In this document: positions 1-64,000 of the stretch, piece by piece | Numbering within the stretch: the first letter of the stretch is position 1 | Layout of the letters: every line of letters starts with the position of its first letter | Assembly (NCBI GenBank): GCA_964643405.1 | Contig: CAZXQD010000005.1 | Coordinates: 297 to 64,296, forward strand | DNA: 64,000 bases | Direction: 5' to 3' | Source of the DNA: an uncultured Hyphomonas sp. | Lineage (GTDB): Bacteria; Pseudomonadota; Alphaproteobacteria; Caulobacterales; Hyphomonadaceae | Program-made: the position numbers and the translations under genes | Notes under the pieces: model-generated | The model's database searches: none | What the model was told of the DNA's origin: nothing | The model's input: the letters and a program-made list of their open reading frames with translations, nothing else

Positions 1-398
1 ACGTCGATACCCGGTCCGGCACCTTCGGTGTATTCGCCCTTCAGCAGGTGGGGCACCCCGCAGGCGAACTCCACCACATCAAGGCCGCGCTGGATGTCGC
101 CTTTCGAGTCGGCGATGACCTTGCCGTGTTCGGACGAGAGCAGGTGCGCGAGTTCGTTCATGTTGGCTTCGACGAGGCGCTTGAACTCGAACATGACCCG
201 GGCGCGGCGCTGCGGATTGGTGCTCGCCCATGCCGGAAGGGCGGCCTTTGCGGCGTCTACCGCGGCAGCCAGCTCGGCAGCCGTTGCCAGCGCGACCCGG
301 GCCTGAACCTCCCCCGTGTTGGGGTTGTAGATGTCGCTGAAGCGGCCGGATTTGCCTGCTACAGCCTTGCCGCCGATGAAATGATGCACCTCGCGCAT
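1..398 (-). CDS. mmsA: CoA-acylating methylmalonate-semialdehyde dehydrogenase, N-terminal part (runs off window start)
   Basis: Not in the ORF track. Manual translation from ATG 398: MREVHHFIGGKAVAGKSGRFSDIYNPNTGEVQARV...NPQRRARVMF...SSEHGKVIADSKGDIQRGLDVVEFACGVPHLLKGEYTEGAGPGIDV; AGGAG RBS upstream. Confidence 0.9.
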   Translation of the reverse strand, partial: MREVHHFIGGKAVAGKSGRFSDIYNPNTGEVQARVALATAAELAAAVDAAKAALPAWASTNPQRRARVMFEFKRLVEANMNELAHLLSSEHGKVIADSKGDIQRGLDVVEFACGVPHLLKGEYTEGAGPGID

Positions 399-668
399 GG
401 CGTGTCTCCTCATGTGTGGGCGCGTTATAGGCGCTGGCCCGCCGGAGATACATGGCCAATTTTGACCCGGCTTTTACGCCTGGCTCGAAGGACGCAGAAT
501 AGGGCTTGATTGCCTTTGCGGCAGGTTCCGGATCAAGAGTCGCAAGCGGCGACCGGAGCGCACGAAAAGTGCGCCCAATACAGACCGCCAAGGGAGGATA
601 GAGACCGGCGGCCTTTTGCGCCGGCAGGCAACATGGACGGCAATACCGAACTCCGTACCGAAAGCCCG

Positions 669-1805
669 ATGACAGCGCGCCAGCGCGCCGCCACCCTCCT
701 CGCTTCGCCTCTTTTCCGCCGGCGCGCTCTTTTCGCTTCCCTCGGCGTCCTGTTCGTGCTGGCCACGTGGTTCGTGATGGATCGCAATGCCTATGTCTCG
801 ACGGCGGATGCCCGGATCGCGGCAGACATGATCGCGGTCTCCACCGACATATCAGGCCGCATCACCAGCGTCACGGTCAGCGAAGGCGACCGCGTCAAGG
901 CGGGCGACGCCATCTACACCATCGACGACCGCGAAGCGGCCTATGCGCTCGCCCAGTTCCAGGCCGAGGCGAACCGGCTGCGGGCGGAGATAGCGCGGGA
1001 AGAAGCGCGGGCGGGCCTCGCCACGTCGAAGGCAGGCAGCCAGGTTGCCGCGCGGCAGGCGGGCACGCGGTCGGCCTCGGCCTCCGTCGAGGCGGCACGG
1101 TCGAACCTCGATACGGCCCGGCAGGAGCACGAGCGCACGAAGAACCTGTTCGAACAGGGTCGCATACCCAAGAGCACCTATGACCAGGCGAAGAACGCGC
1201 TAGACACAGCGGCGCAGGCCTTGCTGCGCGCGCAGGCCGAGCGCGAGACCGCCGCCGCCGAGCAGCGCACGGCCAGCATCACCGGACAGGAAGTGCGCCT
1301 GATCGACTATGACCTTTCCGTGCTTCAGGCCGAACTGGAGCGGGCGGAGGCCCGCGTGGATGCCCAGAAGGTGGTGCTGGAGCAGCACACGATTCGCGCG
1401 CCCATCGACGGCGTGATCGATGAGCTGTTCTATGACGCGGGCGAGCATTCGCTGCGCGGTTTCCGGATGGCGCTGATGCATGATCCGGAGGCGGTCTGGG
1501 TTTCGGCGAACATCAAGGAAACGGATATCCGCAGGGTCGCGCCCGGCGCCGCCGTGATGATACGGGCCGACAGCCATCCGTCCGTGCCCCTCAAGGGCAA
1601 GGTGACGCGTATCCGCGAGGCGACACTTTCGGAAGCGGCTATGATGCCGAACCCGAATGCCAACGGCGTGTTCACGAAGATCACCCAGCGCATCAAGATC
1701 CGCATCGACCTCGACCCCTCCGATGTGCACCTACGGACCGGGACGATGGTGACTGTTCGCATCCGCAAGTCGGATACCGATGCGGTCACCGCGACGGCAT
1801 CTTGA
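669..1805 (+). CDS. HlyD/EmrA-family membrane fusion protein
   Basis: N-terminal TM, VSTADARI, lipoyl-like GDRVKAGD, coiled coil, NANGVFTKITQRIKIRI; start uncertain (633 or 669). Confidence 0.88.
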   Translation: MTARQRAATLLASPLFRRRALFASLGVLFVLATWFVMDRNAYVSTADARIAADMIAVSTDISGRITSVTVSEGDRVKAGDAIYTIDDREAAYALAQFQAEANRLRAEIAREEARAGLATSKAGSQVAARQAGTRSASASVEAARSNLDTARQEHERTKNLFEQGRIPKSTYDQAKNALDTAAQALLRAQAERETAAAEQRTASITGQEVRLIDYDLSVLQAELERAEARVDAQKVVLEQHTIRAPIDGVIDELFYDAGEHSLRGFRMALMHDPEAVWVSANIKETDIRRVAPGAAVMIRADSHPSVPLKGKVTRIREATLSEAAMMPNPNANGVFTKITQRIKIRIDLDPSDVHLRTGTMVTVRIRKSDTDAVTATAS

Positions 1806-3445
1806 GCGGAACCGCCAGCCTGCCGCTGCCACCCGGCGCCGGGGCGCATACTCTGCCTACAGACATTCCGCCCAATGCAGGCCCGTCGATCCGCGAGCGG
1901 TTTGAACAGTTCGGGCCGCGGTACAGGTGGATCCTGCTGCTGACCATGCTGACGGGGTCGATGGCCACAATGCTGGCGGCGACGACGATCAACGTCGCCC
2001 TGCCCGCCATCATTGGCGCATTCGGTCTCGGACAGGACCAGGCGCAGTGGATGTCCACGGCGTTCCTTGCATCCTCGACACTGGCGATGCTCGCGAACGC
2101 CTGGGCGATGGCGACCTACGGGCCGCGGGCCACCTATGTTTTCGGCATGATCACCTTCATCATCGGTTCCCTGCTCGGCGCGGTCGCGGGTACGCTGGAA
2201 CTGCTGATCCTGTCCCGGGCTTTGCAGGGCGTTTCGGCGGGGCTGCTGCAGCCGATGTCGATGTTCCTGATTTTCCAGACATTTCCGGACCGGCAGCGGG
2301 GCACCGCGATGGGGTTGTTTTCCATCGGCGTGGTGCTCGCGCCCGCCTTCGGGCCGGCGCTCGGCGGCGTCGCTGTGGACCTTGCGAGCTGGCGGCTGGT
2401 GTTCGTCGCCACCCTGCCGCTGGCCATCGTGGCGCTCTGTCTTGCGCCGTTCCTGATGCCGAAGGGCGACCGGCAGGCAGAGCAGAAGAAGCCGCCGCTG
2501 GATTGGCAGGGCCTCTGCCTGCTGGCAGTAGCGGTGGTGGGAATGCTGTCCGCCTTCGCTGGCGGCAACCGGGACGGCTGGGACTCGGACAAGACGCTGA
2601 TCAAGGTGACCGTGTCCATTGCAGCGGCGATCGCATTCTATTTCTGGGAACGCCGGCATCCCTTTCCGGCATTGAACCCGGCGATCTTCAGGTATCGCCA
2701 GTTCTGGTCCGCCAGCATCATCATCGTGGCGACCGGGACGGCGATCTACGGATCGACTTACCTTATCCCGCTTTTCGTGCAGCTGGTGCAGGGATACTCG
2801 CCGACAGCGGCGGGCGTGATGATGATCCCGGCGGGGCTTGTGATGGTCGTGTGCTTTCCGCTCGCGGGACGGCTGACCGACAGGGTGGACCCGCGCTGGC
2901 TGCTGACGTTCGGCATCATCTGCTTTGCCGTGTCCGGCATGTTGCTCGCAGGGGTAACCGTGCTGACACCCTACTGGCTGCTGGTCAGCTGGATCATGCT
3001 GAGCCGGGTGGGGATAGCGTTCTGCATGCCGCCAGCGAACACGACTGCCGTGCGGGCCGTGCCGCTGAACCTGCTTGCCTCTGCCACCGGCGGGGTGTCG
3101 TTCCTCATGCAGGTGGGCGGGGCATTCGGCGTGAACCTGCTGGCCGTGCTGCTGCAACGCCGCACGATTTTCCACGGCGAACACCTTGCCGCGGAAATGA
3201 CAGAGTCCAATGCCGAGTTCCTGCACGAGCACGCGATGCAGGCGATGTCGATGGAGGCCGCCGGCAAGCCGCAGGTGACGGCCTTCACGGACGCCTTCCA
3301 AGCGATCGGCCAACAGGTATCGGCCCAGGCGACCGTGCTGGCCTTCCGCGATTGCTTCTTCGTTATAGCGTTGTGGTTCTGCTTAATCCTGTGCACGATG
3401 CTGCTGATGCCAAAGCCGAAGTTACAGATGCCGGCCGCTGCCTGA
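1802..3445 (+). CDS. DHA2 (EmrB/QacA) MFS efflux permease
   Basis: Multi-TM; TINVALPAI, RALQG, APAFGPALGG motifs; overlaps the upstream MFP stop. Confidence 0.9.
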   Translation: MSGTASLPLPPGAGAHTLPTDIPPNAGPSIRERFEQFGPRYRWILLLTMLTGSMATMLAATTINVALPAIIGAFGLGQDQAQWMSTAFLASSTLAMLANAWAMATYGPRATYVFGMITFIIGSLLGAVAGTLELLILSRALQGVSAGLLQPMSMFLIFQTFPDRQRGTAMGLFSIGVVLAPAFGPALGGVAVDLASWRLVFVATLPLAIVALCLAPFLMPKGDRQAEQKKPPLDWQGLCLLAVAVVGMLSAFAGGNRDGWDSDKTLIKVTVSIAAAIAFYFWERRHPFPALNPAIFRYRQFWSASIIIVATGTAIYGSTYLIPLFVQLVQGYSPTAAGVMMIPAGLVMVVCFPLAGRLTDRVDPRWLLTFGIICFAVSGMLLAGVTVLTPYWLLVSWIMLSRVGIAFCMPPANTTAVRAVPLNLLASATGGVSFLMQVGGAFGVNLLAVLLQRRTIFHGEHLAAEMTESNAEFLHEHAMQAMSMEAAGKPQVTAFTDAFQAIGQQVSAQATVLAFRDCFFVIALWFCLILCTMLLMPKPKLQMPAAA

Positions 3446-3497
3446 CAGGCGTGGGCATCGGCAAGATGCGGAGGCGGGACTTGGAGAGGACGGCGAC

Positions 3498-4925
3498 ATG
3501 AAGATTACCCGGCGACACATGCTGACCGGCGCGGCGGGCGTGGGCCTACTGGCCGGGGCAACCGGAGCCGCGAAACTCTACTGGGACGGAAAGTCCTTCG
3601 TGCGTGCGGACTATGTGGAAGGCGCGCCGGCCGCGCCGCCGGGCGAAGCCAGCTGGATGAACTGGGCAGGCACCGAACGCGCGACGCCGCAGAGAATCGT
3701 GTTTCCAGACTCCGTCGAGGCGCTTGCGGACACGGTGCGCACCGCCGCAGGACGGATTCGCCCCGTTGGCAGCGGCCATTCGTTCACGGGCCTCGCGACG
3801 ACCGAAGATACGCTTCTCATGGCGAACGGCCTCGCCGGCCTGATCAGCTATGATGCCGCCACAGGGGAAGCCAGGTTCGGTGCGGGCACGCCGCTGTTCC
3901 AGGTAAGCGAGGAGTTGGCTGCGCTCGGGCGCGCCTTCGACAACCAGCCGGATATCGATTCGCAAACCCTCGCAGGCGCCTTCGCAACCGCCACGCATGG
4001 CACAGGAAATGACCTGCCCGCCTTGCACGACAACATCACCGCCTTCCAGCTCGTGACCGCGGACGGCGCCGTGCGGGACGTGACGCGCGCATCTGACCCG
4101 GACCTGTTCGAGGCGGGCCGCGTATCGCTCGGCGCGCTGGGCGTAATGTCGGCCTTCACCTTGCGCAGCGTGCCGGCCTATCGGCTCAAGCGCACGGTAA
4201 CCGTGGAAGATTCAAAGACTTTCCTTGGCCGACTGGAACAGGCGGCAGCCGCGCATCGCAACTTCGAATTCTACTATTTCCCGCACACGGGCCTCGTGGC
4301 GAGCATCGTGCATGACCTGACCGATGAACCGCCTACGGAGGAAACCGCCACGGATGATGACGAGTTCCTGCAAGGCCTGAAGGCGCTGCGCGACCAACTC
4401 GGCTGGGCGCCTTGGCTTCGGCGGTCGATTGCGCGGTCGGAGTTTCCGCGCGGTGTGATAGAGGAACGCGTGAATGAGTCTCGCGTACTGTTGTCGACGG
4501 TGCGGCCGACGCGGTTCATCGAGATGGAATACCACCTGCCGCGCGAGCGGGGGCCGGAGATGGTCGAGCGCGTGATGCGCAAGCTTGACCAGCGCGGCGA
4601 CCTCTACTTCCCGATGGAATACCGCCACATCGCGCCGGATACGGCCTGGCTCAGCCCATTCAACGCGGGCCCGCGTGCCTCCATCGCGATCCACGCCGCG
4701 GCCGACGAGCGCTATGATTACTTCTTTGCGGATTTCGAGCCGATGTACCGCGAAGCGGGCGGCAGGCCGCACTGGGGCAAGCTGCATTCCCTCGGCCGGG
4801 CGGAACTGACGGAGCTGTATCCGCAGTTTGAGCGTTTCCTTTCGCTGCGCGCCGAACTCGATCCGCAGGGCAAGTTCCTGAACGCGCATCTGGGCAAACT
4901 GTTCGGAGTGAACTTTGATGCTTGA
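3498..4925 (+). CDS. FAD-linked oxidase, D-arabinono-1,4-lactone oxidase (ALO) family, Tat-type signal
   Basis: TRRHMLTG leader; NWAG, GSGHSF, ATATHGTG, EMEY, GGRPHWGK, LDPQGKFLN. Confidence 0.88.
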   Translation: MKITRRHMLTGAAGVGLLAGATGAAKLYWDGKSFVRADYVEGAPAAPPGEASWMNWAGTERATPQRIVFPDSVEALADTVRTAAGRIRPVGSGHSFTGLATTEDTLLMANGLAGLISYDAATGEARFGAGTPLFQVSEELAALGRAFDNQPDIDSQTLAGAFATATHGTGNDLPALHDNITAFQLVTADGAVRDVTRASDPDLFEAGRVSLGALGVMSAFTLRSVPAYRLKRTVTVEDSKTFLGRLEQAAAAHRNFEFYYFPHTGLVASIVHDLTDEPPTEETATDDDEFLQGLKALRDQLGWAPWLRRSIARSEFPRGVIEERVNESRVLLSTVRPTRFIEMEYHLPRERGPEMVERVMRKLDQRGDLYFPMEYRHIAPDTAWLSPFNAGPRASIAIHAAADERYDYFFADFEPMYREAGGRPHWGKLHSLGRAELTELYPQFERFLSLRAELDPQGKFLNAHLGKLFGVNFDA

Positions 4926-6198
4926 ACTATCGCGCCGCAACCTGATGATCGGTGGCGCAGGCCTTTTGGGAGCGGGACTTCTGATGAGCAAACCGGGCGA
5001 CGATAGCGGGCCGCGAGATCCCTACTTTGTCGAGATGCAGCGGGCCCTGACGGATGCGGGCATCGCCTCACCAACACTGGTCATCGACAAGGCACGGCTG
5101 GACGCGAACATTGATGCGCTGATGAGCCATTTGCCCAAGGGCATGGCCTACCGGATTGTTGCCAAGTCCCTTCCGTCGCTCGACCTGATTGCCCACATCC
5201 GTCAGCGCTCCGGCTCAAGCCGGCTGATGACATTCAACCAGCCCATGCTGACGGCGCTCAGCAAGGCCATGCCGGACGCCGACCAGCTGCTGGGCAAGCC
5301 CCTGCCCGTGGCTGCGGCGCGCAACTATTTTGCCTCGCTCGGGCCGGAAGGTGCGCCCGCTGCAGCGCGCGTACAGTGGCTGATCGACACGCCGGAGCGG
5401 CTTCGTCAGTACCGGGAGCTTGCCGCCGCGACGGGGCACACACTCCGGATCAACCTGGAGCTCGATGTGGGCCTGCATCGTGGGGGGCTTGAATCAGGCG
5501 ACACCCTGAAGGGCATGCTGGAGACGCTTCGGGATACGCCCGAACTGCAGTTTGCTGGGTTCATGGGCTACGAGCCCCACCTTGCGGCCCTGCCGGAAGC
5601 GATGGGCTGGCGGGAGCGGGCGAAATCCGGGGCGTGGCGCCGGTACGGTGAAGCGCTGGCGCTGGCGACAGAGGTGCTCGGCGCAGGCGCGCTTTCCGGC
5701 ATCGTGCGCAACGCAGCCGGCAGCCCGACCTATCGGTATTACCAGGATACGGACGTTGCCAACGAAATCTCGGCCGGTTCCTGCCTCGTGAAGCCGACGC
5801 ATTTCGATACGCCGTTGCTGGAGCCGCATCAGCCGGCCAGTTTCATCGCGACACCTGTCATCAAGTCACTCGCGCAAACACGTTTGCCGGGGCTGGAGTT
5901 TGCAGCAGACGGCCAGCGCGCCTGGGATCCCAATACTGCGCGCACGGTCTTCATCTATGGCGGCAACTGGCTGGCCGACCCGGTCGACCCGCCGGGACTG
6001 TCTTACAACAAGACCTTCGGCCGCTCCTCCAACCAGGAAATGCTGACCGGTGGCCACAACCTGTCGATCGCGCCAGACGAGTTTGTTTTCCTCCGCCCGC
6101 ACCAGAGCGAAGCGGTGTTCCTGCAGTTCGGGGACATAGCAGTCTACGAGGACGGCCGCATATCGCAGCGCTGGCCGGTTTTTGAAGCTTCGGCCTGA
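4918..6198 (+). CDS. DSD1/alanine-racemase-fold PLP-dependent enzyme with Tat-type signal
   Basis: SRRNLMIG leader; RIVAKSLPS (PLP Lys), LELDVGLHRGG, GFMGYEPH; overlaps the oxidase gene. Confidence 0.82.
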   Translation: MLELSRRNLMIGGAGLLGAGLLMSKPGDDSGPRDPYFVEMQRALTDAGIASPTLVIDKARLDANIDALMSHLPKGMAYRIVAKSLPSLDLIAHIRQRSGSSRLMTFNQPMLTALSKAMPDADQLLGKPLPVAAARNYFASLGPEGAPAAARVQWLIDTPERLRQYRELAAATGHTLRINLELDVGLHRGGLESGDTLKGMLETLRDTPELQFAGFMGYEPHLAALPEAMGWRERAKSGAWRRYGEALALATEVLGAGALSGIVRNAAGSPTYRYYQDTDVANEISAGSCLVKPTHFDTPLLEPHQPASFIATPVIKSLAQTRLPGLEFAADGQRAWDPNTARTVFIYGGNWLADPVDPPGLSYNKTFGRSSNQEMLTGGHNLSIAPDEFVFLRPHQSEAVFLQFGDIAVYEDGRISQRWPVFEASA

Positions 6199-6279
6199 GA
6201 GGCCACGTAGTTTCACGGATTGCCCGCTGATCGTGTCCGCAGAGAAATGCGGGCAACAGGACAGCGGCGCGAGGACAAC

Positions 6280-7410
6280 GTGGACGGATCATTCTTCACC
6301 AGCGCACCTTCCGCAACGGCAGACGCGGCCTTCCGATGTGAAGTCGACGCGTTCCTTGATTCAGCCCTTTCAGACGAGCTGCGCGCGGCTGGCCGCGCAA
6401 CCACGGGCCTGAAATCTGCGCCGGAGGCCTGCGCTGCTTGGAGCCGTATCCTCCGCGACAAAGGGTGGATGGCCCCCTCCTGGCCGGTGGAACACGGCGG
6501 CGCAGGCTGGACCACGGCGCAGCGACTCTATTTCGAGAATGCCTGCGCAGAGCGGGATGCACCAGTGGTGCAGTCTTCCGGCGTTCGCACGATTGGCCCA
6601 CTGATCATTGCCGAGGGGTCGCCGGCGCAGAAGTCGCGCTATCTCCGCGCCATCCTCGATGGCCGTCATGAATGGTGCCAGGGTTTTTCGGAGCCTCAGG
6701 CCGGATCTGACCTTTCCGCCTTGACGCTCCGCGCCGAACGGGACGGCGATGATTTCATCCTGACCGGGAGCAAATTGTGGACCAGCTTCGCACAGTACGC
6801 GACGCATATGTTCCTGTTGGCGCGGTGTGATCCGCGAAGTACTGGCGGCGACGGTCTGGTGTTCCTGCTTGTCGAAATGGACCGCCCCGGCATCGACGTT
6901 CGCCCCATACGGTTCATAGACGGCGAATACGAGACGAATGAAGTGTACTTCGACCGTGTACGGACACCTGCGGCCGATCGCATCGGCGCAATCGGGGAAG
7001 GATGGAAGACTGCCAAACGCCTGATGGCGATTGCTCGCTCGAACAATACGACGACCGGACAGTTGCGCCGGGCGCTGCGTGCGGCCTGGCGGGAATACCT
7101 TGCTGAAGGTCAGCCGGATACGGAGCTTTGCCGGAAGCTGTCCAGCCTTGCAGCACGCATCGACGAGTTTGAAGCGCTGGAACACCATGCCGCATCCGGA
7201 CGAGCCGGCATCAACGATGCCGCTTGTACCTCGATGCTGAAGCTTGCAGCGACGGAACTGCACCAGAAGATTACCGAGGCCGGACTAGAGGCTGCGCCCC
7301 ACAGCGCCTTTGCCCAGGCGAAGTACTTCGCCACGCGCGCCGCAACCATCTACTCGGGTACCAGCGAAGTGCACCGCAACATACTGGGCCGCGCGATCAC
7401 CGGCATTTGA
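6280..7410 (+). CDS. Acyl-CoA dehydrogenase family protein
   Basis: WPVEHGGAGW, WCQGFSEPQAGSDL, GSKLWTS, TIYSGTSEVHRNI; GTG start after GAGGA. Confidence 0.9.
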   Translation: MDGSFFTSAPSATADAAFRCEVDAFLDSALSDELRAAGRATTGLKSAPEACAAWSRILRDKGWMAPSWPVEHGGAGWTTAQRLYFENACAERDAPVVQSSGVRTIGPLIIAEGSPAQKSRYLRAILDGRHEWCQGFSEPQAGSDLSALTLRAERDGDDFILTGSKLWTSFAQYATHMFLLARCDPRSTGGDGLVFLLVEMDRPGIDVRPIRFIDGEYETNEVYFDRVRTPAADRIGAIGEGWKTAKRLMAIARSNNTTTGQLRRALRAAWREYLAEGQPDTELCRKLSSLAARIDEFEALEHHAASGRAGINDAACTSMLKLAATELHQKITEAGLEAAPHSAFAQAKYFATRAATIYSGTSEVHRNILGRAITGI

Positions 7411-7634
7411 CACTTCTCGCGGAGCAAGAAAATTTCTTGCGCCTGCGAAGGACGGATATCGCTGATTTCGAGGCGGACTGCACAAATATTTCTCATTTAT
7501 TCAATGCATTCCATCCGCCTTGCATATCTGTAAGTTTCCGGAAAGGGTGGTGACAGGCGCGCAACGTCAGATGACAACAGCGCCACCGGTCCAGAATTGG
7601 AATGTCCTGCCGGCGGCCTTCTGAAGAGGCCCGA

Positions 7635-8285
7635 ATGTACTATACCGCCCCTGCCAAACGCCGCTCCCGATACATAGGTTTTGCTGTCGTCGGCGTCCTG
7701 CATGTGGGCCTGATATGGGCCGCTGCGACCATGGTGCGCAGCCATGGCGGTCCGCTCATCCCGGACGTACTGACGACCGAGATCATCCAGGAGCTGCCAC
7801 CACCGCCGGAAGAACCGCCACCGCCTCCGCCGGAAGTCGACGTCGAGCTTGCACCCATGCCGGACATGGTCGTGCTGCCTGAGATCATATTCGATACGCC
7901 TGTGGACACTTCGATCCAGCAGATCACACAGGTGGAAACCGTTCCGGAAACGCGGCCCCAGCCGATCACGCCGAAAGCCGAGCCTGCTCCGCAGCCCCGG
8001 TCCGTCGTGCAGCCTTCCTTCCCTGAGCATCTCGAGAAGCCCGAGTACCCCCGGCGCTCCCGTCAGCTCAATGAGGAAGGCATCACGACGATGCGCGTAT
8101 GCGTCAACGCCAAGGGCCGCGTTTCCGATGCCACAATTGTCGAAAGCAGTGGCTGGGAACGCCTTGATGAAGCCGCGCTTGTCTGGGTCCGCGACCTGCG
8201 AGGCTTCAAGCCCAAGAAGGTCGACGGCAAGGCCGTGGACGGGGGCTGCATGATCCTGCCTCTCGAATGGAAGATCGAAAAATGA
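7635..8285 (+). CDS. tonB: Energy transducer TonB
   Basis: N-terminal TM with conserved His (VLHVG), Pro-rich linker, PEYPRRSRQLNEEG TonB_C domain. Confidence 0.88.
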   Translation: MYYTAPAKRRSRYIGFAVVGVLHVGLIWAAATMVRSHGGPLIPDVLTTEIIQELPPPPEEPPPPPPEVDVELAPMPDMVVLPEIIFDTPVDTSIQQITQVETVPETRPQPITPKAEPAPQPRSVVQPSFPEHLEKPEYPRRSRQLNEEGITTMRVCVNAKGRVSDATIVESSGWERLDEAALVWVRDLRGFKPKKVDGKAVDGGCMILPLEWKIEK

Positions 8286-8360
8286 TGCGTCTTCAATAGC
8301 TCCCACCTCGCTCTTCCTGATCACAATATCACTCAATCCGTACAGAGAGGAAAACTCAAA

Positions 8361-9269
8361 ATGAGTTTTGCACCCACTACAAAAACCCGTACTGCCCGCT
8401 TCGCCTTTGCTGCCGCCACCGCCCTTGCTTTCTGCGTCTTTGGCGCAGTTGCGCAGGAGCCCACCGACGAAGAAGCTCCGGCGGCTACCGAGCTGACGAC
8501 AGATATCGGCAGCGTCGACACGTCCATTCCGGGCCTGGAGCCCGCTGAAGCGGTTGTGGCAGAAGCAGTAGCTCAGGAGCCGGCTGGTGAAGAAGCCGCT
8601 GCCGAAGGCCATTCGGAAGCGTTCTCGATGCAGGCGCTCTGGACCGAAGGCGACATCGTGGCGCGCTCCACCCTGATCGCGATGATCATCATGTCGGTTG
8701 CCACCTGGTTCATCGTCACCACCAAATTCGTCGACCAGATGGCCCTCTCGCGCCAGGCACGCAAACTCCGCGACTTCTGGGAAGCCGACACGGTTGACGA
8801 CGGCCTCGCCAACCTCGGCAAGAACAACGCTTTCGCCGATATTGCCCACGCCGCCATGAGCGTGTCGCAGGATGGAGAGCGCGGTCTGCAGTCAAAGATC
8901 AGCTCTGCCAACCGTATGTCGCACCGGGTTGTGCAAGCGACTGAAGGCATCAACCACCGCCTCCTGAGCGGCATGGCTGTACTGGCGACCGTTGGTTCGA
9001 TCTCGCCTTTCGTCGGCCTCTTCGGAACGGTCTGGGGTATCGTGAACGCACTGATCGCTATCGGCGTCTCCGGTCAGGCATCGATCGACAAGGTCGCTGG
9101 CCCGGTAGGCGAAGCCCTCTACATGACGGCTATCGGCCTCTTCGTCGCTGTGCCCGCCGTGATTTTCTACAACCTGCTCGGCCGCCGCAACAAGGTGATC
9201 CAGGACGCGGCCCGTCACTTCGCTGTCGACCTCGAGCAACTCTTCACCCGCAATTCGGTCAAGGTCTGA
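8361..9269 (+). CDS. exbB: MotA/TolQ/ExbB proton channel with signal-like and acidic N-terminal extension
   Basis: LATVGSISPFVGLFGTVWGI, VAGPVGEALYMTAIGLFVAVPAV. Confidence 0.92.
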   Translation: MSFAPTTKTRTARFAFAAATALAFCVFGAVAQEPTDEEAPAATELTTDIGSVDTSIPGLEPAEAVVAEAVAQEPAGEEAAAEGHSEAFSMQALWTEGDIVARSTLIAMIIMSVATWFIVTTKFVDQMALSRQARKLRDFWEADTVDDGLANLGKNNAFADIAHAAMSVSQDGERGLQSKISSANRMSHRVVQATEGINHRLLSGMAVLATVGSISPFVGLFGTVWGIVNALIAIGVSGQASIDKVAGPVGEALYMTAIGLFVAVPAVIFYNLLGRRNKVIQDAARHFAVDLEQLFTRNSVKV

Positions 9270-9279
9270 GGAGGCCGAC

Positions 9280-9711
9280 ATGGATGTCAACCAGATGCTG
9301 GGTGGGAGCGAGGATGAATTCCCCACCAACTCTGCGATCAACACCACGCCGCTGGTCGACATCATGCTGGTGCTGCTGATCATCTTCCTGATCACGGTGC
9401 CGGTTGTGGTGGGAACGGTGAAAGTGGAGCTGCCGCCGGAAGCCAACATCCCGACACAGACGAAACCAGAGAACATCAACATTGCAGTTGATCGCGACGG
9501 AAACGTCTACTGGAACCAGATGCGGCTTGATGACGAAGAACACCTGATGACGCTCCTGCGCGCAGAAGCGACGAAGGTGCCCCAGCCGGAAGTCCACATT
9601 CGCGGCGACCTGAACACGCAATACGGCAATGTCGGCGAGGTCATCGAGTCCTGCCAGCGGGCCGGTATCGCCAAAGTGGGCTTCATCACTGAACCGGCTG
9701 GCCCTGCCTGA
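9280..9711 (+). CDS. exbD: ExbD/TolR biopolymer transport protein
   Basis: INTTPLVDIMLVLLIIF, IRGD motif. Confidence 0.92.
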   Translation: MDVNQMLGGSEDEFPTNSAINTTPLVDIMLVLLIIFLITVPVVVGTVKVELPPEANIPTQTKPENINIAVDRDGNVYWNQMRLDDEEHLMTLLRAEATKVPQPEVHIRGDLNTQYGNVGEVIESCQRAGIAKVGFITEPAGPA

Positions 9712-9771
9712 ACACCGGGTCTCAACCACGCCCAACCAACCAATCACGCCAAGTCACAGGAACGCGCACTC

Positions 9772-10191
9772 ATGGCCATGCAACTCGGCACCTCCGAAGA
9801 AGGCGATCCGATCTCGGAGATCAACTCGACCCCTCTGATCGACGTGATGCTGGTTTTGCTCATCATGCTGATCATCACGATCCCGCCTCAGACGCATGCC
9901 GTGAAGCTCGACATGCCTGTGAGCACGCCTGCTACGCCGACGACCCCGCCGCCAGATCCGATCAGCATTGACATCGACTTCGACGGCACAGTCAGCTGGA
10001 ACGGAATGGTGGTGGACGAGGCGGCACTGGACGCGAACCTCACGTCGCTTGCTGCCCTCCCCTTTGCAGCGCAACCAGAGTTGCACGTGCGTCCGCACAA
10101 GCGGGCGGACTATGGAAACGTCGTACACGTGATGGCTGCGGCGCAGCGGCACGGCGTGACCAAACTCGGCGTCATCGGCGGCGCGAACTGA
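9772..10191 (+). CDS. exbD: Second ExbD/TolR protein
   Basis: EINSTPLIDVMLVLLIMLII. Confidence 0.92.
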   Translation: MAMQLGTSEEGDPISEINSTPLIDVMLVLLIMLIITIPPQTHAVKLDMPVSTPATPTTPPPDPISIDIDFDGTVSWNGMVVDEAALDANLTSLAALPFAAQPELHVRPHKRADYGNVVHVMAAAQRHGVTKLGVIGGAN

Positions 10192-10227
10192 CGCCGGACC
10201 TAACTCACTTGAACAACGGAGCCCCCC

Positions 10228-11490
10228 ATGCCGAAGCATTCCGCAATCCTCAAACGCGGCACCTCCATCCTGGCCGCAGCCGCAATTTTGATAACCGGCA
10301 GCCTGTCTGGCCTTGCACCCGCATCGATTGCCCACGCAAACCCGGTGAAGGTCTCGCGGCAGGTCGGTGAGCCGCTGCAGGAAGCGACCAAGCTTGCGCA
10401 GGCCGGAGACAACAAGGGGGCGCTGTTGAAGCTCGACGCCGCGGATGCCGCCGCGGCAAATGCACAGGAGCGTTACCAGATCGCGTCGGTTCGCCGGTAT
10501 GTCTATGTGCAGACGAAGGCCTATTCGAAACTCGCACCTGTTCTGGAGTCCCAACTGGCCTCAGGCCTGATGCCCGATTCAGAAGCGAAGACTGTCCGCC
10601 GCGAACTGGTACAGGTCTATGACCGCGCCGGCGACCTGACCAAGGCGATCAACGCCGCGAAGAACTACATCAACACCTACGGCCACGACGCTGACCTGAG
10701 TATCTATGTTGCTGCCAAGGCCCTTGAGACGAAGGACTACAAAGCCGCCGCGATCTGGTCGAAAAAGGCCATCGACGGTGAGCGCGCAGCCTCTCGGAAG
10801 GCGCCGGAAACCTGGTATCGTATCCGGATGAAGTCCGCCTATGAAGGTAAGGACATGGCCTCCTACTACGCCGCCATCGAAGACGTTGCCGCAATCTATC
10901 CCAACGAAACCTACTGGCGTGCGCTCGTCGGCAAGGCTCGCACCGAGCCCGGCTACACACCTGAACGTCTGGAACTTGACGAGTTCCGTGTGCTGATCGC
11001 TGCCGGCGTAAAGCTCACGGCGGAAGAGAAGCTCGGCATGGCTGAATCAGCCTTCGAGCGTGAACTCTCCGCCGAGGCCCTGTCGATCCTCGAGCCCATG
11101 GAGAAGTCCGGCGAGCTGAAGGCCGACGCATCCAAGGCTGCCCGCAACCAGCGCCTGCTCGACAAGGCAAAGACAGATACCGAAGCTGATCGCAAAGCCC
11201 TTGCCTCGATCGTGTCCGAAGCCAGGAAAAAGGCCGACGGGCAAGCCCTTGCGAACGTGGCCGAGATGTCGCTCGCCTTCGGCGATGCAAAAGGCGCTGC
11301 TGAACTTTATACGGCTGCCCTCGCAAAGACGCTTGATCCGGCAACGGCCGCTACCGCGCGCCTTCGCCTCGGCATTGCCCAGTTCCGCGCGGGCGACGTT
11401 GCCGGCGCGAAGAAAACCTGGGCCAGCGTGAAGGCGACCGATGGCACCCAGGACATCGCCAAGGTGTGGACGATCGTCGCTGCGAAGTAG
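10228..11490 (+). CDS. Exported TPR-like helical repeat protein of the tonB-exbBDD operon
   Basis: Signal peptide ending AHA; Ala-rich helical repeats (ARLRLGIAQFRAGD); operon position. Confidence 0.75.
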   Translation: MPKHSAILKRGTSILAAAAILITGSLSGLAPASIAHANPVKVSRQVGEPLQEATKLAQAGDNKGALLKLDAADAAAANAQERYQIASVRRYVYVQTKAYSKLAPVLESQLASGLMPDSEAKTVRRELVQVYDRAGDLTKAINAAKNYINTYGHDADLSIYVAAKALETKDYKAAAIWSKKAIDGERAASRKAPETWYRIRMKSAYEGKDMASYYAAIEDVAAIYPNETYWRALVGKARTEPGYTPERLELDEFRVLIAAGVKLTAEEKLGMAESAFERELSAEALSILEPMEKSGELKADASKAARNQRLLDKAKTDTEADRKALASIVSEARKKADGQALANVAEMSLAFGDAKGAAELYTAALAKTLDPATAATARLRLGIAQFRAGDVAGAKKTWASVKATDGTQDIAKVWTIVAAK

Positions 11491-11496
11491 TGCCGG

Positions 11497-12864
11497 TCAG
11501 TCCTTTGAAAGGACCAGCCTGACCCTCAGGCCCGGCTCGTTATCTTCGAGCCAGATCGAACCCTTGTGCAGGACGGCGCAGGCTTTTGCGATAGCAAGGC
11601 CGAGGCCGATCCCGCCCGGGGGCTCGTTGTCGCCCTGGGTGAAACGCTTCAGAAGCTGCTCACGGTCCGCATGCGGAACACCTGTGCCGGAGTCGCTCAC
11701 GATCACTTCGGCATGACCGGGAACGCTGCGCAGGCCCAGCGTCACATTGGTCCCCTCCGGTGCATGCTTGATCGCGTTCTCTACCAGGTTTGATACTGCC
11801 TGCATCAGCAAGGCGCGGTGGCCTAGAACCTTCACAGGATCCGGCGCCTCAAGGACGAGATGTCCGCCCCGCTCTTCGATCAGAGGCTCAAACAGGGTCT
11901 GCACATCGACCAGCACGCTTCGCAGGTCCAACATGTCCATAACGTCGCGTGACAGGCCGCCGCTGGCGCGTGCAATGTCGATGAGCGTCGAGAAAGTCGA
12001 CACGATGTGGTTGGACTGCTGCAGCGCGGCTTCCAGCGCCTGGTCGCGGTCGGCTTCAGACTGCGCTTCGATACCGGATTCGAGAAATCGCTTGAGGCGG
12101 GACAGAGGCGTTCGAAGGTCGTGCGCGAGGCTGTCGGTGATAGTGGTCAGGCCCACCACCAGATGCTCAATCCGCTCCAGCATCACGTTTTGCGCTCTCG
12201 CGATCTGGCCGAAGGGACTTGCCTCTTCAGCCCCTTCTGCGCGAGCAGAGAAATCCCCGCGTGTGACCTTGGATGCCACAGTCGCGAGCGAGAGCACCTT
12301 TGAACGCACATAAAGCGTAATGAGTGCTGCCGCGATGAAGCACACGGCCACAACGATCACGAGCGCGATGAAGCCCGCTTCGACAATCTGTGAACGGAAC
12401 CTGTCCATCGCCGCGTCAGTATTGCCGACAATGAGCAGGCTATCATCCTGCAAACGGACGCTGCTGAGATAGACGGGCGTCAGGCTGTTCTCGCCGAGCT
12501 TCTGCCAGGCGAGCCCGGGAATAAGCCCATCCGGGATCCGGCGGAGGTTTCCGGCGATCAACCTGCCCTGCGGGTCGGTCAGCGCATAGATGCGTTCGTT
12601 CGTGTCATTGCGTGTGGTGAGCCGGTAGCGGATCGCGGTGAGCAGTTCATCGCGACCTTCCGCGTCGTAGATGCTGCGCAACTGCGCGACCTCTATCGCA
12701 ACCGTTTCTGCCTGCGCCGCAGCAATCGTGCGCCGGCCAGCCTGGTCAACAAAGGAGAGCGCGCCGCCGACGACGACAGCCGCAAGGAACAGGAACCCGA
12801 CTGTCAGCCACAGCCCCCACCGCTCCGGCCAATCCAGTGCGTCAGGTCCCGGCTTGCGGTTCAC
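11497..12864 (-). CDS. HAMP-domain sensor histidine kinase
   Basis: Two TMs; LAHDLRTPL H-box, NLVENAIKH, DSGTGV, GIGLGLAI. Confidence 0.93.
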   Translation of the reverse strand: MNRKPGPDALDWPERWGLWLTVGFLFLAAVVVGGALSFVDQAGRRTIAAAQAETVAIEVAQLRSIYDAEGRDELLTAIRYRLTTRNDTNERIYALTDPQGRLIAGNLRRIPDGLIPGLAWQKLGENSLTPVYLSSVRLQDDSLLIVGNTDAAMDRFRSQIVEAGFIALVIVVAVCFIAAALITLYVRSKVLSLATVASKVTRGDFSARAEGAEEASPFGQIARAQNVMLERIEHLVVGLTTITDSLAHDLRTPLSRLKRFLESGIEAQSEADRDQALEAALQQSNHIVSTFSTLIDIARASGGLSRDVMDMLDLRSVLVDVQTLFEPLIEERGGHLVLEAPDPVKVLGHRALLMQAVSNLVENAIKHAPEGTNVTLGLRSVPGHAEVIVSDSGTGVPHADREQLLKRFTQGDNEPPGGIGLGLAIAKACAVLHKGSIWLEDNEPGLRVRLVLSKD

Positions 12865-13550
12865 GGCGTTTCGGAAAGTCTGTAGCCGACATTGCGCACT
12901 GTATGCAGCAGCGGCTGGGCGAATCCGTCATCGAGTTTCTTCCGCAGGCGGCTTACGTGCGTGTCGATAAGGCTGGTATGCGGATCGAACCGATAGTCCC
13001 ATACATGTTCCAGGAGCGCGCTGCGGGTAACGATCCGGTCCTGGTTCTGCATCAGGTATTCGAGGATCTGGAACTCCTTGGGCAGCAGGTTGATCGGCTT
13101 CTCATCCCGCTTGACCCGGCGCGTCAGCAGGTCCAGCTCCAGCCCGCCGCAGCGCAGGACCGTTTCGCTGGGCCGGCCGCTATGGCGACGGTTGAGTATC
13201 TCCAACCGGATGATCAGCTCGCTCAGTGTGAAGGGCTTCACAAGGTAATCGTCGGCACCTGCCCGCAGGCCGTTCACCCGCTCATCCGCATGGGCCAGCG
13301 CCGAAAGGATGATCACCGGCGTCGCGATCTGCGCTGCACGCAAGGAACGCAGAACCGAGAGCCCGTCCAGCTGCGGCAGGTTTCGGTCGAGCACGATCGC
13401 GTCGAAATGTTCGCGTGTGGCAAGATACAAGGCGTCCGGCCCTGTGCCCGCCAACTCCACGGAATGGCCTTCCTGACGCAGACCGTTGACGATGAACTCC
13501 GCTTCGGCGGCGTTGTCTTCCACGACCAGGATACGTTGTAGTTTTGGCAA
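12861..13550 (-). CDS. OmpR-family response regulator
   Basis: ILVVED, VLDRNLP, GADDYLVKPF, winged-helix LHTVRNVGY; TTG start at 13550 inferred. Confidence 0.92.
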   Translation of the reverse strand: MPKLQRILVVEDNAAEAEFIVNGLRQEGHSVELAGTGPDALYLATREHFDAIVLDRNLPQLDGLSVLRSLRAAQIATPVIILSALAHADERVNGLRAGADDYLVKPFTLSELIIRLEILNRRHSGRPSETVLRCGGLELDLLTRRVKRDEKPINLLPKEFQILEYLMQNQDRIVTRSALLEHVWDYRFDPHTSLIDTHVSRLRKKLDDGFAQPLLHTVRNVGYRLSETP

Positions 13551-13648
13551 GTTCTTGGATTCCGGAGCTTTACGCCTTCTAACCGATAATGTGCGATAAC
13601 TTGAAGGGCGATGGCGCGGCCAACTGCAAATTGCGCGCCGCCCTGCAC

Positions 13649-14623
13649 TCAGGCGAGCCATCCCTGCAAGCAGCGTGACAGGCGCGCGGGCGAATCCCGG
13701 TACTGGAACAAGGCCGCCAGCCCCTCTCGTTCGGCGATTTCCATACCCTGTTCATCACCGGCGGCGAACAGAGCAGTCGCCCAGGCGTCCGCAACTGCGC
13801 AGGAGGCGTGCACGACGCTGACACTGGCAAGGTCGCCTCCTGTAAGGGTGCGGCAGGGATGGGGTACGATGTGGGACACCTTTTCACCATCCGCGATACG
13901 GACTTGCCTGTAGTCTCCGGAAGTGGCGAGCGCGGCACCGCAAAGAGCGATCCGGAAGGCACCAGCCGCGGGGAATGTCGTCTCAATGTCGACCCACCAA
14001 GGCATGCCTTCCGGCTTGACGCCGCATGCGGCAAACTCCCCGCCGATCTCGACAAGGAACCGAGCAACGCCGAGGCCTGCCAACGCCCTTGCCATTTCAT
14101 CGACCGCATAGCCTTTGGCGATGGCTGACAGGTCGAGAACAACACCGCCGGTTTGGCGAAGTGTGCCATCCCCCGGAAGGAGTGTGTTCCAGACCGCGTT
14201 TCCGGCAAACGAACTTGCGTTCCCAGACGCGCAGCCCGGGCCGCCAAACCCTCGCCGCCAGACCTGCGCACCCAGGCAGGGGTCGAACGCCCCCGCCGAT
14301 CGTACCGCGATATCAATTGCAGACTCCAGGACATCGATGACGCGTGGATCGACCTGCAGGCTTTCGCCTGCGGCGAGACAATTGAACCGGGACACCTGGG
14401 ACGACTGCTCCCAGGTGCTGAACGCGGCAATCATTTCGGCAAAGCATGTTTCGAACGTGTCGGCGACGCGTTCCTCCGCCAGGGCCGGCGGCGCATACCA
14501 TGCCGCAGACCAATGTGTGCCCATGGTGGCACCGGACAGCCGACCGGCACCAAACGCGCTGCCGTTTGCGCTCATCGCATCCCTGTCAAGTTTGACGGGG
14601 ATGAGCAGGTTCACCTCGCTCAC
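13649..14623 (-). CDS. apbE: FAD:protein FMN transferase (ApbE)
   Basis: ATMGT, DLSAIAKGYAVD, VEIGGE, ATSGDYR, ADAWATAL. Confidence 0.92.
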   Translation of the reverse strand: MSEVNLLIPVKLDRDAMSANGSAFGAGRLSGATMGTHWSAAWYAPPALAEERVADTFETCFAEMIAAFSTWEQSSQVSRFNCLAAGESLQVDPRVIDVLESAIDIAVRSAGAFDPCLGAQVWRRGFGGPGCASGNASSFAGNAVWNTLLPGDGTLRQTGGVVLDLSAIAKGYAVDEMARALAGLGVARFLVEIGGEFAACGVKPEGMPWWVDIETTFPAAGAFRIALCGAALATSGDYRQVRIADGEKVSHIVPHPCRTLTGGDLASVSVVHASCAVADAWATALFAAGDEQGMEIAEREGLAALFQYRDSPARLSRCLQGWLA

Positions 14624-15435
14624 AAGGGCAGTGCCTCGAACGTGAAGACATAGGTGCTCACTATACGGATGGGATTCCCGTCCAACGCACCTGTTGTTTC
14701 ATGCTCCGCACTCAACCAGTACGGGCCTGCTTCGGTCGGCGAAAAGGCAATGGCGCCGTCTGCGCCGGTTATGAGCGTCAGGGCATCTTCCGAATTGCGA
14801 TAGCGGTCGTTGCCGCGCACAATCTCCACGGTCACGCCTTGAGCGGGCCTGCCGTCCAGAAACAACGCGAAGGACACGTCCTCGCCGGCAAACACATCGC
14901 TCGGGTGGGTGATCGGCTTCAATTCCAGACCGGTGCCTTCCGAGGCGAACACGCCGGATGTGGGATTTCCGAGTGTCACGAAGGTTTCATTCCGCCGTAC
15001 GCTGCGCACCACGGTAACGCCGGGCTTTTTGAAAATGCCTTCAGCCTTAAGCTGCGCTTCGCCGCCGCGCCAGCGTTTGCGCTCACCGCCCTCTTCCCAG
15101 CTTGCGGAATAACCTGCCCCACCCGACGAAATTCTGTATGTGCCCTGACGATCCAGCTTCAGATCGAATACTGACCGGTATTTCCCGGTTGACGCGTAGT
15201 CGACGTCCACAGGCGTGCCATCGGGAGCATAGGCCTTCACAGACTCAAGGTTCAGCGCGTTATGATTTGGGTAGAAGAGATTGTTGGACACCGCAGCATC
15301 CACACTCACCCATTGCTCATCGCCGGAAAGGGTGAAGGACGTGGGCAGCATCCACGCTCTGTGGGCGGTAGCTGTACCGGCAAGGGACAGCGCGGCCATT
15401 GCGGCAGCGCAGAGTTTGAACAAGGCAGGCTTCAT
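14620..15435 (-). CDS. DUF4198 periplasmic protein
   Basis: Signal peptide then AHRAWMLP, VSVDAAVSN, GLELKPITHP; position in ApbE cluster. Confidence 0.8.
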   Translation of the reverse strand: MKPALFKLCAAAMAALSLAGTATAHRAWMLPTSFTLSGDEQWVSVDAAVSNNLFYPNHNALNLESVKAYAPDGTPVDVDYASTGKYRSVFDLKLDRQGTYRISSGGAGYSASWEEGGERKRWRGGEAQLKAEGIFKKPGVTVVRSVRRNETFVTLGNPTSGVFASEGTGLELKPITHPSDVFAGEDVSFALFLDGRPAQGVTVEIVRGNDRYRNSEDALTLITGADGAIAFSPTEAGPYWLSAEHETTGALDGNPIRIVSTYVFTFEALPL

Positions 15436-15464
15436 CGTTGTCTCCAATTGTGTTCGGTGGGTGA

Positions 15465-15977
15465 TCAATCACGCAGGCTGAGGCTGACGCGGCCGAGTTC
15501 GCGCGTGCCTTCAGCACCCTTGGCAGCGGCCAGTGGCCAGGTGAACGGCACGCTGACCATTTCACGCCCACCGACTTCCCGAGCTGCCTCGACCACGAGC
15601 GTATAGTTCCCCGGCGCCAGCCCCGCGAGCGGGCCCTTGTCGGTGTCGAGTACGATCCGGTGCGCACCGGGCGCCTTTGTCGGCCCGGAGATGCCGTCCA
15701 CCGGCATTTCGAGGAAGCGTCCCGACCGGCGCCACCACTGACGCAAATCCTTCAGCCAGGTTTCCCCCGCATCGGCCCCACGCTTTTCCTGCTGGTACCA
15801 GACTGCAAGGTTCGCTGCGACCGACTGGTCGGCATTTGCTACCCATACCGCGACGTAGGGCCGGTGATACTCCGCAACATCAAGGCGCGGGATCGCAACT
15901 TCGATTTCCATTGTGTCGGCAAGGGCGGCAGAGCCAGTCAGGACCGACAGGCCAGCGATTGTCAGGATTGCACGCAT
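15465..15977 (-). CDS. DUF2271 protein (predicted flavinylation substrate)
   Basis: YHRPYVAVW, WLKDLRQWWR, DGISGPT, VEAAREVGGRE. Confidence 0.85.
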   Translation of the reverse strand: MRAILTIAGLSVLTGSAALADTMEIEVAIPRLDVAEYHRPYVAVWVANADQSVAANLAVWYQQEKRGADAGETWLKDLRQWWRRSGRFLEMPVDGISGPTKAPGAHRIVLDTDKGPLAGLAPGNYTLVVEAAREVGGREMVSVPFTWPLAAAKGAEGTRELGRVSLSLRD

Positions 15978-15987
15978 ACGGAATACC

Positions 15988-16677
15988 TCACATGTGAACA
16001 AAGAGAAGAAGGAGAATGGTGGGCACACCGATCCCGGCGGCCACCAATGGCCAGGTTGAACCGCGACGCGCCGAATGAATCTGGAGGAGCCAGAGGCCTG
16101 ACAGGCAGAACACGATGCAGGCCGCCGCGAAAACGTCGAGGAACAACGACCAGACGGGGCCAGTATTGCGCCCCTTGTGCAGGTCGTTCAGGTAGGCGAC
16201 TGCCCCGCGCGAAGTGACTTCATAGGTCACCTCGCCCGTCTCCCGGTCGATACTGAGCCACGCATCACCGCCGGGTCGCGGTAGGCTTACGTACACGTCG
16301 ATATCGGTCCATTCTGCGGGCACATCCGGCACGTCCGCACCCACGGCCCGCTTCAGTTCGCGGCGCACCGGCAAAGGCAGGCTATCGTCGGTAGCGGCGA
16401 TCACATCTGGCTGGATAGCGGCTAGCGCGGCTGGCGACAGTACGGCTTCGGACGTCTGGATTTCCGGCGCGACCTCAATGTCGCGCGCGTGATTCAGCGT
16501 TATCCCCGTGGCGGCGAAAAGCAGCATGCCGATCAGGCAGATTGCCCCCGACATCCAGTGCCAGGTTCGAGCTTGCCGCTTCCAGAAACCGGCTGTCGAG
16601 AGTTTCTCGAGCAGTCCGGGCGTGCGGTTTTCACCACCGGATTCGGCGGATCCCGCTGTAAGAAATGAGTTTTTCAA
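15988..16677 (-). CDS. PepSY-associated TM helix protein
   Basis: WHWMSGA, FAATGITLNH, LNDLHKGRNTG; start uncertain. Confidence 0.85.
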   Translation of the reverse strand: MKNSFLTAGSAESGGENRTPGLLEKLSTAGFWKRQARTWHWMSGAICLIGMLLFAATGITLNHARDIEVAPEIQTSEAVLSPAALAAIQPDVIAATDDSLPLPVRRELKRAVGADVPDVPAEWTDIDVYVSLPRPGGDAWLSIDRETGEVTYEVTSRGAVAYLNDLHKGRNTGPVWSLFLDVFAAACIVFCLSGLWLLQIHSARRGSTWPLVAAGIGVPTILLLLFVHM

Positions 16678-16734
16678 GCCGTAGTCGCCCGCGTTCGGTC
16701 ACCGTTTCACGGGTGATGCACGAGACCGGCACTA

Positions 16735-16760
16735 ATTGCAAGTCATTCTCATTCTCAATT
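16735..16760. promoter_or_regulatory. Fur-box-like iron operator
   Basis: Minus strand reads AATTGAGAATGAGAATGACTTGCAAT: GAGAAT hexamer repeats upstream of the PepSY/ApbE operon. Confidence 0.65.
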
Positions 16761-16808
16761 CCCGCAAGGTCCAAACCTGCTCCCATGCTGCGCCTTCTCG
16801 CCATCGTT

Positions 16809-19007
16809 TCAGGTCTGATCACCTTTTACGCGCTGAGCGCGGGCCGGGCGTGGAGCCCGGCGATAGGCGCCGGACACCAGGGCCGTCGGCCACCCGCGTT
16901 TCTCCGATGTGCGCACCGAGAGGAACTGGAAGCTCAGTGCGCGCATGTCCTTGCAGGAGTTGAGCAACGCCATTTGCTCGTTGCCTTTCAGCATCGAGAC
17001 ATAATCGGAAATGCTCCCCGCCTTTTCGGCTTTCGCACGTGCCACCGCGAGCGGCACATGGACGCCGCCGTGCGCAAGCGCCCAGTACGGATCAACCATA
17101 TAGCTGCGACGGTGGATCTCGTGCGGCTCATTCAGGAGCGATTGCAGCGTGTAGGGCTGAAGTCCCTCGAACGCGGCACGGGCCGCGACGGACTCCGTAC
17201 AGGAGGCCGGCGGAAAGGTATCATGCGGGGTGGAAAGAAGGCCGGCTTCGCGCGCCTTGCGACCCGCAGAGCTTTTCGCGGTGAAGTACGACACCGGCGC
17301 ACTCAGGATCAGGCCTATGGTCGCTGGCGCAAGCCAGGCGGCATGGACAGGCGAAATGATGATCGCCGACACCGTGAGCACAACGCCGAGCAACGTGGCC
17401 GGCAGGTTGTGCCGGAACGTCGTGGCGAAGGAGTAGCCATCGTCGCCGCGCCGCTGCGGGGCCCAGCCGGAATCGCGGCCCGACAATACGCTGATCACGG
17501 CGCTCGTTTGCGTCACCATAAGCATCGGCGCCGTCAGAACCGAGAGCAGCGTTTCCGTCAGTGTGCCGAGGATCGTACGCCATGCGCCGACACCCTTGCG
17601 CCATGCGCTATTGCTGAGTCCGTAGATCAGGCCGCAAATCTTCGGTGTGAACAGGATGATCATGGTCGCAATGAACAGGTTCAGGGCGCGCTCGGAGTCG
17701 ATCACCGGCCAGGACGGGAATAGTGCAATGCCATCTCCAAAATAGTCCGGCACGAGGAAGCTGTTCTGGAGCGACAAGACCATGCCGATACAGATGAACA
17801 GCAACCAGAGCGGCGAAGAGAGGTAGGAGAAGATGCCGGTGATAAGGTGGAAGCGGCTGGTGAATGTCAGCCCCCGCGCCTTCAGCAGCACGGCCATATG
17901 TTGCATGTTGCCTTGACACCAGCGACGGTCGCGGACGACCAGATCGATGATCGTCGGCGGACCCTGTTCGTAAGAGCCACCGATTTCAGGCCGCACTTCC
18001 ACGTTCCATCCTGCCCGGCGCAGCATCGCTGCCTCGACAAAGTCATGGCTCATGATCGTGCCACCAAACGGCGCGCGGCCCGGAATTACAGGCAGGCCCG
18101 CAGCTTCCGCAAGTGCGCGTACACGGATGATCGCGTTGTGCCCCCAGAAGTTGCCTTCCTTCTGCGCCCACCAGGCGATGCCATGGCCCAGCACTGGGCC
18201 GTACAGTGCAGCGGCGAACTGCTGATAGCGGCCGAACAGCGTTTCCACGCCGACGAGCTGCGGAATGGTCTGGATCAGTCCTGTTTTTGGCGAAGCCTGC
18301 ATCGCGTCGACGAGGCGCAGGATGGCATCGCGTTCCATATAGCTGTCGGCATCGTACACGATCATGTAATCGTAACGGCCGCCCCAACGCGTCACGAAAT
18401 CACGGATGTTGCCGGACTTGCGGTGGAGGTTGATCGTGCGCCGGCGGTACCGGACCTTCACGTCCGCTGGCCGCAGCGCCTGAATGCGCTCGTAGGCGGC
18501 TTCCTCGCGCAAGGCGATGGACGGATCGGTCGTGTCACTAAGAATGAAGCACTCAAAATTGCCCGGTGCTCCGGAAAGGCTCTGCGCCGTGGACAGGACC
18601 GTTGCGAAGATCTGGTCCACATCTTCGTTGTAGATCGGGAACGCAATCACGGTGCGCGCACCTGCGATGCGGGTGACGTTGATCTTCTCTTCCGGACGGC
18701 TGGCGGTCGCCAGAGCCGAGCCCAAGCCCGCAAGCGCGTTGATGAACGCAAAGCAGACCCAGCTGATGTTGAGCGTGAACACAACGAGCAGCGCCCATTC
18801 GAACACGGTCAGGCCGGAGACTTTCAGCACCTGGTACATTTCGTGCGTTGCCCAGCCCGTCATGAGCAGGGTCGATGCGAACACGAATACCTTCCGCCAC
18901 ATCACGGATTTCGGCCGGAAACGGTCACGTTCTGCAGCCGGGCTGGCGAATGCCTGGTCCGGCATTGCGACGGGAAATTCAATCGGGCGGGCGCGAAAAT
19001 CGGTCAT
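16809..19007 (-). CDS. opgH: Periplasmic glucan biosynthesis glucosyltransferase OpgH/MdoH
   Basis: FPIYNED, ILSDT, KSGNIRDF, YDADS, GNFWGHNAIIR, SHDFVEAA, RDRRWCQGN. Confidence 0.95.
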   Translation of the reverse strand: MTDFRARPIEFPVAMPDQAFASPAAERDRFRPKSVMWRKVFVFASTLLMTGWATHEMYQVLKVSGLTVFEWALLVVFTLNISWVCFAFINALAGLGSALATASRPEEKINVTRIAGARTVIAFPIYNEDVDQIFATVLSTAQSLSGAPGNFECFILSDTTDPSIALREEAAYERIQALRPADVKVRYRRRTINLHRKSGNIRDFVTRWGGRYDYMIVYDADSYMERDAILRLVDAMQASPKTGLIQTIPQLVGVETLFGRYQQFAAALYGPVLGHGIAWWAQKEGNFWGHNAIIRVRALAEAAGLPVIPGRAPFGGTIMSHDFVEAAMLRRAGWNVEVRPEIGGSYEQGPPTIIDLVVRDRRWCQGNMQHMAVLLKARGLTFTSRFHLITGIFSYLSSPLWLLFICIGMVLSLQNSFLVPDYFGDGIALFPSWPVIDSERALNLFIATMIILFTPKICGLIYGLSNSAWRKGVGAWRTILGTLTETLLSVLTAPMLMVTQTSAVISVLSGRDSGWAPQRRGDDGYSFATTFRHNLPATLLGVVLTVSAIIISPVHAAWLAPATIGLILSAPVSYFTAKSSAGRKAREAGLLSTPHDTFPPASCTESVAARAAFEGLQPYTLQSLLNEPHEIHRRSYMVDPYWALAHGGVHVPLAVARAKAEKAGSISDYVSMLKGNEQMALLNSCKDMRALSFQFLSVRTSEKRGWPTALVSGAYRRAPRPARAQRVKGDQT

Positions 19008-20716
19008 TCGGCTCTCCAACGGTATAGCCACGTTTCAGAGACGGGTTGGCCACCTTTAGTCAGCAAGGCGCGCAGTTCGGCAACGCTTGCATTGTCAGCG
19101 GCCAACTCGAATGTCAGCCGTGTGGTTCCGGTTTCGGGATTTCGTTTGACCACAGGGTTTTCGATCGTGCCGGCCGAGGTCGAGATGCTTGCCTCGACGC
19201 CACCGGACAAGGCTTCCTCGGAGGATGCATAGTCGATGACGAACAGTTGCCGGCGTTTGTCTGGCGTCTTGCCGGAGCGCGTTTCGGCGATCGGGATCAC
19301 GGTCGGCGTTGCTGGCGGCAGAAGGCTCCAGCGCAGGTTGTAGGATACGCCGTAGGCCTTGCCGGGCTCCCAGACGTCCGTCGGTTTCCAAAAAACCACG
19401 ATATTGTCGTTGTATTCGTTGGCCGTGGGAATCTCGATCAGTGAAAGCTCGCCAGGGCCCCAATCCGAAGTGGGCTGGACCCACACATTCGGGCGGCGAT
19501 GGTAGTCAGCCTCGACATCTGAATAGGATGCCAGATCGCGCTTGCGCTGGATCAGGCCAAAACCGCGCGGGACCTCGGTCGCCAGTACCGATATCTGAAG
19601 GGCCTGCGGATTGATCAGCGGGCGCCAGACCCATTCGCCATTTTCCATACGGACCATGAGGCCTTCTGAGTCGTGCACGGCCGGGCGGAAGTCGTCGGGT
19701 TGCTTGCGCAAGTCATGCGGCGAGAAGAAATACATCGAGGTCAGCGGCGCGATACCGACGGCCTTGATCTCGCGGCGCGGATAGAGAACCGCTTTCACTT
19801 CCGTGCGGGTTTCGGCGCCCGGCGTGATCTTGAACTCGTAGGCACCCGTGATGCTGATGCCGTCCATCACAGCGTAGACCGTCACACCGGTGGTATCTCC
19901 GGTCGGCTTGACCAGCCAGAATTCGGAGAAGTGCGGGAACTCCTCCCCTTCCGGTGAAGCCGTACCGATGGAGAGGCCGCGCGCCGAGGCGCCATAGACA
20001 GTGCCGGTACCCAGCGCGCGGAAGAAACTTGCGCCCTTGAAGCTGATCAGTTCGTCGAATTTCCCCTCCTGGTTCAGCACCGTGAGGATGCGGAAGCCGG
20101 CAAAGCCGAGCGTCTCCTTCGCTTTCTCGGGCAGCGGCAGGTCGAGGAAATTGAAATCGCGCTCTGAATAACGGCGCGCCTTCACCTTGCCTTCTTCAAC
20201 CAGATTGATCCGGATTTCCTGCGCGAAGAGATAGCCGCGCGGATCAGGCAGCACCCGGAAACCGTTGGGCGCTTCGGGCCAGACCGTTGATGCCTCTGCG
20301 TTCTGGATCCGGCGGTACTGGTCGTAGGTCAGTTCAGCGGCCGGCTTCGACAGTTCGGGCTGCACCTCGAACGGCTGCTCGGACAGCGCTTTGGCCTTGC
20401 GCTGTATATCCTCGAAGTCGAACTCGGGCGTTACGGGCAAGGACGCAATGCTGGCTCCGTCAACAGGCGCGACGGCTTCAAGTGACGCCGCGACGCCCAA
20501 GGCGCCCAGTTCGGGCGGAGAAACGCCCGTCACAATGACCTCACCGGCCGCATCCGCACCGAGGTTTTCCGGGGCGGAACAGCCTGAAAGCAGGATGATC
20601 GCCGCAAGGGCGCCCAAAACAGCCCTCGAACCGGCTTCGCGTACTTGCCGCAAACTGAACTCCTGACACTCATTGGTACCAGCGCAGACCGAGCGAACTA
20701 TGCTGCGACGCAACAA
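19004..20716 (-). CDS. opgG: Periplasmic glucan biosynthesis protein OpgG/D family
   Basis: LTYDQYRRI, FKGASFFRALG, YGASARGL, GEEFP, FRPAVHDSEGL, EYNDNIV, SETWLYRW; start uncertain; LSGC lipobox-like motif. Confidence 0.92.
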   Translation of the reverse strand: MLRRSIVRSVCAGTNECQEFSLRQVREAGSRAVLGALAAIILLSGCSAPENLGADAAGEVIVTGVSPPELGALGVAASLEAVAPVDGASIASLPVTPEFDFEDIQRKAKALSEQPFEVQPELSKPAAELTYDQYRRIQNAEASTVWPEAPNGFRVLPDPRGYLFAQEIRINLVEEGKVKARRYSERDFNFLDLPLPEKAKETLGFAGFRILTVLNQEGKFDELISFKGASFFRALGTGTVYGASARGLSIGTASPEGEEFPHFSEFWLVKPTGDTTGVTVYAVMDGISITGAYEFKITPGAETRTEVKAVLYPRREIKAVGIAPLTSMYFFSPHDLRKQPDDFRPAVHDSEGLMVRMENGEWVWRPLINPQALQISVLATEVPRGFGLIQRKRDLASYSDVEADYHRRPNVWVQPTSDWGPGELSLIEIPTANEYNDNIVVFWKPTDVWEPGKAYGVSYNLRWSLLPPATPTVIPIAETRSGKTPDKRRQLFVIDYASSEEALSGGVEASISTSAGTIENPVVKRNPETGTTRLTFELAADNASVAELRALLTKGGQPVSETWLYRWRAE

Positions 20717-20917
20717 TCCGGAACTCCTTCAACGAACAGGACTTCTAAAGGTTGCATTCTGCGATGGAATTGATCGACTTTTCCGGCGTGTCCCTTGATG
20801 AACCGTGCGGCGATTTTGTGGCCAACGCTGCCCTATTCCTGCAGATTGCATCTCAGCCGCCGCATTTGCCCGAAACTGTGCACAATCAGGTGCCGGGAGG
20901 TGGATTTTCAGCAGCGG

Positions 20918-23134
20918 CTAGCGCGCTATGCTGAGGCTGACGCCCCACATGGCCGGGCTCGACCGGAACGTATCATACCCGATGAAGCCGTAGCCCGAGA
21001 GGGCGTAGTCCTCATTGGTAAGATTGCGGCCCCAAATGGCGACTTCAGCGCCCCGGCCAATGTCCAACGCGGCACGGGCATCGACCAGCGTGATGCCGCC
21101 CTGACGCCGGTCCCCCCGGCCCTCAGGATCGAGGTAGTAGGCGCTCTGGTACTTGGCGTTGACCTCAATTGACGCCTGCCGGTCTGCGATTACGGCCCAT
21201 TCCTTGCGGATAGCCAGCGTGGCTGACACGTCCGAGGCGAAAGGCAGCGGGTTTCCGTCAAACGTCGCGGCATTCGCCGAGCCGGAGGCATCGGTACCCT
21301 GCTTGATCTCAGTATCCATGACGACCGCGCCGCCACGAACCTCAAGGCCTTCGAACGGCGTCCATACCGCTGAGAGGTCGACACCCTGCACCGTGGCGGC
21401 ATCGAGGTTTGACAGGGAATTCGACGTAATCGATCCACCGCCCGGAAGCGGGAACTGAACAAAGATGCGCGCCTGCGGATGGGCGTAGTCCTGATAGAAC
21501 GCCGCCGCCTCAACAGACATGTTGGTCGTCAGCAGGCCTTTGTATCCGATTTCATACGCGTCAACGGTTTCAGCGATGAAGAGCCCTTCGTTCTGGTAGT
21601 GCGTCACGTTATTGGCCACTTCGCCGTTGAAGCCGCCGCTCTTGTAGCCCTGCCCGAACGAGGCATAGACGACCGCCTCCTCACCGAGCCGGTAGCGCAG
21701 CGCCGCCATGCCGGTGAACCGGCTTTCGTCGATCACATTGCCGCCGACCGCGAGGCCAAGGCCCGAACGGTTGTTCAGGGCGCGCACGCCGTCGCTGTAT
21801 ATGTGTTGGCCGAACCCGTCGCCTTCGATCCGTTCGAAAGTCTGGCGCCCGCCGATTGACAGGGTCGTGCGCTCGCCAAGGGCGAAATCCGCGAGACCGT
21901 AGACTGCCCCCATACGGCGCTCCTGTTCGATGTATGTGAGCAGCGAGACAGCAGGCGCTGTTGACGCTGGCGACGGACCGACACGGGCGGGCGCACCCGG
22001 ATAAGTGCAGGTGCCGGCGAGAGTCTGCGGGTTCAGGTCGCCGCACCAGATGAGGTAATCCTGCGTGAAGTCATCCTCTGAAAGCGAGGCGCCGAGCAGC
22101 AGCGAGCCCCCTGCCCAGTTCCGCCGGCCATACAGTTCCTGGCTGACCTGCAGGTAGTCCCGGTCGTAGGAGAGGTTGGCCGTGGCGGCAGGCGTTCCGT
22201 CAAAATCAAAGCCATAGCGCTGCTGGAAGCCTTCCACGGCGGTCAGCGAGGTGATGGCCCAACCGCCGAGCTGTGTGGTGATTTCTGCGGAGGCACCGTG
22301 GAAGTCGTTGTTGGTGTCTTGAATGCCGTCGGCGCCGACCGAGATCTGGTGTTTTCCGAGGGACAAGGCGGAGTTAAGGGGCGCGGGGTTCACGCCATTG
22401 TCGGCCTCCACATGCCCACGCAGCAGCAATGTGGTGGCAGGCGACAGGCCGAGTTCCAGGGCGCCGCGCAGGCCATATTCGTCGCGCTCACCGCCCGCAG
22501 AGTCCGGTCCGCCGGGATTCTCGAGGGCGGCGTCCTGCTTCAGGTAACGGCCAGCAATCCGGCCCCTTACCCCGTCCGTAAACCGTCCACTCGCCGCCCC
22601 CTGAACGTCCAGACGGTTGAACCGTCCATAGGACACAGACGCATAGGCCTCGGGCTCCGCCGTGGGCCGGGCCGTGATGAAATTGATCGAGCCGCTCGAC
22701 GCGTTGCGCCCCTGTACCGTGCCTTGCGGCCCCTTGAGCACTTCAACACGCTCAAGGTCATAGGCGAGGAGGCTCGCCTGCACGTTGGTAGCGAGGAAGA
22801 CGCCGTCCACGCTTACGGCGGCGCCGCTGGGCGTAAGGGCTTGATGGTCAACCGCTCCAACACCGCGAATCTGGAACGTCGTCTGCGAGCCGTTCGATAT
22901 CGCCGCCTGCACACCTGAAAGATGCATGACGACATCCTCAGCACCCTCAGATCTGCGCATAACTTCGCCGGAAACAACAGCGACGCTCTGCGGCAAGTCG
23001 CGGACCGACTGGGACTGGCGGGTGGCGGTGACAACAACCACGTCGAGCCGGTCACTCGCCTGCGCGACCGCGGAGCCCCCGGCGCCCAGGGCAACGGCGG
23101 TACCTATTCCGACTAGTGCGGCGCCCAGATGCAT
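20918..23134 (-). CDS. TonB-dependent outer membrane receptor
   Basis: VVVTATR TonB box, IRGVG, LERVEVLKGPQGT plug, YKSGGFN, WGRNLTNEDY; GAGGGAG RBS. Confidence 0.93.
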   Translation of the reverse strand: MHLGAALVGIGTAVALGAGGSAVAQASDRLDVVVVTATRQSQSVRDLPQSVAVVSGEVMRRSEGAEDVVMHLSGVQAAISNGSQTTFQIRGVGAVDHQALTPSGAAVSVDGVFLATNVQASLLAYDLERVEVLKGPQGTVQGRNASSGSINFITARPTAEPEAYASVSYGRFNRLDVQGAASGRFTDGVRGRIAGRYLKQDAALENPGGPDSAGGERDEYGLRGALELGLSPATTLLLRGHVEADNGVNPAPLNSALSLGKHQISVGADGIQDTNNDFHGASAEITTQLGGWAITSLTAVEGFQQRYGFDFDGTPAATANLSYDRDYLQVSQELYGRRNWAGGSLLLGASLSEDDFTQDYLIWCGDLNPQTLAGTCTYPGAPARVGPSPASTAPAVSLLTYIEQERRMGAVYGLADFALGERTTLSIGGRQTFERIEGDGFGQHIYSDGVRALNNRSGLGLAVGGNVIDESRFTGMAALRYRLGEEAVVYASFGQGYKSGGFNGEVANNVTHYQNEGLFIAETVDAYEIGYKGLLTTNMSVEAAAFYQDYAHPQARIFVQFPLPGGGSITSNSLSNLDAATVQGVDLSAVWTPFEGLEVRGGAVVMDTEIKQGTDASGSANAATFDGNPLPFASDVSATLAIRKEWAVIADRQASIEVNAKYQSAYYLDPEGRGDRRQGGITLVDARAALDIGRGAEVAIWGRNLTNEDYALSGYGFIGYDTFRSSPAMWGVSLSIAR

Positions 23135-23310
23135 CGACTACTCCCTCAACAGCGAGCGGCTGAATGCGCGAAAGGCGCCTGCAAGGCAATCGCACCCCTA
23201 GGGAAGGCAGCTTCATGCAGCCACACCAGCGGGCTACGGACACAAGCTCATTAACACCCCCGGCGCGGCTGGAGGGTGCACAGGCCGGCGCGAAATGCTA
23301 CAGGGCGGCC

Positions 23311-24942
23311 ATGTTGCGCCTTTCTGAACTCAAGCTGCCTCTGGATCACGCCCCGGCCGACCTGCCGGCGGCCATCATCAGCCGTCTTGGAATCGAAGTG
23401 GACGACCTTGTCAGCTGGACCGTCTGGAAACGCGCACACGATGCGCGGCGCAAGTCGGCGATCCTTAAAGTTTATATCGTTGATGCCGAAGTGCGCGGCG
23501 AGGCGGCTGTCTTGCAGCGCCTGTCACGCGACCCGCATGTGAACCTGACACCGGACACGACCTACCGAGCCCCTGCACCGCCAAAGCCGGGCCGGCTGCG
23601 CCCGGTGGTCATCGGCGCGGGGCCGTGCGGTTTGTTCGCGGGACTGATCCTGGCAGAAATGGGGCTTCGTCCTATAATCCTTGATCGTGGCAAGTTCGTC
23701 CGGGAGCGGACGAAAGACACGTGGGGACTGTGGCGGCGCAGCGAGCTCAATCCTGAATCGAACGTACAGTTTGGTGAAGGTGGCGCCGGAACCTTTTCTG
23801 ACGGCAAGCTCTATAGCCAGATCAAGGACCCCCGCTTCCTCGGCCGCAAGGTCCTGACTGAATTTGTTGCCGCGGGCGCGCCGCCTGAAATCCTGACAGA
23901 AGCGCATCCGCACATTGGAACATTCCGGCTGGTGACGATGGTGGAAAGCCTGCGGGCCAAAATCGAGTCGCTTGGCGGCGAATACAGGTTTCAGCACCGG
24001 GTGACCAACGTGGAACTGGAGCGCGGCCCAGATGGCCTGCAACGCCTGCGCGGGCTGCACTTGCATACCGGCGAATTCCTCGAAGCGGATCACGTCGTGC
24101 TGGCGGTCGGCCATTCGTCGCGCGATACCTTCAAGGCCCTCTACGACAGCGGCGTATACATTGAAGCCAAGCCATTCTCGATCGGATTCCGGATCGAGCA
24201 TCCCCAATCATGGATTGACATGGCCATGTTCGGCCCTTGCGCGGGACATCCTGATCTCGGCGCGGCTGCCTACTCGCTGTCTCACCACTGCAGCAATGGC
24301 CGCACGGTTTACAGTTTCTGCATGTGTCCAGGTGGCACGGTGGTGGCGGCGGCGTCCGAGCCGGGGCGCGTTGTGACCAACGGCATGAGCCAGTATTCGC
24401 GCAATGAACGCAATGCCAATGCAGGGTTCGTGGTCGGCATTTCACCGGCAGACTATCCGAGCGATCATCCGCTTGCGGGCATCGAGCTGCAGCGCGCACT
24501 GGAAGAGCGCGCGTTCGCGGCAGGTGGCCATGACTACTTCGCGCCCGGCCAAAGGGTCGGCGACTTCCTGGCAGCCCGACCTTCTGAGACGCTGGGCCCC
24601 GTCGTTCCAAGTTACCGGCCGGGCGTTCGCCCGACAAACCTTGCGCCGCTGATGCCGGACTATGTGATCGACGCCATGCGCGAGGCCTTGCCTGTCTTCG
24701 GGCGCAAGATTCCGCGCTATGATGACCCAGACGCCTTGCTCACCGGTGTCGAGACGCGAACATCCTCACCGATCCGGATAACACGGCGTACCGATTTCCA
24801 GAGCGTAAATGTGAGTGGCCTGTTTCCGGCAGGCGAAGGCGCCGGATATGCCGGCGGCATCCTGTCTGCTGCCGTCGACGGCATCAAGGTTGCTGAAGCG
24901 GTAGCGCGCGCCATGTCGCATACCGCGGCAGTGCAGGCCTGA
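23311..24942 (+). CDS. NAD(P)/FAD-dependent oxidoreductase (uncharacterised conserved family)
   Basis: VIGAGPCG, GEGGAGTFSDGKL, YSFCMCPGG, GVETRTSSP, GEGAGYAGGI. Confidence 0.9.
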   Translation: MLRLSELKLPLDHAPADLPAAIISRLGIEVDDLVSWTVWKRAHDARRKSAILKVYIVDAEVRGEAAVLQRLSRDPHVNLTPDTTYRAPAPPKPGRLRPVVIGAGPCGLFAGLILAEMGLRPIILDRGKFVRERTKDTWGLWRRSELNPESNVQFGEGGAGTFSDGKLYSQIKDPRFLGRKVLTEFVAAGAPPEILTEAHPHIGTFRLVTMVESLRAKIESLGGEYRFQHRVTNVELERGPDGLQRLRGLHLHTGEFLEADHVVLAVGHSSRDTFKALYDSGVYIEAKPFSIGFRIEHPQSWIDMAMFGPCAGHPDLGAAAYSLSHHCSNGRTVYSFCMCPGGTVVAAASEPGRVVTNGMSQYSRNERNANAGFVVGISPADYPSDHPLAGIELQRALEERAFAAGGHDYFAPGQRVGDFLAARPSETLGPVVPSYRPGVRPTNLAPLMPDYVIDAMREALPVFGRKIPRYDDPDALLTGVETRTSSPIRITRRTDFQSVNVSGLFPAGEGAGYAGGILSAAVDGIKVAEAVARAMSHTAAVQA

Positions 24943-25548
24943 CGGCGCTGAGGCAGGCAAGGTCTCGCGCGGGAGCAATACACGTAGCAGCGTGGAGCGA
25001 AGGACCTTGGATCTGAACGGCTTCTGGACCACCGGGAGGGAGCGGAATTGCACGGGCAAGTGCTCCGATCCGTACCCGGACAGGAAAAAGAAGGGCACGC
25101 CGCGTTCGGTCAACATGTCGGTGACGGAATCAACCCGTTCACCGCGAAGGTTTCCATCGAGAATCGCGAGATCTATATCTGTTCGCCGGGCGGCCGACTG
25201 CGCATCTGCAAGCGTTGCCGCGACTTCAACGACATCTGCGCCGAGGGTTTCCAGCTCTTGCGACAGATCCAGTGCGACAAGCACCTCATCCTCGACAATC
25301 AGCACACGGAGGCCGGAGATCCCGTCGCGTATGGGCGCAGTAGTTTCCGCAGGCAACTGCTGCTCGAAGCCGGGCGAGCCAAGAAGCGAAACGCCGCCAG
25401 CAATATGAATCGTCCAGATGACGCCGTCCTTATGCCAATCGACGTCAATACGAAATCAGTCCCCAGCCGCAGAAGACAACAGCCGCAGGCCAAAGCCCTC
25501 CCGTGAGGGAGCGTTCACGGGCGGACCGCCGTCTTCCTTTTGATTTAC
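24766..25548 (-). pseudogene. Remnant of an HWE-type histidine kinase-receiver hybrid; intact receiver ORF at 25356..24766
   Basis: In frame upstream of the receiver: QKEDGGPPVNAPSREGFGLRLLSSAAGD*FRIDVDWHKDGVIWTIHI (TGA at 25456-58); receiver LIVEDE, ILDGNL, FLSGY, QKPF. Confidence 0.75.
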
Positions 25549-25809
25549 CTACAGCCGATTCACGCCGGTCCGCAGCAGCGTCGCCGCGGCGCTTTATGGC
25601 TTTTGTGCAAGACGACCCTGTCGCCCTAACGCGTAGCTGCCAGGTGGGTTCCCGGACGGACATGAAAAATCACACCTCGCTGCAGGCCGTTCCGGCAGCA
25701 TACGAAGTCTGGCTTGCGGGATTGTATATACTATCTGTTGGACGCCGGGCCGGCTCTCGCCTGCCCACTCAAAGCTGAACCGGTGGGTAGCTGGCAAAGG
25801 ACACTTGCA

Positions 25810-26826
25810 ATGCCGACGGAGATGACCACGCCGCGCTGGATCAAGCCCGAACGGGAGGGCCTGTATCTGCCGGGTGCAGATTGGTGGATAGACCCGTCGA
25901 TCCCCGTAGCGCGGGCCCTCGTGACGCACGGACATGCAGACCATGCCCGCAGCGGCCACGGTGAAGTATGGACGACGGGCGCTACGCGGGACATCATCGC
26001 GCTGCGCTATGGCGAGCCACCGCGCGGGAGAACGCCGGGCTATGGCGAAGCGTGCGAAATAGGCGACGGCATCACCGCCACCTTCCTGCCCGCCGGCCAT
26101 GTTCTGGGGTCGGCGCAGATCCTGCTGGAACGCCAGGGCGAACGGATCGTCGTGACGGGGGACTACAAGCGTAGGCCGGACCCAACCTGCCTGCCCTTCC
26201 AGCCCGCGCCGTGCGACATACTGATTACCGAAGCAACCTTCGCCCTGCCCATCTTCACTCACCCGCCCATCGAGCAAGAAATCGCGCGCCTCCTGTCGGC
26301 ACGCGCCGCCTATACTGACCGCTGCATCCTTGTCGGGGCGTATGCGCTGGGAAAGGCCCAGCGGGTGATCGCAGAACTCAGACGCGCCGGCTACAAAGAC
26401 ACCATATGGCTGCACGGCGCCATGCTGGCGATGTGCGATCTCTACATCCGTCACGGCGTAGATCTTGGAGCGCTTGCACCGGTCGCAGACACCCCGCGCG
26501 AAGCTCTCAAGGGACAGATCATCATTTGCCCACCTTCCGCGCTGAACTCCACCTGGGCTCGGCGACTTCCCGATCCGGTGAATGCCGTTGCTTCCGGATG
26601 GATGCGCGTCCGCCAGCGCGCCGTACAGCGCAATGTCGAGTTGCCGCTGGTGATTTCGGATCACTGCGACTGGAACGAACTTACAGGCACGATCCTCGAA
26701 TTGTCGCCTGCCGAGACCTGGATCACGCATGGACGGGAGGACGCGCTGCTGCACTGGTGCCAGATGCGGCAAATGCGTGCGCGGGCACTGGAGCTCGTTG
26801 GACGCGAAGAAGAGGAAGCGGCCTGA
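25810..26826 (+). CDS. Ligase-associated DNA damage response exonuclease (metallo-beta-lactamase fold)
   Basis: THGHADH, PAGHVLGSA, TGDYKR, ITEATF, YALGKAQR, ISDHCDW. Confidence 0.92.
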   Translation: MPTEMTTPRWIKPEREGLYLPGADWWIDPSIPVARALVTHGHADHARSGHGEVWTTGATRDIIALRYGEPPRGRTPGYGEACEIGDGITATFLPAGHVLGSAQILLERQGERIVVTGDYKRRPDPTCLPFQPAPCDILITEATFALPIFTHPPIEQEIARLLSARAAYTDRCILVGAYALGKAQRVIAELRRAGYKDTIWLHGAMLAMCDLYIRHGVDLGALAPVADTPREALKGQIIICPPSALNSTWARRLPDPVNAVASGWMRVRQRAVQRNVELPLVISDHCDWNELTGTILELSPAETWITHGREDALLHWCQMRQMRARALELVGREEEEAA

Positions 26827-28448
26827 TGGATCGCTTCGCCCGGCTGCTTTCAGACTTGATCTATACCCGGTCACGCAATGCGAAGCTGGCACTGCTGGCA
26901 GATTATCTTCAGGCAACTTCCGACCCAGACCGGGGATGGGCGCTTGCGGCACTGACGGGGGGCCTTAGTTTTCCGGCTGTAAAGGCAAGTGTCGTCCGGG
27001 AGCTGATCAGTGAACGGGTTGACCCCGTCCTGTTTGCCTTGTCGCGGGACTTTGTCGGGGACACCGCCGAAACCGTGAGCCTGCTCTGGCCGGAGCCGCC
27101 CACACCTTCATCGCCTCCACCCGGGGTCAGTGAAGCCGTCGCCGCATTGATGCAGGCGAACCGCACCTCGGCCAAAAGCATTCTTGCCGGTTTGCTTGAT
27201 CGCCTTGACGAAGACGGCCGGTTCGCAATCCTGAAACTCGCTACCGGCGCGTTGCGCATCGGGGTTTCCGCCCGGCTTGCGAAGACCGCCTTCGCGCAGG
27301 CTTTCTCGGTTCCTCTCGAAGAAGTGGAGGAATTGTGGCATGCACTGCACCCTCCGTACACCGATCTGTTTGACTGGGCGGCAGGCAAGGCCGCGAAGCC
27401 AGACATAGCGTCCCTGCCCGTATTCCGTCCCTTCATGCTGGCCAATCCGCTTGAAGACGAAACGGTGGATCTCGCCGATTACGTGGCGGAATGGAAATGG
27501 GACGGAATCCGTGTCCAGATCGTACATGCCGGAGGCCAGACACGGCTTTTCAGCCGCGGCGGCGAGGACATCTCAGCGGCATTTCCGGAAATTTCGTCCG
27601 CATTTGCCCTGGAAGGCGTGCTGGACGGTGAGCTTCTCGTACGCGGCACACATCAGGGTGGCGAAGCGGGCGGCGCGGCAAGCTTCAACGCGCTGCAGCA
27701 GCGGCTCGGCAGAAAGTCCGTTTCCGCAAGCCTGCTGAGTGACTACCCGGCGTTTGTCAGGCTCTACGATATCTTGATAGACGGACGCGAAGACCTCCGC
27801 TCACTACCGTGGACGGATCGGCGGGCACGGCTCGAGTCGATTTCAGACCGCCTGGATACGACGATCTTCGATGTGTCGGAACTTATCTCCGCAACCAGCT
27901 TCGACGAGTTGGCCGAGCAGCGGGCTGGCGCGCGGGACGCAGCTATCGAGGGCGTAATGCTCAAACGGCGGGACAGCCTCTATGAACCGGGCAGGAAGGC
28001 AGGGCTCTGGTACAAATGGAAACGCGATCCGCTTACAGCTGACTGCGTCCTTATGTATGCGCAGCGCGGCTCCGGCAAACGCTCCAGCTTTTACTCCGAC
28101 TATACGTTCGGTTGCTGGACCGACGATCCTGCATCCGGCGGCATACTTCTGCCCGTGGGCAAGGCTTATTCCGGCTTCAGCGATGAGGAGCTGAAATGGC
28201 TCGACAGCTTCGTGCGCCGCAACACGACCAACAGGTTTGGCCCGGTCCGTGAAGTCGAAAAATCATTGGTCCTGGAAGTCTCGTTTGATGCCATCAATCC
28301 GAGCACCCGGCACAAATCCGGCCTTGCGATGCGTTTTCCGAGGATTTCACGCATCCGCCGTGACAAGCCTGCCGCCGAGGCGGACCATATCAACACACTG
28401 CAGCGCATGATCGATACGGGCGACAAGGCCTCGCGACAACCTTCGTGA
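26826..28448 (+). CDS. ATP-dependent DNA ligase (cisplatin damage response type)
   Basis: EWKWDGIR adenylation motif, LDGEL, EGVMLK, WYKWK, AMRFPRI; TGATG coupling. Confidence 0.94.
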   Translation: MDRFARLLSDLIYTRSRNAKLALLADYLQATSDPDRGWALAALTGGLSFPAVKASVVRELISERVDPVLFALSRDFVGDTAETVSLLWPEPPTPSSPPPGVSEAVAALMQANRTSAKSILAGLLDRLDEDGRFAILKLATGALRIGVSARLAKTAFAQAFSVPLEEVEELWHALHPPYTDLFDWAAGKAAKPDIASLPVFRPFMLANPLEDETVDLADYVAEWKWDGIRVQIVHAGGQTRLFSRGGEDISAAFPEISSAFALEGVLDGELLVRGTHQGGEAGGAASFNALQQRLGRKSVSASLLSDYPAFVRLYDILIDGREDLRSLPWTDRRARLESISDRLDTTIFDVSELISATSFDELAEQRAGARDAAIEGVMLKRRDSLYEPGRKAGLWYKWKRDPLTADCVLMYAQRGSGKRSSFYSDYTFGCWTDDPASGGILLPVGKAYSGFSDEELKWLDSFVRRNTTNRFGPVREVEKSLVLEVSFDAINPSTRHKSGLAMRFPRISRIRRDKPAAEADHINTLQRMIDTGDKASRQPS

Positions 28449-28467
28449 GTTCACTTTTGCAGGCCGC

Positions 28468-31400
28468 CTAATAGCTGGAAGCGTCCAGAGCCTGCTGACC
28501 GCCCTTGGGCTCGGCAAGCTCCTTAGGTGTCAGTAACAGATACATCGCCGGCGTGACAATCCGCGCAAGGATGGTTGAGCTGATCAGGCCCCCGATGATC
28601 ACGACCGCAAGTGGCGAGTAAAGCGGAGACTGCTCCCAGACCAGAGGGATCATACCGCCAATGGCCGTCGCGCTCGTCAACAGCACAGGCAAAAAGCGGA
28701 TCTCGCCTGCCTGGACCACCGCTTCGCGCAAAGGTACGCCCTGCCGCCTGAGCCGGTTTGCGAAATCTACAAGAAGGATGGAGTTCTTGATCTCGATACC
28801 GATCAGCGCGATGAAACCAATCATGGCGATGAACGAAAGCGGATACTGGGCGATGTAGAGCGCAACGAGTCCGCCCATCACACCGAATGGAATGACGAAG
28901 GCCACAACCGCCATTTGTGCAAAGCTGCCAAATTCTAGCAGCAGCACAGCGAGTACACCGAAAAGGGCAACCAGCACGGCCGCGCCGAGACCTGAAAAAC
29001 TCTCACTGGCAGCTTCAGCCTGGCCGCCGAACGTGATGCGGTAACCCGGCGGCAGATTGATCGCGCGTATCTTCGAGGCAACGTCATTGGTCACAACCGA
29101 CGCAAGATAATCCGGCAACACATAGGACAAAACTGTCACCACACGTTCTTGCTGCACCCTGTTGACGACCGTCGGGCCCGAGGCAAAGCCGACGGTTGCG
29201 ATCTCCGAAAGCGGCACCCCTCCGCCCTGCCCGTTCCAGAGGTACATGCGATTCAGTGCGTCTGCATCGGGCGGCGAGCCTGCATCCATCCGCACACGTA
29301 TGGGATAGGCCTCGCCTGTCGGATCGCGCACCTGCGCCACCGTGGCGCCGCCAACCGCGATGCGAAGGGTCTGGTCTATAGCACCAGGCGGAATCCCCAG
29401 AAGCGCAGCTTTTTCGGTATCCACATCGAGTTCAAGATCGATCTGGCGAACAGCCGCCGGATTCGACACATCGCGCGTACCCGGCGTATTGCGCAGGATC
29501 AGCTCCACGTCGCCAGCGATCTGGCTCAGCGTCTCGTTATCCTTGCCCCAGATGCGCACGGCAATCGGCGCTTCCACGGGCGGGCCATTCTCGAAACGCC
29601 GGAAGGTCAGTTTGGCAGCAGGATATTTTGCGAGCTCAGCACGGATTGCGGCCACGTCTGCAGGGCTTTCGTCCGGGATCCAGTGCTCGAAAGCGCCATA
29701 TATCTGCCCATAGTCCGGCACCCCGATCGTCTCGAACACGTTGTAGTAAACCTGCGGATTGCTCGAGCCACTGTTTGCGAACCGGAAAGCGATGTCGTCG
29801 CGCTTGGCGAGGACACTCTCGACATACCGCACGGCCTTGTCCGTTTCGTCGATGGAGACGCCTTGAGGCAGCTCCACGTCAATCATGAAGTACGGGCTGT
29901 CATTCTCTGGAAAGAGAGAGAATCCGAGCCGCGGCACAAGCGCGAACGAAGACATTGCCAAGGCCAGCGACAGGATGACAGTCGACACCGGAAAGCGGAG
30001 CGCAACCCGCAGGATAGGACGGTACACCGCATGGATGGCGCCCATCACGCCGTCCAGAAACACGTTGGACTTGCCATGCCCATGGCGCGAAAGGAGACGA
30101 CCAGCGAGAAACGGAATGATGGTCAGGGATACGACCAGAGACGCAATGATCGTTGTCAGCACCGCAATCGGCAGAGAGCGGGTAAAATCGCCCGCGCCTT
30201 CCGGCAGTGCAATCAGCGGCAGGAAAGCGAAAATCAGGGTAGCCGTACACCCGATCACAGCGACGTTGATTTCCGACACACCCGCGATCGCTGCCTCGCG
30301 CCTTGGCAATCCGTCGCGCAGATGGCGCGCAATGTTTTCAGTAACGACGATGGAGTCGTCCACCAGGAGGCCGAGCGCGATTACGAAGCCGGAGATCGAC
30401 AACTGGTTCATCGTGAAACCCAGTTCGCCGATCCAGAACACTCCGATGGCCAAAGACAGGGGGATGGCCATCATCACCACGATGGCCGCGCGGAGTCCGA
30501 GCGGTAGCAGCGTGAGCAAAACCAGCAATACGGCAATCAGGAAGTCGCGCCCCAGATTGGACAGGCGATGCGCCACCGTTTTGGATTGATCGAAGCCCAG
30601 CTCAAGCCGAATGCCTTCCGGCAAGCTGCTCCGATAGGCTTCAATCTGCTGATAGAGATTGTTCCGGACGACGAATACATCGACGCCGAGCTTGCCTTTC
30701 GCACTGACAAGCACGGCGCGCTCGCCATTGTATCGCGTAAAGTGGCGCGGCTCATCATTGGCCCATTCGACGTCCGCCACATCGCCGACGGTCAGCGTGC
30801 TGCCGCCCGCCGAGCGAAGCACTGTCTTTCGAATCTCGTCCAGACTATCGAACGGGCCGGTTGCCGTCACATTGAAACGCCGTCCGCCAGACTGAACCGC
30901 GCCAATCGGAACATCCGCACCTTCGCGCTGAAGCGCGTCTGCGACAGCCAATGGGGATAATTGAAATGTCGATAGTTTGTCGAGGTCTAGCGAAACGCGG
31001 ACTTCCGATTCAGGGGCACCCCAAATCTGCGCCTGTTGCACGCCGCTCGCGCGCTCCAGCATGTCGCGCAGGTCACGCGCGGCGGCTTCGAGCTGCCGCG
31101 CCGGCGCTGTCTCGCTGACAAGGGCCAAAACCACCACGTTTGCGTTGGCCGTATTCGCCTTGAATGTACGAATCTCAACGACGCCCGTTGGAAAGTCCGG
31201 CCGCGCGACGTTCAGCTCACGGATAAACTCGTCGTACTTGCGCTCCGGATCAGATCCGTACGTGAATTCGACAGTGATACTGCCGACGCCCGAAGTTGCA
31301 CTGGAGCGAACCTCTTTCACGTCCTCGATCCGGTTCACCGCCTGCTCCAGCGGCACGACGACAAGCTTCTCGATCTGCTCAGCGTCTGCGCCGGGCAACA

Positions 31401-31551
31401 CGATGGTCGCACCGGCAATCGGGAAGCGGACGGTCGGATCTTCCGATTTCGGAATGCTGATCATCGCATTGGCGCCAAGGGCGACAAGCATGGCGAACAG
31501 CACCAGCGAAAATTGCCAGCGGTCGACAAAAAAGCGGACGATATGTTCCAT
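28468..31551 (-). CDS. RND efflux permease (AcrB/AcrD/AcrF family)
   Basis: 1027 aa; GLLVDDSIVVTENI, IKNSILLVDF, RFLPVLLT. Confidence 0.94.
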   Translation of the reverse strand: MEHIVRFFVDRWQFSLVLFAMLVALGANAMISIPKSEDPTVRFPIAGATIVLPGADAEQIEKLVVVPLEQAVNRIEDVKEVRSSATSGVGSITVEFTYGSDPERKYDEFIRELNVARPDFPTGVVEIRTFKANTANANVVVLALVSETAPARQLEAAARDLRDMLERASGVQQAQIWGAPESEVRVSLDLDKLSTFQLSPLAVADALQREGADVPIGAVQSGGRRFNVTATGPFDSLDEIRKTVLRSAGGSTLTVGDVADVEWANDEPRHFTRYNGERAVLVSAKGKLGVDVFVVRNNLYQQIEAYRSSLPEGIRLELGFDQSKTVAHRLSNLGRDFLIAVLLVLLTLLPLGLRAAIVVMMAIPLSLAIGVFWIGELGFTMNQLSISGFVIALGLLVDDSIVVTENIARHLRDGLPRREAAIAGVSEINVAVIGCTATLIFAFLPLIALPEGAGDFTRSLPIAVLTTIIASLVVSLTIIPFLAGRLLSRHGHGKSNVFLDGVMGAIHAVYRPILRVALRFPVSTVILSLALAMSSFALVPRLGFSLFPENDSPYFMIDVELPQGVSIDETDKAVRYVESVLAKRDDIAFRFANSGSSNPQVYYNVFETIGVPDYGQIYGAFEHWIPDESPADVAAIRAELAKYPAAKLTFRRFENGPPVEAPIAVRIWGKDNETLSQIAGDVELILRNTPGTRDVSNPAAVRQIDLELDVDTEKAALLGIPPGAIDQTLRIAVGGATVAQVRDPTGEAYPIRVRMDAGSPPDADALNRMYLWNGQGGGVPLSEIATVGFASGPTVVNRVQQERVVTVLSYVLPDYLASVVTNDVASKIRAINLPPGYRITFGGQAEAASESFSGLGAAVLVALFGVLAVLLLEFGSFAQMAVVAFVIPFGVMGGLVALYIAQYPLSFIAMIGFIALIGIEIKNSILLVDFANRLRRQGVPLREAVVQAGEIRFLPVLLTSATAIGGMIPLVWEQSPLYSPLAVVIIGGLISSTILARIVTPAMYLLLTPKELAEPKGGQQALDASSY

Positions 31552-31556
31552 GAAGG

Positions 31557-32663
31557 TCAGCGCCGGTCTGTCACGGTCACGGCTTCGCCATCCCGGACAT
31601 AGGCGGCCCCTTCGGCAATGACACGCTCTCCGGCCGTCAGCCCCGACAGGATCAGCACTTCGCCGCGTACTATGCCGGATGTCGATACTGCGCGGCGGTG
31701 CGCCACGTTTTGTTCATCGACCACGTAGACATAGCCGCGGTCGGCGCGCGCATCGATCAGAGCGAGCGTCGGAATGCGAACGACCGCAGATTTAGCTTCT
31801 GCTTCGTCCGTCGAGTTGATCCGTGCACTTCCGATCAGACCGCTGCGCAACAGGGCCGGATCACCCGCGCTGATATCCACATCGAAATTGCCTGTGGCAT
31901 CATTGCTCTTGGCGCCAATCCGGACGATCGCGCCGTTGCGCGCTGCACCGGCAAGGCCTGCAATGGAAATCTCGGCCGTGTCGCCGACCTTCAACCGTGC
32001 GGCATCTTCGGCCGCAACGGGGACGCGCAGGACGAGGCCGGATGTCGTGTCGCCGACCTGAACGACGGGCGCGCCGGGCGCAAGTGTCTGTCCGGGTTCA
32101 GCAAACCGGCGCAGCACCACACCGTCGACCGGTGAAACCATCACGCCGAGATTTCGGTTGAAAGAGACCGCGGTCAATGCCGCACGCGCCCGGTCCCGGA
32201 CCAGAGCCGCGTCATCAAGCCTTGCCTTGGCCAGATGGCCCTTTTCCACAAGGTCGCGTGTCCGCTCATACTGGAGATCTGCATTGGCGACCGCAGCTTC
32301 GGCATCGGCGACGCTCGCGGCCAGCTCCGTCAGGTCAAGACGTGCCAGGCGCTGATTGGCCTTTACCGGGTCGCCCTCGTCCACGTTGAGCTCTGTCAGG
32401 ATACCACCCGTCTTGAACGACAGTGTCGTCTCCTGGGAATAAACGATTGTCCCGGTCGCTGAGACGAGCGAGTCCGCCTCGGCAGGCATCACCTCAGCAA
32501 CCACGACCACAGGTGGCGCCGCCTTCAGCGCAGCGGCAGCATGGGCCTTTTCCGGTGTCCCGGCCCCGCAACCTGAAAGCAACAGGGCCAAGCCTGCGGC
32601 GAAGGAAACCGTGATCGAGCGACCCGTGACCTTGGTTACTTGCATGGCTTCCCGCATGTGCAT
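31557..32663 (-). CDS. RND periplasmic adaptor (MFP) lipoprotein
   Basis: LLSGC lipobox, VDEGDPVK, SPVDGVV, GLTAGERVI; start uncertain. Confidence 0.9.
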   Translation of the reverse strand: MHMREAMQVTKVTGRSITVSFAAGLALLLSGCGAGTPEKAHAAAALKAAPPVVVVAEVMPAEADSLVSATGTIVYSQETTLSFKTGGILTELNVDEGDPVKANQRLARLDLTELAASVADAEAAVANADLQYERTRDLVEKGHLAKARLDDAALVRDRARAALTAVSFNRNLGVMVSPVDGVVLRRFAEPGQTLAPGAPVVQVGDTTSGLVLRVPVAAEDAARLKVGDTAEISIAGLAGAARNGAIVRIGAKSNDATGNFDVDISAGDPALLRSGLIGSARINSTDEAEAKSAVVRIPTLALIDARADRGYVYVVDEQNVAHRRAVSTSGIVRGEVLILSGLTAGERVIAEGAAYVRDGEAVTVTDRR

Positions 32664-32812
32664 GAGGCAGTTCTCAAAAACGCTAAACGAATGATAAACT
32701 GTTCAGGGCCGAAGTCCAGCCACCATTCGAAATGTTCTTATCGAAGCGGCCTTAATAAACTGGGGTCGAGCGCGGCCGCGCAAACTTTAAGTCGCGACGC
32801 GGCCTGCCAGTC

Positions 32813-33937
32813 CTAGTGAAAGCGGCTCTTTAGCCGGAGCAACGGAGCCTCAAGGAACCTGTAGCTCGCCAAGGTCACCGTGAGGCTGACGAGAAAGGCG
32901 CAGACCAACAGGACAAGGACCTCGAGCTTCGTATCCACCCCCAGTTGAGCCGTCAGGGGTGAGTGAAGCAGCATGATGTTTACGATGGGGTGCCACACAT
33001 AGAGCCCATAGCTGTATTTCCCGAACCACCGCATGACCGGAACTTCCATCACGTTGGCCAGCGGCCGGAACGTGAGCGACAGAACAAGGACGCTCGCGTA
33101 GAAGATCGTGAGACAGGATATCCCCAAGGTGAGGACCAGAGGATCATCTGTTGAGAAGTCCCGCCGGACGAGAACGATCAGCAGGAAGGATGCAAGCCCC
33201 GCAGATCCGAGCCGCCAGGCCCAGGGCATCAGCGGGTCGATCCCTTTGGGACCGCGCACCATGAGGGCAATCAGCGCGCCCATTGCCAGCCCGTCCATCC
33301 GTGCAGGCGTCAGCACGTAAACCGCAAGCGCCGGCGCATCGTTTAAAACCATCAGTGTTCTGACGAGCGGCGACACAAGTATCATGGCCCCCGCGACAAA
33401 CATCAAAGTCCGGCGAGAGAAAGCCAGAACGATCAGCGGCCAGACCAGATAGAACTGCTCCTCGATGGCAAGCGACCAGAAGTGATCAAGGATGCTACCG
33501 CCGCCTTCAATTGCCATCTGGAAGTTACCGACATAGAAAATAATCCAGGCCGGGTTCGCGCCGCCCAAGAGGCCAAACCCCGTGACGGCTGCGAGGAAGA
33601 AAACGACAAACGCTGCGAAATAGTACAGCGGAAAGATCCTCAGTGTTCGGCGCGCATAGAAGTTCCGGAAGTAGTTCTGCTTGCCTTTGGAATCGTAAAG
33701 CAGGCCGGTGATCAGGAAGCCGGAGAGCACAAAAAACAGATCCACACCGGACCAACCGAGCCCGGTCAGCTTCAGCGCAGAGGCCCCGAGCCCCAGCGCC
33801 ATCGCGCTACCACCATAGTGATAGATCAGTACCAGGATCACACCAAGTCCGCGGATTCCATCCAGCGCAGGGATATGCCCTGACCAGACCGACGCAGAAT
33901 GCGCGCCGATAGCGGGGGGGTCAGCGAGACTGTTCAT
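32813..33937 (-). CDS. Acyltransferase-3 (OafA-like) membrane O-acyltransferase
   Basis: LDGIRG, GVDLFFVLSGFLI, FYARRTLRIFPLY, HFWSLAIEEQFY, YSYGLYVWH. Confidence 0.93.
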   Translation of the reverse strand: MNSLADPPAIGAHSASVWSGHIPALDGIRGLGVILVLIYHYGGSAMALGLGASALKLTGLGWSGVDLFFVLSGFLITGLLYDSKGKQNYFRNFYARRTLRIFPLYYFAAFVVFFLAAVTGFGLLGGANPAWIIFYVGNFQMAIEGGGSILDHFWSLAIEEQFYLVWPLIVLAFSRRTLMFVAGAMILVSPLVRTLMVLNDAPALAVYVLTPARMDGLAMGALIALMVRGPKGIDPLMPWAWRLGSAGLASFLLIVLVRRDFSTDDPLVLTLGISCLTIFYASVLVLSLTFRPLANVMEVPVMRWFGKYSYGLYVWHPIVNIMLLHSPLTAQLGVDTKLEVLVLLVCAFLVSLTVTLASYRFLEAPLLRLKSRFH

Positions 33938-35462
33938 AGGACCACCGGTAAAGTGCGCCGTTCGACGAAACAAAAGCCGTGCCGGTCGCCACGTCCAACT
34001 CGATCGAGCGGAGCCACGGACCGAGATAGACTTTGCCGACTGTCTTCAAGGTCTCCATGTCGATGATGGCGATCTGACCGGTTACGAAGCTACCGGCAAA
34101 AAGCAGGTTCCGTTCGCTATCAACTGCCAGTGTGCGCACGCCAAACGGTCCTCGGATAATACCTTTCGGCTCGAGTGTGTCGGCGTCCATCCTCAGTATC
34201 TCCGACTTCACCGGAGATGTGACGAGCAGTTCGTTGTCATCGGGAAGCAGGAGCATGCGATCAAGGCGCGACGGAGCAGCCTTTTGCGCGATGATTTCGC
34301 GCGCTTGCATATCGTAGATCATGATCTGCGGATTGCGGCGGAAGAAACTCAGATACAACCAGGGCTTATCCGGGTGTTTCAGGATGTTGCCACCGTCCAG
34401 CGGCCGGCTGTCAAGGATTTCGCCGGTCGCAAAATCCACGAGCAGGAACGCCACACCATCATCCATATCCGCTTCCGAAACCATCGCGATGGTACCGGAG
34501 ATCGGATCATGGGCGACCCATGGGTCGCCTGATGCCAGCCGTGATGCGTCAAGGCTGCGAGCAAGCTGGAGCGTTGCGGCATCAATGATGAGAAGCCGCT
34601 TCTGCTCACCGTCGTGGACGATCAGAGCGTTCTTTTCCGGGTTCCAGAAAATGCCTTGCGAGCCGCCGCTGTCGACTTCGGAAACGCTTGGCGCGCGGCC
34701 AGGATCATTAATGTCGAACGCGATGACGCTGTCCAGTCCGTGGCCTGTCGCGTAGAGGCGCCGGGTCGCCGGATCAAGTGAAAGACCATTGATGTTCCCG
34801 CGCATGATCACGCTCGCTGTCGCAGGCATGCGGATGGATTGCTCGATGGAAACGAGGCTGCCACCTTTTGCAAGGACCGCCACGCTTGCACTGACGACGC
34901 AGACCGCGAGAGCCCAGCCTATGGAGACCAGCCAACGGCCTGCGGCTTCCCGGAAGCCCGCAAGTTCCGCCAGCCAGCTGACATGGCGGCGGATAGCCAT
35001 GACTTCCGTCACGCCGACGCCGGCCGTCATAACGTTGTTGTCCAGATAGCGCGTGAACACCGCGGCCGGAAGAAAGTTAGCCGCTGCAAGGATGAGCGGG
35101 ATGAGCGCATGGCGAAGCGGCGTGGCAGTGGACCAGAAAAGCCAAAGAGTCAGAACAAGCGTCGCGCCTGTCAGAAACAGGTAACCCTGCAGCGGGCGAA
35201 GTCGGGCAGACACAATTGCGATGCCTGCGAGCACGCCGGCAAACGCCAGGAAAAGAAGGATCCGGGAAATTGGAAGACTAAGGAGGTCGATAATCCGGAG
35301 GGTGATGGCGTCGCCGTCGAAGACCGGCAACTCCGATATAGGCCCTCTGAAAAGGTAGAGGATGAGGAGGATGACCGGAACGCGCAGGACACCCCATGCC
35401 AGGAACGCTTTCGCGCCTGGAGAGGTGCGCCCAAGTCGCGCGCTTTGCTCAGTCTCGGCCAT
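33921..35462 (-). CDS. Membrane protein with C-terminal YncE-like beta-propeller
   Basis: Hydrophobic N-terminal third, then repeated beta-blade patterns (GLSLDPATRRLYAT, LAVDSERNLLFAG); GGAG RBS. Confidence 0.7.
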   Translation of the reverse strand: MAETEQSARLGRTSPGAKAFLAWGVLRVPVILLILYLFRGPISELPVFDGDAITLRIIDLLSLPISRILLFLAFAGVLAGIAIVSARLRPLQGYLFLTGATLVLTLWLFWSTATPLRHALIPLILAAANFLPAAVFTRYLDNNVMTAGVGVTEVMAIRRHVSWLAELAGFREAAGRWLVSIGWALAVCVVSASVAVLAKGGSLVSIEQSIRMPATASVIMRGNINGLSLDPATRRLYATGHGLDSVIAFDINDPGRAPSVSEVDSGGSQGIFWNPEKNALIVHDGEQKRLLIIDAATLQLARSLDASRLASGDPWVAHDPISGTIAMVSEADMDDGVAFLLVDFATGEILDSRPLDGGNILKHPDKPWLYLSFFRRNPQIMIYDMQAREIIAQKAAPSRLDRMLLLPDDNELLVTSPVKSEILRMDADTLEPKGIIRGPFGVRTLAVDSERNLLFAGSFVTGQIAIIDMETLKTVGKVYLGPWLRSIELDVATGTAFVSSNGALYRWSYEQSR

Positions 35463-35648
35463 TTACGGCACTCCAAAGTCCAGTTCGCTAGTTCGCGCCC
35501 CTCAATCAGGCCTTCGCAACAGCTCCATCAGTTCCCGGTCAGTTCATGGCGTTGGGCACTGCCCACGTTGACCCCATGTGGACTGCAAGCAAGATCGGGA
35601 CCAGAAACTGACAGGCCTTTCAAACACTTGCCTCGTCGGGAACCAGTC

Positions 35649-36947
35649 TCAAAGGGTAGCTGCCCCATTCCTTTGCCCACGGACGATTGCCAGGAGGCCC
35701 AAAAGCATCACCGCGCCGAAAAGCCAGTGGGAGACGACGAAATTGGAAAGGCCGCCGAACCGGCCAAGCGTCATCGAATGGCTGACGAAGGCAGTGCCTG
35801 CCAACAGGGCGTAGCTAACGATCAGCGGCCAACGCAGCGCAGACAGCGCCTCACCGGGCCGCGACTTTACCCAGACCATCACGAGCGCTGGCAGAAGCCA
35901 GACATGGTAGTGCGCCCAGGAGAGCGATGTCACCGTCATGGCGAACAGCACGGCAACCATCACTTCGATCTCGATATCGCCAGCGCTGGCCTTGATGAAG
36001 CGCCCAGACTTCCATGCTGCAAACAGAACCGCGGCCAAGAGCGCCGCTGTCAGCACGAGCGATATGGCACGGCTGGCTGGCGACAGGCTATGGACGGAGT
36101 AGTCATGTCCAAACGGCCCTCCAACCTCAAATCGCGCCAGCATGCCCGGCAGGGTCTGATTGACATAGGCAATCACGGGCTGGCCCGCATAAGGCGCGAT
36201 CGATGTCTCATACCAGAGAACGTGCATGTCCCAGCCGAAGACAAGCAGGGAAAGCGCAACTGAACCCGCCACCACGACGGCCCCGCCCATGACAACCGTC
36301 CAGCGGCCACGGAGGAAGTACAGCACACCGATCAACAGGAGCGCGGGCTTGATGACCGCCGCCAGTCCAAAAAGTGCTCCTGCAGCAAATCCTTTGCCGG
36401 AGCGCACCATGGCGAGACCGCCAAGAATCAGCGCCAGGACAAAATGAGACGTATTCCCCACCTTGAATGAATACAAAAGCGGACCAAAGGCACAGAGCGC
36501 CATCACAAGGAGTGCCGCTTCGCGCCGATCAAGCCCGAACATTTCGACGAGAAGACGCCAGATCAACCACACAACGCCGACGCCAATCAGTGTGATGATG
36601 ATCGCTGCGGGCATGTCCGGCAGCAAGCCAAATGGCGCAAAGAGATAGGCCACAATCGGCAGATTCACAAAAACCAAAGTCTCGCTGCTGTAGGAAGCAG
36701 CGAGTGCCTGCGGACCTTCAAGGACGAGCTTGCCGGCGAGCCAGTAGCATTCACGGAAATCCCAGAAGATGAATTCCAAACCGGGCTGGGTGTTCACAAA
36801 GATGATCGCAGCGGTCAGCGTGCCCCAGATCAAAGTGAACGGCCAGAGCAGGTTCGAATAGCGCGGAGATACTGCAAACCGGTGAACCAGCAGGAAGCCG
36901 ATCAGCGCAAACACGAGGTGCTGCCCGTTGACTGTCAGCGAATGCAA
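35649..36947 (-). CDS. Glycosyltransferase family 87 (DUF2029, GT-C)
   Basis: WDFRECY, FVNLPIVAYLFAPF, AAVIKP, VNQTL, LSWAHYH; multi-TM; TTG start after GGGAGG. Confidence 0.8.
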   Translation of the reverse strand: MHSLTVNGQHLVFALIGFLLVHRFAVSPRYSNLLWPFTLIWGTLTAAIIFVNTQPGLEFIFWDFRECYWLAGKLVLEGPQALAASYSSETLVFVNLPIVAYLFAPFGLLPDMPAAIIITLIGVGVVWLIWRLLVEMFGLDRREAALLVMALCAFGPLLYSFKVGNTSHFVLALILGGLAMVRSGKGFAAGALFGLAAVIKPALLLIGVLYFLRGRWTVVMGGAVVVAGSVALSLLVFGWDMHVLWYETSIAPYAGQPVIAYVNQTLPGMLARFEVGGPFGHDYSVHSLSPASRAISLVLTAALLAAVLFAAWKSGRFIKASAGDIEIEVMVAVLFAMTVTSLSWAHYHVWLLPALVMVWVKSRPGEALSALRWPLIVSYALLAGTAFVSHSMTLGRFGGLSNFVVSHWLFGAVMLLGLLAIVRGQRNGAATL

Positions 36948-37092
36948 AGGACCCTCCCTGATCGCTAAGCTGGCAAACGCACAACCGCGGTTAACCCCGA
37001 GTTCTGCCGCTCAACTGGCCATGACTTAGCAAGATCAGGACCAAATCACCAAGGAGCGAAGGGGCTGATACCACAATCGCCTATTCGACAGA

Positions 37093-37518
37093 TTAAGGAC
37101 TGCTCTTGTCATCGCGCTTCGCGGCGTAAACCCAGAAGGTAAAGAAGATGAAGTTCACCACTGGAAGCGTCACCACGACAGCCAGCAATCGCAGCGGCTC
37201 AGGAACGTTCAACGCCTCTCCCAGCCGCGCCACGAAGATGTCCGAAATGATGACGCTCAGCGCAATGCTGACAAGGAATTTTACAAGCTGACCGCCGTCC
37301 GCCCACTTGCGCTGGAAGGTGAAGACACTGTGCATGACGTACTGGAACACTACGGCGGTCGTCATCGCGATTCCCGATGCAAATGCCGGCGACATGGTGA
37401 GCACGTTCCGCAAGAGGAAATAAAGGCCCACATAGACAGCTGTTACAGCGAGGCCGGTGATCGTGTACCGGACCGCAAGCTGAAACGTCGCTTTAGAAAT
37501 GTTGAATGGCAGGGTCAT
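37093..37518 (-). CDS. GtrA-family lipid-linked sugar flippase
   Basis: 141 aa, four TMs; RYTITG, HSVFTF, FWVY. Confidence 0.85.
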   Translation of the reverse strand: MTLPFNISKATFQLAVRYTITGLAVTAVYVGLYFLLRNVLTMSPAFASGIAMTTAVVFQYVMHSVFTFQRKWADGGQLVKFLVSIALSVIISDIFVARLGEALNVPEPLRLLAVVVTLPVVNFIFFTFWVYAAKRDDKSSP

Positions 37519-37537
37519 CTCGTCCTCGGCATTTCGG

Positions 37538-39013
37538 TCAGAGCGGAACGCCGAACCAGGCCAGAAAGAAGCATACGCCAGCCAGGGCCGCGTAGGCGAG
37601 ACATACCCTGTCTTTCACGACGAAAACCACGGGGTCATCATCAAGATCGCCGCGCTGACACGTCACCCAGATCCGACTGGAGATCAGGAAGATCAGCGGC
37701 GGAAGCGCCCACAGCCAATCGCCAGTCTTGATGAAACTCTGGTTGTAGGCGTCTTCGATGATGTACAGCACCATGATCACCACTGCCGCGATCGAGCTTG
37801 AAATGCCGGCAGCGAGCACCAGTGGCAAATCGGAAGCTCGGTATCCGCGGCCGCTGACCCAATTCCCGCCTCGCTCAATCACCCGCGCAATCTCGGTATG
37901 GCGCTTGGCAAAGGCCAGCGAGGTGAAAAAGAACATGGCGAACACGAACAGCCAGGGGGATGGAACCGCAGCTACGGCCACCATGCCCACCACAAGCCGC
38001 AACGTGAAAAGGCCCGCCAGTGTTACGGCATCGTGGATGACCTTTCGCTTGAGCCATAGAGAATAGGTCATCGTGACAACGACGTAGACGAACACCCATT
38101 GCAGCACGGAAAGTCCCGCCAGCAGCGCGAGCGTAAGCCCGATGGTCAGACAAACCGATGCACCCACAATGCCTGCGGGCAGCGACAGCGCGCCGCTCGC
38201 CAGCGGGCGACGCCTCTTGGACCAGTGCTGGCGGTCATCCTGCAGGTCCCAGATGTCGTTGAAAACATAGGTCGCAGAAGCTGTCAGTGACAGGGCAAAA
38301 AAAGCCAGCGCCAGCGGCAGGAATGTTGACGGATCAATGATCCGCCCAGAGAGGATCGCCGGCACCACCACGAGCACGTTCTTAGCCCATTGATGCGGCC
38401 GAAGGCTCTTGACCAGCGCCTTGAAGCCGCCTGGTCGCTTGAAGACGTGCGTGACGTTGGCACTTTTGCGGGCGCGGCTGAGGGTCGCCCTGGAGGCGCC
38501 CACAACGATGGCGTCGCGAGCATGCTTCCAGACTTCAAGATCAGCCCGGCTGTCACCTGCATAGTCAAAGCCCTGCGGAAAACGCTTTATCAGGGCTTCA
38601 GCCTTTGCCTTGCCTTTCAGGTTCAATTTTCCCTCGGTGGCGATCACTTCGGAAATGAAGTCGAACCTTTTGCGGAAAGCTTGCGCTGTGTTGGCATGCG
38701 CCGCCGTTGCCAGAACGACTGGACGCCCCTTGGCCGCTTCTGATTCAGCAAAAGCTACCACTTCGTCGTTCACCGGCAGATACTCAGGATCAAGAGTAAC
38801 CGCCGCAGCCAGTTGTTCTTTCAGTACAACTCGGCCGGCAAACAGCCATCCGACAAGACGGAAGATGGCCAGCGGCGTGCGCCGAAGCAGCGCAACGCCC
38901 TGCTCAATCAGGGAATCCGTTCGGATCAAGGTACCGTCGAGATCGAGTACCAGCGGAACGACATCCGCTTTGTCGTTGGCTTCCGGCGCGATGGATGAGG
39001 AATTCTCAAACAT
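37538..39013 (-). CDS. HAD-UbiA fusion, polyprenyl-phosphate phosphoribosyltransferase-like
   Basis: HAD motif LDLDGTL and YAGDS; UbiA domain RPHQWAKN, YVFNDIWDLQDDRQHWSKRRRPLASG, DDDPVVF. Confidence 0.88.
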   Translation of the reverse strand: MFENSSSIAPEANDKADVVPLVLDLDGTLIRTDSLIEQGVALLRRTPLAIFRLVGWLFAGRVVLKEQLAAAVTLDPEYLPVNDEVVAFAESEAAKGRPVVLATAAHANTAQAFRKRFDFISEVIATEGKLNLKGKAKAEALIKRFPQGFDYAGDSRADLEVWKHARDAIVVGASRATLSRARKSANVTHVFKRPGGFKALVKSLRPHQWAKNVLVVVPAILSGRIIDPSTFLPLALAFFALSLTASATYVFNDIWDLQDDRQHWSKRRRPLASGALSLPAGIVGASVCLTIGLTLALLAGLSVLQWVFVYVVVTMTYSLWLKRKVIHDAVTLAGLFTLRLVVGMVAVAAVPSPWLFVFAMFFFTSLAFAKRHTEIARVIERGGNWVSGRGYRASDLPLVLAAGISSSIAAVVIMVLYIIEDAYNQSFIKTGDWLWALPPLIFLISSRIWVTCQRGDLDDDPVVFVVKDRVCLAYAALAGVCFFLAWFGVPL

Positions 39014-39349
39014 GGGTCTTTATAGTCGTCCTCGAGCCGGTGGCAGTTGAAAGCTCGCACACCCGGAAACTGTAACCAACAGCGCCATGGGCATGTTCGC
39101 TTTTCGCCTCCCCTGAGCAATCCATATGCCAGTAGATGGCGGGACTTGTTGGTAAACTCCGCTGCCATTGAGATAGCCGAATTGGAGCCAGGATTTACAA
39201 TCTGTTCCGCGGGATATGCCCCAGGTTTGCAACGAAACGATTAAATACCGGGCGGAAATGGTTAAGCGCCGATACGGGCCCGGAAAGGCTGGTGCACGCA
39301 CTGCTGCCAGCAGCAAGGTTAATGAACGGCGCTGCGCCGGCCGGCGCGT

Positions 39350-40336
39350 TCAGGCCTCAACTGTTGCAGATGCCTCGGCGATGAGCCTTGCCGCAACATC
39401 ACAGCGATCCGGCGTTGAAAGCCAACTTTCCGCTACAAGGTTTTGACGCAGACGTTCGGGCCGCGTCGTTGAGAACAGCACCATTCCCTCTGGGTTCTGG
39501 GCGAGCGCCTGTGCCAGAAACGCTTGTGCGACCTGCGAATTGTCCCGGGCGTCGATCCCGAGTTCGCCGGACCAACGCGCTCTGAGCGCATCGTCCGTCT
39601 TCAGACGGTTAACCACGCCCTTGTACGGCTCACCCAGGCAGGAATGGGTCACGACAAGTGCTGGTATCGCGGCGCCAGACGGAGGGAAAAAGTGCCGGAT
39701 CCTGCTGTCGAATTGCGCGACATCCCCATAGGCAACGCCGCTTGAAGCAATGCTCAGCATCTCCGGCGCCGTTGGTGCAACGCCGACCATCCGAGCTTTG
39801 CCGTCCCGCACCACGGCGCTGAGGAAAGTCTGCACATCGTCGCTGCGGACATTATCGAGCGTACATTCGTGCAGCAGCAACAGGTCAACATAGTCGGTTC
39901 GCAGCAATCGGAGGCTGGTCTCCAGGCTCTCCTGCATCCGCTTGCGGTCAAACACCCCGAATTCGGGATGCTGGACCAGGTCCGGCACCACGGCTTTCAG
40001 CGGCGCAAACTTGCGTAAGGCGGAAGCAGCCTTGCCTTTCGCGCGGGTCGCAAGGTCGCGCTTGACCGGGAGGATCCCGACCTTGGTTGCAAGGATCACT
40101 TCGCTCCGCAAACCGCGAAACGCTTCACCAAGCAGGCGTTCTGATTCACCTTCCGCATAGAGACGCGCTGTATCAAAATAGGCGACCCCCTGTTCATGGG
40201 CTTCCCTGAGCAGGCGAACACAAGTGGAGGCGTCACCTACCTGGTGTAAAAGGCCCGTACCGAAGCCCAGCGGCCCGGTGCGTTTACCAAACAAGCGGGC
40301 AGCGAAAGTGGAGGTGGTCGTCTCACTCATAGTCAT
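39350..40336 (-). CDS. Aldo/keto reductase
   Basis: LGFGT, FDTARLY, SERLLG, ATKVG, SLRLLRTDYVDLLLLH. Confidence 0.9.
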   Translation of the reverse strand: MTMSETTTSTFAARLFGKRTGPLGFGTGLLHQVGDASTCVRLLREAHEQGVAYFDTARLYAEGESERLLGEAFRGLRSEVILATKVGILPVKRDLATRAKGKAASALRKFAPLKAVVPDLVQHPEFGVFDRKRMQESLETSLRLLRTDYVDLLLLHECTLDNVRSDDVQTFLSAVVRDGKARMVGVAPTAPEMLSIASSGVAYGDVAQFDSRIRHFFPPSGAAIPALVVTHSCLGEPYKGVVNRLKTDDALRARWSGELGIDARDNSQVAQAFLAQALAQNPEGMVLFSTTRPERLRQNLVAESWLSTPDRCDVAARLIAEASATVEA

Positions 40337-40464
40337 TCAAAGACGGGGAGATGATTGCCCTGTCAATCACGTTCCCTTAGTCACACGTTTACGATTGACG
40401 ACAACCTTCCATTGCCGCCCTGCAAGTGCGCGCAAATCTTTAACGCCACGGGACAAGGCCAGCC

Positions 40465-42006
40465 ATGCTTGGGCACCATGACGCGATCATAGTCGGAGCG
40501 GGCGCGTCCGGCAGTCTTGCGGCAGCACTCCTTTGCGAAAGCGGACTATCTGTACTGTTGCTGGATGCCGGCCGGCCGATTTCGTTCTGGGAAAAGCCGC
40601 TCAGCAAAACGCTCGCAAAAACTATCGGCGCGATCTCTGACCCCCAGCTGGCGCGCATCCTTCATCCGCGCCTGATCAATGCCGGTACGCGCATCCTCCG
40701 AATTGCCGGACGCGTCCGGCAACCCGTGCAGACAGAATGCTTTGCGTGGGTACAGAAGCCCGACAGTTTTGTGGACGACAAGGACCACCCTTACGAAACA
40801 CCTGACGGCCAGCCCTTCACGTGGATCCGCTCACATGGCGTCGGCGGCCGCATGGTCGTCCCAGGGCATGGCCGCCAATACTATCGGTTGAGCCAGCATG
40901 ATCTCGGTCCGCGTGACGATGACCCGAGTCCCTGGCCATTCGGGATCGAAGAACTCGAGCCGTGGTACGAGAAAGTTGAAACCCGTCTCGGCCTGTTTGG
41001 CCGCCGCGAGGGAAACGCCTTCATTCCGGACAGCGTCCTCACCTACCCTATCAGCCCGGATATTTCTGAAGAGCAGCTGCTCGAAACGTTCGCTCAGCGC
41101 TGGCCGGCAGCAAACATCATGCTTAGCCGGTATGCGGCTCCGGTCGACTTCACAGCGTTCGCCCAGGCAACAGGCCGGCTCACCCTGCGCACAAGCGCAA
41201 TTGCCCAGCGCGTTCTCAGCGGGACAGATGGCAAAGCTGCAGGCGTCGAGTGGCTGGACCCTTCCGATGGCAAGATGCACTCGGCCAGCGCACCGCTGAT
41301 CTTTCTTTGCGCGTCATCGCTCGAGTCCACGCGCATCCTGCTGAATTCGCGTAATTCCGATGGTCCGCTCTCGGAACAACTTCCGGCCCTTGGTCTGCAC
41401 CTGAGTGACCATGTGATGGTAAAGGCCGAAGGCCTCAGCCCGCCACTTCCGATCACGCCGCCGGCTCCACCCGGCCGCTGTCTCTACCTGCCCCGCTTCG
41501 ACCTTCGCCGCGGCGGAAATGCGGCGCAGCGCGGTTACGGCATACAACTATATGCCACAGCAAACCCGGCGGGCTCCTGGACGACCGCCGTGGCTTTCGG
41601 GGAGACCTCAGGCGCCATGAATGGCCGCGTGACCCTGTCAAAAAACCGGAAAGACCGATGGGGACAGCCCGTCCTTTCGATTGATACCCGCCTGGGAGAA
41701 CCCGAGCGCACACTCGCGCAGTCCATGTCGGCGGCACTTAATGAGTTGTTCGAAGGCATTGGGGCAAAGGTACTGGTGCCGCCCGCAGGCCCGGCAAATC
41801 CCGGAACGTCCGTACACGAATGCGGCGGCGCCCGCATCGGAACCGATGCTCGCACATCGGTTCTCACACCTTACAATGAATGCTGGGCTATGCCGGGGCT
41901 CTACGTCACTGATGGCGCCGCTCTACCCTCCCAAGGGGCGCAGAACCCTACGCTGACAATTATGGCGCTGACGGCGCGCGCCTGTAACAAGGCCGTCAGC
42001 AGCTAG
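40465..42006 (+). CDS. GMC-family FAD oxidoreductase
   Basis: IVGAGASG, ESTRILLNS, HECGGARIG, LYVTDGA, QNPTLTIMAL; no obvious signal peptide. Confidence 0.9.
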   Translation: MLGHHDAIIVGAGASGSLAAALLCESGLSVLLLDAGRPISFWEKPLSKTLAKTIGAISDPQLARILHPRLINAGTRILRIAGRVRQPVQTECFAWVQKPDSFVDDKDHPYETPDGQPFTWIRSHGVGGRMVVPGHGRQYYRLSQHDLGPRDDDPSPWPFGIEELEPWYEKVETRLGLFGRREGNAFIPDSVLTYPISPDISEEQLLETFAQRWPAANIMLSRYAAPVDFTAFAQATGRLTLRTSAIAQRVLSGTDGKAAGVEWLDPSDGKMHSASAPLIFLCASSLESTRILLNSRNSDGPLSEQLPALGLHLSDHVMVKAEGLSPPLPITPPAPPGRCLYLPRFDLRRGGNAAQRGYGIQLYATANPAGSWTTAVAFGETSGAMNGRVTLSKNRKDRWGQPVLSIDTRLGEPERTLAQSMSAALNELFEGIGAKVLVPPAGPANPGTSVHECGGARIGTDARTSVLTPYNECWAMPGLYVTDGAALPSQGAQNPTLTIMALTARACNKAVSS

Positions 42007-42017
42007 GCAACTACCGT

Positions 42018-43754
42018 TCAGTCCGCACACGGGCAAATCTGGCCGCCGGTGCGATCCGGGCCATAGGCAGCGACGCTTTCCGGCGCTTCGCAAGCAATAT
42101 TCTCGGCCGAAATGTACTGCGTCTCGATCCCGGCCTTCTGCATCAGGAATATACGCGACTGTACCATCTCGGGTACCATACAATAGCGCTCGCCGGTCTG
42201 CGCCAACCGCGCAACCTGCGCATCGACTTCAGCGCTTCGGCCGGCTGTCAACCAGGTCGACGCGCCGCCTGCAAGTGCGGCATTTCCCAACATCACGGCA
42301 ATGATCGACACGCCGAGCGCATTGAGGCCGCGCTGTTTCATTGTCAGCGTCGCCGCAGCCACGCAAACCGGCACCAGCCAGAACTGCGGCACATAGCGAG
42401 CCCACCAGTTCTGCGGCATCAGCAATACCGAAACGAGCAGCGCCGCAGCAACGAAAAGCAACGCGTGTGTAACCGGTCCACAGTCCTTGCGGTACAGTGC
42501 AAGGAGGCCGGCGGCGATCAGCGAGAGAACGACCGCGCCCGAGAACAAGGGACCGAATCCAGCGAGGCGCACATCGACACCGCCGGCAGCGCGCACTTCC
42601 TCAAGCGACAGCGAAAAAGGCAGTTTGATATGAGCGACGGTGTCGTAGCCAGCATGCGTCTGAGAGAACAGAGAGAAGAAGAACCGCTCGACGGCAGACT
42701 TATCGAGCAGGACATCCGGCGTATTGTCGAGCGCCGGTCCAACGCCCGACATGATATCAATCGCATCCCTTCCCATGATCGGATGGAACACGTGCCCATG
42801 ATCAAGGAAATTCTGCATGTAAGGCGACCAGCCCAGCACGAAGATCGCGGCTGTGGCCGAAGTGAGGAGAATGGCAGCTGTGGTTGTTGCCTTCGGCCAC
42901 CGCCCGACAATGAATGCGCCGAGGCAGGCAAACGCACACAGGAAAACGAAGGTCGGTATCCCGGAGAACTTCAGGTTCAGCGCCAGCGCCATAGCCGCAA
43001 TGCCAGCGACCAAGGCTGCGCGCGAGCCTTCGCGGACCCACGCGGCCAACGAGAGAACAAAGATCAGGATACAGAGATTGAGCAAGCCATCATTCATGCT
43101 TGTCCAGACCTGCGACAACACGACAGGATTGAGAACGGCCGCCGCTGTCAAAACCAGCGAAAACAGCCGGGAGAACCCTGTCCGGTACAATGCAGCGCCT
43201 GTCATCGCTGTGGCACCAAACAGCACAAGGAGATTGGTCAGCTTCACCATTCCCAGCGGCAGGCCAGCCGATAGAAGGGTCGACGAGAAAACCCACACAG
43301 CGCGCGGATAGTGCACTGCCCACGGCGTGATTTCGTCTCCGATCACAGGTGCCGCAGCAGGCTTGTAGATCGGGTTCCAACCCTCAGCGAGCGCGTAAAT
43401 TGCCTGGAAGTGGTACTGCTGGCCGTCCATCGAGGTATCGTGGAAAATCCCTGCCCCGAACGCCGCGAGCAGACCCAGCACGGCCGCGATCAGTGGCGCC
43501 TGCGGAGACGTCCCGGGAAACAGCCGGGCGGCAGAGCCTAATGCCCCGGCCGCGCTGACCACCAACACACTCCAGCTAAAACCCGGCGAGACGATCCCGC
43601 CCGCCATGAACCAGCAGGTCGTAAGCGCGAAAACAAACACGGGGAACAGGATCAGCATGGTGCCAACGGCCCAGAGTATCGATGGCTCTTGCGCCTGCGC
43701 CCGCGCCAGCCCGACGTCCTGCCGGAAGCCATTTTGGAACAGTTGGTTAATCAT
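42018..43754 (-). CDS. Polytopic membrane protein, putative GT-C glycosyltransferase
   Basis: Many TMs; loop DTSMDGQQYHFQAIYALAEGWNP, NLKFSG, WWARYVPQ. Confidence 0.6.
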   Translation of the reverse strand: MINQLFQNGFRQDVGLARAQAQEPSILWAVGTMLILFPVFVFALTTCWFMAGGIVSPGFSWSVLVVSAAGALGSAARLFPGTSPQAPLIAAVLGLLAAFGAGIFHDTSMDGQQYHFQAIYALAEGWNPIYKPAAAPVIGDEITPWAVHYPRAVWVFSSTLLSAGLPLGMVKLTNLLVLFGATAMTGAALYRTGFSRLFSLVLTAAAVLNPVVLSQVWTSMNDGLLNLCILIFVLSLAAWVREGSRAALVAGIAAMALALNLKFSGIPTFVFLCAFACLGAFIVGRWPKATTTAAILLTSATAAIFVLGWSPYMQNFLDHGHVFHPIMGRDAIDIMSGVGPALDNTPDVLLDKSAVERFFFSLFSQTHAGYDTVAHIKLPFSLSLEEVRAAGGVDVRLAGFGPLFSGAVVLSLIAAGLLALYRKDCGPVTHALLFVAAALLVSVLLMPQNWWARYVPQFWLVPVCVAAATLTMKQRGLNALGVSIIAVMLGNAALAGGASTWLTAGRSAEVDAQVARLAQTGERYCMVPEMVQSRIFLMQKAGIETQYISAENIACEAPESVAAYGPDRTGGQICPCAD

Positions 43755-43984
43755 GCGGGTTTCCAGCGGGGCGTTGAAATGCCAGCAGTCGCCTGAATGG
43801 CGCCGTTCGGGCTAGAGAAAGTGAATTATATGCCAGCGCAAGGGCAAACACGCCCGGGCAGAGCAGGCCTCAGTTTTGCTGTCTGAAAAGCGAAGCCGGC
43901 GTCAACATTACGCTGGCAATGCGCCTTTCGCGACGGCACATACCAAAACGCAGGCCCCCCCAAGGCACTTCATGGTCGGCGCGA

Positions 43985-44221
43985 CTATTTTTTAAACCGC
44001 ACCCCTGCGCCTCCCTCCTTGCTAGGATCTAGGAAAATTACGCCTGCAGTTTCCAGTGTGCGCCGGACGGCATCGACATTCACCTCGGTGCTACGGTCTG
44101 GCCCGACCCTGCTTTCCATGCGCTTGATGGTGGGAACTGATAGCTTCGACTTTTCCGAGAGCTGCTTCTGGCTCCAGTCCAGCAAAGCACGAGCGGCCCG
44201 AATTTGTGCGGCAGTCAGCAT
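43985..44221 (-). CDS. XRE-family HTH transcriptional regulator
   Basis: QIRAARALLDWSQKQLSEKSKLSVPTIKRME...LETAGVIF...GAGVR. Confidence 0.88.
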   Translation of the reverse strand: MLTAAQIRAARALLDWSQKQLSEKSKLSVPTIKRMESRVGPDRSTEVNVDAVRRTLETAGVIFLDPSKEGGAGVRFKK

Positions 44222-44223
44222 TT

Positions 44224-44291
44224 GTGTGCCTTTGGGATTATATGATCCCTTTGGGTTGACTTCGATTGACGATTTGATACCTTAGGGATCA
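44224..44291. promoter_or_regulatory. Three 17-bp operator-like imperfect palindromes
   Basis: GTGTGCCTTTGGGATTA (44224), TGATCCCTTTGGGTTGA (44243), TGATACCTTAGGGATCA (44275). Confidence 0.6.
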
Positions 44292-44554
44292 TTGTAGACG
44301 GAAAGGGTTACCAATGTCCCGACGCCATGAAAAGGCGGCGCACGATACCGTGCGCCTAAACGATCCCTCACTTCGGTTGATCTTGGGTGTCGTCACAGCC
44401 GCGCCTCTCGTCACCGTTCCAAAGGCGCCAATCGCCACCGACCCTATCGTTGAGGTTTGTGAAGTTTGGCTCGCGCGCCACGTTGAACCGCAAAACATGG
44501 GGCACCAGGACTTATACATGCTCAGATGCGGATTTCTTTCTAAGGGAGATTTCG

Positions 44555-44857
44555 ATGGGTAAAAAGAAATCGGCAGCTTCCAAACTCGGAGCTGAGCGAA
44601 GCAGGAACCTTGAGGAAGTTAGCGCTGACGCAGAAAGCGCGCTTACCGATCTGGATGGGGCGTTGACAGCAGCAAGAGCATTGGTGGACCTGACGCTCGC
44701 TGACGGTGGCGCAGACGATGGCCGGACCCTCTACAAGCGGCTCAACGCCCTGGAATTCGTGCTGCGGTGCGCTGGTACTGCGGAAGACGTTTTGTGGGTA
44801 GCCATCGACCAGTTGAGCATGTCAGTTGACCAAAAGGCGCCCGCACCCCTCTCTTGA
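44555..44857 (+). CDS. Hypothetical helical protein (100 aa)
   Basis: ATG after AAGGGAG RBS; MGKKKSAASKLG...; no family recognised. Confidence 0.55.
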   Translation: MGKKKSAASKLGAERSRNLEEVSADAESALTDLDGALTAARALVDLTLADGGADDGRTLYKRLNALEFVLRCAGTAEDVLWVAIDQLSMSVDQKAPAPLS

Positions 44858-44884
44858 TTCATGGTGCTTGAGCGGACCAAATGT

Positions 44885-44950
44885 TGACCTGCCCCAAATT
44901 GTTCGGACCAGCGTTCGTTTGGATCTAAGATCATGGAGATGCGCAAGTCT
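44885..44950 (+). mobile_element. IS3-family left-end relic
   Basis: TGACCTGCCCCAAATTGTTCGGAC terminal-IR-like sequence followed by GGAG-ATGCGCAAGTCT (MRKS, a typical OrfA start), then lost. Confidence 0.4.
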
Positions 44951-44984
44951 CCACATAATCAGCCCGGATCAAGGGCTGGGTCAT

Positions 44985-45372
44985 GACATAGGCTTCAAGC
45001 ACCTCCGATTCATGGTCCACTGCGCGCCAGAGATAGTGCGTCTACCCACGAATCTTCACGAAGACCTCGCCCAGGTGCCAGGGCCATTGCTTGACCCGAC
45101 GCATCGCCTCGGACCTCCGCTTACGGACCTTATCTGCGAAGTATGTCACAAAGCGATTTACCTAAAGACGGACGCTTTCGTGGCAGACATCTATGCCTCG
45201 CTCGTGCAGGAGGTCTTCGACATTTCGTAGCGAGATCGGAGATCGGACATACATCAGCGCGCCTAGCTTGATGATCTCGGGCGATGTCTTGAAGTAGCGG
45301 AACGTGTTCTTGCGCAAAATCCAAGGCTAAACGCCATCACCGGCCGCCTCATTATCCGGTTTCGCTGACATC
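44985..45372. mobile_element. Degenerate IS6-like element fragment
   Basis: Reads LHEDLAQVP...TDAFVADIYASLVQEVFDIS, which resembles from memory a segment of alphaproteobacterial IS6-type elements; ends ...GCTGACATC; 128 bp repeated at 49913. Confidence 0.5.
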
Positions 45373-46260
45373 TCCGTGCCACCGGCGCAGATGATCAATT
45401 AAGGCGCGCAGCTTCGGCGCCATGTTCTGCCGCTGAGGGAAATACAGATAGAACCCCGCGAAGGGTGGCAGGAAATCCTCAAGCAGCGGCACCAGCGCGC
45501 CGTTTTCGAGATGTGGGCGCATACAATCCCTTGGCGCGAAGGTGATGCCGCCGTCCGACAGCGCCAGGCGCAGCATCAGCCCCAGATCGTTGGTCGTCAT
45601 TTGCGGGTTGACCATGACATCGAATGGAGTGCCTTCCTCTTCGAACTCCCACCGCCAGGGTGCGGTCTCCGGGCCCGGCCGCCACCCGATGCATCGATGT
45701 GCGAGAAGGTCACGCGGATGCGCGGGCACGCCGTGCTGCGCAAGATAGGCTGGCGTGGCTGCGGCGATCTCGCGCTGCGGCCCGCTGACCGGCACGGCGA
45801 TCATGTCCTGTTCGATCACCTCGCCAAGGCGGACCCCCGCATCATAGCCGTGCGCCACGATGTCGAATTCGGCGTCCGTGACGGTCACGTCCAGCGTGAC
45901 CTGCGGATACGCCTTGGCGAAGCGCGCCAGCATGGGGCCCGACAGAAACGCCTCGGCGATCGAGGTCACCGCCAGCCGCAGCCGTCCGCGAGGCGCGTCC
46001 TCGTGCCACTCCAGCGCGTCCTGCACCGCCGCCATCGGCGCGCGCAAGCCTGCAACCAGCCGCGCGCCGGCTTCGGTCAGCCGCACCGATCGGGTGGTCC
46101 GCATCACCAGCTGGATGCCCATGGCATCCTCCAGCCGCCGCACCCCTTGGCTGACGGCGGAGCGCGTGACGCCGAGGCGGTCAGCGGCGGCGCGGAAGTT
46201 CTGCTCTTCTGCGACGGCGAGCAGGAGCGGCAGCAGGTTCAGGTCCATCCGGCGCCTCAT
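45352..46260 (-). CDS. LysR-family transcriptional regulator
   Basis: NFRAAADRLGVTRSAVSQ, RTTRSVRLTEAG, YDAGVRLGE, PKLRALID. Confidence 0.93.
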   Translation of the reverse strand: MRRRMDLNLLPLLLAVAEEQNFRAAADRLGVTRSAVSQGVRRLEDAMGIQLVMRTTRSVRLTEAGARLVAGLRAPMAAVQDALEWHEDAPRGRLRLAVTSIAEAFLSGPMLARFAKAYPQVTLDVTVTDAEFDIVAHGYDAGVRLGEVIEQDMIAVPVSGPQREIAAATPAYLAQHGVPAHPRDLLAHRCIGWRPGPETAPWRWEFEEEGTPFDVMVNPQMTTNDLGLMLRLALSDGGITFAPRDCMRPHLENGALVPLLEDFLPPFAGFYLYFPQRQNMAPKLRALIDHLRRWHGDVSETG

Positions 46261-46362
46261 TTGTAAAGCGGCGCTAACCGCCCAGTCCAGCAGTCGGGCA
46301 ATACCGTGGACGGCGGCCCGCGTCCATCTTGCGCCGTGCAACAGGCTGAAAAGGAGAAAGCC

Positions 46363-47085
46363 ATGGACAAGGTCATTCTGATAACCGGAGCCTCCAGCGG
46401 CATCGGCGAAGGCATCGCGCGCGAACTCGCGGCGGGGGGCGCGACGGTTCTGATGGGCGCCCGTCGCACCGATCGGTTGGACAGGATCGCCGGCGAGATC
46501 CGTGCCGCGGGCGGAGTCGCCGCCACCCGCGCGCTCGATGTCACCGACATCGGGTCGATGCAGACCTTTGCGCAGACGGCGCTCGACCTCTGGGGCCGGA
46601 TCGACGTGCTGGTGAACAACGCGGGCATCATGCCGCTGTCGCCCATGTCCGCCCTCAAGTTCGACGAGTGGGCGCGGATGGTCGACGTTAACATCAAGGG
46701 CGTGCTCTGGGGCATTGGCGCGGTCCTGCCGGTGATGGAACGCCAGGGCGAAGGCCAGATCATCAACATCGGTTCGATCGGCGCGCTGCAGGCCGTGCCC
46801 ACCGCAGCGGTCTATTGTGGCACCAAATTCGCCGTGCGCGCCATTTCGGACGGGCTGCGCCAGGAAAGCAATGCCATCCGTGTCACCTGCGTGAACCCCG
46901 GCGTGGTGGAAAGCGAGCTCGCCGCGACGATCACCCACGCGGAAACGCAGGCCCTGATGGACAACTACCGCGCCATCGCGCTGAAACCTGGCGACATCGC
47001 CCGCGCCGTGCGCCAGCTGATTGAGGCCCCGGCAAACGTTGACACGACCGAGATCACGATCCGTCCCACCGCATCTGCCAACTGA
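46363..47085 (+). CDS. SDR-family oxidoreductase
   Basis: TGASSGIG, NNAG, YCGTK; AAGGAG RBS. Confidence 0.93.
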   Translation: MDKVILITGASSGIGEGIARELAAGGATVLMGARRTDRLDRIAGEIRAAGGVAATRALDVTDIGSMQTFAQTALDLWGRIDVLVNNAGIMPLSPMSALKFDEWARMVDVNIKGVLWGIGAVLPVMERQGEGQIINIGSIGALQAVPTAAVYCGTKFAVRAISDGLRQESNAIRVTCVNPGVVESELAATITHAETQALMDNYRAIALKPGDIARAVRQLIEAPANVDTTEITIRPTASAN

Positions 47086-47093
47086 GGTATGCC

Positions 47094-47414
47094 ATGACAC
47101 AATCACCACTTCTCGCCGCCGCGCTGCTGGCCATCGGCATGGAGTTCCGCGATCCCGACGTCCCACATCCTTACGTCGGGCTGTGGGTCACCGCCGACAA
47201 TCACGTCCGCCACGAGCTGTTGCCCAACGGGCGCTACATTGAGGCCCGCGGCGCGCGGGAGCACGCCTATGAGGGGCGCTACGAGGTGACCGGCACGCAC
47301 ATCGAGTATTGGGACGACACCGGCTTCACCGCCGATGGCGACTTCGTCGAACCGGACGTGCTGCATCATGGCGGCATGGTGCTCTATCGGAAGTCAGGGC
47401 AAACGCGCCGGTGA
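47094..47414 (+). CDS. Atu4866-domain protein
   Basis: YVGLWVTADNHVRHELLPNGRYIEARG...YWDDTGFTADG. Confidence 0.85.
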   Translation: MTQSPLLAAALLAIGMEFRDPDVPHPYVGLWVTADNHVRHELLPNGRYIEARGAREHAYEGRYEVTGTHIEYWDDTGFTADGDFVEPDVLHHGGMVLYRKSGQTRR

Positions 47415-47600
47415 CCAGACCTGCGCCCGATGACCCCGTTATGAGGGCGCAATGGCCTGCACAAAAGCCGGCTGGCATCCGGCGCCGCCATCGGTCCCGC
47501 CCGGTCGCCGCCGGGCGGAAATCCGTGTACAGCCATAGCGCCAAACTGCACGCTACCACGAACCCTTCCGGCAACGCCGCCAAGCCAAAAGGAACCTGAC

Positions 47601-48008
47601 ATGACAACGCCGCTTATACGTCTCAATCCCGCAGGACTGTTCGATTCGACACAGAACCACCATTCTCAGGGTACGCTGGTGCCCGACGGTCGGCTGGCGT
47701 TCTTTTCCGGCCAGATCGCGTGGCAGCAGGACGTGGAGACAGCGCCTGACTCGCTGGCCGAACAGACCGCAATTGTCTGCCGGAACCTGCGTACCTGCCT
47801 CGACAGCGTCGGCGCAGTGCCAGCGGATATCGTCAGCCTGCGGGCCTATATCGTCGACTGGTCGCCCGGAATGGCCGCCGAGGTCTTTCCGCCGCTCATG
47901 GCGTTTCTCGGTGATGCCATGCCCAGCGTGACCGGCATCGGTGTCAGCTCCCTGTTCGGGCCCGATCTGAAGATTGAGATCGAAATGGTCGTGCGTGCAC
48001 CCGGCTGA
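47601..48008 (+). CDS. RidA/YjgF-family protein
   Basis: FFSGQIA, IGVSSL, KIEIE; AAGGA RBS. Confidence 0.85.
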   Translation: MTTPLIRLNPAGLFDSTQNHHSQGTLVPDGRLAFFSGQIAWQQDVETAPDSLAEQTAIVCRNLRTCLDSVGAVPADIVSLRAYIVDWSPGMAAEVFPPLMAFLGDAMPSVTGIGVSSLFGPDLKIEIEMVVRAPG

Positions 48009-48289
48009 ACGCAGCGGAACGACCAAGGGCACGGCGTACTTCGAGACCTTGGCTGTTGATTGCTTTTGAGAATGCTGCCTGTCTAATGCCAACCCGTCTC
48101 CGCTTTTCGCGGGTCAGCAGGTGCTAGACAACGAGAAGTTCGCGCCATTAGCGAAGGGCGGCGTTTCGTAGCGATTTAAAGCCGGCTCTCCTCTCGATGT
48201 TCTCTGGTGATTGAAATGGTTGTGTACAGACGAATGCATTGAAGCGACTTTCTGCAGACTTCGCATTAGCCGAAAGCGCGACATTGCCC

Positions 48290-48657
48290 GCTCGCGTCGG
48301 CGAAGAGGCTTCAGATCTTTCGCTTGATGACATCCTGCAAGATCTCGCGGTCGAGCGTCAGGTCTGCCACGATCCGCTTGAGCCGGGAGTTCTCCTCCTC
48401 CAGCTCACGCAGCCGCTTCATCTCCGACGGCAGCAGACCGCCATACTTTTTCTTCCAGTTGAAGTAGGTCGCCTGGCTGATCCCTGCCTTCCGGCAGACC
48501 TCCGCCACCGGCGGCCCGTCCTCTCCCTGCTTCAGGATGAATGCCTTCTGGGCATCCGTGAACTTCGAGGCCTTCATCGTCTTCGCTCCTTTCCAGCCAG
48601 GGGAAATCTACGCGAAAACTCCAGCCTCAAACGAGGAATTTTTTAGGGGGCAGAGCA
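48290..48657 (-). mobile_element. Truncated IS3-family element (left IR + OrfA; OrfB lost)
   Basis: Left end TGCTCTGCCCCCTAAAAAATTCCTCG at 48657; transposase-like sequence stops shortly after the OrfA stop. Confidence 0.85.
48311..48577 (-). CDS. IS3-family transposase OrfA
   Basis: MKASKFTDAQKAFILKQ...VCRKAGISQATYFNWKKKYGG...LEEENSRLKRIVADL. Confidence 0.92.
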   Translation of the reverse strand: MKASKFTDAQKAFILKQGEDGPPVAEVCRKAGISQATYFNWKKKYGGLLPSEMKRLRELEEENSRLKRIVADLTLDREILQDVIKRKI

Positions 48658-48752
48658 ATCGCGGCATTGTCCGAGAACCGGCCTGAATTTGCTCCGAGCA
48701 TAACTGCCGCGCTGGAAGAGGAATACAAATCAGCAATCAAGTAGCGTCTGGC

Positions 48753-48858
48753 TTGGGCCAGATCGGCTCTGATGATGGATTTCGGCGTCCGGCAGGGTCA
48801 CCTCAATCCTGTCAGTGGGTTGCATCATGCGCACCAGGCCGGACATCGCCGAAAACAG
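48753..48858 (+). repeat. Modular direct repeat, copy 1
   Basis: Ungapped 73/106 identity to 56608-56713; last 70 bp 49/70 identical to 49790-49859. Confidence 0.8.
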
Positions 48859-48875
48859 TCACATCGGCCTTCGAT

Positions 48876-49751
48876 TCACAGGCGCCAAGCGGGCGCATAC
48901 AACTTTCCTGCAGAAGCACGCACCTCTTCAAACAGCGCGCCGATGGCGTCGACGCTGGCTTCCAGCGCTTCAGGGTTTGATCCGATGTTCGACAAGATCG
49001 AACGCAGACGAGGGCCAAAGCTGGCCGGTGCGATCTTGAACTGATCAATCTCGGAAATAGACGTCTTGTCATTGACAAGATAGACGCGGTTCAGCGCGAA
49101 CAAGGTAAGCACCAGTGCCTGTGCAAAACGTGTCAGACATCCCGCTACCCCATGAACGTCGCCATTCGCAGCGAACTTGGGCGCGAACGCAGTCAAGCCG
49201 AACTCGACGCTCCATAGCCGGCTCTGAACAACGGCTTTGGCCAATGCTTCTGGCATAATCGACACCTTGGCTTTCAAAACCGACAGCGTGGATCGAGGAT
49301 CGTGAAGCGGGACTGCAATTGCTGCTTCTCCCAACAGAGTGGGACCGAAGAAGCCGAATGGCGGTTGTTGGTCGAAATCAATCTCGAACCGCCCTTCAAC
49401 TGCATCCTTGAATGTGATCTCAACTTTTTCGAGTGAGCGGTAGAGCAGATCGACTCTCTGTCTTTCGATCGTCAGCCACGCGCCACCATCCACTCAGCGC
49501 CCCCATTCACCGAAGCCCGACACAACAGGGTCCGGCGTATCATTGATGCGCGACGCTATTTGGCGAACTTGCTGAATAGAGAAGGCCGTTCCCGGCCAAT
49601 AGTAGAGCCCAATATCTATATCCGAGTCGGGGCGGGCGCGCCCCCGCGCGTGCGATCCGCCCAGGACGACTGCTTCCACACCCGTCACTTCTCTGAACTC
49701 GTCCACGACCCTTTTCAGGATCGCACCTTGGAAGGGTGTAAGCTGTTGCAT
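48876..49751 (-). pseudogene. Nucleotidyltransferase-domain protein interrupted by one in-frame TGA
   Basis: LGGSHARG, DSDIDIG; GEWGR*VDGGAWL with TGA at 49494-49496 where Trp is expected. Confidence 0.85.
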
Positions 49752-49789
49752 CGTGTAAGTATGTCGAGGTGCCGGCGGGAGCGCAATGA

Positions 49790-49859
49790 CCGGCAGGGTC
49801 AACCCAATCGTGCCATCCGGCGGCCCCACTGAAACTAGGCCGGACTTCGCCGACAATTG
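49790..49859 (+). repeat. Modular direct repeat, copy 2 (blocks B+C only)
   Basis: CCGGCAGGGTCAACCCAATCGTGCCA...AGGCCGGACTTCGCCGACAA; 49/70 vs copy 1, 46/70 vs copy 3. Confidence 0.75.
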
Positions 49860-49912
49860 ACGTTCGACGGCACTTTAGTGAATGCGTTTGCTCCCGCCAC
49901 TGATCGAAGACA

Positions 49913-50040
49913 GGACATACAGCAGCGCGCCTAGCTAGACGATCTCCAGCCAGATATTGAAGTAGAGAAACGGGTTCTGGCTCATATTCCTAGGCTAACC
50001 GCTCTGACCGGTCGCCTCAAGACCCGGTTCCGTTGACATC
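49913..50040 (+). repeat. Second copy of the IS6-like terminal segment
   Basis: Ungapped 101/128 identity to 45245-45372. Confidence 0.85.
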
Positions 50041-50434
50041 ACTCTTCACGCTTGTCTCTCTAGCCCATGTTTCAACTCAATAATCGGAGCTCGGACTAAC
50101 TCAAACACTGGACCGCTTCTCGGGAGGTAGACCAGACTAACTCTTCGGCAAAGCCGATCGTCGTGGCACTTGTGCGGCCGAGATGGGGATAGTGGCGGCG
50201 GTCCTGGTCCGTCAGTTCGGCGTCTCCGAAATGTCGAGTCACCGCTGAATTCTCACACCGAGCTAGTCCATGGTTCGCAATCGCGTGTAGAAGCCGCATG
50301 GCCGACGAATTTGCTGGGCCGTTGTTGAGGAGCAGTCGGCTTCACCTGGAGCCAAGGACGGCATGTGCGTGGTTCAAAAAACTTCGCCGGCAGGTTATCT
50401 CTCTATGCATCTTTGAGGACTGTGCGAGGGACCG

Positions 50435-51700
50435 GTGAAGCCGAAACAAGTGAAGTCAATTCCCTGGACGAAAATCGCATTGACAATTTCAACAGCGCTG
50501 ATCTGCGCCATTGCGCTTTATGGATTGTCTTACGCTACAAGAGATTTGACGCGCTTTGGTGATCTTGCCGATCAAGCTGTTGACCGCGCACTTGCTCTTT
50601 CTGCGGATAGCGACGAAATCCCTCTAGGGCCCCGCATCGTAGTAATAGATTTCAATGATCGGACGCTTTCCAAACTGGGAAACCCTCCGCTTATTCCGCC
50701 TTCAAGTCTCGCGCTCGCCATAGAACAAACCGTCGAAATGCAGCCTCGGGCAGTCATGATCGATATAGATTTGTCGTGGATCAGCGAAGCGGACGATGTG
50801 GAGCGATTGAATAACGCTCTAGAAAGCTCTGAGCGCGCAGGTGTAGTTTTGCTCCTCTCGAGAGTGCGGTATCCAAATGCTGTGGACGGACGGCGCGATG
50901 TTTTTCCGCCGACGGCGTTTGACTCCGCAGTTCGCGAAAGTGCCACTGCAAACTGGGTCAGCGCTGAAGCCATTCAGAGCGGTGATGGTATCGTTCGCTC
51001 AATAGCTCCTTTCGTTGAGGGATACGCCAATGGGCAGCTGGTTCGGGTCCCAGCCCCCCATTTGATTTTAGCGTTGAAAGGGGATGAAGCCGATCTAGCC
51101 GGTGCACGCGCGCGTTTTGGGGCGGGAGCGGATGAGAAAGTATTCTTGGCGGGTGCACAGAAAATCGACCTTTCGCAACGCGAAAATTCAATCGTGCGGT
51201 TCACTGACAGCTGGCCGCCGAAGTCAGGCCACCGTATCTCGGTTTTACCTGCCACGCCCTTGATTGAGCAGAGTGGACCAATTGATGATAGTTTGATCAA
51301 AGATTCGATTGTAGTGATCGGTTCGAGCGGCTCTCTTCAGGGCGATATGCACGAAACGCCTCTGGGACCAATGCCAGGTGCGTTCATCATAGCGAATGCA
51401 ATTGGGTCTTGGCAGGCTGGCGGGCCGCAGGTTGGCTGGTCTTTTCTGTTGGGTGGATTGATCGTTCTCGCCGGGGCGCTTGCGGTTTCGGCAATGGTCT
51501 CCCTGTCAATGGTGATTTGCCCGACGAGGTTTCGAGATAAACTGAAAAACTTCCTTCCCGGGACTGCCGTGACACTAATTTGGATCACCGCTCAGTTTAC
51601 AGGAGTAGCCGTCGATATAGGATGGCTGATGATCCTAGCCTATCCTGTAGCATGGATTGCGGTTGCTGCGTTTGGCCGAGCAAAGCAGAGCGAAGCATGA
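50435..51700 (+). CDS. CHASE2-domain membrane protein without cytoplasmic output domain
   Basis: RIVVIDFND, PRAVMIDID, DGIVR, VVIG, DMHETPLGPMPGAFIIANAI, then three TMs and stop. Confidence 0.85.
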   Translation: MKPKQVKSIPWTKIALTISTALICAIALYGLSYATRDLTRFGDLADQAVDRALALSADSDEIPLGPRIVVIDFNDRTLSKLGNPPLIPPSSLALAIEQTVEMQPRAVMIDIDLSWISEADDVERLNNALESSERAGVVLLLSRVRYPNAVDGRRDVFPPTAFDSAVRESATANWVSAEAIQSGDGIVRSIAPFVEGYANGQLVRVPAPHLILALKGDEADLAGARARFGAGADEKVFLAGAQKIDLSQRENSIVRFTDSWPPKSGHRISVLPATPLIEQSGPIDDSLIKDSIVVIGSSGSLQGDMHETPLGPMPGAFIIANAIGSWQAGGPQVGWSFLLGGLIVLAGALAVSAMVSLSMVICPTRFRDKLKNFLPGTAVTLIWITAQFTGVAVDIGWLMILAYPVAWIAVAAFGRAKQSEA

Positions 51701-52509
51701 AGTTTCTTGCGTTGTTTCTTCTTTTTTTGGGCTTCTCAGGTTCGGCTCTAGCCGAGCGATGCCACAGAATCCCGCCAGGGGTCATCGTCGACTTCAATGA
51801 GCCTTCCCATGAGTATCGGCTGGTGCGGAGCAAACGAGAGGAGCCGATCCGGTTTTTCATGCCGCTCATCTCCGGCGACAGGCTCAGTTTTTCGCATACC
51901 GGTTATCTTTCGGTTCAAACTGCAGACGGAACGGCAACTTGGTCGAGCCAATACTCCCCAATTTGCGTTGCGGAAGGCGAGCCCGTAACCTGGGCCGAGC
52001 GAATTTCGCAGCATATAACAGAACGTCTAACTCGCTCGCGGGACCGAGGTTATGTTCCAACGGTTACACGCGGTGAAGGTTCTTTGCGCGTCGCATTTGG
52101 CGATGCTGGTTCAGGTTATGCCGTGATTGGATCTGGAACGCGCAATCTGGCATTTTCTTGGCTCCAGGGCATCTCCCCCTTTGAAGTGCGCCTTATCGAC
52201 AAGGCCGGCGCTCTTGTCGTTGACGAGTCCCAAGTGCTTTCACGGACGTTGATTTTGGAGTCTCCCCGGGTCATTCCTGAAGGTGACTACATTCTCGAGA
52301 TAAGGGACAGTTCGGGAGATGATCCGATTGTCGTCTCCCTGAAAGCGATTTCACCCAATGGCCCTGTAACTGACGCTAGTTCCGCAATGGCGCTAGCTGG
52401 AGAGCTCGCAGCATCTGGACGGGAATTGGATGCCTTCTTCGTCCTCAGCCCCTACAGGTTTGAAAGCAAATCCGCTTCGGATTTCATGGATGTTCTCGCT
52501 GGTCGTTAA
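51697..52509 (+). CDS. Exported hypothetical protein, translationally coupled to the CHASE2 gene
   Basis: ATGA overlap; signal peptide MKFLALFLLFLGFSGSALA; central PTVTRG. Confidence 0.75.
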   Translation: MKFLALFLLFLGFSGSALAERCHRIPPGVIVDFNEPSHEYRLVRSKREEPIRFFMPLISGDRLSFSHTGYLSVQTADGTATWSSQYSPICVAEGEPVTWAERISQHITERLTRSRDRGYVPTVTRGEGSLRVAFGDAGSGYAVIGSGTRNLAFSWLQGISPFEVRLIDKAGALVVDESQVLSRTLILESPRVIPEGDYILEIRDSSGDDPIVVSLKAISPNGPVTDASSAMALAGELAASGRELDAFFVLSPYRFESKSASDFMDVLAGR

Positions 52510-52597
52510 GGCAGCCAGCGCCGCTGATTGAGCAGCATTGCTGTTTGGTCTCGGCCACAGCAGGGTTGTACTCTGACTCAAGCGTGGAAACACGCCT

Positions 52598-53605
52598 TCA
52601 AGGACTGACGAAACAGGACCTCACGTGGTCAAATGAGAACTCTCTTCCCTGTGGATTGAGAACACTAGCAGTTCTCGTTCTTGCTTCATGTCTTACGCTA
52701 ATGATTTCGATCGGGCGCCCACCACACTCGGCCGCAACGACCTTTTTTCCCACAGTGGTATGGACCTCTGCGGGTTCCCGGTCGCCTCGGATCAAAATCT
52801 GCTCTTCTGTAAGCCAGTCGACACGGGCCGAATAGCCGTCTGCCGAAATCGACAGTAAACGCTTAGCGCTAACGGCATCCCACAGTTCTAGGTGGTCACC
52901 TGTCAACCGGAGCAGCGTCCTGCCAGAAGGGCTGAGTGCCGCATGGGCGGTACGAGCAGCCCCAATGGACGAGTAGACGATGTTTCCGTTATCCCGGCAA
53001 ACGATGCCAGGCGTTGCCTTGTCGTTGAGCCTGAGAAGGAACGACGCACAGTCGCCTGTCACAATTCGCGCCCCTGTTCGCTCGATCCAAGGCACCCGCA
53101 TTTCGGTTATCACGCCGCCTGGGTAGCTAAATCCGAGGAGGCGCGCTGCGTTTTCTCCCGTCGGTGGGTCTGAAAAGAGAAGAAACTCCTCGATTTGACT
53201 TTGTCTGTCTGTGTAAGCCGCCTTAAGGTCCGCCTCTGACATTGGGGGGCGAAGTAGTTGGGCTCCCGTTTCTGAATATCCATCGTCAAAATCGAGCACG
53301 CAAACAGCTGCGGCACTGTCGACAACAAATCCAAATCGCATTTCAGTGTTAACGATCCCGATCTCTGCATTTCGGCAAAGCTTAGCGAGTTGGGAGAGAG
53401 CAGAACCCTTGTCAGCTGGGACGGCCGGGCGGGTTGGATCGACGGTGTTTGCCGCAAAATCTGCAAGCAGGCTTTGCCACTCTCCTTCATCTAAAGGAGC
53501 CTCGTAAGCAATTCTCGTCATTGCCTCCTCTCCTTCAGTTTGCGCAATTGCCGACTGGCCAAATAGCAGTGCGATGGAGATAATTGAAGCAAGACGGATT
53601 TTCAT
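52598..53605 (-). CDS. Exported hypothetical protein with WD40-like C-terminal blades
   Basis: Signal peptide ending AIA; AALSPSGRTLL...LELWDAVSAK. Confidence 0.7.
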   Translation of the reverse strand: MKIRLASIISIALLFGQSAIAQTEGEEAMTRIAYEAPLDEGEWQSLLADFAANTVDPTRPAVPADKGSALSQLAKLCRNAEIGIVNTEMRFGFVVDSAAAVCVLDFDDGYSETGAQLLRPPMSEADLKAAYTDRQSQIEEFLLFSDPPTGENAARLLGFSYPGGVITEMRVPWIERTGARIVTGDCASFLLRLNDKATPGIVCRDNGNIVYSSIGAARTAHAALSPSGRTLLRLTGDHLELWDAVSAKRLLSISADGYSARVDWLTEEQILIRGDREPAEVHTTVGKKVVAAECGGRPIEIISVRHEARTRTASVLNPQGREFSFDHVRSCFVSP

Positions 53606-53671
53606 ATGGTCGGCCTGAGCTCACCAATATCAGAGTACCTTATGAAAAAACATAAACGGCAGGACCTACTT

Positions 53672-56524
53672 ATGTCGATGCGCATTCTTATTTTGGTTCT
53701 GAGTGCCGTGATTGTTTCTTGCAGCTCGGAGAGCGCCAGAGCCGAGCAGGCAGCGGACGAGCGCAGGAGTCGGGATGCATGGTATGCAGCAACGAGTTTT
53801 TTTGATTTTCCGGAAGCTCGTGACGATGTTTCGCGCGGAGGCATCCAAGCGATACGAACCGAACTGGAGACTGTGTTCAAAGAGGGCAGCATCTCCAGTT
53901 CGGTTCGCCACAAAGCCTGGGAAATCCAGGAAGTGCTTGGTAGGCTTGCGTTCTATGCAGGAGAGTTTTCGCTCGCGGCGCGCGATTTCGAAGCGGCACT
54001 CGCATCGATTGGCCGGGATGCAGATGCCCAGAATCGCCGCCGGCTAGAGAACCGTCTTGCGCTCGCACTCGCGTTGGATGGCCGGTTCACAGAGTCTGAA
54101 GGCGTGTTCTCTAGGTTGGAGCCCTGTTCCGGAGGCGAATGCGATCTGCGTGAAGCGTACACAGGATGCGGAGGGCTCGGCTATAGTCTTGACAACCTGG
54201 ACCTTGACCGATTTGTGACGGAGAGCATTCCGCTCGGTGCTTGCGCCAGCCGCCGCCTGGTTGCTGCTTCTGAAAGTGCGATGGCTCAATCGCGCTCTGA
54301 TCTAGTCGAGCCTCTGCTCTACGCAGCGGACTTCGTCGCGCGGCCGATACCGATCGAAGAACCACGCGATGCCGGGTTGGCCCGGCTCGACGCCGCCGAC
54401 GCACTAGTCGATCTATTGCTTTTACAACGCCGGGGAAATGATGCTGCCGCGCTAATGGTTGATTTAGCGTCCGATCCGAATGTTTTGGACGCAGGCCCCG
54501 ATAAAGTCAGGAAACTGAACAGACGAATTGCCGCCAGCCGGTCTGACCAAGTCTCATCCAGGTTCCGCATTGCAACCTCGCGAGAGGATACGGCGGACGA
54601 ACTCAAAGACATCCAGTCCTTACTGTTCAAACTAGCAGGTTTCGGCGGTAGTTTTGGTCCCGCTAGCTCCAGAAACTCAATGGGGTACTTTCGTCGCGCG
54701 GCTCAGACGAGCGCAGCCCTAAGTGACTTCGAGGCTGCATTGGATTACGGATATCAGGCAATTTTGGGCACAGTCTCCTTTACGACGCCAGGGCTGCCAC
54801 TGCGCGTCGATATGGGGCCGACACCTCCGGACTGTCCGCCCGGAAACGCTGAACTGCCGAGATGCAACGCATGGTATGACGAGATTGTTGAACTATACGC
54901 GAGCGAAGAGCTATCAGCCGTATTGAGCGAATACGCCGTCTACCTCAGTTTGGCTGGTCGCCCGGGAGACGCTCTGGACACGGAAGACCGGGCCCAGGTC
55001 ATTTTCCGCAACTGGCTTCGCAGAAACTGGAGCAGTATGCGAGTGTTGTCGTCCGGTCTGCTCTCACGATCTGATCTTGATTCTGAGCGGTTGTATCAGT
55101 TGAGGCCGCTAGTCACAGGCCAGCCTGACAGGGCGAAACGCGCGTTCGCCCTTGGGTTCGAAATCATTCAAAATGTGCAATTCAGTCGGGTAGATGCAGC
55201 GCTTCGGCAATCCGTCGCGAGGCAGTCGCTTGAGGACGACGCGACACGTCTGCTGATTCAGCAACGGCAAGTGCTGTCACAGCAAAGCGATACCTCGGTT
55301 GACTTGAGCGAGGCGCGCCGCGGTGAAATCAGACGCAGAATTGCGGAGATCGACAGCCGGTTAACAGTTCCGTTCTCTGAGATAGAACGAAAGGCAGGAT
55401 TTCTTCCTCTTGATGCCGACAGTGCAAGCTCGCTGCTTGCTCCGGATGAAGCGCTAATGGTTATTGCCTCATTGCCCGACCGGACCGAAGTCGTGGTTGT
55501 CAGCCGCACAGAGCGCATTTGGTACGCATCTGATATTTCTGCCGCAGATCTTTCAAAAAAGGTGGCTGCGCTGAGAGCGCACGTTGATGGCGACGTTCCG
55601 TACAACGCAGACGTCGCTTACGAAGTCTACAGTTCTGTCTTCCGGCCCGCCGAAAGCGCAATCGGCAAGAAACGCCTGCTGGTCGCGGTTTCCGGACCTC
55701 TATCCGCGCTGCCGCTCTCAATGCTTGTCACTGAACGCCCCGTCGGGAATACCTACCGAGCAAAACTGAAGAACGCCCGCTGGCTAGCGCAAAGGCACGC
55801 CGTTCTTTACCTTCCCTCAGTGGCAGCGCTCAGTTCGCTAAGGCGCGACAAGGAAGGAAGTCGCCACACCAGTTTCATCGGGTTTGGAGATCCAATCCTG
55901 GACACGATCGAGCCTCCACAAGTCGAAGTAAGGCGCGAAACCGGTTTGGCGCGCCTTCAATTTGCAGCGTCTGAGATCAGACGCCTTGCGGCGGTCATGA
56001 AGGCACCAGAAAGCCAAGTCTATCTAGGAGCTGATGCCACAAAGCAGAAGTTTGTAGAACTGGACCTGTCGAGCGTGTCAGTGATCGCATTTGCCACTCA
56101 CGCGCTCAAGGCAGCCGGCCCAACTCGACCGGAACCCGGTCTCATTTTCAGCCGAACGGCGGGAGCGGACGATACGTTCTTGGCAGCTTCTGAGGTTGCC
56201 TCTCTTCGGATTGGCGCCGACCTCGTAATACTGTCCGCATGCAACACTGCGGGGGAAGATGGATCTGGCGGAGAAGCACTTTCCGGATTGACACAATCCT
56301 TTCTTTTCGCGGGCGCGCGAAGCGTTGTAGCGACTCACTGGTCGGTACTCGACAAAGCTGCAGCGGATATCATGCCAACAGTGCTGGAACCGAATATCGC
56401 AGTTCTTCCAAGCATGATTGCTGACCAGTTGCAGCGTGCTGTGCTTGATCATTTGGCTGCCGCGGAGTCTGAGACTGAACTGGAACCACGATACTGGGGC
56501 GCATTTGTCGTGGTGGGCGGCTGA
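53672..56524 (+). CDS. TPR-CHAT (caspase-like cysteine protease), probable lipoprotein
   Basis: LSAVIVSC lipobox-like leader; TPR-like helices; GPLSALP, GFGDP, FATHA (His), LVILSACNT (Cys), FLFAGARSVVATHWSV, PRYWGAFVVVG. Confidence 0.9.
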   Translation: MSMRILILVLSAVIVSCSSESARAEQAADERRSRDAWYAATSFFDFPEARDDVSRGGIQAIRTELETVFKEGSISSSVRHKAWEIQEVLGRLAFYAGEFSLAARDFEAALASIGRDADAQNRRRLENRLALALALDGRFTESEGVFSRLEPCSGGECDLREAYTGCGGLGYSLDNLDLDRFVTESIPLGACASRRLVAASESAMAQSRSDLVEPLLYAADFVARPIPIEEPRDAGLARLDAADALVDLLLLQRRGNDAAALMVDLASDPNVLDAGPDKVRKLNRRIAASRSDQVSSRFRIATSREDTADELKDIQSLLFKLAGFGGSFGPASSRNSMGYFRRAAQTSAALSDFEAALDYGYQAILGTVSFTTPGLPLRVDMGPTPPDCPPGNAELPRCNAWYDEIVELYASEELSAVLSEYAVYLSLAGRPGDALDTEDRAQVIFRNWLRRNWSSMRVLSSGLLSRSDLDSERLYQLRPLVTGQPDRAKRAFALGFEIIQNVQFSRVDAALRQSVARQSLEDDATRLLIQQRQVLSQQSDTSVDLSEARRGEIRRRIAEIDSRLTVPFSEIERKAGFLPLDADSASSLLAPDEALMVIASLPDRTEVVVVSRTERIWYASDISAADLSKKVAALRAHVDGDVPYNADVAYEVYSSVFRPAESAIGKKRLLVAVSGPLSALPLSMLVTERPVGNTYRAKLKNARWLAQRHAVLYLPSVAALSSLRRDKEGSRHTSFIGFGDPILDTIEPPQVEVRRETGLARLQFAASEIRRLAAVMKAPESQVYLGADATKQKFVELDLSSVSVIAFATHALKAAGPTRPEPGLIFSRTAGADDTFLAASEVASLRIGADLVILSACNTAGEDGSGGEALSGLTQSFLFAGARSVVATHWSVLDKAAADIMPTVLEPNIAVLPSMIADQLQRAVLDHLAAAESETELEPRYWGAFVVVGG

Positions 56525-56607
56525 TCACGTGGAAGAGTTACTGAGATTCGAACTTTCGGTGCCTTGGCAAAAATCAGCCATCCGCATTGAGTTGTTCAAT
56601 GACCGAA

Positions 56608-56713
56608 TTGGGCCAGGTCGGCTCTGATCGTCACGTTACGCGATCGGCGGGATCGGTCCAATCGTGTCATTCGACCATCTCACGCGCACCGGGCCGCAGT
56701 TCGCCGATAACGG
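56608..56713 (+). repeat. Modular direct repeat, copy 3
   Basis: TTGGGCCAGGTCGGCTCTGAT (20/21 vs copy 1) plus blocks B and C at identical spacing. Confidence 0.8.
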
Positions 56714-56821
56714 CCGTTACCAGTCTGAGTCCCTTTCTAAAATTTAGAGAAGAAGCCGAGCATGTATCTAGGGGTTATTTGCTCCTAATACGCGCGCCTA
56801 CGATTTTCTAACGACGACGCT

Positions 56822-57097
56822 TCAGCCCCGGTACTTGCCAAAGAGGTCCACAAGCTCAGAAAACTTCTGCCTCTGGCTCTCGGCATCACCGTCCCGAATC
56901 GCCTCTTCCACGCAATGCGCGGCATGGTTCTTCAGGAGTTCGTCTTCGACCTTTCCGAGCGCCGCCTTGATCGCCTGAACCTGCGTCAGGATGTCGATAC
57001 AGTAGCGGCCTTCCTCGACCATGCCGGAGACACCTCGCACCTGACCCTCGATTCTCCTGAGCCGGGTTACAACGGATTTAGGTGGAGATTGATGCAT
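56822..57097 (-). CDS. csoR: CsoR/RcnR-family metal-sensing repressor
   Basis: RLRRIEGQVRGV, RYCIDIL, HAAHCV (C-H-C ligands). Confidence 0.9.
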   Translation of the reverse strand: MHQSPPKSVVTRLRRIEGQVRGVSGMVEEGRYCIDILTQVQAIKAALGKVEDELLKNHAAHCVEEAIRDGDAESQRQKFSELVDLFGKYRG

Positions 57098-57126
57098 TTG
57101 ACATATACCTCTATGGGGTATACATA
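57098..57126. promoter_or_regulatory. CsoR-type operator within a sigma70-like promoter
   Basis: TTGACA at 57098; TATACCTCTATGGGGTATA at 57104-57122. Confidence 0.8.
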
Positions 57127-57155
57127 ACCGTTCAGTCCAAATTGGTCAACGCTTC

Positions 57156-57578
57156 ATGATGGCTTCGCTTCGCAGCGCGTTTATTGCCCTGACCCTGCTC
57201 GTGCTGGGCGCAGGGCACGCAGCGTGTGCCTGCGTAGCGGTCGCAGGCGCGCTGGAGGCACCAGACATTGCCGTTTCAGCTCCTTCAGCCCACAGCCACC
57301 ATGCGGCTGCAAATGATCCGTCACAGGACCAGCACTGCAATGGGGGCTCTGAAGTTCCGGAGCATGACTGCACCCATTGTGTGACCGCTGCACTGCCTGC
57401 TGACGCATCGCTGAAGGCGGTCAGTGCCACTCCTGCGCACGTCGCAATCCTCCCGCCGGTTCCGGAACTGAAATCAGTCAGCCTGTTGAGGCTCGCCGAC
57501 CTGAATACAGAACCAGACGCAGGGCATCCTCGAACTCGACCGTCTCCAGTCACACTGAAAGTCCGCCTGCAGATTTGA
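57156..57578 (+). CDS. Small Cys/His-rich exported protein (CopL/DUF2946-like)
   Basis: Signal/TM, ACAC, HSHH, HDCTHC, C-terminal RPSP; first gene of the cop cluster. Confidence 0.6.
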   Translation: MMASLRSAFIALTLLVLGAGHAACACVAVAGALEAPDIAVSAPSAHSHHAAANDPSQDQHCNGGSEVPEHDCTHCVTAALPADASLKAVSATPAHVAILPPVPELKSVSLLRLADLNTEPDAGHPRTRPSPVTLKVRLQI

Positions 57579-57691
57579 TCCTGTGATGAACCCTGCGCGC
57601 GCCTCTCCGGCAGCGCAGAATGTTTCATCCATTCTAGCGTGCGCGTCTTTGCGCCCGCTTCCCGGCCGATCAATTGCAGGACAACGTTCCA

Positions 57692-58339
57692 ATGAAACTC
57701 TCCCACTCAATTCTCGCCGCTGCCGTTGTGTTTGCAGCTTCGCCCGCCTTTGCGCTTGAAGGCGACAGTTCCGCTGCCGCGATGCAGCATTCTGATCATT
57801 GCGGCCTGCCCATGGGCGAAGGCACGGTGGCCGGACTCGACGTCAAGGCATCCAAGGCCACGATAGATCACATGCCCATCGCCGCCCTCAACTGGGACGC
57901 CATGACGATGGACTTCAAGGCTGCCAAGGGCATTGACCTGTCCGCCTTCGCAGCCGGTGACCGCGTCCATTTCCTTCTGACTGAGGACACAAAATCGAAG
58001 TCTTACAGGATTGAAGCGATGTGTTCGCTCGATGCCCCGAAAGGCCTGCATGACGCCTGCATGGGCAAGATGCATGAGACGGCCATGACGCTCACGGCAG
58101 CCAGCGGCAAATCCTGCGATATGGGCGGGATGGATCATGGCGCAATGCCAGGAATGGACCACACCGGCATGAAGAGCATGGATCATGGCAATATGGATCA
58201 CATGAAGCACGGCGAGATGAAACCGGCCAATGCCGAGACCATGAACTGCAAGGAGATGTGCGCGATGATGAAGAAGTCATCCGATACTCCGCCGGCAGAC
58301 GAAAAGCCTGCTGCTGTGATGGACCATAGCCAGCACTGA
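57692..58339 (+). CDS. CusF-like copper-binding protein with Met/His/Cys-rich tail
   Basis: Signal peptide; IDHMPIAALNWDAMTMDF; MDH repeats. Confidence 0.82.
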   Translation: MKLSHSILAAAVVFAASPAFALEGDSSAAAMQHSDHCGLPMGEGTVAGLDVKASKATIDHMPIAALNWDAMTMDFKAAKGIDLSAFAAGDRVHFLLTEDTKSKSYRIEAMCSLDAPKGLHDACMGKMHETAMTLTAASGKSCDMGGMDHGAMPGMDHTGMKSMDHGNMDHMKHGEMKPANAETMNCKEMCAMMKKSSDTPPADEKPAAVMDHSQH

Positions 58340-58408
58340 TCCGGTCGCCTGACGCGCAGCGCGCTTCCGGCGCGCGCGGCAGGCGTTCCTCACACAAGGT
58401 TCGAACCC

Positions 58409-60301
58409 ATGCTCACACGACGCAATCTACTCCGCACAGCCGCCGCCGGTGGTCTCTTCGCGGCATCCAGCGCCCTGCTCCCGGCTTGGGCACGCAGCGC
58501 CGCTGCCGGCAACAAGGGAATCTTTGAAGTCTCCGGTAACGCCTTTGACCTCACCGTCGGCCACAGCGCCGTCGAGATTGGCGGCCGCTCCGGCCATGCC
58601 ATCACCATCAACGGAACGCTGCCCGGACCACTCATCCGGTTCCGCGAAGGCGAAAAGGTGAGCCTCAAGGTCAACAACACACTCGACGAGGACACATCGA
58701 TCCACTGGCACGGGCTTCTCGTGCCGTTTCACATGGACGGGGTGCCCGGAGTTTCCTTCCCTGGCATCAAGCCGAAGTCCACGTTCACTTATGAGTTCGC
58801 GGTCCCGCAGAGCGGTACATACTGGTACCATTCGCACTCGGGTTTGCAGGAGCAAATGGGCCATTATGGTCCTCTGATCATTGACCCCGCAGGCAAGGAT
58901 CCCGTCAGTTATGACCGGGAGTATGTGCTCGTCCTGTCAGACTGGACGTTCGAACATCCGCACAAGGTATTTGCGCGCCTCAAGAAGGATGCGGCGGTCT
59001 ACAACTTTCAGCAGCGCACCGTTGGCGATTTCCTCAAGGACGCCAGGGAGAATGGCTTCGGAAAGACATTTGCTGACCGGGCCTCCTGGGGCGCCATGCG
59101 CATGTCTCCGACCGATATCTCGGATGTAACTGCATCCGTCTACTCTTACCTCATCAATGGTCATGCGACCTCAGACAACTGGACCGCGATATTCAATTCC
59201 GGCGAGCGTGTGCGGCTACGGATCATCAACGCGTCAGCCATGACAATCTTCAATTTCCGGATTCCGGGACTGCCGATGACGGTGGTAGCCGCTGACGGGC
59301 TCAATGTCCAACCAGTGGAGACCGACGAGTTCCAGATCGGGGTTGCAGAAACCTATGACGTGATCGTCAGTCCGACCCGCGCCCGGCCCTTTGCCCTCGT
59401 CGCGGAATCGATCGATCGGTCAGGACAGGTTGTTGCGACGCTGGCCCCTGAAGCCGGACTGGTAGCAACCGCTCCCCTGCTTCGCGAGCGCCCAACGCTC
59501 ACGCACCGCGACATGGGCATGGACATGGCGTCGATGGATCACGGTGCGATGGGTCATGGCGCGATGGCCGAGATGGACCATGGCAGCATGGCAGGAATGG
59601 ACCACAGCGCAATGCCCGGCATGGATCATAGCGCCATGGCGAAGACCGATACCGTCCCGCAAGACCATGACCACAAGATGGGTGTGGGTGTCGACAACGT
59701 CGCGATGGTTCAGGTAAGCCGCATCGACGAGCCGGGACTCGGTCTCGAGAATGTGCCGCACCGGGCGCTGCGGTATTCGCAGCTCAGGAGCCTCACACCC
59801 AACCCCGACACACGGGCGCCAGGCCGCGAAATGGAGATCCATCTCACGGGCAACATGGAACGCTACATGTGGTCCTTCGACGGCGTGAAGCTGAGTGAGG
59901 TAACGGGTCCGATCATTTTTCATGAAGGCGAACGCCTGCGCGTGACACTCGTCAACGATACGATGATGACGCATCCCATCCATTTGCACGGCATGTTCTT
60001 CGATCTCGTGGTTGGCGATACCGATCACAAGCCGCGCAAGCACACTGTGAACGTCAAACCGGCGGAGCGGCTGTCCTTTGATGTCACGGCAGACCATGTG
60101 GGAGACTGGGCTTTCCACTGCCACCTCCTCTTCCACATGCATGCCGGCATGATGCAGGTTGTCTCGGTCGTGCCGCGCAGTAAGGCCGCGATGTCTGATG
60201 ACGAGCACAAAGGACACAAGCCTTCCATTGCTCCGTCAGCGGAAGACAGGGCAAAGACCGAAACCGGGATGCCGGGTATGCAGCACGAAGGACATCGCTG
60301 A
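58409..60301 (+). CDS. copA: Copper-resistance multicopper oxidase
   Basis: TRRNLL Tat signal; HWHG, WYHSH, HPIHLHG, HCHLLFHM; MDH-rich insert. Confidence 0.96.
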   Translation: MLTRRNLLRTAAAGGLFAASSALLPAWARSAAAGNKGIFEVSGNAFDLTVGHSAVEIGGRSGHAITINGTLPGPLIRFREGEKVSLKVNNTLDEDTSIHWHGLLVPFHMDGVPGVSFPGIKPKSTFTYEFAVPQSGTYWYHSHSGLQEQMGHYGPLIIDPAGKDPVSYDREYVLVLSDWTFEHPHKVFARLKKDAAVYNFQQRTVGDFLKDARENGFGKTFADRASWGAMRMSPTDISDVTASVYSYLINGHATSDNWTAIFNSGERVRLRIINASAMTIFNFRIPGLPMTVVAADGLNVQPVETDEFQIGVAETYDVIVSPTRARPFALVAESIDRSGQVVATLAPEAGLVATAPLLRERPTLTHRDMGMDMASMDHGAMGHGAMAEMDHGSMAGMDHSAMPGMDHSAMAKTDTVPQDHDHKMGVGVDNVAMVQVSRIDEPGLGLENVPHRALRYSQLRSLTPNPDTRAPGREMEIHLTGNMERYMWSFDGVKLSEVTGPIIFHEGERLRVTLVNDTMMTHPIHLHGMFFDLVVGDTDHKPRKHTVNVKPAERLSFDVTADHVGDWAFHCHLLFHMHAGMMQVVSVVPRSKAAMSDDEHKGHKPSIAPSAEDRAKTETGMPGMQHEGHR

Positions 60302-61098
60302 TGAACAGCAGACATTTTTGCTCGGCCTTCGTATTGCTGTCCTTGGCGACCGCAGTTCCCGCCATCGCGCAGGAGCCGCCCGTACCCGGATCGCAGGCCG
60401 CAGCCTACTGGGACGCGGATGAGTTCAAGGCCTCTCAGGACGCGCTGAAAAAGGAACATGGCGGAGGAACAAACTTCATGATCCTAGCCGACCGGTTCGA
60501 ATACCAGTCCGGCGAGGGATCCCCCGCTCTTCTTCTGGAAGGTCAGGGCTGGTGGGGTACGGATGAAAGCCGGCTCTGGATAAAGTCCGAGATCGACTAC
60601 GATCTGGATGCCAGCAGTTTCGAAGAGGCTGAGGTACAGGCGCTCTGGTCCAAGCCCATCGCTCGGTACTTCGACCTGCAGGCAGGTGTTCGACATGATT
60701 TCGAACCGGGCCCATCCCGCACCTACGCCGCTCTCGGCGTTCAGGGGCTTGCTCCCTACTGGTTCGAAGTCGATGGCGTTTTCTTCCTGAGCGAAGAAGG
60801 CGATCTCTCCGCCCGTGTGGAAGCGGAGTATGAGTTCCTGCTGACACAGCGCCTCGTCCTGCAACCCCGCACAGAGCTGAACTTCGCGATGCAGGACGTG
60901 CCGGAACTTGAAACCGGCGCCGGACTTTCGACGGCCGAGCTTGGCCTGCGCCTGCGGTATGAGTTCGACCGTCAGTTCGCCCCCTATGTCGGCGTCAACT
61001 GGAAAGCCTCGACCGGCGACACCGCAGACTTCGCCCGCGCCCGCGGTGAGGACGCCGAAACCCTCTCCTTCGTCACCGGGATCAGGCTCTGGTTCTGA
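60301..61098 (+). CDS. copB: Copper resistance outer membrane protein B
   Basis: DRFEY, GVQGLAPYWFE, LTQRLVLQP, GLRLRYE, GIRLWF. Confidence 0.93.
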   Translation: MNSRHFCSAFVLLSLATAVPAIAQEPPVPGSQAAAYWDADEFKASQDALKKEHGGGTNFMILADRFEYQSGEGSPALLLEGQGWWGTDESRLWIKSEIDYDLDASSFEEAEVQALWSKPIARYFDLQAGVRHDFEPGPSRTYAALGVQGLAPYWFEVDGVFFLSEEGDLSARVEAEYEFLLTQRLVLQPRTELNFAMQDVPELETGAGLSTAELGLRLRYEFDRQFAPYVGVNWKASTGDTADFARARGEDAETLSFVTGIRLWF

Positions 61099-61140
61099 AC
61101 CGTATCCAACTTTAGCTCAACGTCCGCGAAAGGACACAAA

Positions 61141-61494
61141 ATGCCCCGTTCAAAAGTGATTGCAGCCACACTTCTGGCCTTCGCCCTCTCCGCCGCGCCT
61201 GCGCTCGCGCATGTCAGTGTCAAGACGACCAACATTGCAGACGCCGCCGTCATAGACGTGTTACCGGACGACTTCACGTTCAGCTTCAGCCAGCCAGTCG
61301 GTCTGATCGCGTTCTCGGTGAAAACCGAAGCAGGAGAGGCCGTCGAGATTGGCTTCACACCTCCAAAGGCACCGGCTGCCACATTCACAGTTCCGCTACC
61401 TGATCTGGCGCCGGGTCTCTACACTGTGGAGTGGCGCACGATGTCAAAAGATGGTCATCCGATGACCGGCAAATCGACCTTCGAACTGAAGTAG
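61141..61494 (+). CDS. copC: Copper chaperone CopC
   Basis: Mature N-terminal His after ALA; GLYTVEWRTMSKDGH. Confidence 0.9.
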   Translation: MPRSKVIAATLLAFALSAAPALAHVSVKTTNIADAAVIDVLPDDFTFSFSQPVGLIAFSVKTEAGEAVEIGFTPPKAPAATFTVPLPDLAPGLYTVEWRTMSKDGHPMTGKSTFELK

Positions 61495-61506
61495 GGGGCC
61501 GCCGCC

Positions 61507-62337
61507 ATGCCCCTGCTGGACGCCGCCAATATCGTAACCAAGGTATTGCTCTACGCAGTCAGCCTCGGAGCGATCGGGGCGGCGCTCCACGGGGCGCTCG
61601 GCCTGATGACGAACCGCCGTGCATATTTCCGGCTCGCAGGTCTGGTGACCGTTGCAGCGGCTCTGCGGCTCGTCATTCTGAACGCTCAGATGGGCGGAAG
61701 TCTTGGCGCGGCTTTCTCGACTGAACAGTTCGGTTGGACCTGGGCCGCTGGCGGGCGCCCTGCCCTCGCGCTGCTCGTCGGCGCGGGCTTTCTCGTTGTG
61801 GCCGGCCTTATACGTCACCGGGTCCTTCTGGTGCCCGCCGCCATCAGCATCAGCGCAAGCTTTGCCCTTACAGGACATTCAGCGGGGCTGGCGGCGCCGG
61901 GCTTGGCGCCATGGATCGTGGCGGGCCATCTTCTGATCGCAGGCTTCTGGTTTGCCGCGCCGGCGACTCTTTGGCCCCGGTCCGGGATGCAGGACGCTGA
62001 TGTTCTGGCCCGTACCGAGGCCTTCAGCCGGGTGGCACGCGTTATCGTGCCCCTGGTGTTCCTCTCAGGCATCTATCTGTTCTGGCGTATCAATGGCGGG
62101 TTCTCCGGCCTGCTCAGCTCCGGATACGGACAATTGCTTGCCTCCAAGCTTCTGGCGGCAACGCTGCTTCTCGGGCTCGGGGCGGTCAATCTGATGTTCG
62201 TCACGCGCCGGCTGGCAGCGCAGCCCGCCAGAGGGCGAGCCGCCTTGCGCGCGACACTGCGCGCCGAGGCTGTTCTGTTCGCCGCGATCGTCATCATTAT
62301 TGCCGCAGCCACAACCGTTTCTGGTCCAACTACCTGA
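61507..62337 (+). CDS. copD: CopD-family membrane protein
   Basis: ALTGHS, GHLLIAGFW, FSRVA, YGQLLASKL. Confidence 0.87.
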   Translation: MPLLDAANIVTKVLLYAVSLGAIGAALHGALGLMTNRRAYFRLAGLVTVAAALRLVILNAQMGGSLGAAFSTEQFGWTWAAGGRPALALLVGAGFLVVAGLIRHRVLLVPAAISISASFALTGHSAGLAAPGLAPWIVAGHLLIAGFWFAAPATLWPRSGMQDADVLARTEAFSRVARVIVPLVFLSGIYLFWRINGGFSGLLSSGYGQLLASKLLAATLLLGLGAVNLMFVTRRLAAQPARGRAALRATLRAEAVLFAAIVIIIAAATTVSGPTT

Positions 62338-62347
62338 GGAGCCTAAA

Positions 62348-62827
62348 ATGAAACCTGTCTTGTTCAGCCTCGCCGCGGCCACCCTGATCGCATTTTCTGA
62401 CCCGGCGCTTGCCGATGAGGCGACGAGCCCGTCAGCGGCGAAGTCACCCATCGAGACTGTTGTTGCCTTCGGCGCAGCGCTGGAAGCAGGTGACGAGGCG
62501 GCGCTCGTGAGCCTGCTGGCCGCTGATGTGCAGATTGCAGAAAGCGGCGGCATCGAGCGGTCGCTCGAAGAATACCGCTCACACCACATGGCTGCTGACA
62601 TCACGTTTTCTAAAGCGGTTGAGACAACCGTCCTCGACCGGCAGGTCTTTGAAGGCGGCGGCCTCGTGACCATTCTGACTGAGTCCGTGTCGAAAGGAAC
62701 GTTTCGGAACAAGCCGGTCAACAGCCGTCTGATGGAGACAATGGTGCTGCAGGAAACCGGCGGCGTGTGGAAGATCGTCCACATTCACTGGTCCTCGGCC
62801 AGCCTTGCCACCGATCATGACCATTGA
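62348..62827 (+). CDS. Exported NTF2-like (DUF4440/SnoaL) protein
   Basis: Signal peptide; EYRSHHMAAD, ETMVL, WKIVHIHWSS, C-terminal HDH. Confidence 0.8.
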   Translation: MKPVLFSLAAATLIAFSDPALADEATSPSAAKSPIETVVAFGAALEAGDEAALVSLLAADVQIAESGGIERSLEEYRSHHMAADITFSKAVETTVLDRQVFEGGGLVTILTESVSKGTFRNKPVNSRLMETMVLQETGGVWKIVHIHWSSASLATDHDH

Positions 62828-62844
62828 AATGCTGGGACACAACC

Positions 62845-62880
62845 GAAGACCGCATTTGCGCGGTCTTCTGTTCTGTTTCT
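62845..62880 (+). terminator. Intrinsic terminator
   Basis: GAAGACCGC-ATTTGC-GCGGTCTTC stem followed by TGTTCTGTTTCT. Confidence 0.7.
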
Positions 62881-62915
62881 GAAATCAGACAGAGACGGGC
62901 ACAAAGCTGGAAATA

Positions 62916-62960
62916 TACCCCTATGGGGTAATTGACGGATACCCCTTAGGGGTATAGTTA
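62916..62960 (+). promoter_or_regulatory. Two CsoR-type operators flanking a -35 box
   Basis: TACCCCTATGGGGTA (62916), TTGACG (62932), ATACCCCTTAGGGGTAT (62939). Confidence 0.85.
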
Positions 62961-62992
62961 CCTCGCTAGCTAACGTCTCCAGGAGCTCCAGC

Positions 62993-64000
62993 ATGTCCTC
63001 GACCCCAAACTCGATTTCACCTGATCAAAAAGCCAAACGGGACCCCGTTTGCGGGATGACGCCGAAAGCAGACAGTCCGCACCGACTGGTGCACCAGGGC
63101 GCCGAGATCCTGTTCTGCAGCGCGGGTTGCAAAGCCAAGTTCGAGGCCGATCCCTCCGCCTACCCTGTCGCGGAAGAAGCACGCACCGTCCCGGAACCCC
63201 ACGCGCATGGCCATTCAGGTCATGGCGCCGGTTGTCATCATCACGCGGCAACACCCGCACCCAAGACAGCGGCGCCCGGAAGCCAGTGGACCTGCCCCAT
63301 GCACCCGGAAATCCTCCGAGATGGTCCGGGAGACTGCCCGATCTGTGGTATGGCGCTGGAGCCGTTGACCCCAAGCGCAAGCGACGGTCCCAATCCTGAG
63401 CTGCGCGACATGAAGCGGCGTTTTGTGTTCGGGCTCGTTCTGTCCCTGCCGTTGCTGGCTATTGAAATGGGCGGGCACGTCTTCGGCGTCGACCGCTTGA
63501 TTCCGCCGACCATCAATCCCTGGATCCAGATGGCGCTGGCGACGCCTGTCGTGCTCTGGGCGGGCTGGCCTTTCTTTGCTCGGGGCGTCGCCTCGGTCAG
63601 GAACCGCAGCCTCAACATGTTCTCGCTGATCGCGCTCGGCACGGGTGCAGCCTGGATCTACAGCATGGTGGCAGCGATTGCGCCGGATCTGTTCCCCGCC
63701 GAGCTGCGTTCGGCGCATGGCACCGTGCCGGTCTACTTTGAAGCCGCTGCAGTCATCATCACTTTAGTCCTGCTCGGCCAGGTACTGGAACTTCAGGCCC
63801 GTGAGGCAACGGGCGGCGCCATCCGTGCGCTCCTTGACCTTGCCCCGAAAACCGCGCGCCGCATCCATGGCGATGGCAGCGAAGAAGATGTGCCGCTGGA
63901 GACGGTCGTCGCCGGTGACAGGCTGCGCGTGCGCCCTGGAGAAAAGGTACCGGCTGACGGTGTCGTCCTTGAAGGACGCTCCTCCATCGACGAGTCGATG
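62993..64000 (+). CDS. Cu(+)/Ag(+) P1B-type ATPase with YHS-like domain (runs off window end)
   Basis: Not in the ORF track. Manual translation: DPVCGM, FCSAGC, WTCPMHP, CPICGMALEP, LNMFSLI, YFEAAA, RPGEKVPADG, IDESM; AGGAG RBS. Confidence 0.93.
   Translation, partial: MSSTPNSISPDQKAKRDPVCGMTPKADSPHRLVHQGAEILFCSAGCKAKFEADPSAYPVAEEARTVPEPHAHGHSGHGAGCHHHAATPAPKTAAPGSQWTCPMHPEILRDGPGDCPICGMALEPLTPSASDGPNPELRDMKRRFVFGLVLSLPLLAIEMGGHVFGVDRLIPPTINPWIQMALATPVVLWAGWPFFARGVASVRNRSLNMFSLIALGTGAAWIYSMVAAIAPDLFPAELRSAHGTVPVYFEAAAVIITLVLLGQVLELQAREATGGAIRALLDLAPKTARRIHGDGSEEDVPLETVVAGDRLRVRPGEKVPADGVVLEGRSSIDESM

Follow-up and report, generated by a model that had tools for sequence, protein, structure and literature searches.

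A likely ribofuranose-transfer locus in an uncultured Hyphomonas sp. and its embedded GMC flavoprotein-aldo/keto reductase pair, probably not a stand-in for DprE1/DprE2

The mycobacterial DPA pathway (Rv3806c, Rv3807c, DprE1, DprE2, Rv3789, Aft/Emb) and a locus of an uncultured Hyphomonas sp. appear to have in common a polyprenyl-P-ribose made from PRPP, a small flippase protein and transfer by GT-C enzymes. The Hyphomonas locus also holds a GMC flavoprotein and an aldo/keto reductase (AKR), for which the oxidise-then-reduce logic of that pathway is conceivable too. Does this pair replace DprE1 and DprE2, as the initial annotation proposed? The question is addressed here in a window of 64,000 nucleotides (the whole stretch of DNA that was analysed), in which the locus spans positions 32,813-43,754, and in genomes of the same family.

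Gene content and layout of the locus

All eight genes named in the initial annotation are real and were recovered where it had placed them. The minus strand encodes an O-acyltransferase (Acyl_transf_3; 32813-33973; PF01757, E 4.5e-25) and a membrane-anchored YncE-like beta-propeller protein (33921-35462) with about four N-terminal hydrophobic segments, whose assignment is a lead from Atlas (0.82) and weak, below-cutoff matches to NF052280/TIGR03866. These are followed on the same strand by a GT87 GT-C glycosyltransferase (35649-36947; PF09594, E 1.5e-26, over cutoff), a GtrA-family putative flippase (37093-37518; PF04138, E 1.1e-16), a HAD-UbiA fusion of a HAD phosphatase for phosphoribose (PRP) and a polyprenyl-phosphoribose synthase (PPPRS; 37538-39013; PRK08238/NF006088, 607 bits, cutoff 351), the AKR (39350-40336; PF00248) and a GT-C-like multi-pass membrane protein with about 10 hydrophobic segments (42018-43754). 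The GMC gene (40465-42006; PF05199/PF00732) is on the plus strand, head-to-head with the AKR gene across a gap of 128 bp and tail-to-tail with the GT-C-like gene. The pair is indeed embedded in the locus, with the addition that its two genes are divergent. Because GMC lies on the strand opposite to the UbiA genes, it shares no transcript with them and lies outside the UbiA operon.

The O-acyltransferase is likely to acylate a surface glycan. Its gene travels together with those of the propeller protein and GT87 in loci L010, L015 and L016, and in G173 this block occurs together with GtrB and GtrA. As its donor, GT87 may use undecaprenyl-P-ribofuranose (Und-P-Ribf) or else an Und-P-hexose made by a GtrB that stands alone on contig C37.

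A likely ribofuranose core

The HAD-UbiA fusion contains DLDGT at 24, with the loop-I Asp of its HAD phosphatase domain (PF12710 over residues 22-160), and both PPPRS motifs, NDxxDxxxD (252-260) and R..E (371-374, within KRxxE at 370). Residues D24, N252/D253/D256/D260 and R371/E374 correspond to the ORF15 residues mutated in PMC11127046. Together with the NF006088 match over cutoff, these motifs agree with the original description of a polyprenyl-phospho-pentose glycosylation locus; matches to NF008977/8 (E ~1e-38) are below the cutoffs of those models. From its sequence, the fusion is predicted to make Und-P-Ribf from PRPP. The adjacent small flippase, GtrA, is encoded 19 bp downstream of the synthase and would likely flip this product; its subfamily (cluster c61) is not that of the GtrA usually encoded after HAD-UbiA in Hyphomonas (c6). 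An adjacent GT-C enzyme, GT87, is present as well. For the GT-C-like protein, Pfam and NCBIfam gave no match, and its class is a lead from Atlas look-alikes (26% of members carry PMT and 11% carry PMT_2) and hydrophobic segments. Its gene is directly upstream of HAD-UbiA in relatives L020, L040 and L257, and it is a candidate ribofuranosyl transferase. A GT-C enzyme would then likely transfer unmodified ribofuranose to the surface glycan.

This arrangement resembles ORF15/ORF14/ORF12 of Citrobacter youngae O1/O2, a three-component pentofuranose side-chain system (Kelly et al. 2024, PMC11127046). The two share a small membrane flippase, a GT-C enzyme and a HAD(PRP)-PPPRS fusion with matching catalytic motifs, and neither would need DprE1/E2 for Ribf. 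The Hyphomonas locus differs in its GtrA-type flippase, its two GT-C candidates (GT87 and the unclassified one, whose GT136 status is at most putative), its extra O-acyltransferase, propeller protein and inserted GMC+AKR pair, and its lack of an ORF13-like SDR. In Citrobacter, ORF15 alone yields farnesyl-P-Ribf, serotype O1 bears Ribf without an epimerase, and the HAD-UbiA/flippase/GT-C core delivers unmodified ribofuranose with no epimerase needed (PMC11127046); both the fusion chemistry and ribose as default product are taken from this literature. Since plain ribofuranose needs no epimerase, the missing dprE1/dprE2 call for no substitute, and the proposed replacement loses support on this point. 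The locus is a further case of an already known type of bacterial system, one that likely places ribose on a surface sugar coat by way of a lipid carrier, and its GMC+AKR pair is probably not a stand-in for mycobacterial DprE1/DprE2.

Searches for DprE1, DprE2 and SDR genes

As first described, the cluster at 32813-43754 contains no DprE1-type flavoprotein and no SDR. The genome-wide search that the initial annotation had called for found neither dprE1 nor dprE2 in the whole genome (99.98% complete): the DprE1 profile scored at best 50 bits, and DprE2-like queries returned generic SDR matches only. The sole FAD_binding_4+ALO gene of the genome (window 3498-4925) was rejected as DprE1, being aldonolactone/alditol-oxidase-like (E 4e-39 to 8ot8 versus ~2e-5 to DprE1), and the SDR at 46306-47085 was rejected as a member of NF005489 (80 bits versus a cutoff of 267). 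An ORF13-like SDR was also not found in this genome (G000), where the best scores were 85-117 bits versus 272-354 in leave-one-out runs of a profile built from five PPPRS-adjacent extended SDRs as stand-ins, ORF13 itself being left out. In mycobacteria, DprE1 belongs to the FAD_binding_4/ALO flavoproteins and DprE2 to the SDRs; the pair has GMC and AKR folds instead and was rejected as orthologous to them.

The GMC flavoprotein and its reductase partner

The GMC protein falls in the sugar-oxidising pyranose-oxidase/glycoside-3-oxidase/FDH fold group. Its best PDB sequence match is 7qf8 (E 1e-13), its fold matches are FDH, GDH, 7qfd and 7dve, and the GMC fold is common to PsG3Ox (7QF8; PMC10646112), the C-glycoside oxidase 7DVE and fructose/glucose dehydrogenase large subunits. 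Identity to solved members is about 18-21%, and TIGR02462 scores 47 bits versus a cutoff of 545. The GxGxxG FAD motif (GAGASG at 11) and the catalytic His/Asn pair (H451/N494), which aligns with that of PsG3Ox, are invariant or at least 90% conserved across 34 rows. No signal peptide is evident in the GMC protein, and neither a small subunit nor a cytochrome partner was seen for it. The suggested kinship with sugar-oxidising enzymes is borne out. PsG3Ox attacks C2 in glucose and C3 in C-glycosides (PMC10646112), and since it uses either position according to substrate, this kinship leaves the position attacked by the GMC protein unfixed.

The AKR has an intact tetrad (D55/Y60/K85/H156, invariant in 25/25) and a TIM barrel supported by a structure model (pLDDT 92.9) and fold matches. 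It belongs to a clade of its own, whose genes adjoin this GMC. Both proteins exhibit basic amphipathic inserts that are helical in structure models. The net charge of the GMC insert (about 37-90) has a median of +9 (range 5 to 12; 33/34 rows parsed), versus a median of 0 (-6 to +5; 49/51 parsed) in distant GMCs; it is strongly basic, unlike the PsG3Ox/7DVE/dehydrogenase group. The AKR loop helix at 95-108 carries +4 to +8 in 25/25, versus 0 to +3 in three other AKRs of the genome. These basic charges were counted toward a membrane role. In both the GMC protein and PsG3Ox an insertion follows the first FAD-binding strands, and insertion-1 of PsG3Ox is an active-site gate (PMC10646112). The GMC insert, at this position, may act as a lid instead of anchoring the protein in the membrane.

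One of the published elaborate PPPRS loci, that of Rhizobium sp. CCGE531 (CP032687; Kelly et al. Fig. S12), also contains a gene of the GMC family, given as 'Choline dehydrogenase' in the text of the figure. This gene resembles the Hyphomonas GMC at motif level only (E 3e-6), is without an AKR partner and adjoins NAD-dependent epimerases.

Distribution and genomic context of the pair

An AKR orthologue was found in 24/201 family genomes, with GMC adjacent in 24/24, in head-to-head, tandem or GMC-GT2-AKR (L142) arrangement. The pair is a conserved but mobile module. The conserved linkage to HAD-UbiA expected in the initial annotation largely fails: PPPRS adjoins 3/29 pair loci, 2/80 HAD-UbiA loci hold a GMC of this clade, and no synthase was found in 12 of the 24 pair genomes. 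The pair is present in 12/80 genomes with PPPRS versus 12/121 without (p 0.37). In contrast, true DprE1, the control, tightly co-occurs with the synthase (54/80 versus 6/121). When 18 GMC genomes were searched for the PPPRS family, only weak matches of UbiA/CyoE level came up (E no better than 5.6e-8; G015 had none), whereas two positive controls reached ~1e-38. In G152 (one contig, 99% complete), the pair is present, close to GtrA and GtrB, and a synthase was not found. Mutual exclusivity of pair and DprE1 does not hold either, since pair, synthase and DprE1 occur together in four genomes (G076, G084, G148 and G160). The pair occurs in 4/54 PPPRS genomes with DprE1 and in 8/26 without it (naive p 0.015), a skew that comes mostly from a single clade, to which 7 of these 8 belong. 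Among Hyphomonadaceae PPPRS loci without DprE1 in the locus (n=27), 2 have an ORF13-like SDR (L258, L268), 2 have the pair (L017, L120) and 23 have neither in the stretch fetched.

In five AKR-less loci, a DegT aminotransferase of one clade (53-84% mutual identity) takes the place of the AKR beside GMC, so that AKR and DegT are interchangeable; this was counted toward a keto intermediate. The neighbours of the 29 pair loci include GT-C genes in 12, Leloir GTs in 14 and Wzx/Wzy/Wzc in 8. A glycan gene was not detected in 11/29, among which some contigs are short and the GT2 of L142 was missed by the test; this was counted against a glycan substrate. Related AKR-GMC-glycosyltransferase cassettes occur in Skermanella, on a plasmid of Mycobacterium sp. 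JS623 and in G1178, with no synthase in the stretch seen.

Proposed function and alternatives

We lean slightly towards a three-component ribofuranose system accompanied by a separate GMC+AKR cassette that epimerises another putative membrane-bound glycan. The head-to-head pair would be mobile in its own right; GMC would likely turn one sugar hydroxyl into a ketone, which the AKR would reduce back to the epimer. The substrate would be a membrane-bound glycan intermediate other than undecaprenyl-P-ribose, perhaps an Und-P/Und-PP-linked hexose or repeat unit of Wzx/Wzy or GtrB type. We infer a keto intermediate, epimerisation and binding of the pair to the inner membrane face. The butirosin pair BtrE/BtrF inverts a C3 hydroxyl by oxidation and reduction, and GnnA/GnnB and NeoQ/NeoB combine a dehydrogenase with an aminotransferase. 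DepA/DepB is reported to be a dehydrogenase and AKR pair that inverts a C3 hydroxyl. DepA/DepB, GnnA/GnnB and NeoQ/NeoB likewise pass through a keto intermediate in two steps, the second being either a reduction or a transamination, but involve other oxidase families or substrates; we know of no such pair in which a GMC acts on a lipid-linked sugar of a surface glycan.

A local role with undecaprenyl-P-ribose as the substrate, in one Hyphomonas clade, is conceivable but doubtful. There, the pair would be an optional two-enzyme Und-P-ribofuranose epimerase, acting in trans where unlinked and relaxed toward other Und-P-sugars in synthase-less lineages. Its product would be xylofuranose (C3), the likelier because of the glycoside-3-oxidase kinship of GMC, or arabinofuranose (C2), a strict DprE1/E2 replacement. 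Consistent with this role, the pair occupies two different slots in PPPRS loci (window/G170 versus L017/G880), and on the GMC tree a grouping of the three linked copies in a single clade is rejected (p-AU 0.005), which points to repeated recruitment. However, the AKR tree is compatible with a single origin of these copies (p-AU 0.115, not rejected). PPPRS-locus residence as the ancestral state of the clade is also compatible with the AKR tree. PPPRS is found in 10/11 genomes of the Hyphomonas GMC subclade and DprE1 in 0/11, but G173, G182 and G071, with close PPPRS loci, lack the pair genome-wide, and G196 retains it although the PPPRS locus is cleanly absent from its usual tig site. The missing ORF13-like SDR, the neighbouring GT-C genes, GtrA+GtrB in G152, inserts that fit a lipid-phosphate substrate, the C3-inverting precedents (DepA/DepB, BtrE/BtrF) and a parallel case in Pseudogemmobacter (L083), where a PPPRS locus without DprE1 has a distant AKR-GMC-GT2 operon facing it, also favour an epimerase. 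Against it are the lack of family-wide co-occurrence, the four genomes with DprE1, and nine genomes in which the synthase is 61 kb to about 1 Mb away (G083, G132, G143, G160) or on a separate contig (G093, G137, G167, G084, G148). A broader version, in which the membrane-bound pair acts on undecaprenyl-phospho-sugars (Und-P-ribofuranose to xylofuranose or arabinofuranose here, GT-C hexose donors elsewhere, amino sugars with DegT), is similarly questionable; if true, it would be a third, undescribed lipid-linked-sugar epimerase type besides DprE1/E2 and the ORF13 SDR. The two slots, the DprE1-less subclade with PPPRS, L083, the greater frequency of the pair in PPPRS genomes without DprE1 and the compatibility of the AKR tree with ancestral residence were counted against the separate-cassette reading.

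Remodelling of membrane-glycolipid head groups, yielding an epimer with AKR or an amino sugar with DegT, would involve no undecaprenyl carrier and would make the glycan-locus position a case of gene-island clustering. This seems rather unlikely, even though the GMC clade is mostly confined to the glycolipid-rich Hyphomonadaceae, its inserts are of membrane type, and its genes often stand alone among housekeeping genes (no glycan gene in 11/29 AKR, 4/5 DegT and 5/11 lone GMC loci). Polysaccharide genes occur in 18/29 pair loci, one with GT2 between GMC and AKR, and the patchy spread (24/201) resembles surface-antigen variation more than core lipid synthesis. Finally, it is quite improbable that the pair is catabolic or detoxifying, with hydroxylated xenobiotics or small external glycosides as substrates to be oxidised and epimerised, in the manner of glycoside 3-oxidases or DepA/DepB, and with no biosynthetic role. 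The closest relatives with solved structures serve in sugar catabolism as oxidases and dehydrogenases, the AKR look-alikes include L-galactose dehydrogenase and DepB (~20% identity), and GMC relatives at 30-33% on Rhizobium plasmids lie in sugar-uptake operons. However, among those of the clade's annotated neighbours that were scanned, neither a sugar ABC transporter nor a sugar-phosphate-isomerase-type lyase nor a gluconate-2-DH small subunit was seen, the alternative partner DegT is from a biosynthetic family, and the GMC clade recurs in glycan loci.

Core components of the pentose locus

The initial annotation assigned eight genes at 32813–43754 to a polyprenyl-phospho-pentose locus, and the coordinates and named families of all eight were verified. 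The host genome is 99.98% complete, its proteins are closest to Hyphomonas, and the window HAD-UbiA fusion (37538–39013, minus strand) shares 72–84% identity with most Hyphomonas records. According to Kelly et al. 2024 (PMC11127046), a HAD(PRP)-PPPRS fusion produces polyprenyl-P-ribofuranose, with a small, predicted flippase and a GT-C as the remaining components of the system; the product is ribose without an epimerase and xylofuranose with one SDR, ORF13, while arabinofuranose goes with DprE1/E2 homologues. The window fusion scores above the PRK08238 cutoff and retains all of the residues mutated in that study. Since ribose is the product without an epimerase in that account, a synthase lacking DprE1/E2, the puzzle from which the annotation started, is the normal ribose case. 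The window locus is a variant form of the three-component ribofuranose system already known; its core, as one further example of what was published in 2024, is of modest interest alone.

The GMC gene (40465–42006, plus strand) lies head-to-head with the AKR gene (39350–40336, minus strand) on one side and tail-to-tail with the GT-C-like gene (42018–43754, minus strand) on the other. Because the GT-C-like gene is directly upstream of HAD-UbiA in relatives (L020, L040 and L257), the pair looks like a cassette inserted between these two genes. The window GtrA (37093–37518) has no significant match to the subfamily usually found after HAD-UbiA in Hyphomonas, and the locus is therefore a mosaic. 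Directly downstream of the cluster are an RND pump and a membrane-fusion protein (28468–32663), a linkage shared with G170 and not with other close Hyphomonas PPPRS loci. At other Hyphomonadaceae PPPRS loci, an acyl-transfer module (MBOAT, an unannotated partner, an AMP-binding enzyme and a classical SDR) and two or three GT-C genes stand beside HAD-UbiA (L011–L014, L017, L040, L253, L255 and L263); the window locus has no MBOAT acyl-transfer module.

DprE1/E2 and ORF13-like genes in the host genome

The genome was searched with ten DprE1-like and eight DprE2-like proteins from synthase loci, one of the DprE1-like queries being confirmed against solved DprE1 (E 1e-64). These queries revealed no DprE1 or DprE2 orthologue in the host genome. 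No DprE1/E2 that could supply the step from elsewhere in the genome was found, and the search for dprE1/E2 proposed in the initial annotation yielded no refutation of its idea that GMC and AKR replace these enzymes. The top match of the DprE1 profile, at 50 bits, was an aldonolactone-oxidase-like gene. The window gene at 3498–4925 was considered as a DprE1 and rejected as aldonolactone/alditol-oxidase-like; this flavoprotein, with RR in its N-terminus, is the sole FAD_binding_4+ALO gene of the genome and is followed by an unannotated 427-aa ORF (3498–6198 for both). Likewise, five extended SDRs encoded next to synthases were taken to represent ORF13, and the profile built from them detected no ORF13-like SDR in the genome.

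Linkage and co-occurrence with the synthase

Across 201 Hyphomonadaceae genomes, the GMC clade (at least 40% identity, E 2e-85 or better) was found in 37, the AKR clade in 24, DprE1 in 60 and the synthase in 80 (81 matches minus G015, where an HAD/PRP-like gene, L311:9594–10217, stands alone without a UbiA domain). The AKR adjoins the GMC in every case, which makes the pair a functional unit; the two genes are arranged head-to-head or in tandem, or are separated by a GT2. Among these genomes, which are kin and not independent, with p-values descriptive only, the pair is present in 12 of 80 with the synthase and 12 of 121 without it, and the positive control DprE1 in 54 of 80 and 6 of 121. At the level of loci, the synthase was seen within the fetched stretch (up to ~9 kb per side; several contigs shorter) at 3 of 29 pair loci; among the 80 synthase loci, the pair is present in 2, DprE1 in 15 and a distant AKR-GMC operon in 1 (L083). 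The conserved linkage of GMC/AKR to HAD-UbiA, whose lack the annotation named as a refutation, thus largely fails, and so does the proposed mutual exclusivity with DprE1, since four genomes carry pair, synthase and DprE1 together. The earlier interpretation is partly supported: the polyprenyl-P-pentose locus stands, but the pair is not a general DprE1/E2 replacement, as it does not follow the synthase whereas the DprE1 control does.

In 18 GMC genomes, a family-profile search with two positive controls found no synthase. Of the 12 pair genomes without it, six are at least 90% complete, including G025, where a partial DprE1 at the edge of a contig makes an assembly gap possible. G152, with the pair and without the synthase, is a single contig, and G196 has kept the pair (73% and 56% identity) while its synthase locus is cleanly absent between tig and the usual downstream neighbour.

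A narrower role, in which the pair epimerises Und-P-ribose within the Hyphomonas clade, somewhat more probably at C3 (xylose) than at C2 (arabinose), appears rather unlikely, despite several points in its favour. In one Hyphomonas GMC subclade, the synthase is present in 10 of 11 genomes and DprE1 was found in none. The pair occupies two distinct slots within synthase loci, one in the window and G170 and one in G880, and within the set of synthase genomes it is more frequent in those lacking DprE1 (8/26) than in those that have it (4/54), although seven of those eight DprE1-less pair genomes belong to this Hyphomonas subclade. Quick trees of 15 rows each disagree on the direction of movement: in the GMC tree the window copy is nested among unlinked copies and a single linked clade is rejected (p-AU 0.005), whereas in the AKR tree linked copies are basal and a single linked clade is not rejected (p-AU 0.115). 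Under either history, the pair was tied to the locus repeatedly or from early on, consistent with such a role. In Pseudogemmobacter sonorensis, a distant AKR-GMC-GT2 operon (L083:7053–13049) with Wzx/Wzy-like genes close by is divergent from HAD-UbiA, an SMR flippase and a GT-C, in a locus without DprE1; this is the best outside parallel to the replacement idea. In Hyphomonas neptunium, a harmless and tractable organism, the pair (near 1.227 Mb) is not linked to the synthase locus (near 2.144 Mb), which makes the question directly testable there. The empty GAF/DUF4129 slot in the host genome was rejected as proof of the cassette moving out, because the slot is likewise unoccupied in G071, G173 and G170, and this may be the ancestral state.

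Likely chemistry of the GMC and AKR proteins

The pair is a real, mobile redox module, and an uncharacterised one. The FAD motif is present in the GMC, and its His451/Asn494 align with the PsG3Ox pair; among solved structures, the closest to it are sugar oxidases and dehydrogenases, at ~20% identity. According to PMC10646112, PsG3Ox attacks glucose at C2 and C-glycosides at C3, so this kinship does not fix the position of attack. The AKR tetrad is invariant (25/25 sequences). Neither a hydrophobic segment nor an evident signal peptide was found in the GMC or the AKR. Both proteins carry helical, strongly basic inserts not seen in controls (at about residues 40–85 of the GMC and 90–125 of the AKR), which suggests that they bind the inner membrane surface and that the substrate is lipid-linked; a caveat is that the GMC insert sits where PsG3Ox has a lid, as described in PMC10646112.

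DegT aminotransferases of a single clade adjoin the GMC instead of the AKR at L140:8048–10804, L153:5666–8432, L156:9611–11966, L250:3557–6292 and L251:995–3687, mostly tail-to-tail and amid housekeeping genes, and G880 has both versions. Analogous pairs of an oxidase with a reductase or aminotransferase exist elsewhere. A keto-sugar intermediate would yield an epimer on reduction by the AKR and an amino sugar on transamination by DegT; the AKR/DegT interchange is what such an intermediate predicts, and the GMC+DegT combination may lead to an amino sugar. The lasting result is this module, found repeatedly in polysaccharide loci, in which an uncharacterised GMC clade alternates between AKR and DegT as second-step partner, with membrane-type inserts on GMC and AKR. 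Should the module epimerise or aminate a sugar carried on a lipid, rare surface-glycan sugars could be made without a nucleotide-sugar route, and the module would be a possible glycoengineering tool.

Distribution and distant relatives

No GMC clade member was found in 400 Alphaproteobacteria, where three candidates were scored in each genome, or in 280 Caulobacterales from other families. Of 50 genomes with PPPRS (50 of 80 loci were submitted), the 44 outside Hyphomonas also had none. Besides the host genome, 1 of 340 Pseudomonadota has the AKR clade, and no member was found in viral contigs. Hyphomicrobium, Burkholderiales and Steroidobacteraceae have orthologues that were seen as proteins only. 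A metagenome scan gave one true orthologue among 80 loci by GMC alignment, the others serving as a distant-GMC control. Six further annotated plasmid loci have distant GMC/AKR relatives, with glycan genes near two and not near four. On the Cupriavidus metallidurans CH34 chromid (L296:8368–10981), a clade AKR (E 5e-70 against the clade profile) is in tandem with a distant GMC, and no glycan gene was recognised in the vicinity.

A GMC-labelled gene already appears in a synthase locus in Fig. S12 of PMC11127046 and was traced to Rhizobium sp. CCGE531. Unlike the window pair, this GMC belongs to a far clade and has no AKR; the plasmid locus (L295:8971–16913) also carries two NAD-dependent oxidoreductases/epimerases. 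PPPRS loci have acquired GMC flavoproteins on more than one occasion. No publication that places a GMC+AKR pair in the biosynthesis of glycans or in a PPPRS pathway was found in a search with most subscription journals outside its coverage.

Genomic contexts and candidate substrates

The contexts of the pair point broadly to surface polysaccharides, with no glycan gene shown at 11 of 29 pair loci. In genus g11 and G152, the pair is accompanied by conserved GT2, Wzx, GT4-like, sulfotransferase and Agl23-like GT-C genes (L132:1521–10776 and similar loci), which suggests a sulfated, GT-C-modified polysaccharide. The window GT-C-like protein and the Agl23-like type of L132 have no detectable relationship. 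Several lone GMCs have ExoK- and ExoO-like genes and Wzy/Wzc alongside, and AKR-GMC-glycosyltransferase cassettes of related clades occur in Skermanella, a Mycobacterium plasmid and G1178. These glycan loci repeatedly contain PQQ glucose/sorbosone-dehydrogenase-type genes as well (L016:19072–20829, L257:13397–14539 and L133:18418–19899), which represent another type of sugar oxidase.

Besides the synthase, candidate substrate pathways in the host genome are a Wzy/Wzc/Wzx locus (contig C9) and a stand-alone GtrB-like GT2 (contig C37, L292:8098–9069). The latter is 53% identical to its orthologue in G173, which sits in a PPPRS locus with the GT87/propeller/acyltransferase block, and it may supply the window's GT87. 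Periplasmic glucan genes (MdoG and GT2, OpgG/OpgH-like; 16809–20716) lie ~12 kb from the cluster. In G132, a Condensation, AMP-binding and Acyl_transf_3 fusion adjoins the pair (L136:4045–8121); the GMC there has one internal TAG, and the GMC copies of G017 are broken too. The window region 48000–58000, of lower GC (0.54–0.57) and with CHASE2 and CHAT domain genes, is probably an acquired island.

Follow-up and report, generated by a model that had tools for sequence, protein, structure and literature searches.

Two putative exchange points per repeat in arrays of swapped gene modules of one alphaproteobacterial genus

The described systems that come closest to the arrays treated here are integrons and CALINs, the dif (pdif) modules of Acinetobacter plasmids, the FimB/FimE recombinases, and elements of the Tn916/CTnDOT type together with MITEs. 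attC sites are marked by R″ and R′ boxes at both ends and recombine as folded single strands, IntI integrases are marked by a specific insertion, REP/RAYT elements by a hairpin with a GTAG tag, and FimB and FimE are enzymes of about 200 aa without a core-binding domain, enzymes of this kind being able to work with accessory sites. In Acinetobacter plasmids, inversely oriented arm–6 bp–arm sites bound gene modules, as set out in the relevant parts of PMC10132070 and PMC6449649. In the part of PMC8138268 that names the simple-YR subgroups, none is described as catalytic-domain-only.

The window, a stretch of 64,000 nt from an uncultured Hyphomonas sp., contains three same-strand copies of a repeat at 48753–48858, 49790–49859 and 56608–56713, exactly where the original prediction had placed them. 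Copies 1 and 3 are identical at 73 of 106 positions without gaps, and copy 2 can be aligned with the others only from block B onward. A profile built on the three copies retrieves further family members in the genome, with E-values down to 6e-19, which is not chance. The predicted length of 106 nt proves too short: the repeat is of about 122 nt, as degenerate 13-nt arms flank it on both sides (model columns 8–130). This genome has 24 copies on 11 contigs; among the 80 genus genomes compared, 47 give matches and 33 are devoid of the repeat. Outside the genus, blastn finds it in none of 24 genomes of other families, a wider survey of the class gives one weak match in each of 5 of 150 genomes (E 3e-5 or worse), and it is absent from the plasmid and phage collections searched. 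The fixed spacing between conserved blocks holds generally, since in loci of 18 genomes the A-to-B offset is constant in 201 and the B-to-C offset in 202 of 224 copies. Sequence conservation is modest (mean identity among copies 60%), and repeats within one genome are no more alike than those of different genomes (0.585 versus 0.592). Comparison between loci finds the same modules in different contexts, and the repeats mark, on sequence grounds, the joints of gene modules swapped between genomes of one genus.

Each repeat seems to consist of two exchange points, O1 (GGGCCA) and O2 (TCGCCG), placed around a filler of 85 nt; the exact hexamers are found in 138 and 184 of 222 copies, respectively. 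The outer 13-nt arms would travel with the cargo, the middle forming a separate filler tied to neither neighbour. Accordingly, copies that have their left flank in common (27 pairs, 18 independent ends) are alike in the L arm (identity 0.87, background 0.41) and not in the filler (0.63, background 0.59; no filler at or above 0.9), and those with a common right flank (13 pairs, 12 ends) are alike in the R arm (0.91, background 0.44), their fillers being at 0.62. Of 20 left pairs, 14 have a changepoint interval that covers O1, and of 12 right pairs 9 have one that covers O2, breaks within conserved blocks not being exactly placeable; in the remaining 6 and 3 pairs the changepoint lies elsewhere, as in window copy 1 versus C147 (after column 96), and in some cases near block B. 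Three pairs of fillers are 94–100% identical between flanks that differ on both sides, with bounds near columns 19–21 and 117–118, and one further pair has left flank and filler in common (99%) and switches at O2. When arms are scanned as arm–gap–arm with the gap left unscored, the strongest enrichment is at a gap of 6 nt (49 matches against 10 shuffled at ≥14 bits), and the top matches contain GGGCCA or TCGCCG. The reverse complement of O1 equals O2 at 4 of 6 positions and the cargo arms are inverted; the inner arms, however, are only imperfectly palindromic. Between the two arms belonging to a cargo module there is no complementarity beyond the family level (0.378 versus 0.380 for random pairs).

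Lone sites of 32 nt, with only the hexamer in common, mark the same module ends as full repeats do; 43 are found in 1.0 Mb of array loci against 0–1 in shuffled sequence, 37 on the strand of the repeats and 3 on the opposite one. The 42 distinct lone sites comprise 28 O2 and 14 O1; repeats lie only downstream of 21 of the former and only upstream of 13 of the latter, and 4 of the O2 sites, among them the recombinase module's own end, do have a repeat upstream. Lone O2 sites have their right flanks in common with full repeats (9 sites), one lone O1 its left flank, and the reverse is never seen. Since a lone O2 opens arrays and a lone O1 closes them, cargo (O2..O1) and filler (O1..O2) modules alternate. 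The idea that lone sites are empty products of O1×O2 deletion was dropped after this ordering test and survives as a rival. At the pip locus, a single O2..O1 module without filler is present in G089 and G093, a chain in G001 and nothing, arms included, in G030; the arrival of the first O2..O1 platform is not explained by the model. Pairwise exchange does not account for L159 either, where an adjacent pair carries a 100% identical filler. Most modules hold a single accessory gene (median ORF cover 75%), and the stop lies no more than 24 nt from the module end in 18 of the 48 ORFs oriented with the repeats and in 10 of the 39 oriented against them.

Within the window, the right end of an upstream cargo module (48658..48754, plus strand), including its 13-nt L arm (48742–48754), is 99% identical over 103 nt to L166 (G023 C21), after which a different filler follows. 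This module contains an IS3-family remnant made of orfA and the left end (48311..48657, minus strand; PF01527 on 48311–48577); identity with G023, where this module end is uninterrupted, sets in at 48658, and in run X7 a loose end at 48658 continues as in G023. Copy 1 follows on the plus strand, with O1 (GGGCCA, 48755..48760), where left-flank identity stops, the 85-nt filler (48761..48845) with its central palindromic block B (48791–48813; a putative accessory binding site), and O2 (TCGCCG, 48846–48851) with the R arm of the next cargo module (together 48846..48864), this arm and flank being common to C147. Cargo 1 (48876..49751, minus strand) is a nucleotidyltransferase/DUF4037 gene (PF01909, PF18765, PF13228), tightly enclosed as described, 17 bp past its stop and 38 bp before its ATG. 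The single gene announced between copies 1 and 2 is thus present but not intact, having an in-frame TGA at codon 86 (49494–49496) that contigs of runs X1 and X2, both possible source samples, show unchanged; intact homologues, 84–86% identical, lie between other neighbours in C147 and G023 C26. No promoter-like site is found around copies 1 and 2. Copy 2 (49788..49865, plus strand) is truncated and lacks block A, as predicted; set against the corresponding module end in G023, L028 and C147, it shows a 41-nt deletion that removed both O1 and block A, and the site scan places B at 49792–49814, O2 at 49847–49852 and the R arm at 49853–49865.

Cargo 2 opens with short mobile-element remnants (49902..50135, without strand; 78% match to window positions 45234–45372), two adjoining pieces of which recur in 14 other genomes of the genus. 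It continues with a CHASE2-domain protein of 421 aa (50435..51700, plus; PF05226), two ORFs without family match, of 270 aa (51697..52509, plus) and 335 aa (52598..53605, minus), and a CHAT-domain protein of up to 972 aa (53606..56524, plus; PF12770); a search for the gene part of this CHASE2–CHAT module in the other 79 genus genomes found no match. Copy 3, on the plus strand, comprises L arm (56597–56609) and O1 (56610–56615) at 56597..56615, a filler of 85 nt (56616..56700) with B at 56646–56668, and, at 56701..56777, O2 (56701–56706) with the R arm, followed by a gene-less cargo module of about 65 nt. From its position, the hexamer at 56772–56777 is probably a decayed O1 at which the array ends; a homologous short module with an intact GGGCCA end is found in L156 (G096) and L140 (G102).

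Compared with integrons and CALINs, the arrays are similar in their common direction, in their mostly single accessory genes with stops near a site, and in having no enzyme nearby. They differ by two breakpoints per repeat, the middle being a module of its own, so that a cassette is not a gene plus one repeat; by ORFs facing both ways without bias (48 with, 39 against the repeats, p 0.39); and by a candidate enzyme that misses the IntI cut-off by a wide margin and is no longer than a catalytic domain. Resemblance to attC sites, already denied by the original prediction, is lacking, since no copy out of 222, on either strand, has R boxes at both ends, and there is no signal of a single-strand fold. 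That repeats within a genome are not especially alike also contrasts with attC sets as characterized in the corresponding part of bioRxiv 10.1101/2022.02.06.479319. A structured RNA is equally disfavoured by the lack of complementary covariation among 162 copies (fold z −0.78/−0.92; RNAalifold covariation term −0.19, the B stem being weakly above shuffles) and by an Rfam check of the window that gives no match; block B may be partly a hairpin or a terminator. A CRISPR-like nature had rightly been discounted, and CRISPR-like duplication of fillers is rejected, as adjacent fillers (0.60) are no more alike than those between genomes (0.59) and identical neighbours occur in 1 of 128 adjacent pairs. 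A GTAG tag lies near an end in 19 of 222 copies, which does not assign the family to REP/RAYT. Of the general reading proposed initially, recombination sites bounding swappable accessory genes are supported, and neither the structured RNA nor the strictly integron-like system is.

Alternating dif modules are a nearer parallel to this layout than integron cassettes are, inversely oriented arm–6 bp–arm sites bounding modules here too. In the portions of the pdif literature concerned (PMC10132070, PMC6449649), modules likewise recur in many contexts, with cargo of toxin–antitoxin or resistance type and IS beside the sites. Unlike them, the present sites have degenerate 13-nt arms and two fixed, distinct overlaps, and lack an XerD arm, judged by a consensus from part of PMC10132070 that may not be the host genus's own dif arm; one module class is nearly always a filler of fixed length, 85 nt, and a candidate for a dedicated recombinase itself forms a module, in a system that is chromosomal and genus-restricted.

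This candidate is a tyrosine recombinase gene of relatives, coding for a catalytic domain only (214 aa) and occupying the slot of the filler with the same site geometry (C15:86704–87348 in G023). The window has no recombinase, as had been noted, and the postulated enzyme acting from elsewhere finds a candidate in these relatives. The suggested co-occurrence with one recombinase was looked at: at ≥85% identity it is present in 10 of 21 genomes with at least five repeats and in 3 of 59 others, the Fisher value (p 4e-5) overstating the association because the genomes are kin. No more than 6 genomes of the repeat-rich 21 carry the gene whole, and G074, without any repeat match, has it too. By eye, an O1-like hexamer, 30 nt and a B-like palindrome precede the gene in 5 genomes and, of the 10 in which its 3′ end is intact, 8 have B, 30–31 nt and TCGCC(G/A) behind it; the same cargo comes after the recombinase module in G023 and after an ordinary filler in G000, the flanks being 94% identical. 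The assignment as a tyrosine recombinase relies on the catalytic R-K-H-R-H/W-Y residues (R65, K93, H162, R165, H188 and Y197, invariant in 30 homologues) and on a fold matching the catalytic domains of XerA, XerH and Cre (PF00589, 64 bits); TIGR02249 gives 18.4 bits for a cut-off of 265, and NF007371 is a weak NCBIfam match. FimB and FimE are similar in size and in being catalytic-domain-only, but they invert one promoter switch, whereas exchangeable modules are bounded here. The enzyme is likely, by association and common geometry, the catalyst of the exchange. It was found neither in this assembly (tblastn, Pfam and profile over 238 contigs), where either the arrays are orphaned or the gene falls in an assembly gap, nor in G066 (19 repeats). 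Other candidates were discarded: a Rep-like ORF of 377 aa beside the C8 array has relatives only in G009 and G034, both without blastn repeat match; and a 294-aa integrase near a G071 array (L063; TIGR02249 177 bits, below cut-off) has no repeat within its locus. Nor does any of the 13 tyrosine recombinase matches of G000 have a repeat within the locus retrieved around it.

What comparison between loci demonstrates, at the level of sequence, is that there are two breakpoints, that the filler and the cargo on either side of it vary independently of one another, that modules alternate strictly and that a recombinase gene stands in the filler slot. The reading we prefer, with a probability of nearly 0.7, is that alternating chains of cargo and filler exchange cargo-plus-filler pairs by O1×O1 or O2×O2 recombination through the 214-aa enzyme. 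Such pairs would be inserted and excised in this way, the catalyst likely being the catalytic-domain-only recombinase, whose own gene would be a filler-class module. Each site would have the arm–6 bp–arm form usual for tyrosine recombinases, O1 and O2 being presumably inverted copies of one site that differ at 2 of 6 overlap bases, a difference that would block inversion and O1×O2 deletion. Block B, with its 5-nt centre lying 45/46 nt from each site, may be a common accessory binding site, which would account for the fixed spacing. Contigs of four runs, which drop rare forms, contain no circle or excision joint.

An unlikely competitor regards the 85-nt filler as the non-autonomous miniature of the recombinase module, itself a minimal integrative element; both would insert into chance arm–6 bp–arm targets by mismatch-tolerant, Tn916-like O1×O2 exchange, with cargo mobile only secondarily, between two insertions. 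Tn916/CTnDOT-type elements and MITEs resemble the present system in having two ends with non-identical overlaps and a long autonomous and a short non-coding form with common ends. In favour of the competitor, the recombinase module agrees with the filler in its ends and spacing; near-identical fillers sit between unrelated flanks, arms are weakly conserved and frequently run into or up to stop codons, and a decayed cargo-to-cargo joint in G000 C8 stands where G023 carries a full repeat. Against this, lone sites have fixed polarity and lie at array ends, not inside arrays, and their flank sharing is one-way (O2 right, O1 left); tandem fillers number 0 among 128 adjacent pairs, and the scheme would need a double-stranded circle of about 91 nt, which is hard to form. 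Compared with Tn916/CTnDOT-type elements and MITEs, the present system has no arm-binding domain and no conjugation genes, its overlaps are fixed rather than taken from targets, and target duplication is not the rule.

Two further explanations are both very improbable. That XerC/XerD of the host, or some other recombinase of the chromosome, processes the sites and the small enzyme is a passenger using similar ones would suit G000 and G066, which are repeat-rich and have XerC and XerD without the small enzyme, and dif modules of the same alternating logic use XerC/D (parts of PMC10132070 and PMC6449649); yet no more than 9 of 222 copies match the XerD-arm consensus given in part of PMC10132070 at ≤3 mismatches, and XerC/D-level matches are genus-wide while 33 of 80 genomes lack the repeat. 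A decayed dispersed repeat family whose neighbours are shuffled by homologous recombination or gene conversion in conserved blocks, with no dedicated enzyme, is just as hard to credit: breakpoints do fall in the most conserved blocks, where crossovers would hide, and some exchanges lie near B or between blocks, but a mean copy identity of 60% and lone sites sharing no more than a hexamer speak against it, and it would not lead one to expect fixed polarity or a recombinase gene enclosed by sites in the same arrangement.

The present comparison contributes the finding that two keys alternate, that the filler is a module in its own right and that the enzyme gene takes the filler's place; searches of the main texts of open-access papers gave no description of such a layout. 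More tentatively, at somewhat less than even odds, this would be a third gene-shuffling platform beside integrons and dif modules, in which a widespread recombinase of about 200 aa acts on double-stranded sites keyed by two overlaps, the 85-nt non-coding filler only keeps the keys alternating and provides one common accessory site, single genes move one at a time, and the enzyme gene, sometimes with a toxin–antitoxin pair, is a filler-class module. The preferred reading bears on the build-up of accessory genes at hot spots in one alphaproteobacterial genus and, because the exchange points are mapped to two hexamers, a functional assay would be short; if true, a 214-aa recombinase with two overlap-keyed sites would be a compact tool. 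It also suggests, in testable form, how a set of tiny ‘integrase’ genes that is very common and as yet unassigned may work; this set is represented in 223 plasmid records and in at least 532 stretches of the genome collection.

The original prediction of three repeat copies on one strand, at 48753-48858, 49790-49859 and 56608-56713, is borne out, as is the absence of conserved block A from copy 2, which starts at block B. Copies 1 and 3 are identical at 73 of 106 positions without gaps, and the G+C content of the repeat region is 53-58% versus 63% for the genome. Neither Rfam matches nor tRNAs were found in the window. A profile search located 24 repeat copies over 11 contigs of this genome, chiefly in same-strand runs with accessory genes between them. 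A genus search model, built from 18 copies, matched in 47 of 80 genus genomes, with at least five matches in 21 of these (62 in G023); beyond the genus it gave only weak single matches, in 5 of 150 genomes. The repeats are regarded as genuine: they belong to a site-specific system of gene modules that has a filler module and two keyed points of exchange.

The anatomy of the element was established on 222 distinct full copies from array loci of 18 genomes, picked where the model matched and constituting no census. The element spans ~122 nt and comprises a 13-nt L arm, the hexamer GGGCCA (O1), 85 nt with palindrome B at their centre (the filler), the hexamer TCGCCG (O2) and a 13-nt R arm, with offsets constant in ~90% of copies. 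Because the mean identity among copies is 0.60 and no pairing covariation was found across them, we interpret the element as acting in double-stranded form.

Natural crossovers were mapped from ends of cargo (the gene module running from O2 to O1) common to different genomes. Where two copies have their left flank in common, the L arm is conserved (identity 0.87 versus a background of 0.41) and the middle is not; where the right flank is common, the R arm is conserved (0.91 versus 0.44), again without the middle. Among pairs with flank identity of at least 0.8 and full columns, the changepoint interval includes O1 in 14 of 20 left pairs and O2 in 9 of 12 right pairs, the remaining changepoints (window copy 1 versus contig C147 among them) being located elsewhere. 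Three pairs have middles 94-100% identical between unrelated flanks. Since the 85-nt middle differs between flank-sharing pairs and recurs between unrelated flanks, it is a module of its own.

An arm-gap-arm scan that left the gap unscored had its optimum at 6 nt and recovered both hexamers unprompted. Lone sites (a single O1 or O2 with arms, outside a full repeat) number 43 in 1.0 Mb versus 0-1 in shuffles. Repeats lie only downstream of 21 of 28 lone O2 sites and only upstream of 13 of 14 lone O1 sites; lone O2 sites are array openers and lone O1 sites array closers. One cargo end starts at an identical TCGCCG in five genomes, after a full repeat in two and after a lone site in three. At the pip gene, an insertion locus, two genomes carry a filler-less single O2..O1 module and one a chain, and the closest relative is empty. 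Lone-site polarity and the pip alleles therefore give arrays that begin with O2, alternate cargo (ending in O1) with filler (ending in O2) and finish on an O1. Across the genus (L277-L305), the pip 3' end, where two genes converge, is a hot spot for insertions: it may be empty or hold REP-like palindromic inserts, IS ends, arrays or single O2..O1 modules. In at least eight genomes, O1 lies 27-34 nt away from the stop of pip.

Several array starts carry an end sequence, presumably of IS3 type, at a distance of 43 nt to the left of the L arm (10 copies in the exact column, 3 within two), with three mirror cases on the right side; such ends could seed arrays at new places. The stop of a 377-aa ORF in this genome (C8:142-1275) overlaps the IS3-type end opening the C8 array; the ORF had no Pfam or NCBIfam match and only three relatives in a protein search, and its motifs are similar to those of Rep_trans rolling-circle initiators. 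A second array-opening family left of lone O2 (L121, L133, L137, L149, L031, L032, L041, L170, L165, L002) has its own B-like palindrome, with a variable 7-nt centre, beginning 55 nt before O2, a distance as in the filler. At L029:3188, L036:13447 and C136 of this genome, array ends adjoin copies of an apparent tRNA-synthetase gene 3' end, which we take to be argS, and this suggests an island attachment site gathering arrays. At L037 (G001 C14), an array immediately follows genes that by eye are relaxase-, TraG- and CopG-like, which places it among the cargo of a conjugative element, a possible route of array spread. At L159:2171-2537 (G002 C313), two adjacent repeats with 100% identical fillers surround a gene-less piece of ~150 nt that terminates in an IS3-type end; this reflects either genuine duplication or an error of assembly. 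On C173 of this genome, a cargo end of >500 nt with L arm occurs twice (205-762 and 3756-4299) and continues on the start of C83, which points to recent duplication or to collapse during assembly.

We infer a mechanism in which like-with-like exchange (O1 with O1 or O2 with O2) would carry one cargo and one filler, preserving their alternation; as events of both kinds accumulate, a cargo would become separated from the fillers on either side. O1 and O2 may be regarded as inverted versions of a single site with two mismatches. Most tyrosine recombinases obey an overlap-homology rule, under which inversion would be suppressed because the O1 and O2 overlaps mismatch. B, lying 45/46 nt from both exchange sites, is a putative shared accessory site.

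A likely candidate for the catalyst of module exchange was picked among the tyrosine recombinases of repeat-rich genomes: one of 214 aa sits within arrays, and 10 of the 21 repeat-rich genomes have it at ≥85% identity (six whole) versus 3 of 59 others. By eye, its gene is preceded by O1, 30 nt and a B-like palindrome and followed by B, 30-31 nt and O2, the filler's own geometry, and a cargo that comes after the recombinase module in G023 comes after a filler in this genome. G102 and G071 have two small genes, one of the ParD family, between O1 and the recombinase gene. A longer filler-class module (L093, L126, L037, L044, L151) starts with O1, A and B and continues with an antitoxin gene of the ParD family and its partner of 115 aa, with the recombinase gene next in some genomes; the partner had no Pfam match and is presumably ParE-like. 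All six catalytic residues of the recombinase are invariant in 30 homologues, and its family extends across Proteobacteria at ~60-70% identity among the matches listed. The recombinase was not found in this assembly, in which many repeats are situated at the ends of contigs. The predicted structure (pLDDT 78.5) corresponds to the catalytic domain alone; core-binding and catalytic domains are taken as present in all members in the available part of a tyrosine recombinase survey (PMC8138268).

The system is a variant of the dif-module/integron kind. As far as the available portions of PMC10132070 and PMC6449649 go, the likeness to the dif modules of Acinetobacter plasmids lies in the way of working, whereas the repeats here fail the XerD-arm test. 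Integron arrays, as treated in part of bioRxiv 10.1101/2022.02.06.479319, are also similar, yet the arrays here fail the attC, IntI and orientation tests. No description of such a system was found in the open-access literature searched.

In the window, the upstream cargo end of the array is common to G023 and is interrupted here by an IS3 remnant. The cargo between copies 1 and 2 is a nucleotidyltransferase module; it is broken here, but C147 and G023 have it unbroken and with different neighbours. Copy 2 has lost O1 by deletion, and this loss would join the module to the filler after it. Copies 2 and 3 enclose the 6.8-kb CHASE2-CHAT module, inside which site scans found no further strong sites. 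As it was seen in none of 79 other genus genomes, we infer its mobility from its ends only. Copy 3 is followed by a short gene-less module and what is probably a decayed closing O1. A copper-resistance cluster occupies 56822-64000 (CsoR-like repressor, CusF, multicopper oxidase, CopB and CopC), with a heavy-metal ATPase next, past the window end; its paralogue on C18 of this genome is 80-83% identical, and a fourth repeat follows the cluster at C5:65931.

Follow-up and report, generated by a model that had tools for sequence, protein, structure and literature searches.

A four-gene block of an uncultured Hyphomonas sp. brings together a predicted exported protease of the CHAT type, a CHASE2 membrane protein lacking any output domain and a small secreted partner with a conserved linker arginine, and is likely to encode a switch that is triggered by proteolysis and operates within the cell envelope. 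The block was analyzed within a 64,000-nucleotide stretch of DNA (the window), in which the three elements lie together between copies of a dispersed repeat.

Composition and boundaries of the block

The four genes are intact, real open reading frames (ORFs). The first (50435..51700, plus strand) codes for the 421-residue CHASE2 membrane protein and the second (51697..52509, plus strand) for the partner, of 270 residues and an unnamed family, whose start overlaps the CHASE2 stop codon (ATGA), so that the two are translationally coupled. The third (52598..53605, minus strand, 335 residues) is convergent with the partner gene and divergent from the fourth (53672..56524, plus strand), which encodes the 950-residue CHAT protein. 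Because of this minus-strand ORF, the four genes do not form a single operon. The gene structures, catalytic dyad and low GC content given in the first-pass annotation were confirmed, while its WD40 label for the third protein was not. The GC content of the block is 0.552, against 0.630 for the genome, with only 2 of 508 equal-sized bins as low, and GC3 in its genes is 0.51-0.57, compared with 0.72 and 0.84 in two neighboring genes.

The 110-bp repeat that bounds the block flanks cargo genes at 24 places in the genome. A partial copy is found on the left (49787..49863, plus strand; nhmmer E = 9.5e-11, model positions 35-111) and a full copy on the right (56608..56716, plus strand; E = 2.4e-24, this copy having been in the seed), the latter sharing 69% identity across 104 bases with a further copy at 48753. 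Cargo genes were also seen to be separated by direct repeats, and no Rfam families were found in positions 44000-58000. This repeat family suggests an undescribed or unrecognized gene-cassette array in the genome. An insertion-sequence-like fragment and a nucleotidyltransferase gene split by a stop codon are located near the block.

In the first protein, the CHASE2 domain was recognized by Pfam (E = 4e-21, residues 35-327), with no other family over the cut-off, and hydropathy analysis gave one hydrophobic stretch near the N-terminus and three near the C-terminus, with about 5 residues after the last. It thus has the canonical receptor layout of a CHASE2 domain followed by three transmembrane helices, as proposed earlier. 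Cytoplasmic cyclase, kinase, EAL or phosphatase domains were absent from it and from all of the 8 CHASE2 homologues scanned. The AlphaFold model of the periplasmic part had a mean pLDDT of 84; Foldseek searches with it returned no match at E<=0.001, and the CHASE2 and CHAT profiles did not match any sequence of a solved structure.

The 950-residue protein is likely an exported caspase-like protease, with predicted activity and arginine specificity. Its CHAT domain (PF12770) spans residues 651-949 (E = 3e-43, 148.7 bits vs a cut-off of 24) and contains the expected dyad, His810 in FATHA and Cys857 in LSAC, after a leader that ends in IVSC17 with a lipobox-like Cys17; it shares 36% identity over its full length with the CHAT protein of a distant locus (L087). 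The TPR region ascribed to it was weak here (TPR_16, E = 0.027) and over the cut-off in the closest homologue (TPR_2, E = 2e-6). The NCBIfam model for Type III-E Csx29 scored 10 bits, vs a cut-off of 300. CHAT proteins were present in 33 of 200 genomes of the family and in none of 45 of the genus. Hydrophobic leaders suggest that the proteins of the block are exported.

The secreted-type third protein could not be assigned to a family, since neither Pfam nor NCBIfam gave a match; in the Atlas its recognition value was 1933 (below 2300), and WD40 clusters appeared only at 0.86-0.87. It is possibly a partial beta-propeller. A homologue (E = 2e-9) with conserved cysteines exists in L087 and its near-copy L088, and the protein is likely an accessory subunit of this sub-lineage, other loci having a two-partner secretion pair in its place.

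The partner protein and its linker arginine

According to its model and fold search, the partner consists of a leader, a FecR-like beta N-domain (residues 24-95), a helix and linker, an Ig-like domain (about 120-223) and C-terminal helices. The model is middling (pLDDT 65, pTM 0.40), with pLDDT<50 over P0002 residues 103-139. Of what had been claimed for this protein, the coupling, the leader and the TVTRG motif stand, while the "exposed" linker corresponds to a stretch of low model confidence. Fold matches were generic Ig ones, the best Z (8.1) being for the N-domain, which in hhalign also aligned, over residues 24-95, with four proteins of the FecR family that had themselves been chosen as weak matches (prob 90.4, E = 1.4e-6).

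The TVTRG motif (residues 122-126; 52060..52074, plus strand) contains Arg125, the predicted P1 residue of a cut by CHAT. Among 39 new full-length homologues, known from sequence and without gene context, this position is Arg in 35 and Lys in 3, a conservation that is slightly circular because the search profile itself held the arginine. An alignment-free check gave 24 of 30, vs 93 of 915 background windows. The residue after the arginine is G in 21 of the 35, S in 7 and N in 3. The position two after it is never Thr, Ser or Cys, so that self-cleavage after glycine of the kind described for FecR (Gly181|Thr182; PMC12036975) is unavailable, and an identification of TRG with the FecR RG|T motif found no support.

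We also looked for relatives among known families. None of the 44 partner-family members matched Pfam DUF928 (PF06051) at E<=0.1, nor did any protein of this genome, and hhalign against DUF928 gave E = 0.24 with a 5-sequence profile. As for MtxA (PF24045/PF22433/PF22121), the Atlas value was 0.87, and with a 9-sequence partner profile the ORFs of this family ranked among the first 18 of 207, although at weak E; they no longer ranked high with a deeper profile, and hhalign was not significant. Homology to either family beyond the N-domain was not detected. No relatives were found in viral contigs or plasmids, word-based searches yielded little, and a genus-wide DNA search showed no match inside the block among the 150 of 398 matches listed.

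Recurrence of the locus and related systems

The genes do recur together in other genomes. Within the 18-21 kb fetched per locus, an output-less CHASE2 gene and a CHAT gene accompanied a full-length partner homologue in 12 of 12 other loci, from about 6 lineages, nine of them retrieved by searching with only the partner (L078-L080, L085, L088, L154-L157) and three through CHASE2 (L007, L008, L087). Seven of the 12 come from two genera and are not independent. In a quick tree the CHATs of these loci are spread over at least four distinct regions, which argues against one recent inheritance of the link. The distant element represented by the near-copies L087 and L088 contains all four genes in a different order. 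Left out of these counts were the weak matches L081 and L064 (CopC-like or N-domain only), the FecR proteins L158-L161 (one beside a CHASE2-SpoIIE gene, none with CHAT) and L086 (E = 2e-8), located at the end of its contig and next to a C14 caspase. At the other CHAT loci of the family, which include the next-closest CHATs and of which many are cut by contig ends, a full-length partner was found in 0 of 35, so that proteases of this type can do without the pair. Our search found no literature on output-less CHASE2 proteins with CHAT, although subscription papers were thinly covered and loci of this kind could be among the source data of PMC8195603.

CHASE2 receptors repeatedly adjoin a secreted FecR-like, MtxA or DUF928 protein, and adjacency of CHASE2 and DUF928 has been noted before (PMC5587647). 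The CHAT, DUF928 and CHASE2 systems (PF12770, PF06051, PF05226; often with TpsA/ShlB) share with this block an exported CHAT next to CHASE2, CHAT being present in 4 of 6 DUF928 loci fetched, and a small secreted protein in which one or more RG motifs immediately precede an Ig-like and helical part; in DUF928 proteins beside CHAT, tandem arrays of 13 and 19 RG dipeptides lead up to the Ig domain. However, the CHASE2 genes of these systems are long, at 650-803 aa, with cyclase and SpoIIE output domains demonstrated in two cases, and the partner described here has an extra FecR-like N-domain and does not belong to Pfam DUF928. MtxA of magnetotactic bacteria (PDB 4Z29, PMC4439547) is likewise a secreted protein of about 300 residues with an N-domain, a flexible arginine linker (TVRRS), an Ig domain and a helical part, its N-domain, like that of the partner, matching FecR-family proteins; 4Z29 did not appear in the list of 50 fold matches for the partner. 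In contrast to this block, the CHASE2 receptor of the MtxA loci has an adenylate cyclase; a long CHASE2 gene follows mtxA in 10 of 10 loci, and in none of the 10 do the surrounding 10 kb or so contain a CHAT or a caspase.

Among proteases, PMC11506125 describes DdvA of Myxococcus xanthus as a periplasmic TPR-CHAT of solved structure and putative protease function, which contradicts the earlier premise that characterized CHATs are all cytoplasmic. DdvA resembles our protein in its extracytoplasmic TPR-CHAT of about 900 residues, its His-Cys dyad and the proposed protein-triggered cut of a flexible linker, but it is a transmembrane anti-sigma factor with a sigma-factor output, whereas the protease here is a separate exported protein, and no sigma or anti-sigma gene is present in the repeat-bounded block. 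In Anabaena, HetF cuts its dedicated substrate PatU3 at Arg117|Ser118, that is, after Arg and before a small residue, and the C50-like clan prefers Arg; the CHAT domain of HetF and PatU3 are, however, on the cytoplasmic side, without CHASE2 (PMC9457339). A caspase-fold protease is linked to CHASE2 in the EACC2-caspase-CHASE2 systems too, there as a cytoplasmic caspase fused to CHASE2, with an ECF sigma factor and DUF1822 (PMC8195603), and Csx29/Craspase shares a caspase fold gated by TPRs.

A candidate relay and its alternatives

We tentatively favor an explanation in which the exported TPR-CHAT cuts the partner after Arg125 and so switches its engagement with CHASE2, the output being the membrane helices. 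By analogy with Csx29 and DdvA, the TPR region would keep the protease inactive in the absence of a protein cue. Cleavage at Arg125|Gly126 would then probably part the FecR-like N-domain from the Ig-helical half, creating a new small-residue N-terminus, and it seems quite probable that the partner or a cleavage product binds the CHASE2 domain; a change of state in the four-helix bundle, or its recruitment of an unlinked membrane protein, with a response in or from the envelope, is a more speculative step. Arginine as cut site is predicted from its conservation in an otherwise variable linker and from the Arg|Ser precedent of HetF. The periplasmic relay of the first-pass annotation is thus partly supported: two of the three findings that it had named as contrary, a lack of co-occurrence elsewhere and a truncated CHASE2 pseudogene, turned out otherwise, and its TRG cut site is favored by the same two arguments, with cleavage and CHASE2 binding as predictions. 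Counted for the relay were the co-occurrence in 12/12 loci, the rarity of CHAT in the family and genus, the spread of the linked CHATs over the tree, Arg125, HetF, the RG arrays of DUF928, the pairs of CHASE2 and secreted proteins, the coupling, and the report that S. meliloti CHASE2 cyclases answer a protein signal (PMC13001267); counted against it were the arginine linker of MtxA without nearby CHAT, the 0/35 other CHAT loci, the kinship of the loci, the partner homology to MtxA or DUF928 that goes no further than the N-domain, the slight circularity in the arginine count, and other CHATs that cut after Met or Leu (PMC11506125).

The partner could instead be a bait or pseudo-substrate inhibitor held by CHASE2, the output being the freed protease acting on the minus-strand protein, a TpsA adhesin or a foreign protein. 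Although this would directly explain the missing cytoplasmic domain, and the tandem RG arrays of DUF928, the TpsA or TpsB matches in 6 of the 12 loci and the holding of separase by securin (PMC11506125) fit it, we regard it as unlikely, since CHASE2 in the DUF928, MtxA and FecR loci carries cyclase, phosphatase or EAL domains, which points to inward signaling as the ancestral job. Quite unlikely is also a mobile cassette for abortive defense, all outside the cytoplasm, in which a foreign protein activates the TPR-CHAT, the cut partner is the CHASE2 ligand and the enzyme-less four-helix protein depolarizes or remodels the membrane; under this reading, cutting at an arginine would account in the same way for the DUF928 and MtxA proteins that accompany CHASE2 enzymes. 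The defense or competition role proposed earlier has little direct support: the PADLOC anti-phage search gave no meaningful match (only 47 residues of BovA, E = 9e-4), and all 7 genomes sampled from two genera retain the genes. The linker arginine might otherwise be independent of CHAT, as a binding determinant of CHASE2 partners or the site of another protease, with CHAT co-located for other reasons. The MtxA loci without a nearby CHAT, the self-cleavage of FecR and the crystallization of MtxA only once trypsin had removed residues up to 141 (PMC4439547) would agree with this; it is improbable given CHAT in 12 of 12 partner loci, the absence of Thr, Ser or Cys two positions after the arginine and a FecR match limited to residues 24-95.

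The two remaining readings concern the CHASE2 protein. It could be a co-receptor or decoy whose counterpart is a full-length CHASE2 enzyme from another locus (here a CHASE2-EAL gene on contig C1), as 1-2 long CHASE2 genes are present in this genome and in 8 of the 10 others tested, and several output-less homologues keep a helical tail of 20-48 residues. We consider this very doubtful, because the tail here is of about 5 residues and because G070 (one contig, 99% complete) and G074 (95%) yielded no CHASE2 gene besides the output-less one. That it is a truncated cyclase pseudogene beside unrelated island genes, as the disrupted elements nearby could suggest, is hardly credible: the same short architecture occurs in other genomes at 18-46% identity, the next gene starts in its stop codon, all four genes recur in L087, and a contig from run X2, which could be the source sample, covers 51637-52034 with no difference. 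The gene is not a broken cyclase and corresponds to a conserved output-less form.

To our knowledge, no direct ligand is known for the CHASE2 domain, and most exported CHAT proteases are without a known substrate. The relay favored here resides in a small unit of 6.7 kb with natural boundaries, which combines a protease, a receptor and a candidate substrate for which only one cut site is predicted; point mutants such as C857A and R125A thereby make both questions testable. A conserved CHASE2 protein without enzyme also implies an output outside current annotation.

Gene block and repeat boundaries

Four intact open reading frames were called in the block at 50435-56524. Gene 1 (50435..51700, plus strand, 421 aa) carries a CHASE2 domain (Pfam, E=4e-21); hydropathy marks one hydrophobic stretch near its N terminus and three towards its C terminus, the last of them followed by about five residues. 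The start codon of gene 2 (51697..52509, plus strand), which encodes the 270-aa partner, lies within the stop codon of gene 1, and Pfam and NCBIfam scans placed this protein in no family. The WD40 label that the first-pass annotation had given to gene 3 (52598..53605, minus strand, 335 aa) is kept here as a lead only. Gene 4 (53672..56524, plus strand) encodes a 950-aa CHAT protein (E=3e-43) in which His810 and Cys857 are present and Cys17 is lipobox-like. Hydropathy indicated N-terminal hydrophobic stretches in all four proteins, and we infer from sequence that all are exported. The lower GC content originally noticed in the block was borne out (0.552 vs 0.630, with 2 of 508 bins equally low), and neither CHAT nor gene 1 had a match in 45 genomes of the genus.

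Copies of a 110-bp repeat flank the block on both sides, a partial one at 49787-49863 and a second at 56608-56716, and define the four genes as one 6.7-kb unit without recourse to protein arguments. A third copy (48753-48862) encloses a stop-split nucleotidyltransferase with DUF4037 (48876-49856, minus strand), a single frame between two repeats broken by an in-frame TGA at 49494-49496; an unbroken 301-aa paralogue (84%) lies between repeats on contig C147. Repeat matches in the genome numbered 24 at E<=0.01, nine of them seeds. The 21 further copies include those at G000:C8:1327-4133 (five), on C147 (three), C169 (three), C173 (two) and C229 (two), and at C5:65931. They are imperfect, uniformly oriented within arrays and often placed around single- or few-gene cargo with a GC content of 0.53-0.59. 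The arrangement appears cassette-array-like; Rfam held no family matching the repeat.

Several observations concern the surroundings. A contig from sequencing run X2, possibly the source sample, connects 56631 with 48784, with seven letters differing, a junction that could represent an excision circle or merely another repeat copy. The region around 48075-48650, which we take to be an insertion-sequence-like fragment, gave no Pfam match and has matches in several genus-mates. Downstream, a copper-resistance cluster (56822-64000: metal-sensitive repressor, CusF, multicopper-oxidase-like and P-type-ATPase-like frames) is common to many genus-mates and has a second copy on C18; in genus-mate locus L117, two repeat copies about 430 bases apart adjoin this same cluster.

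Conservation of receptor, partner and CHAT

Gene 1 found matches in 2 of 200 family genomes, both encoding a short CHASE2 protein, a coupled secreted partner and CHAT. Partner profiles gave full-length matches in 3/300 class genomes, 1/350 phylum genomes and 7/400 class genomes (four of the seven new). All 12 loci with a full-length partner homologue hold CHAT and an output-less CHASE2 protein (485-544 aa), and CHASE2 was the sole Pfam family in the receptors of the eight loci scanned. Together with the present locus these amount to about six lineages, seven loci coming from two genera. TpsA or TpsB matches occur in six of the 12, and gene 3 in two. Among 35 further family CHAT loci, many of them short contigs, there was no full-length partner and one weak CHASE2 match. 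CHATs linked to the partner fall in at least four separate parts of a quick tree, one adjoining DUF928-linked CHATs.

All four genes, in an order differing from the window, are found in L087, from a CHASE2 pattern scan of metagenomes, and its near-copy L088, from a partner scan of genomes (partner 35% identity; CHAT 36%; gene 3 E=2e-9, 23%). Since their CHAT leader is without the lipobox cysteine, lipidation is not a conserved trait. Both are carried on an element with VirD4-like, pYEATS, HipA-like kinase and 1469-aa P450/Dyp-peroxidase fusion genes; in L088, whose host is Caulobacteraceae RH-10, an integrase-like frame was identified by eye. In another locus, the module adjoins genes for a secreted C14 caspase, an OmpA protein with an NTRG motif and a trypsin-DUF4384 protein (L007:10332-16349).

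The partner and its arginine

In the structure model of the partner, a beta N-domain is followed by a helix and a low-confidence linker, then by an Ig-like domain and helices at the C terminus; hhalign indicated homology of the N-domain to FecR-family proteins (prob 90.4). Searched with HMMER, a set of 1.84 billion representatives yielded a list of 150 matches, 41 of them full-length; the others, long multi-Ig proteins, were left out of the counts. Thirty-nine of the 41 were not identical to seeds, although one or two (such as P0018 and P0027) may be near-copies. Among these listed matches, Arg125 is present in 35 of 39 homologues and replaced by Lys in three, and the following residue is G, S or N in 31 of the 35. 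This arginine stands 29-35 residues upstream of a conserved Trp, adjacent linker columns being variable. An alignment-free check recovered R-[GSN] at that spacing in 24 of 30 WxGG-anchored sequences, vs 93 of 915 other windows.

HetF is reported to cleave PatU3 at Arg117|Ser118 (PMC9457339). In DUF928 proteins adjoining CHAT, the number of RG units at the place equivalent to Arg125 ranges from one to 19. Long tandem x-x-R-G arrays occur in DUF928 proteins at L129:7184-8062 (13 RG) and L130:677-1594 (19 RG), both adjoining CHAT, and at L114:1-366, and might serve as cut sites in multiple copies, as bait or as precursors of peptides. MtxA has TVRRS at the linker position equivalent to TVTRG of the partner and a CHASE2-cyclase as neighbour, with no CHAT nearby in 10 of 10 loci. 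The partner resembles DUF928 and MtxA in layout and context and is assigned to neither family, since profile comparison detected no homology to DUF928 or to the Ig-TPR half of MtxA. Caspase-CHASE2 fusions (PMC8195603), CHASE2-DUF928 adjacency (PMC5587647), FecR-CHASE2 operons (PMC5192318), MtxA (PMC4439547), periplasmic DdvA (PMC11506125), CHASE2 cyclases responding to protein (PMC13001267) and self-cleavage of FecR (PMC12036975) have already been published. The other CHASE2 protein of the present genome is a CHASE2-EAL of 799 aa (L002, G000:C1:20772-24491), with a FecR-domain gene before it.

A proposed periplasmic relay and its alternatives

The module is most economically explained by a periplasmic relay from CHAT through the partner to CHASE2, in which the TPR-gated protease would cut the partner after Arg125, the predicted site, and so alter its engagement of the receptor. 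The partner would bind CHASE2 and, there being no enzyme on the latter, the output of the module would have to lie in the membrane bundle, in an unlinked membrane partner or in the protease. The AlphaFold model of CHASE2 (pLDDT 84) had no Foldseek match. Pairing of the output-less receptor with another CHASE2 enzyme cannot be the general mechanism, because in two genomes, one of them closed, no second CHASE2 was found. Carriage as a cassette here and on a mobile element in L088 would suit a role in defence, but the retention of the module in all seven sampled genomes of two genera, adjoining metabolic genes in the loci read, does not fit it, and PADLOC gave no defence match of weight.

No account of the output-less CHASE2, the partner family or its arginine was found in the literature searched. 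The module is real, conserved and uncharacterised, and belongs to the CHAT, secreted partner and CHASE2 kind, from other members of which it is set apart by its enzyme-less receptor, by an unnamed partner family bearing a single predicted cut site, and by its carriage as a repeat-bounded cassette.
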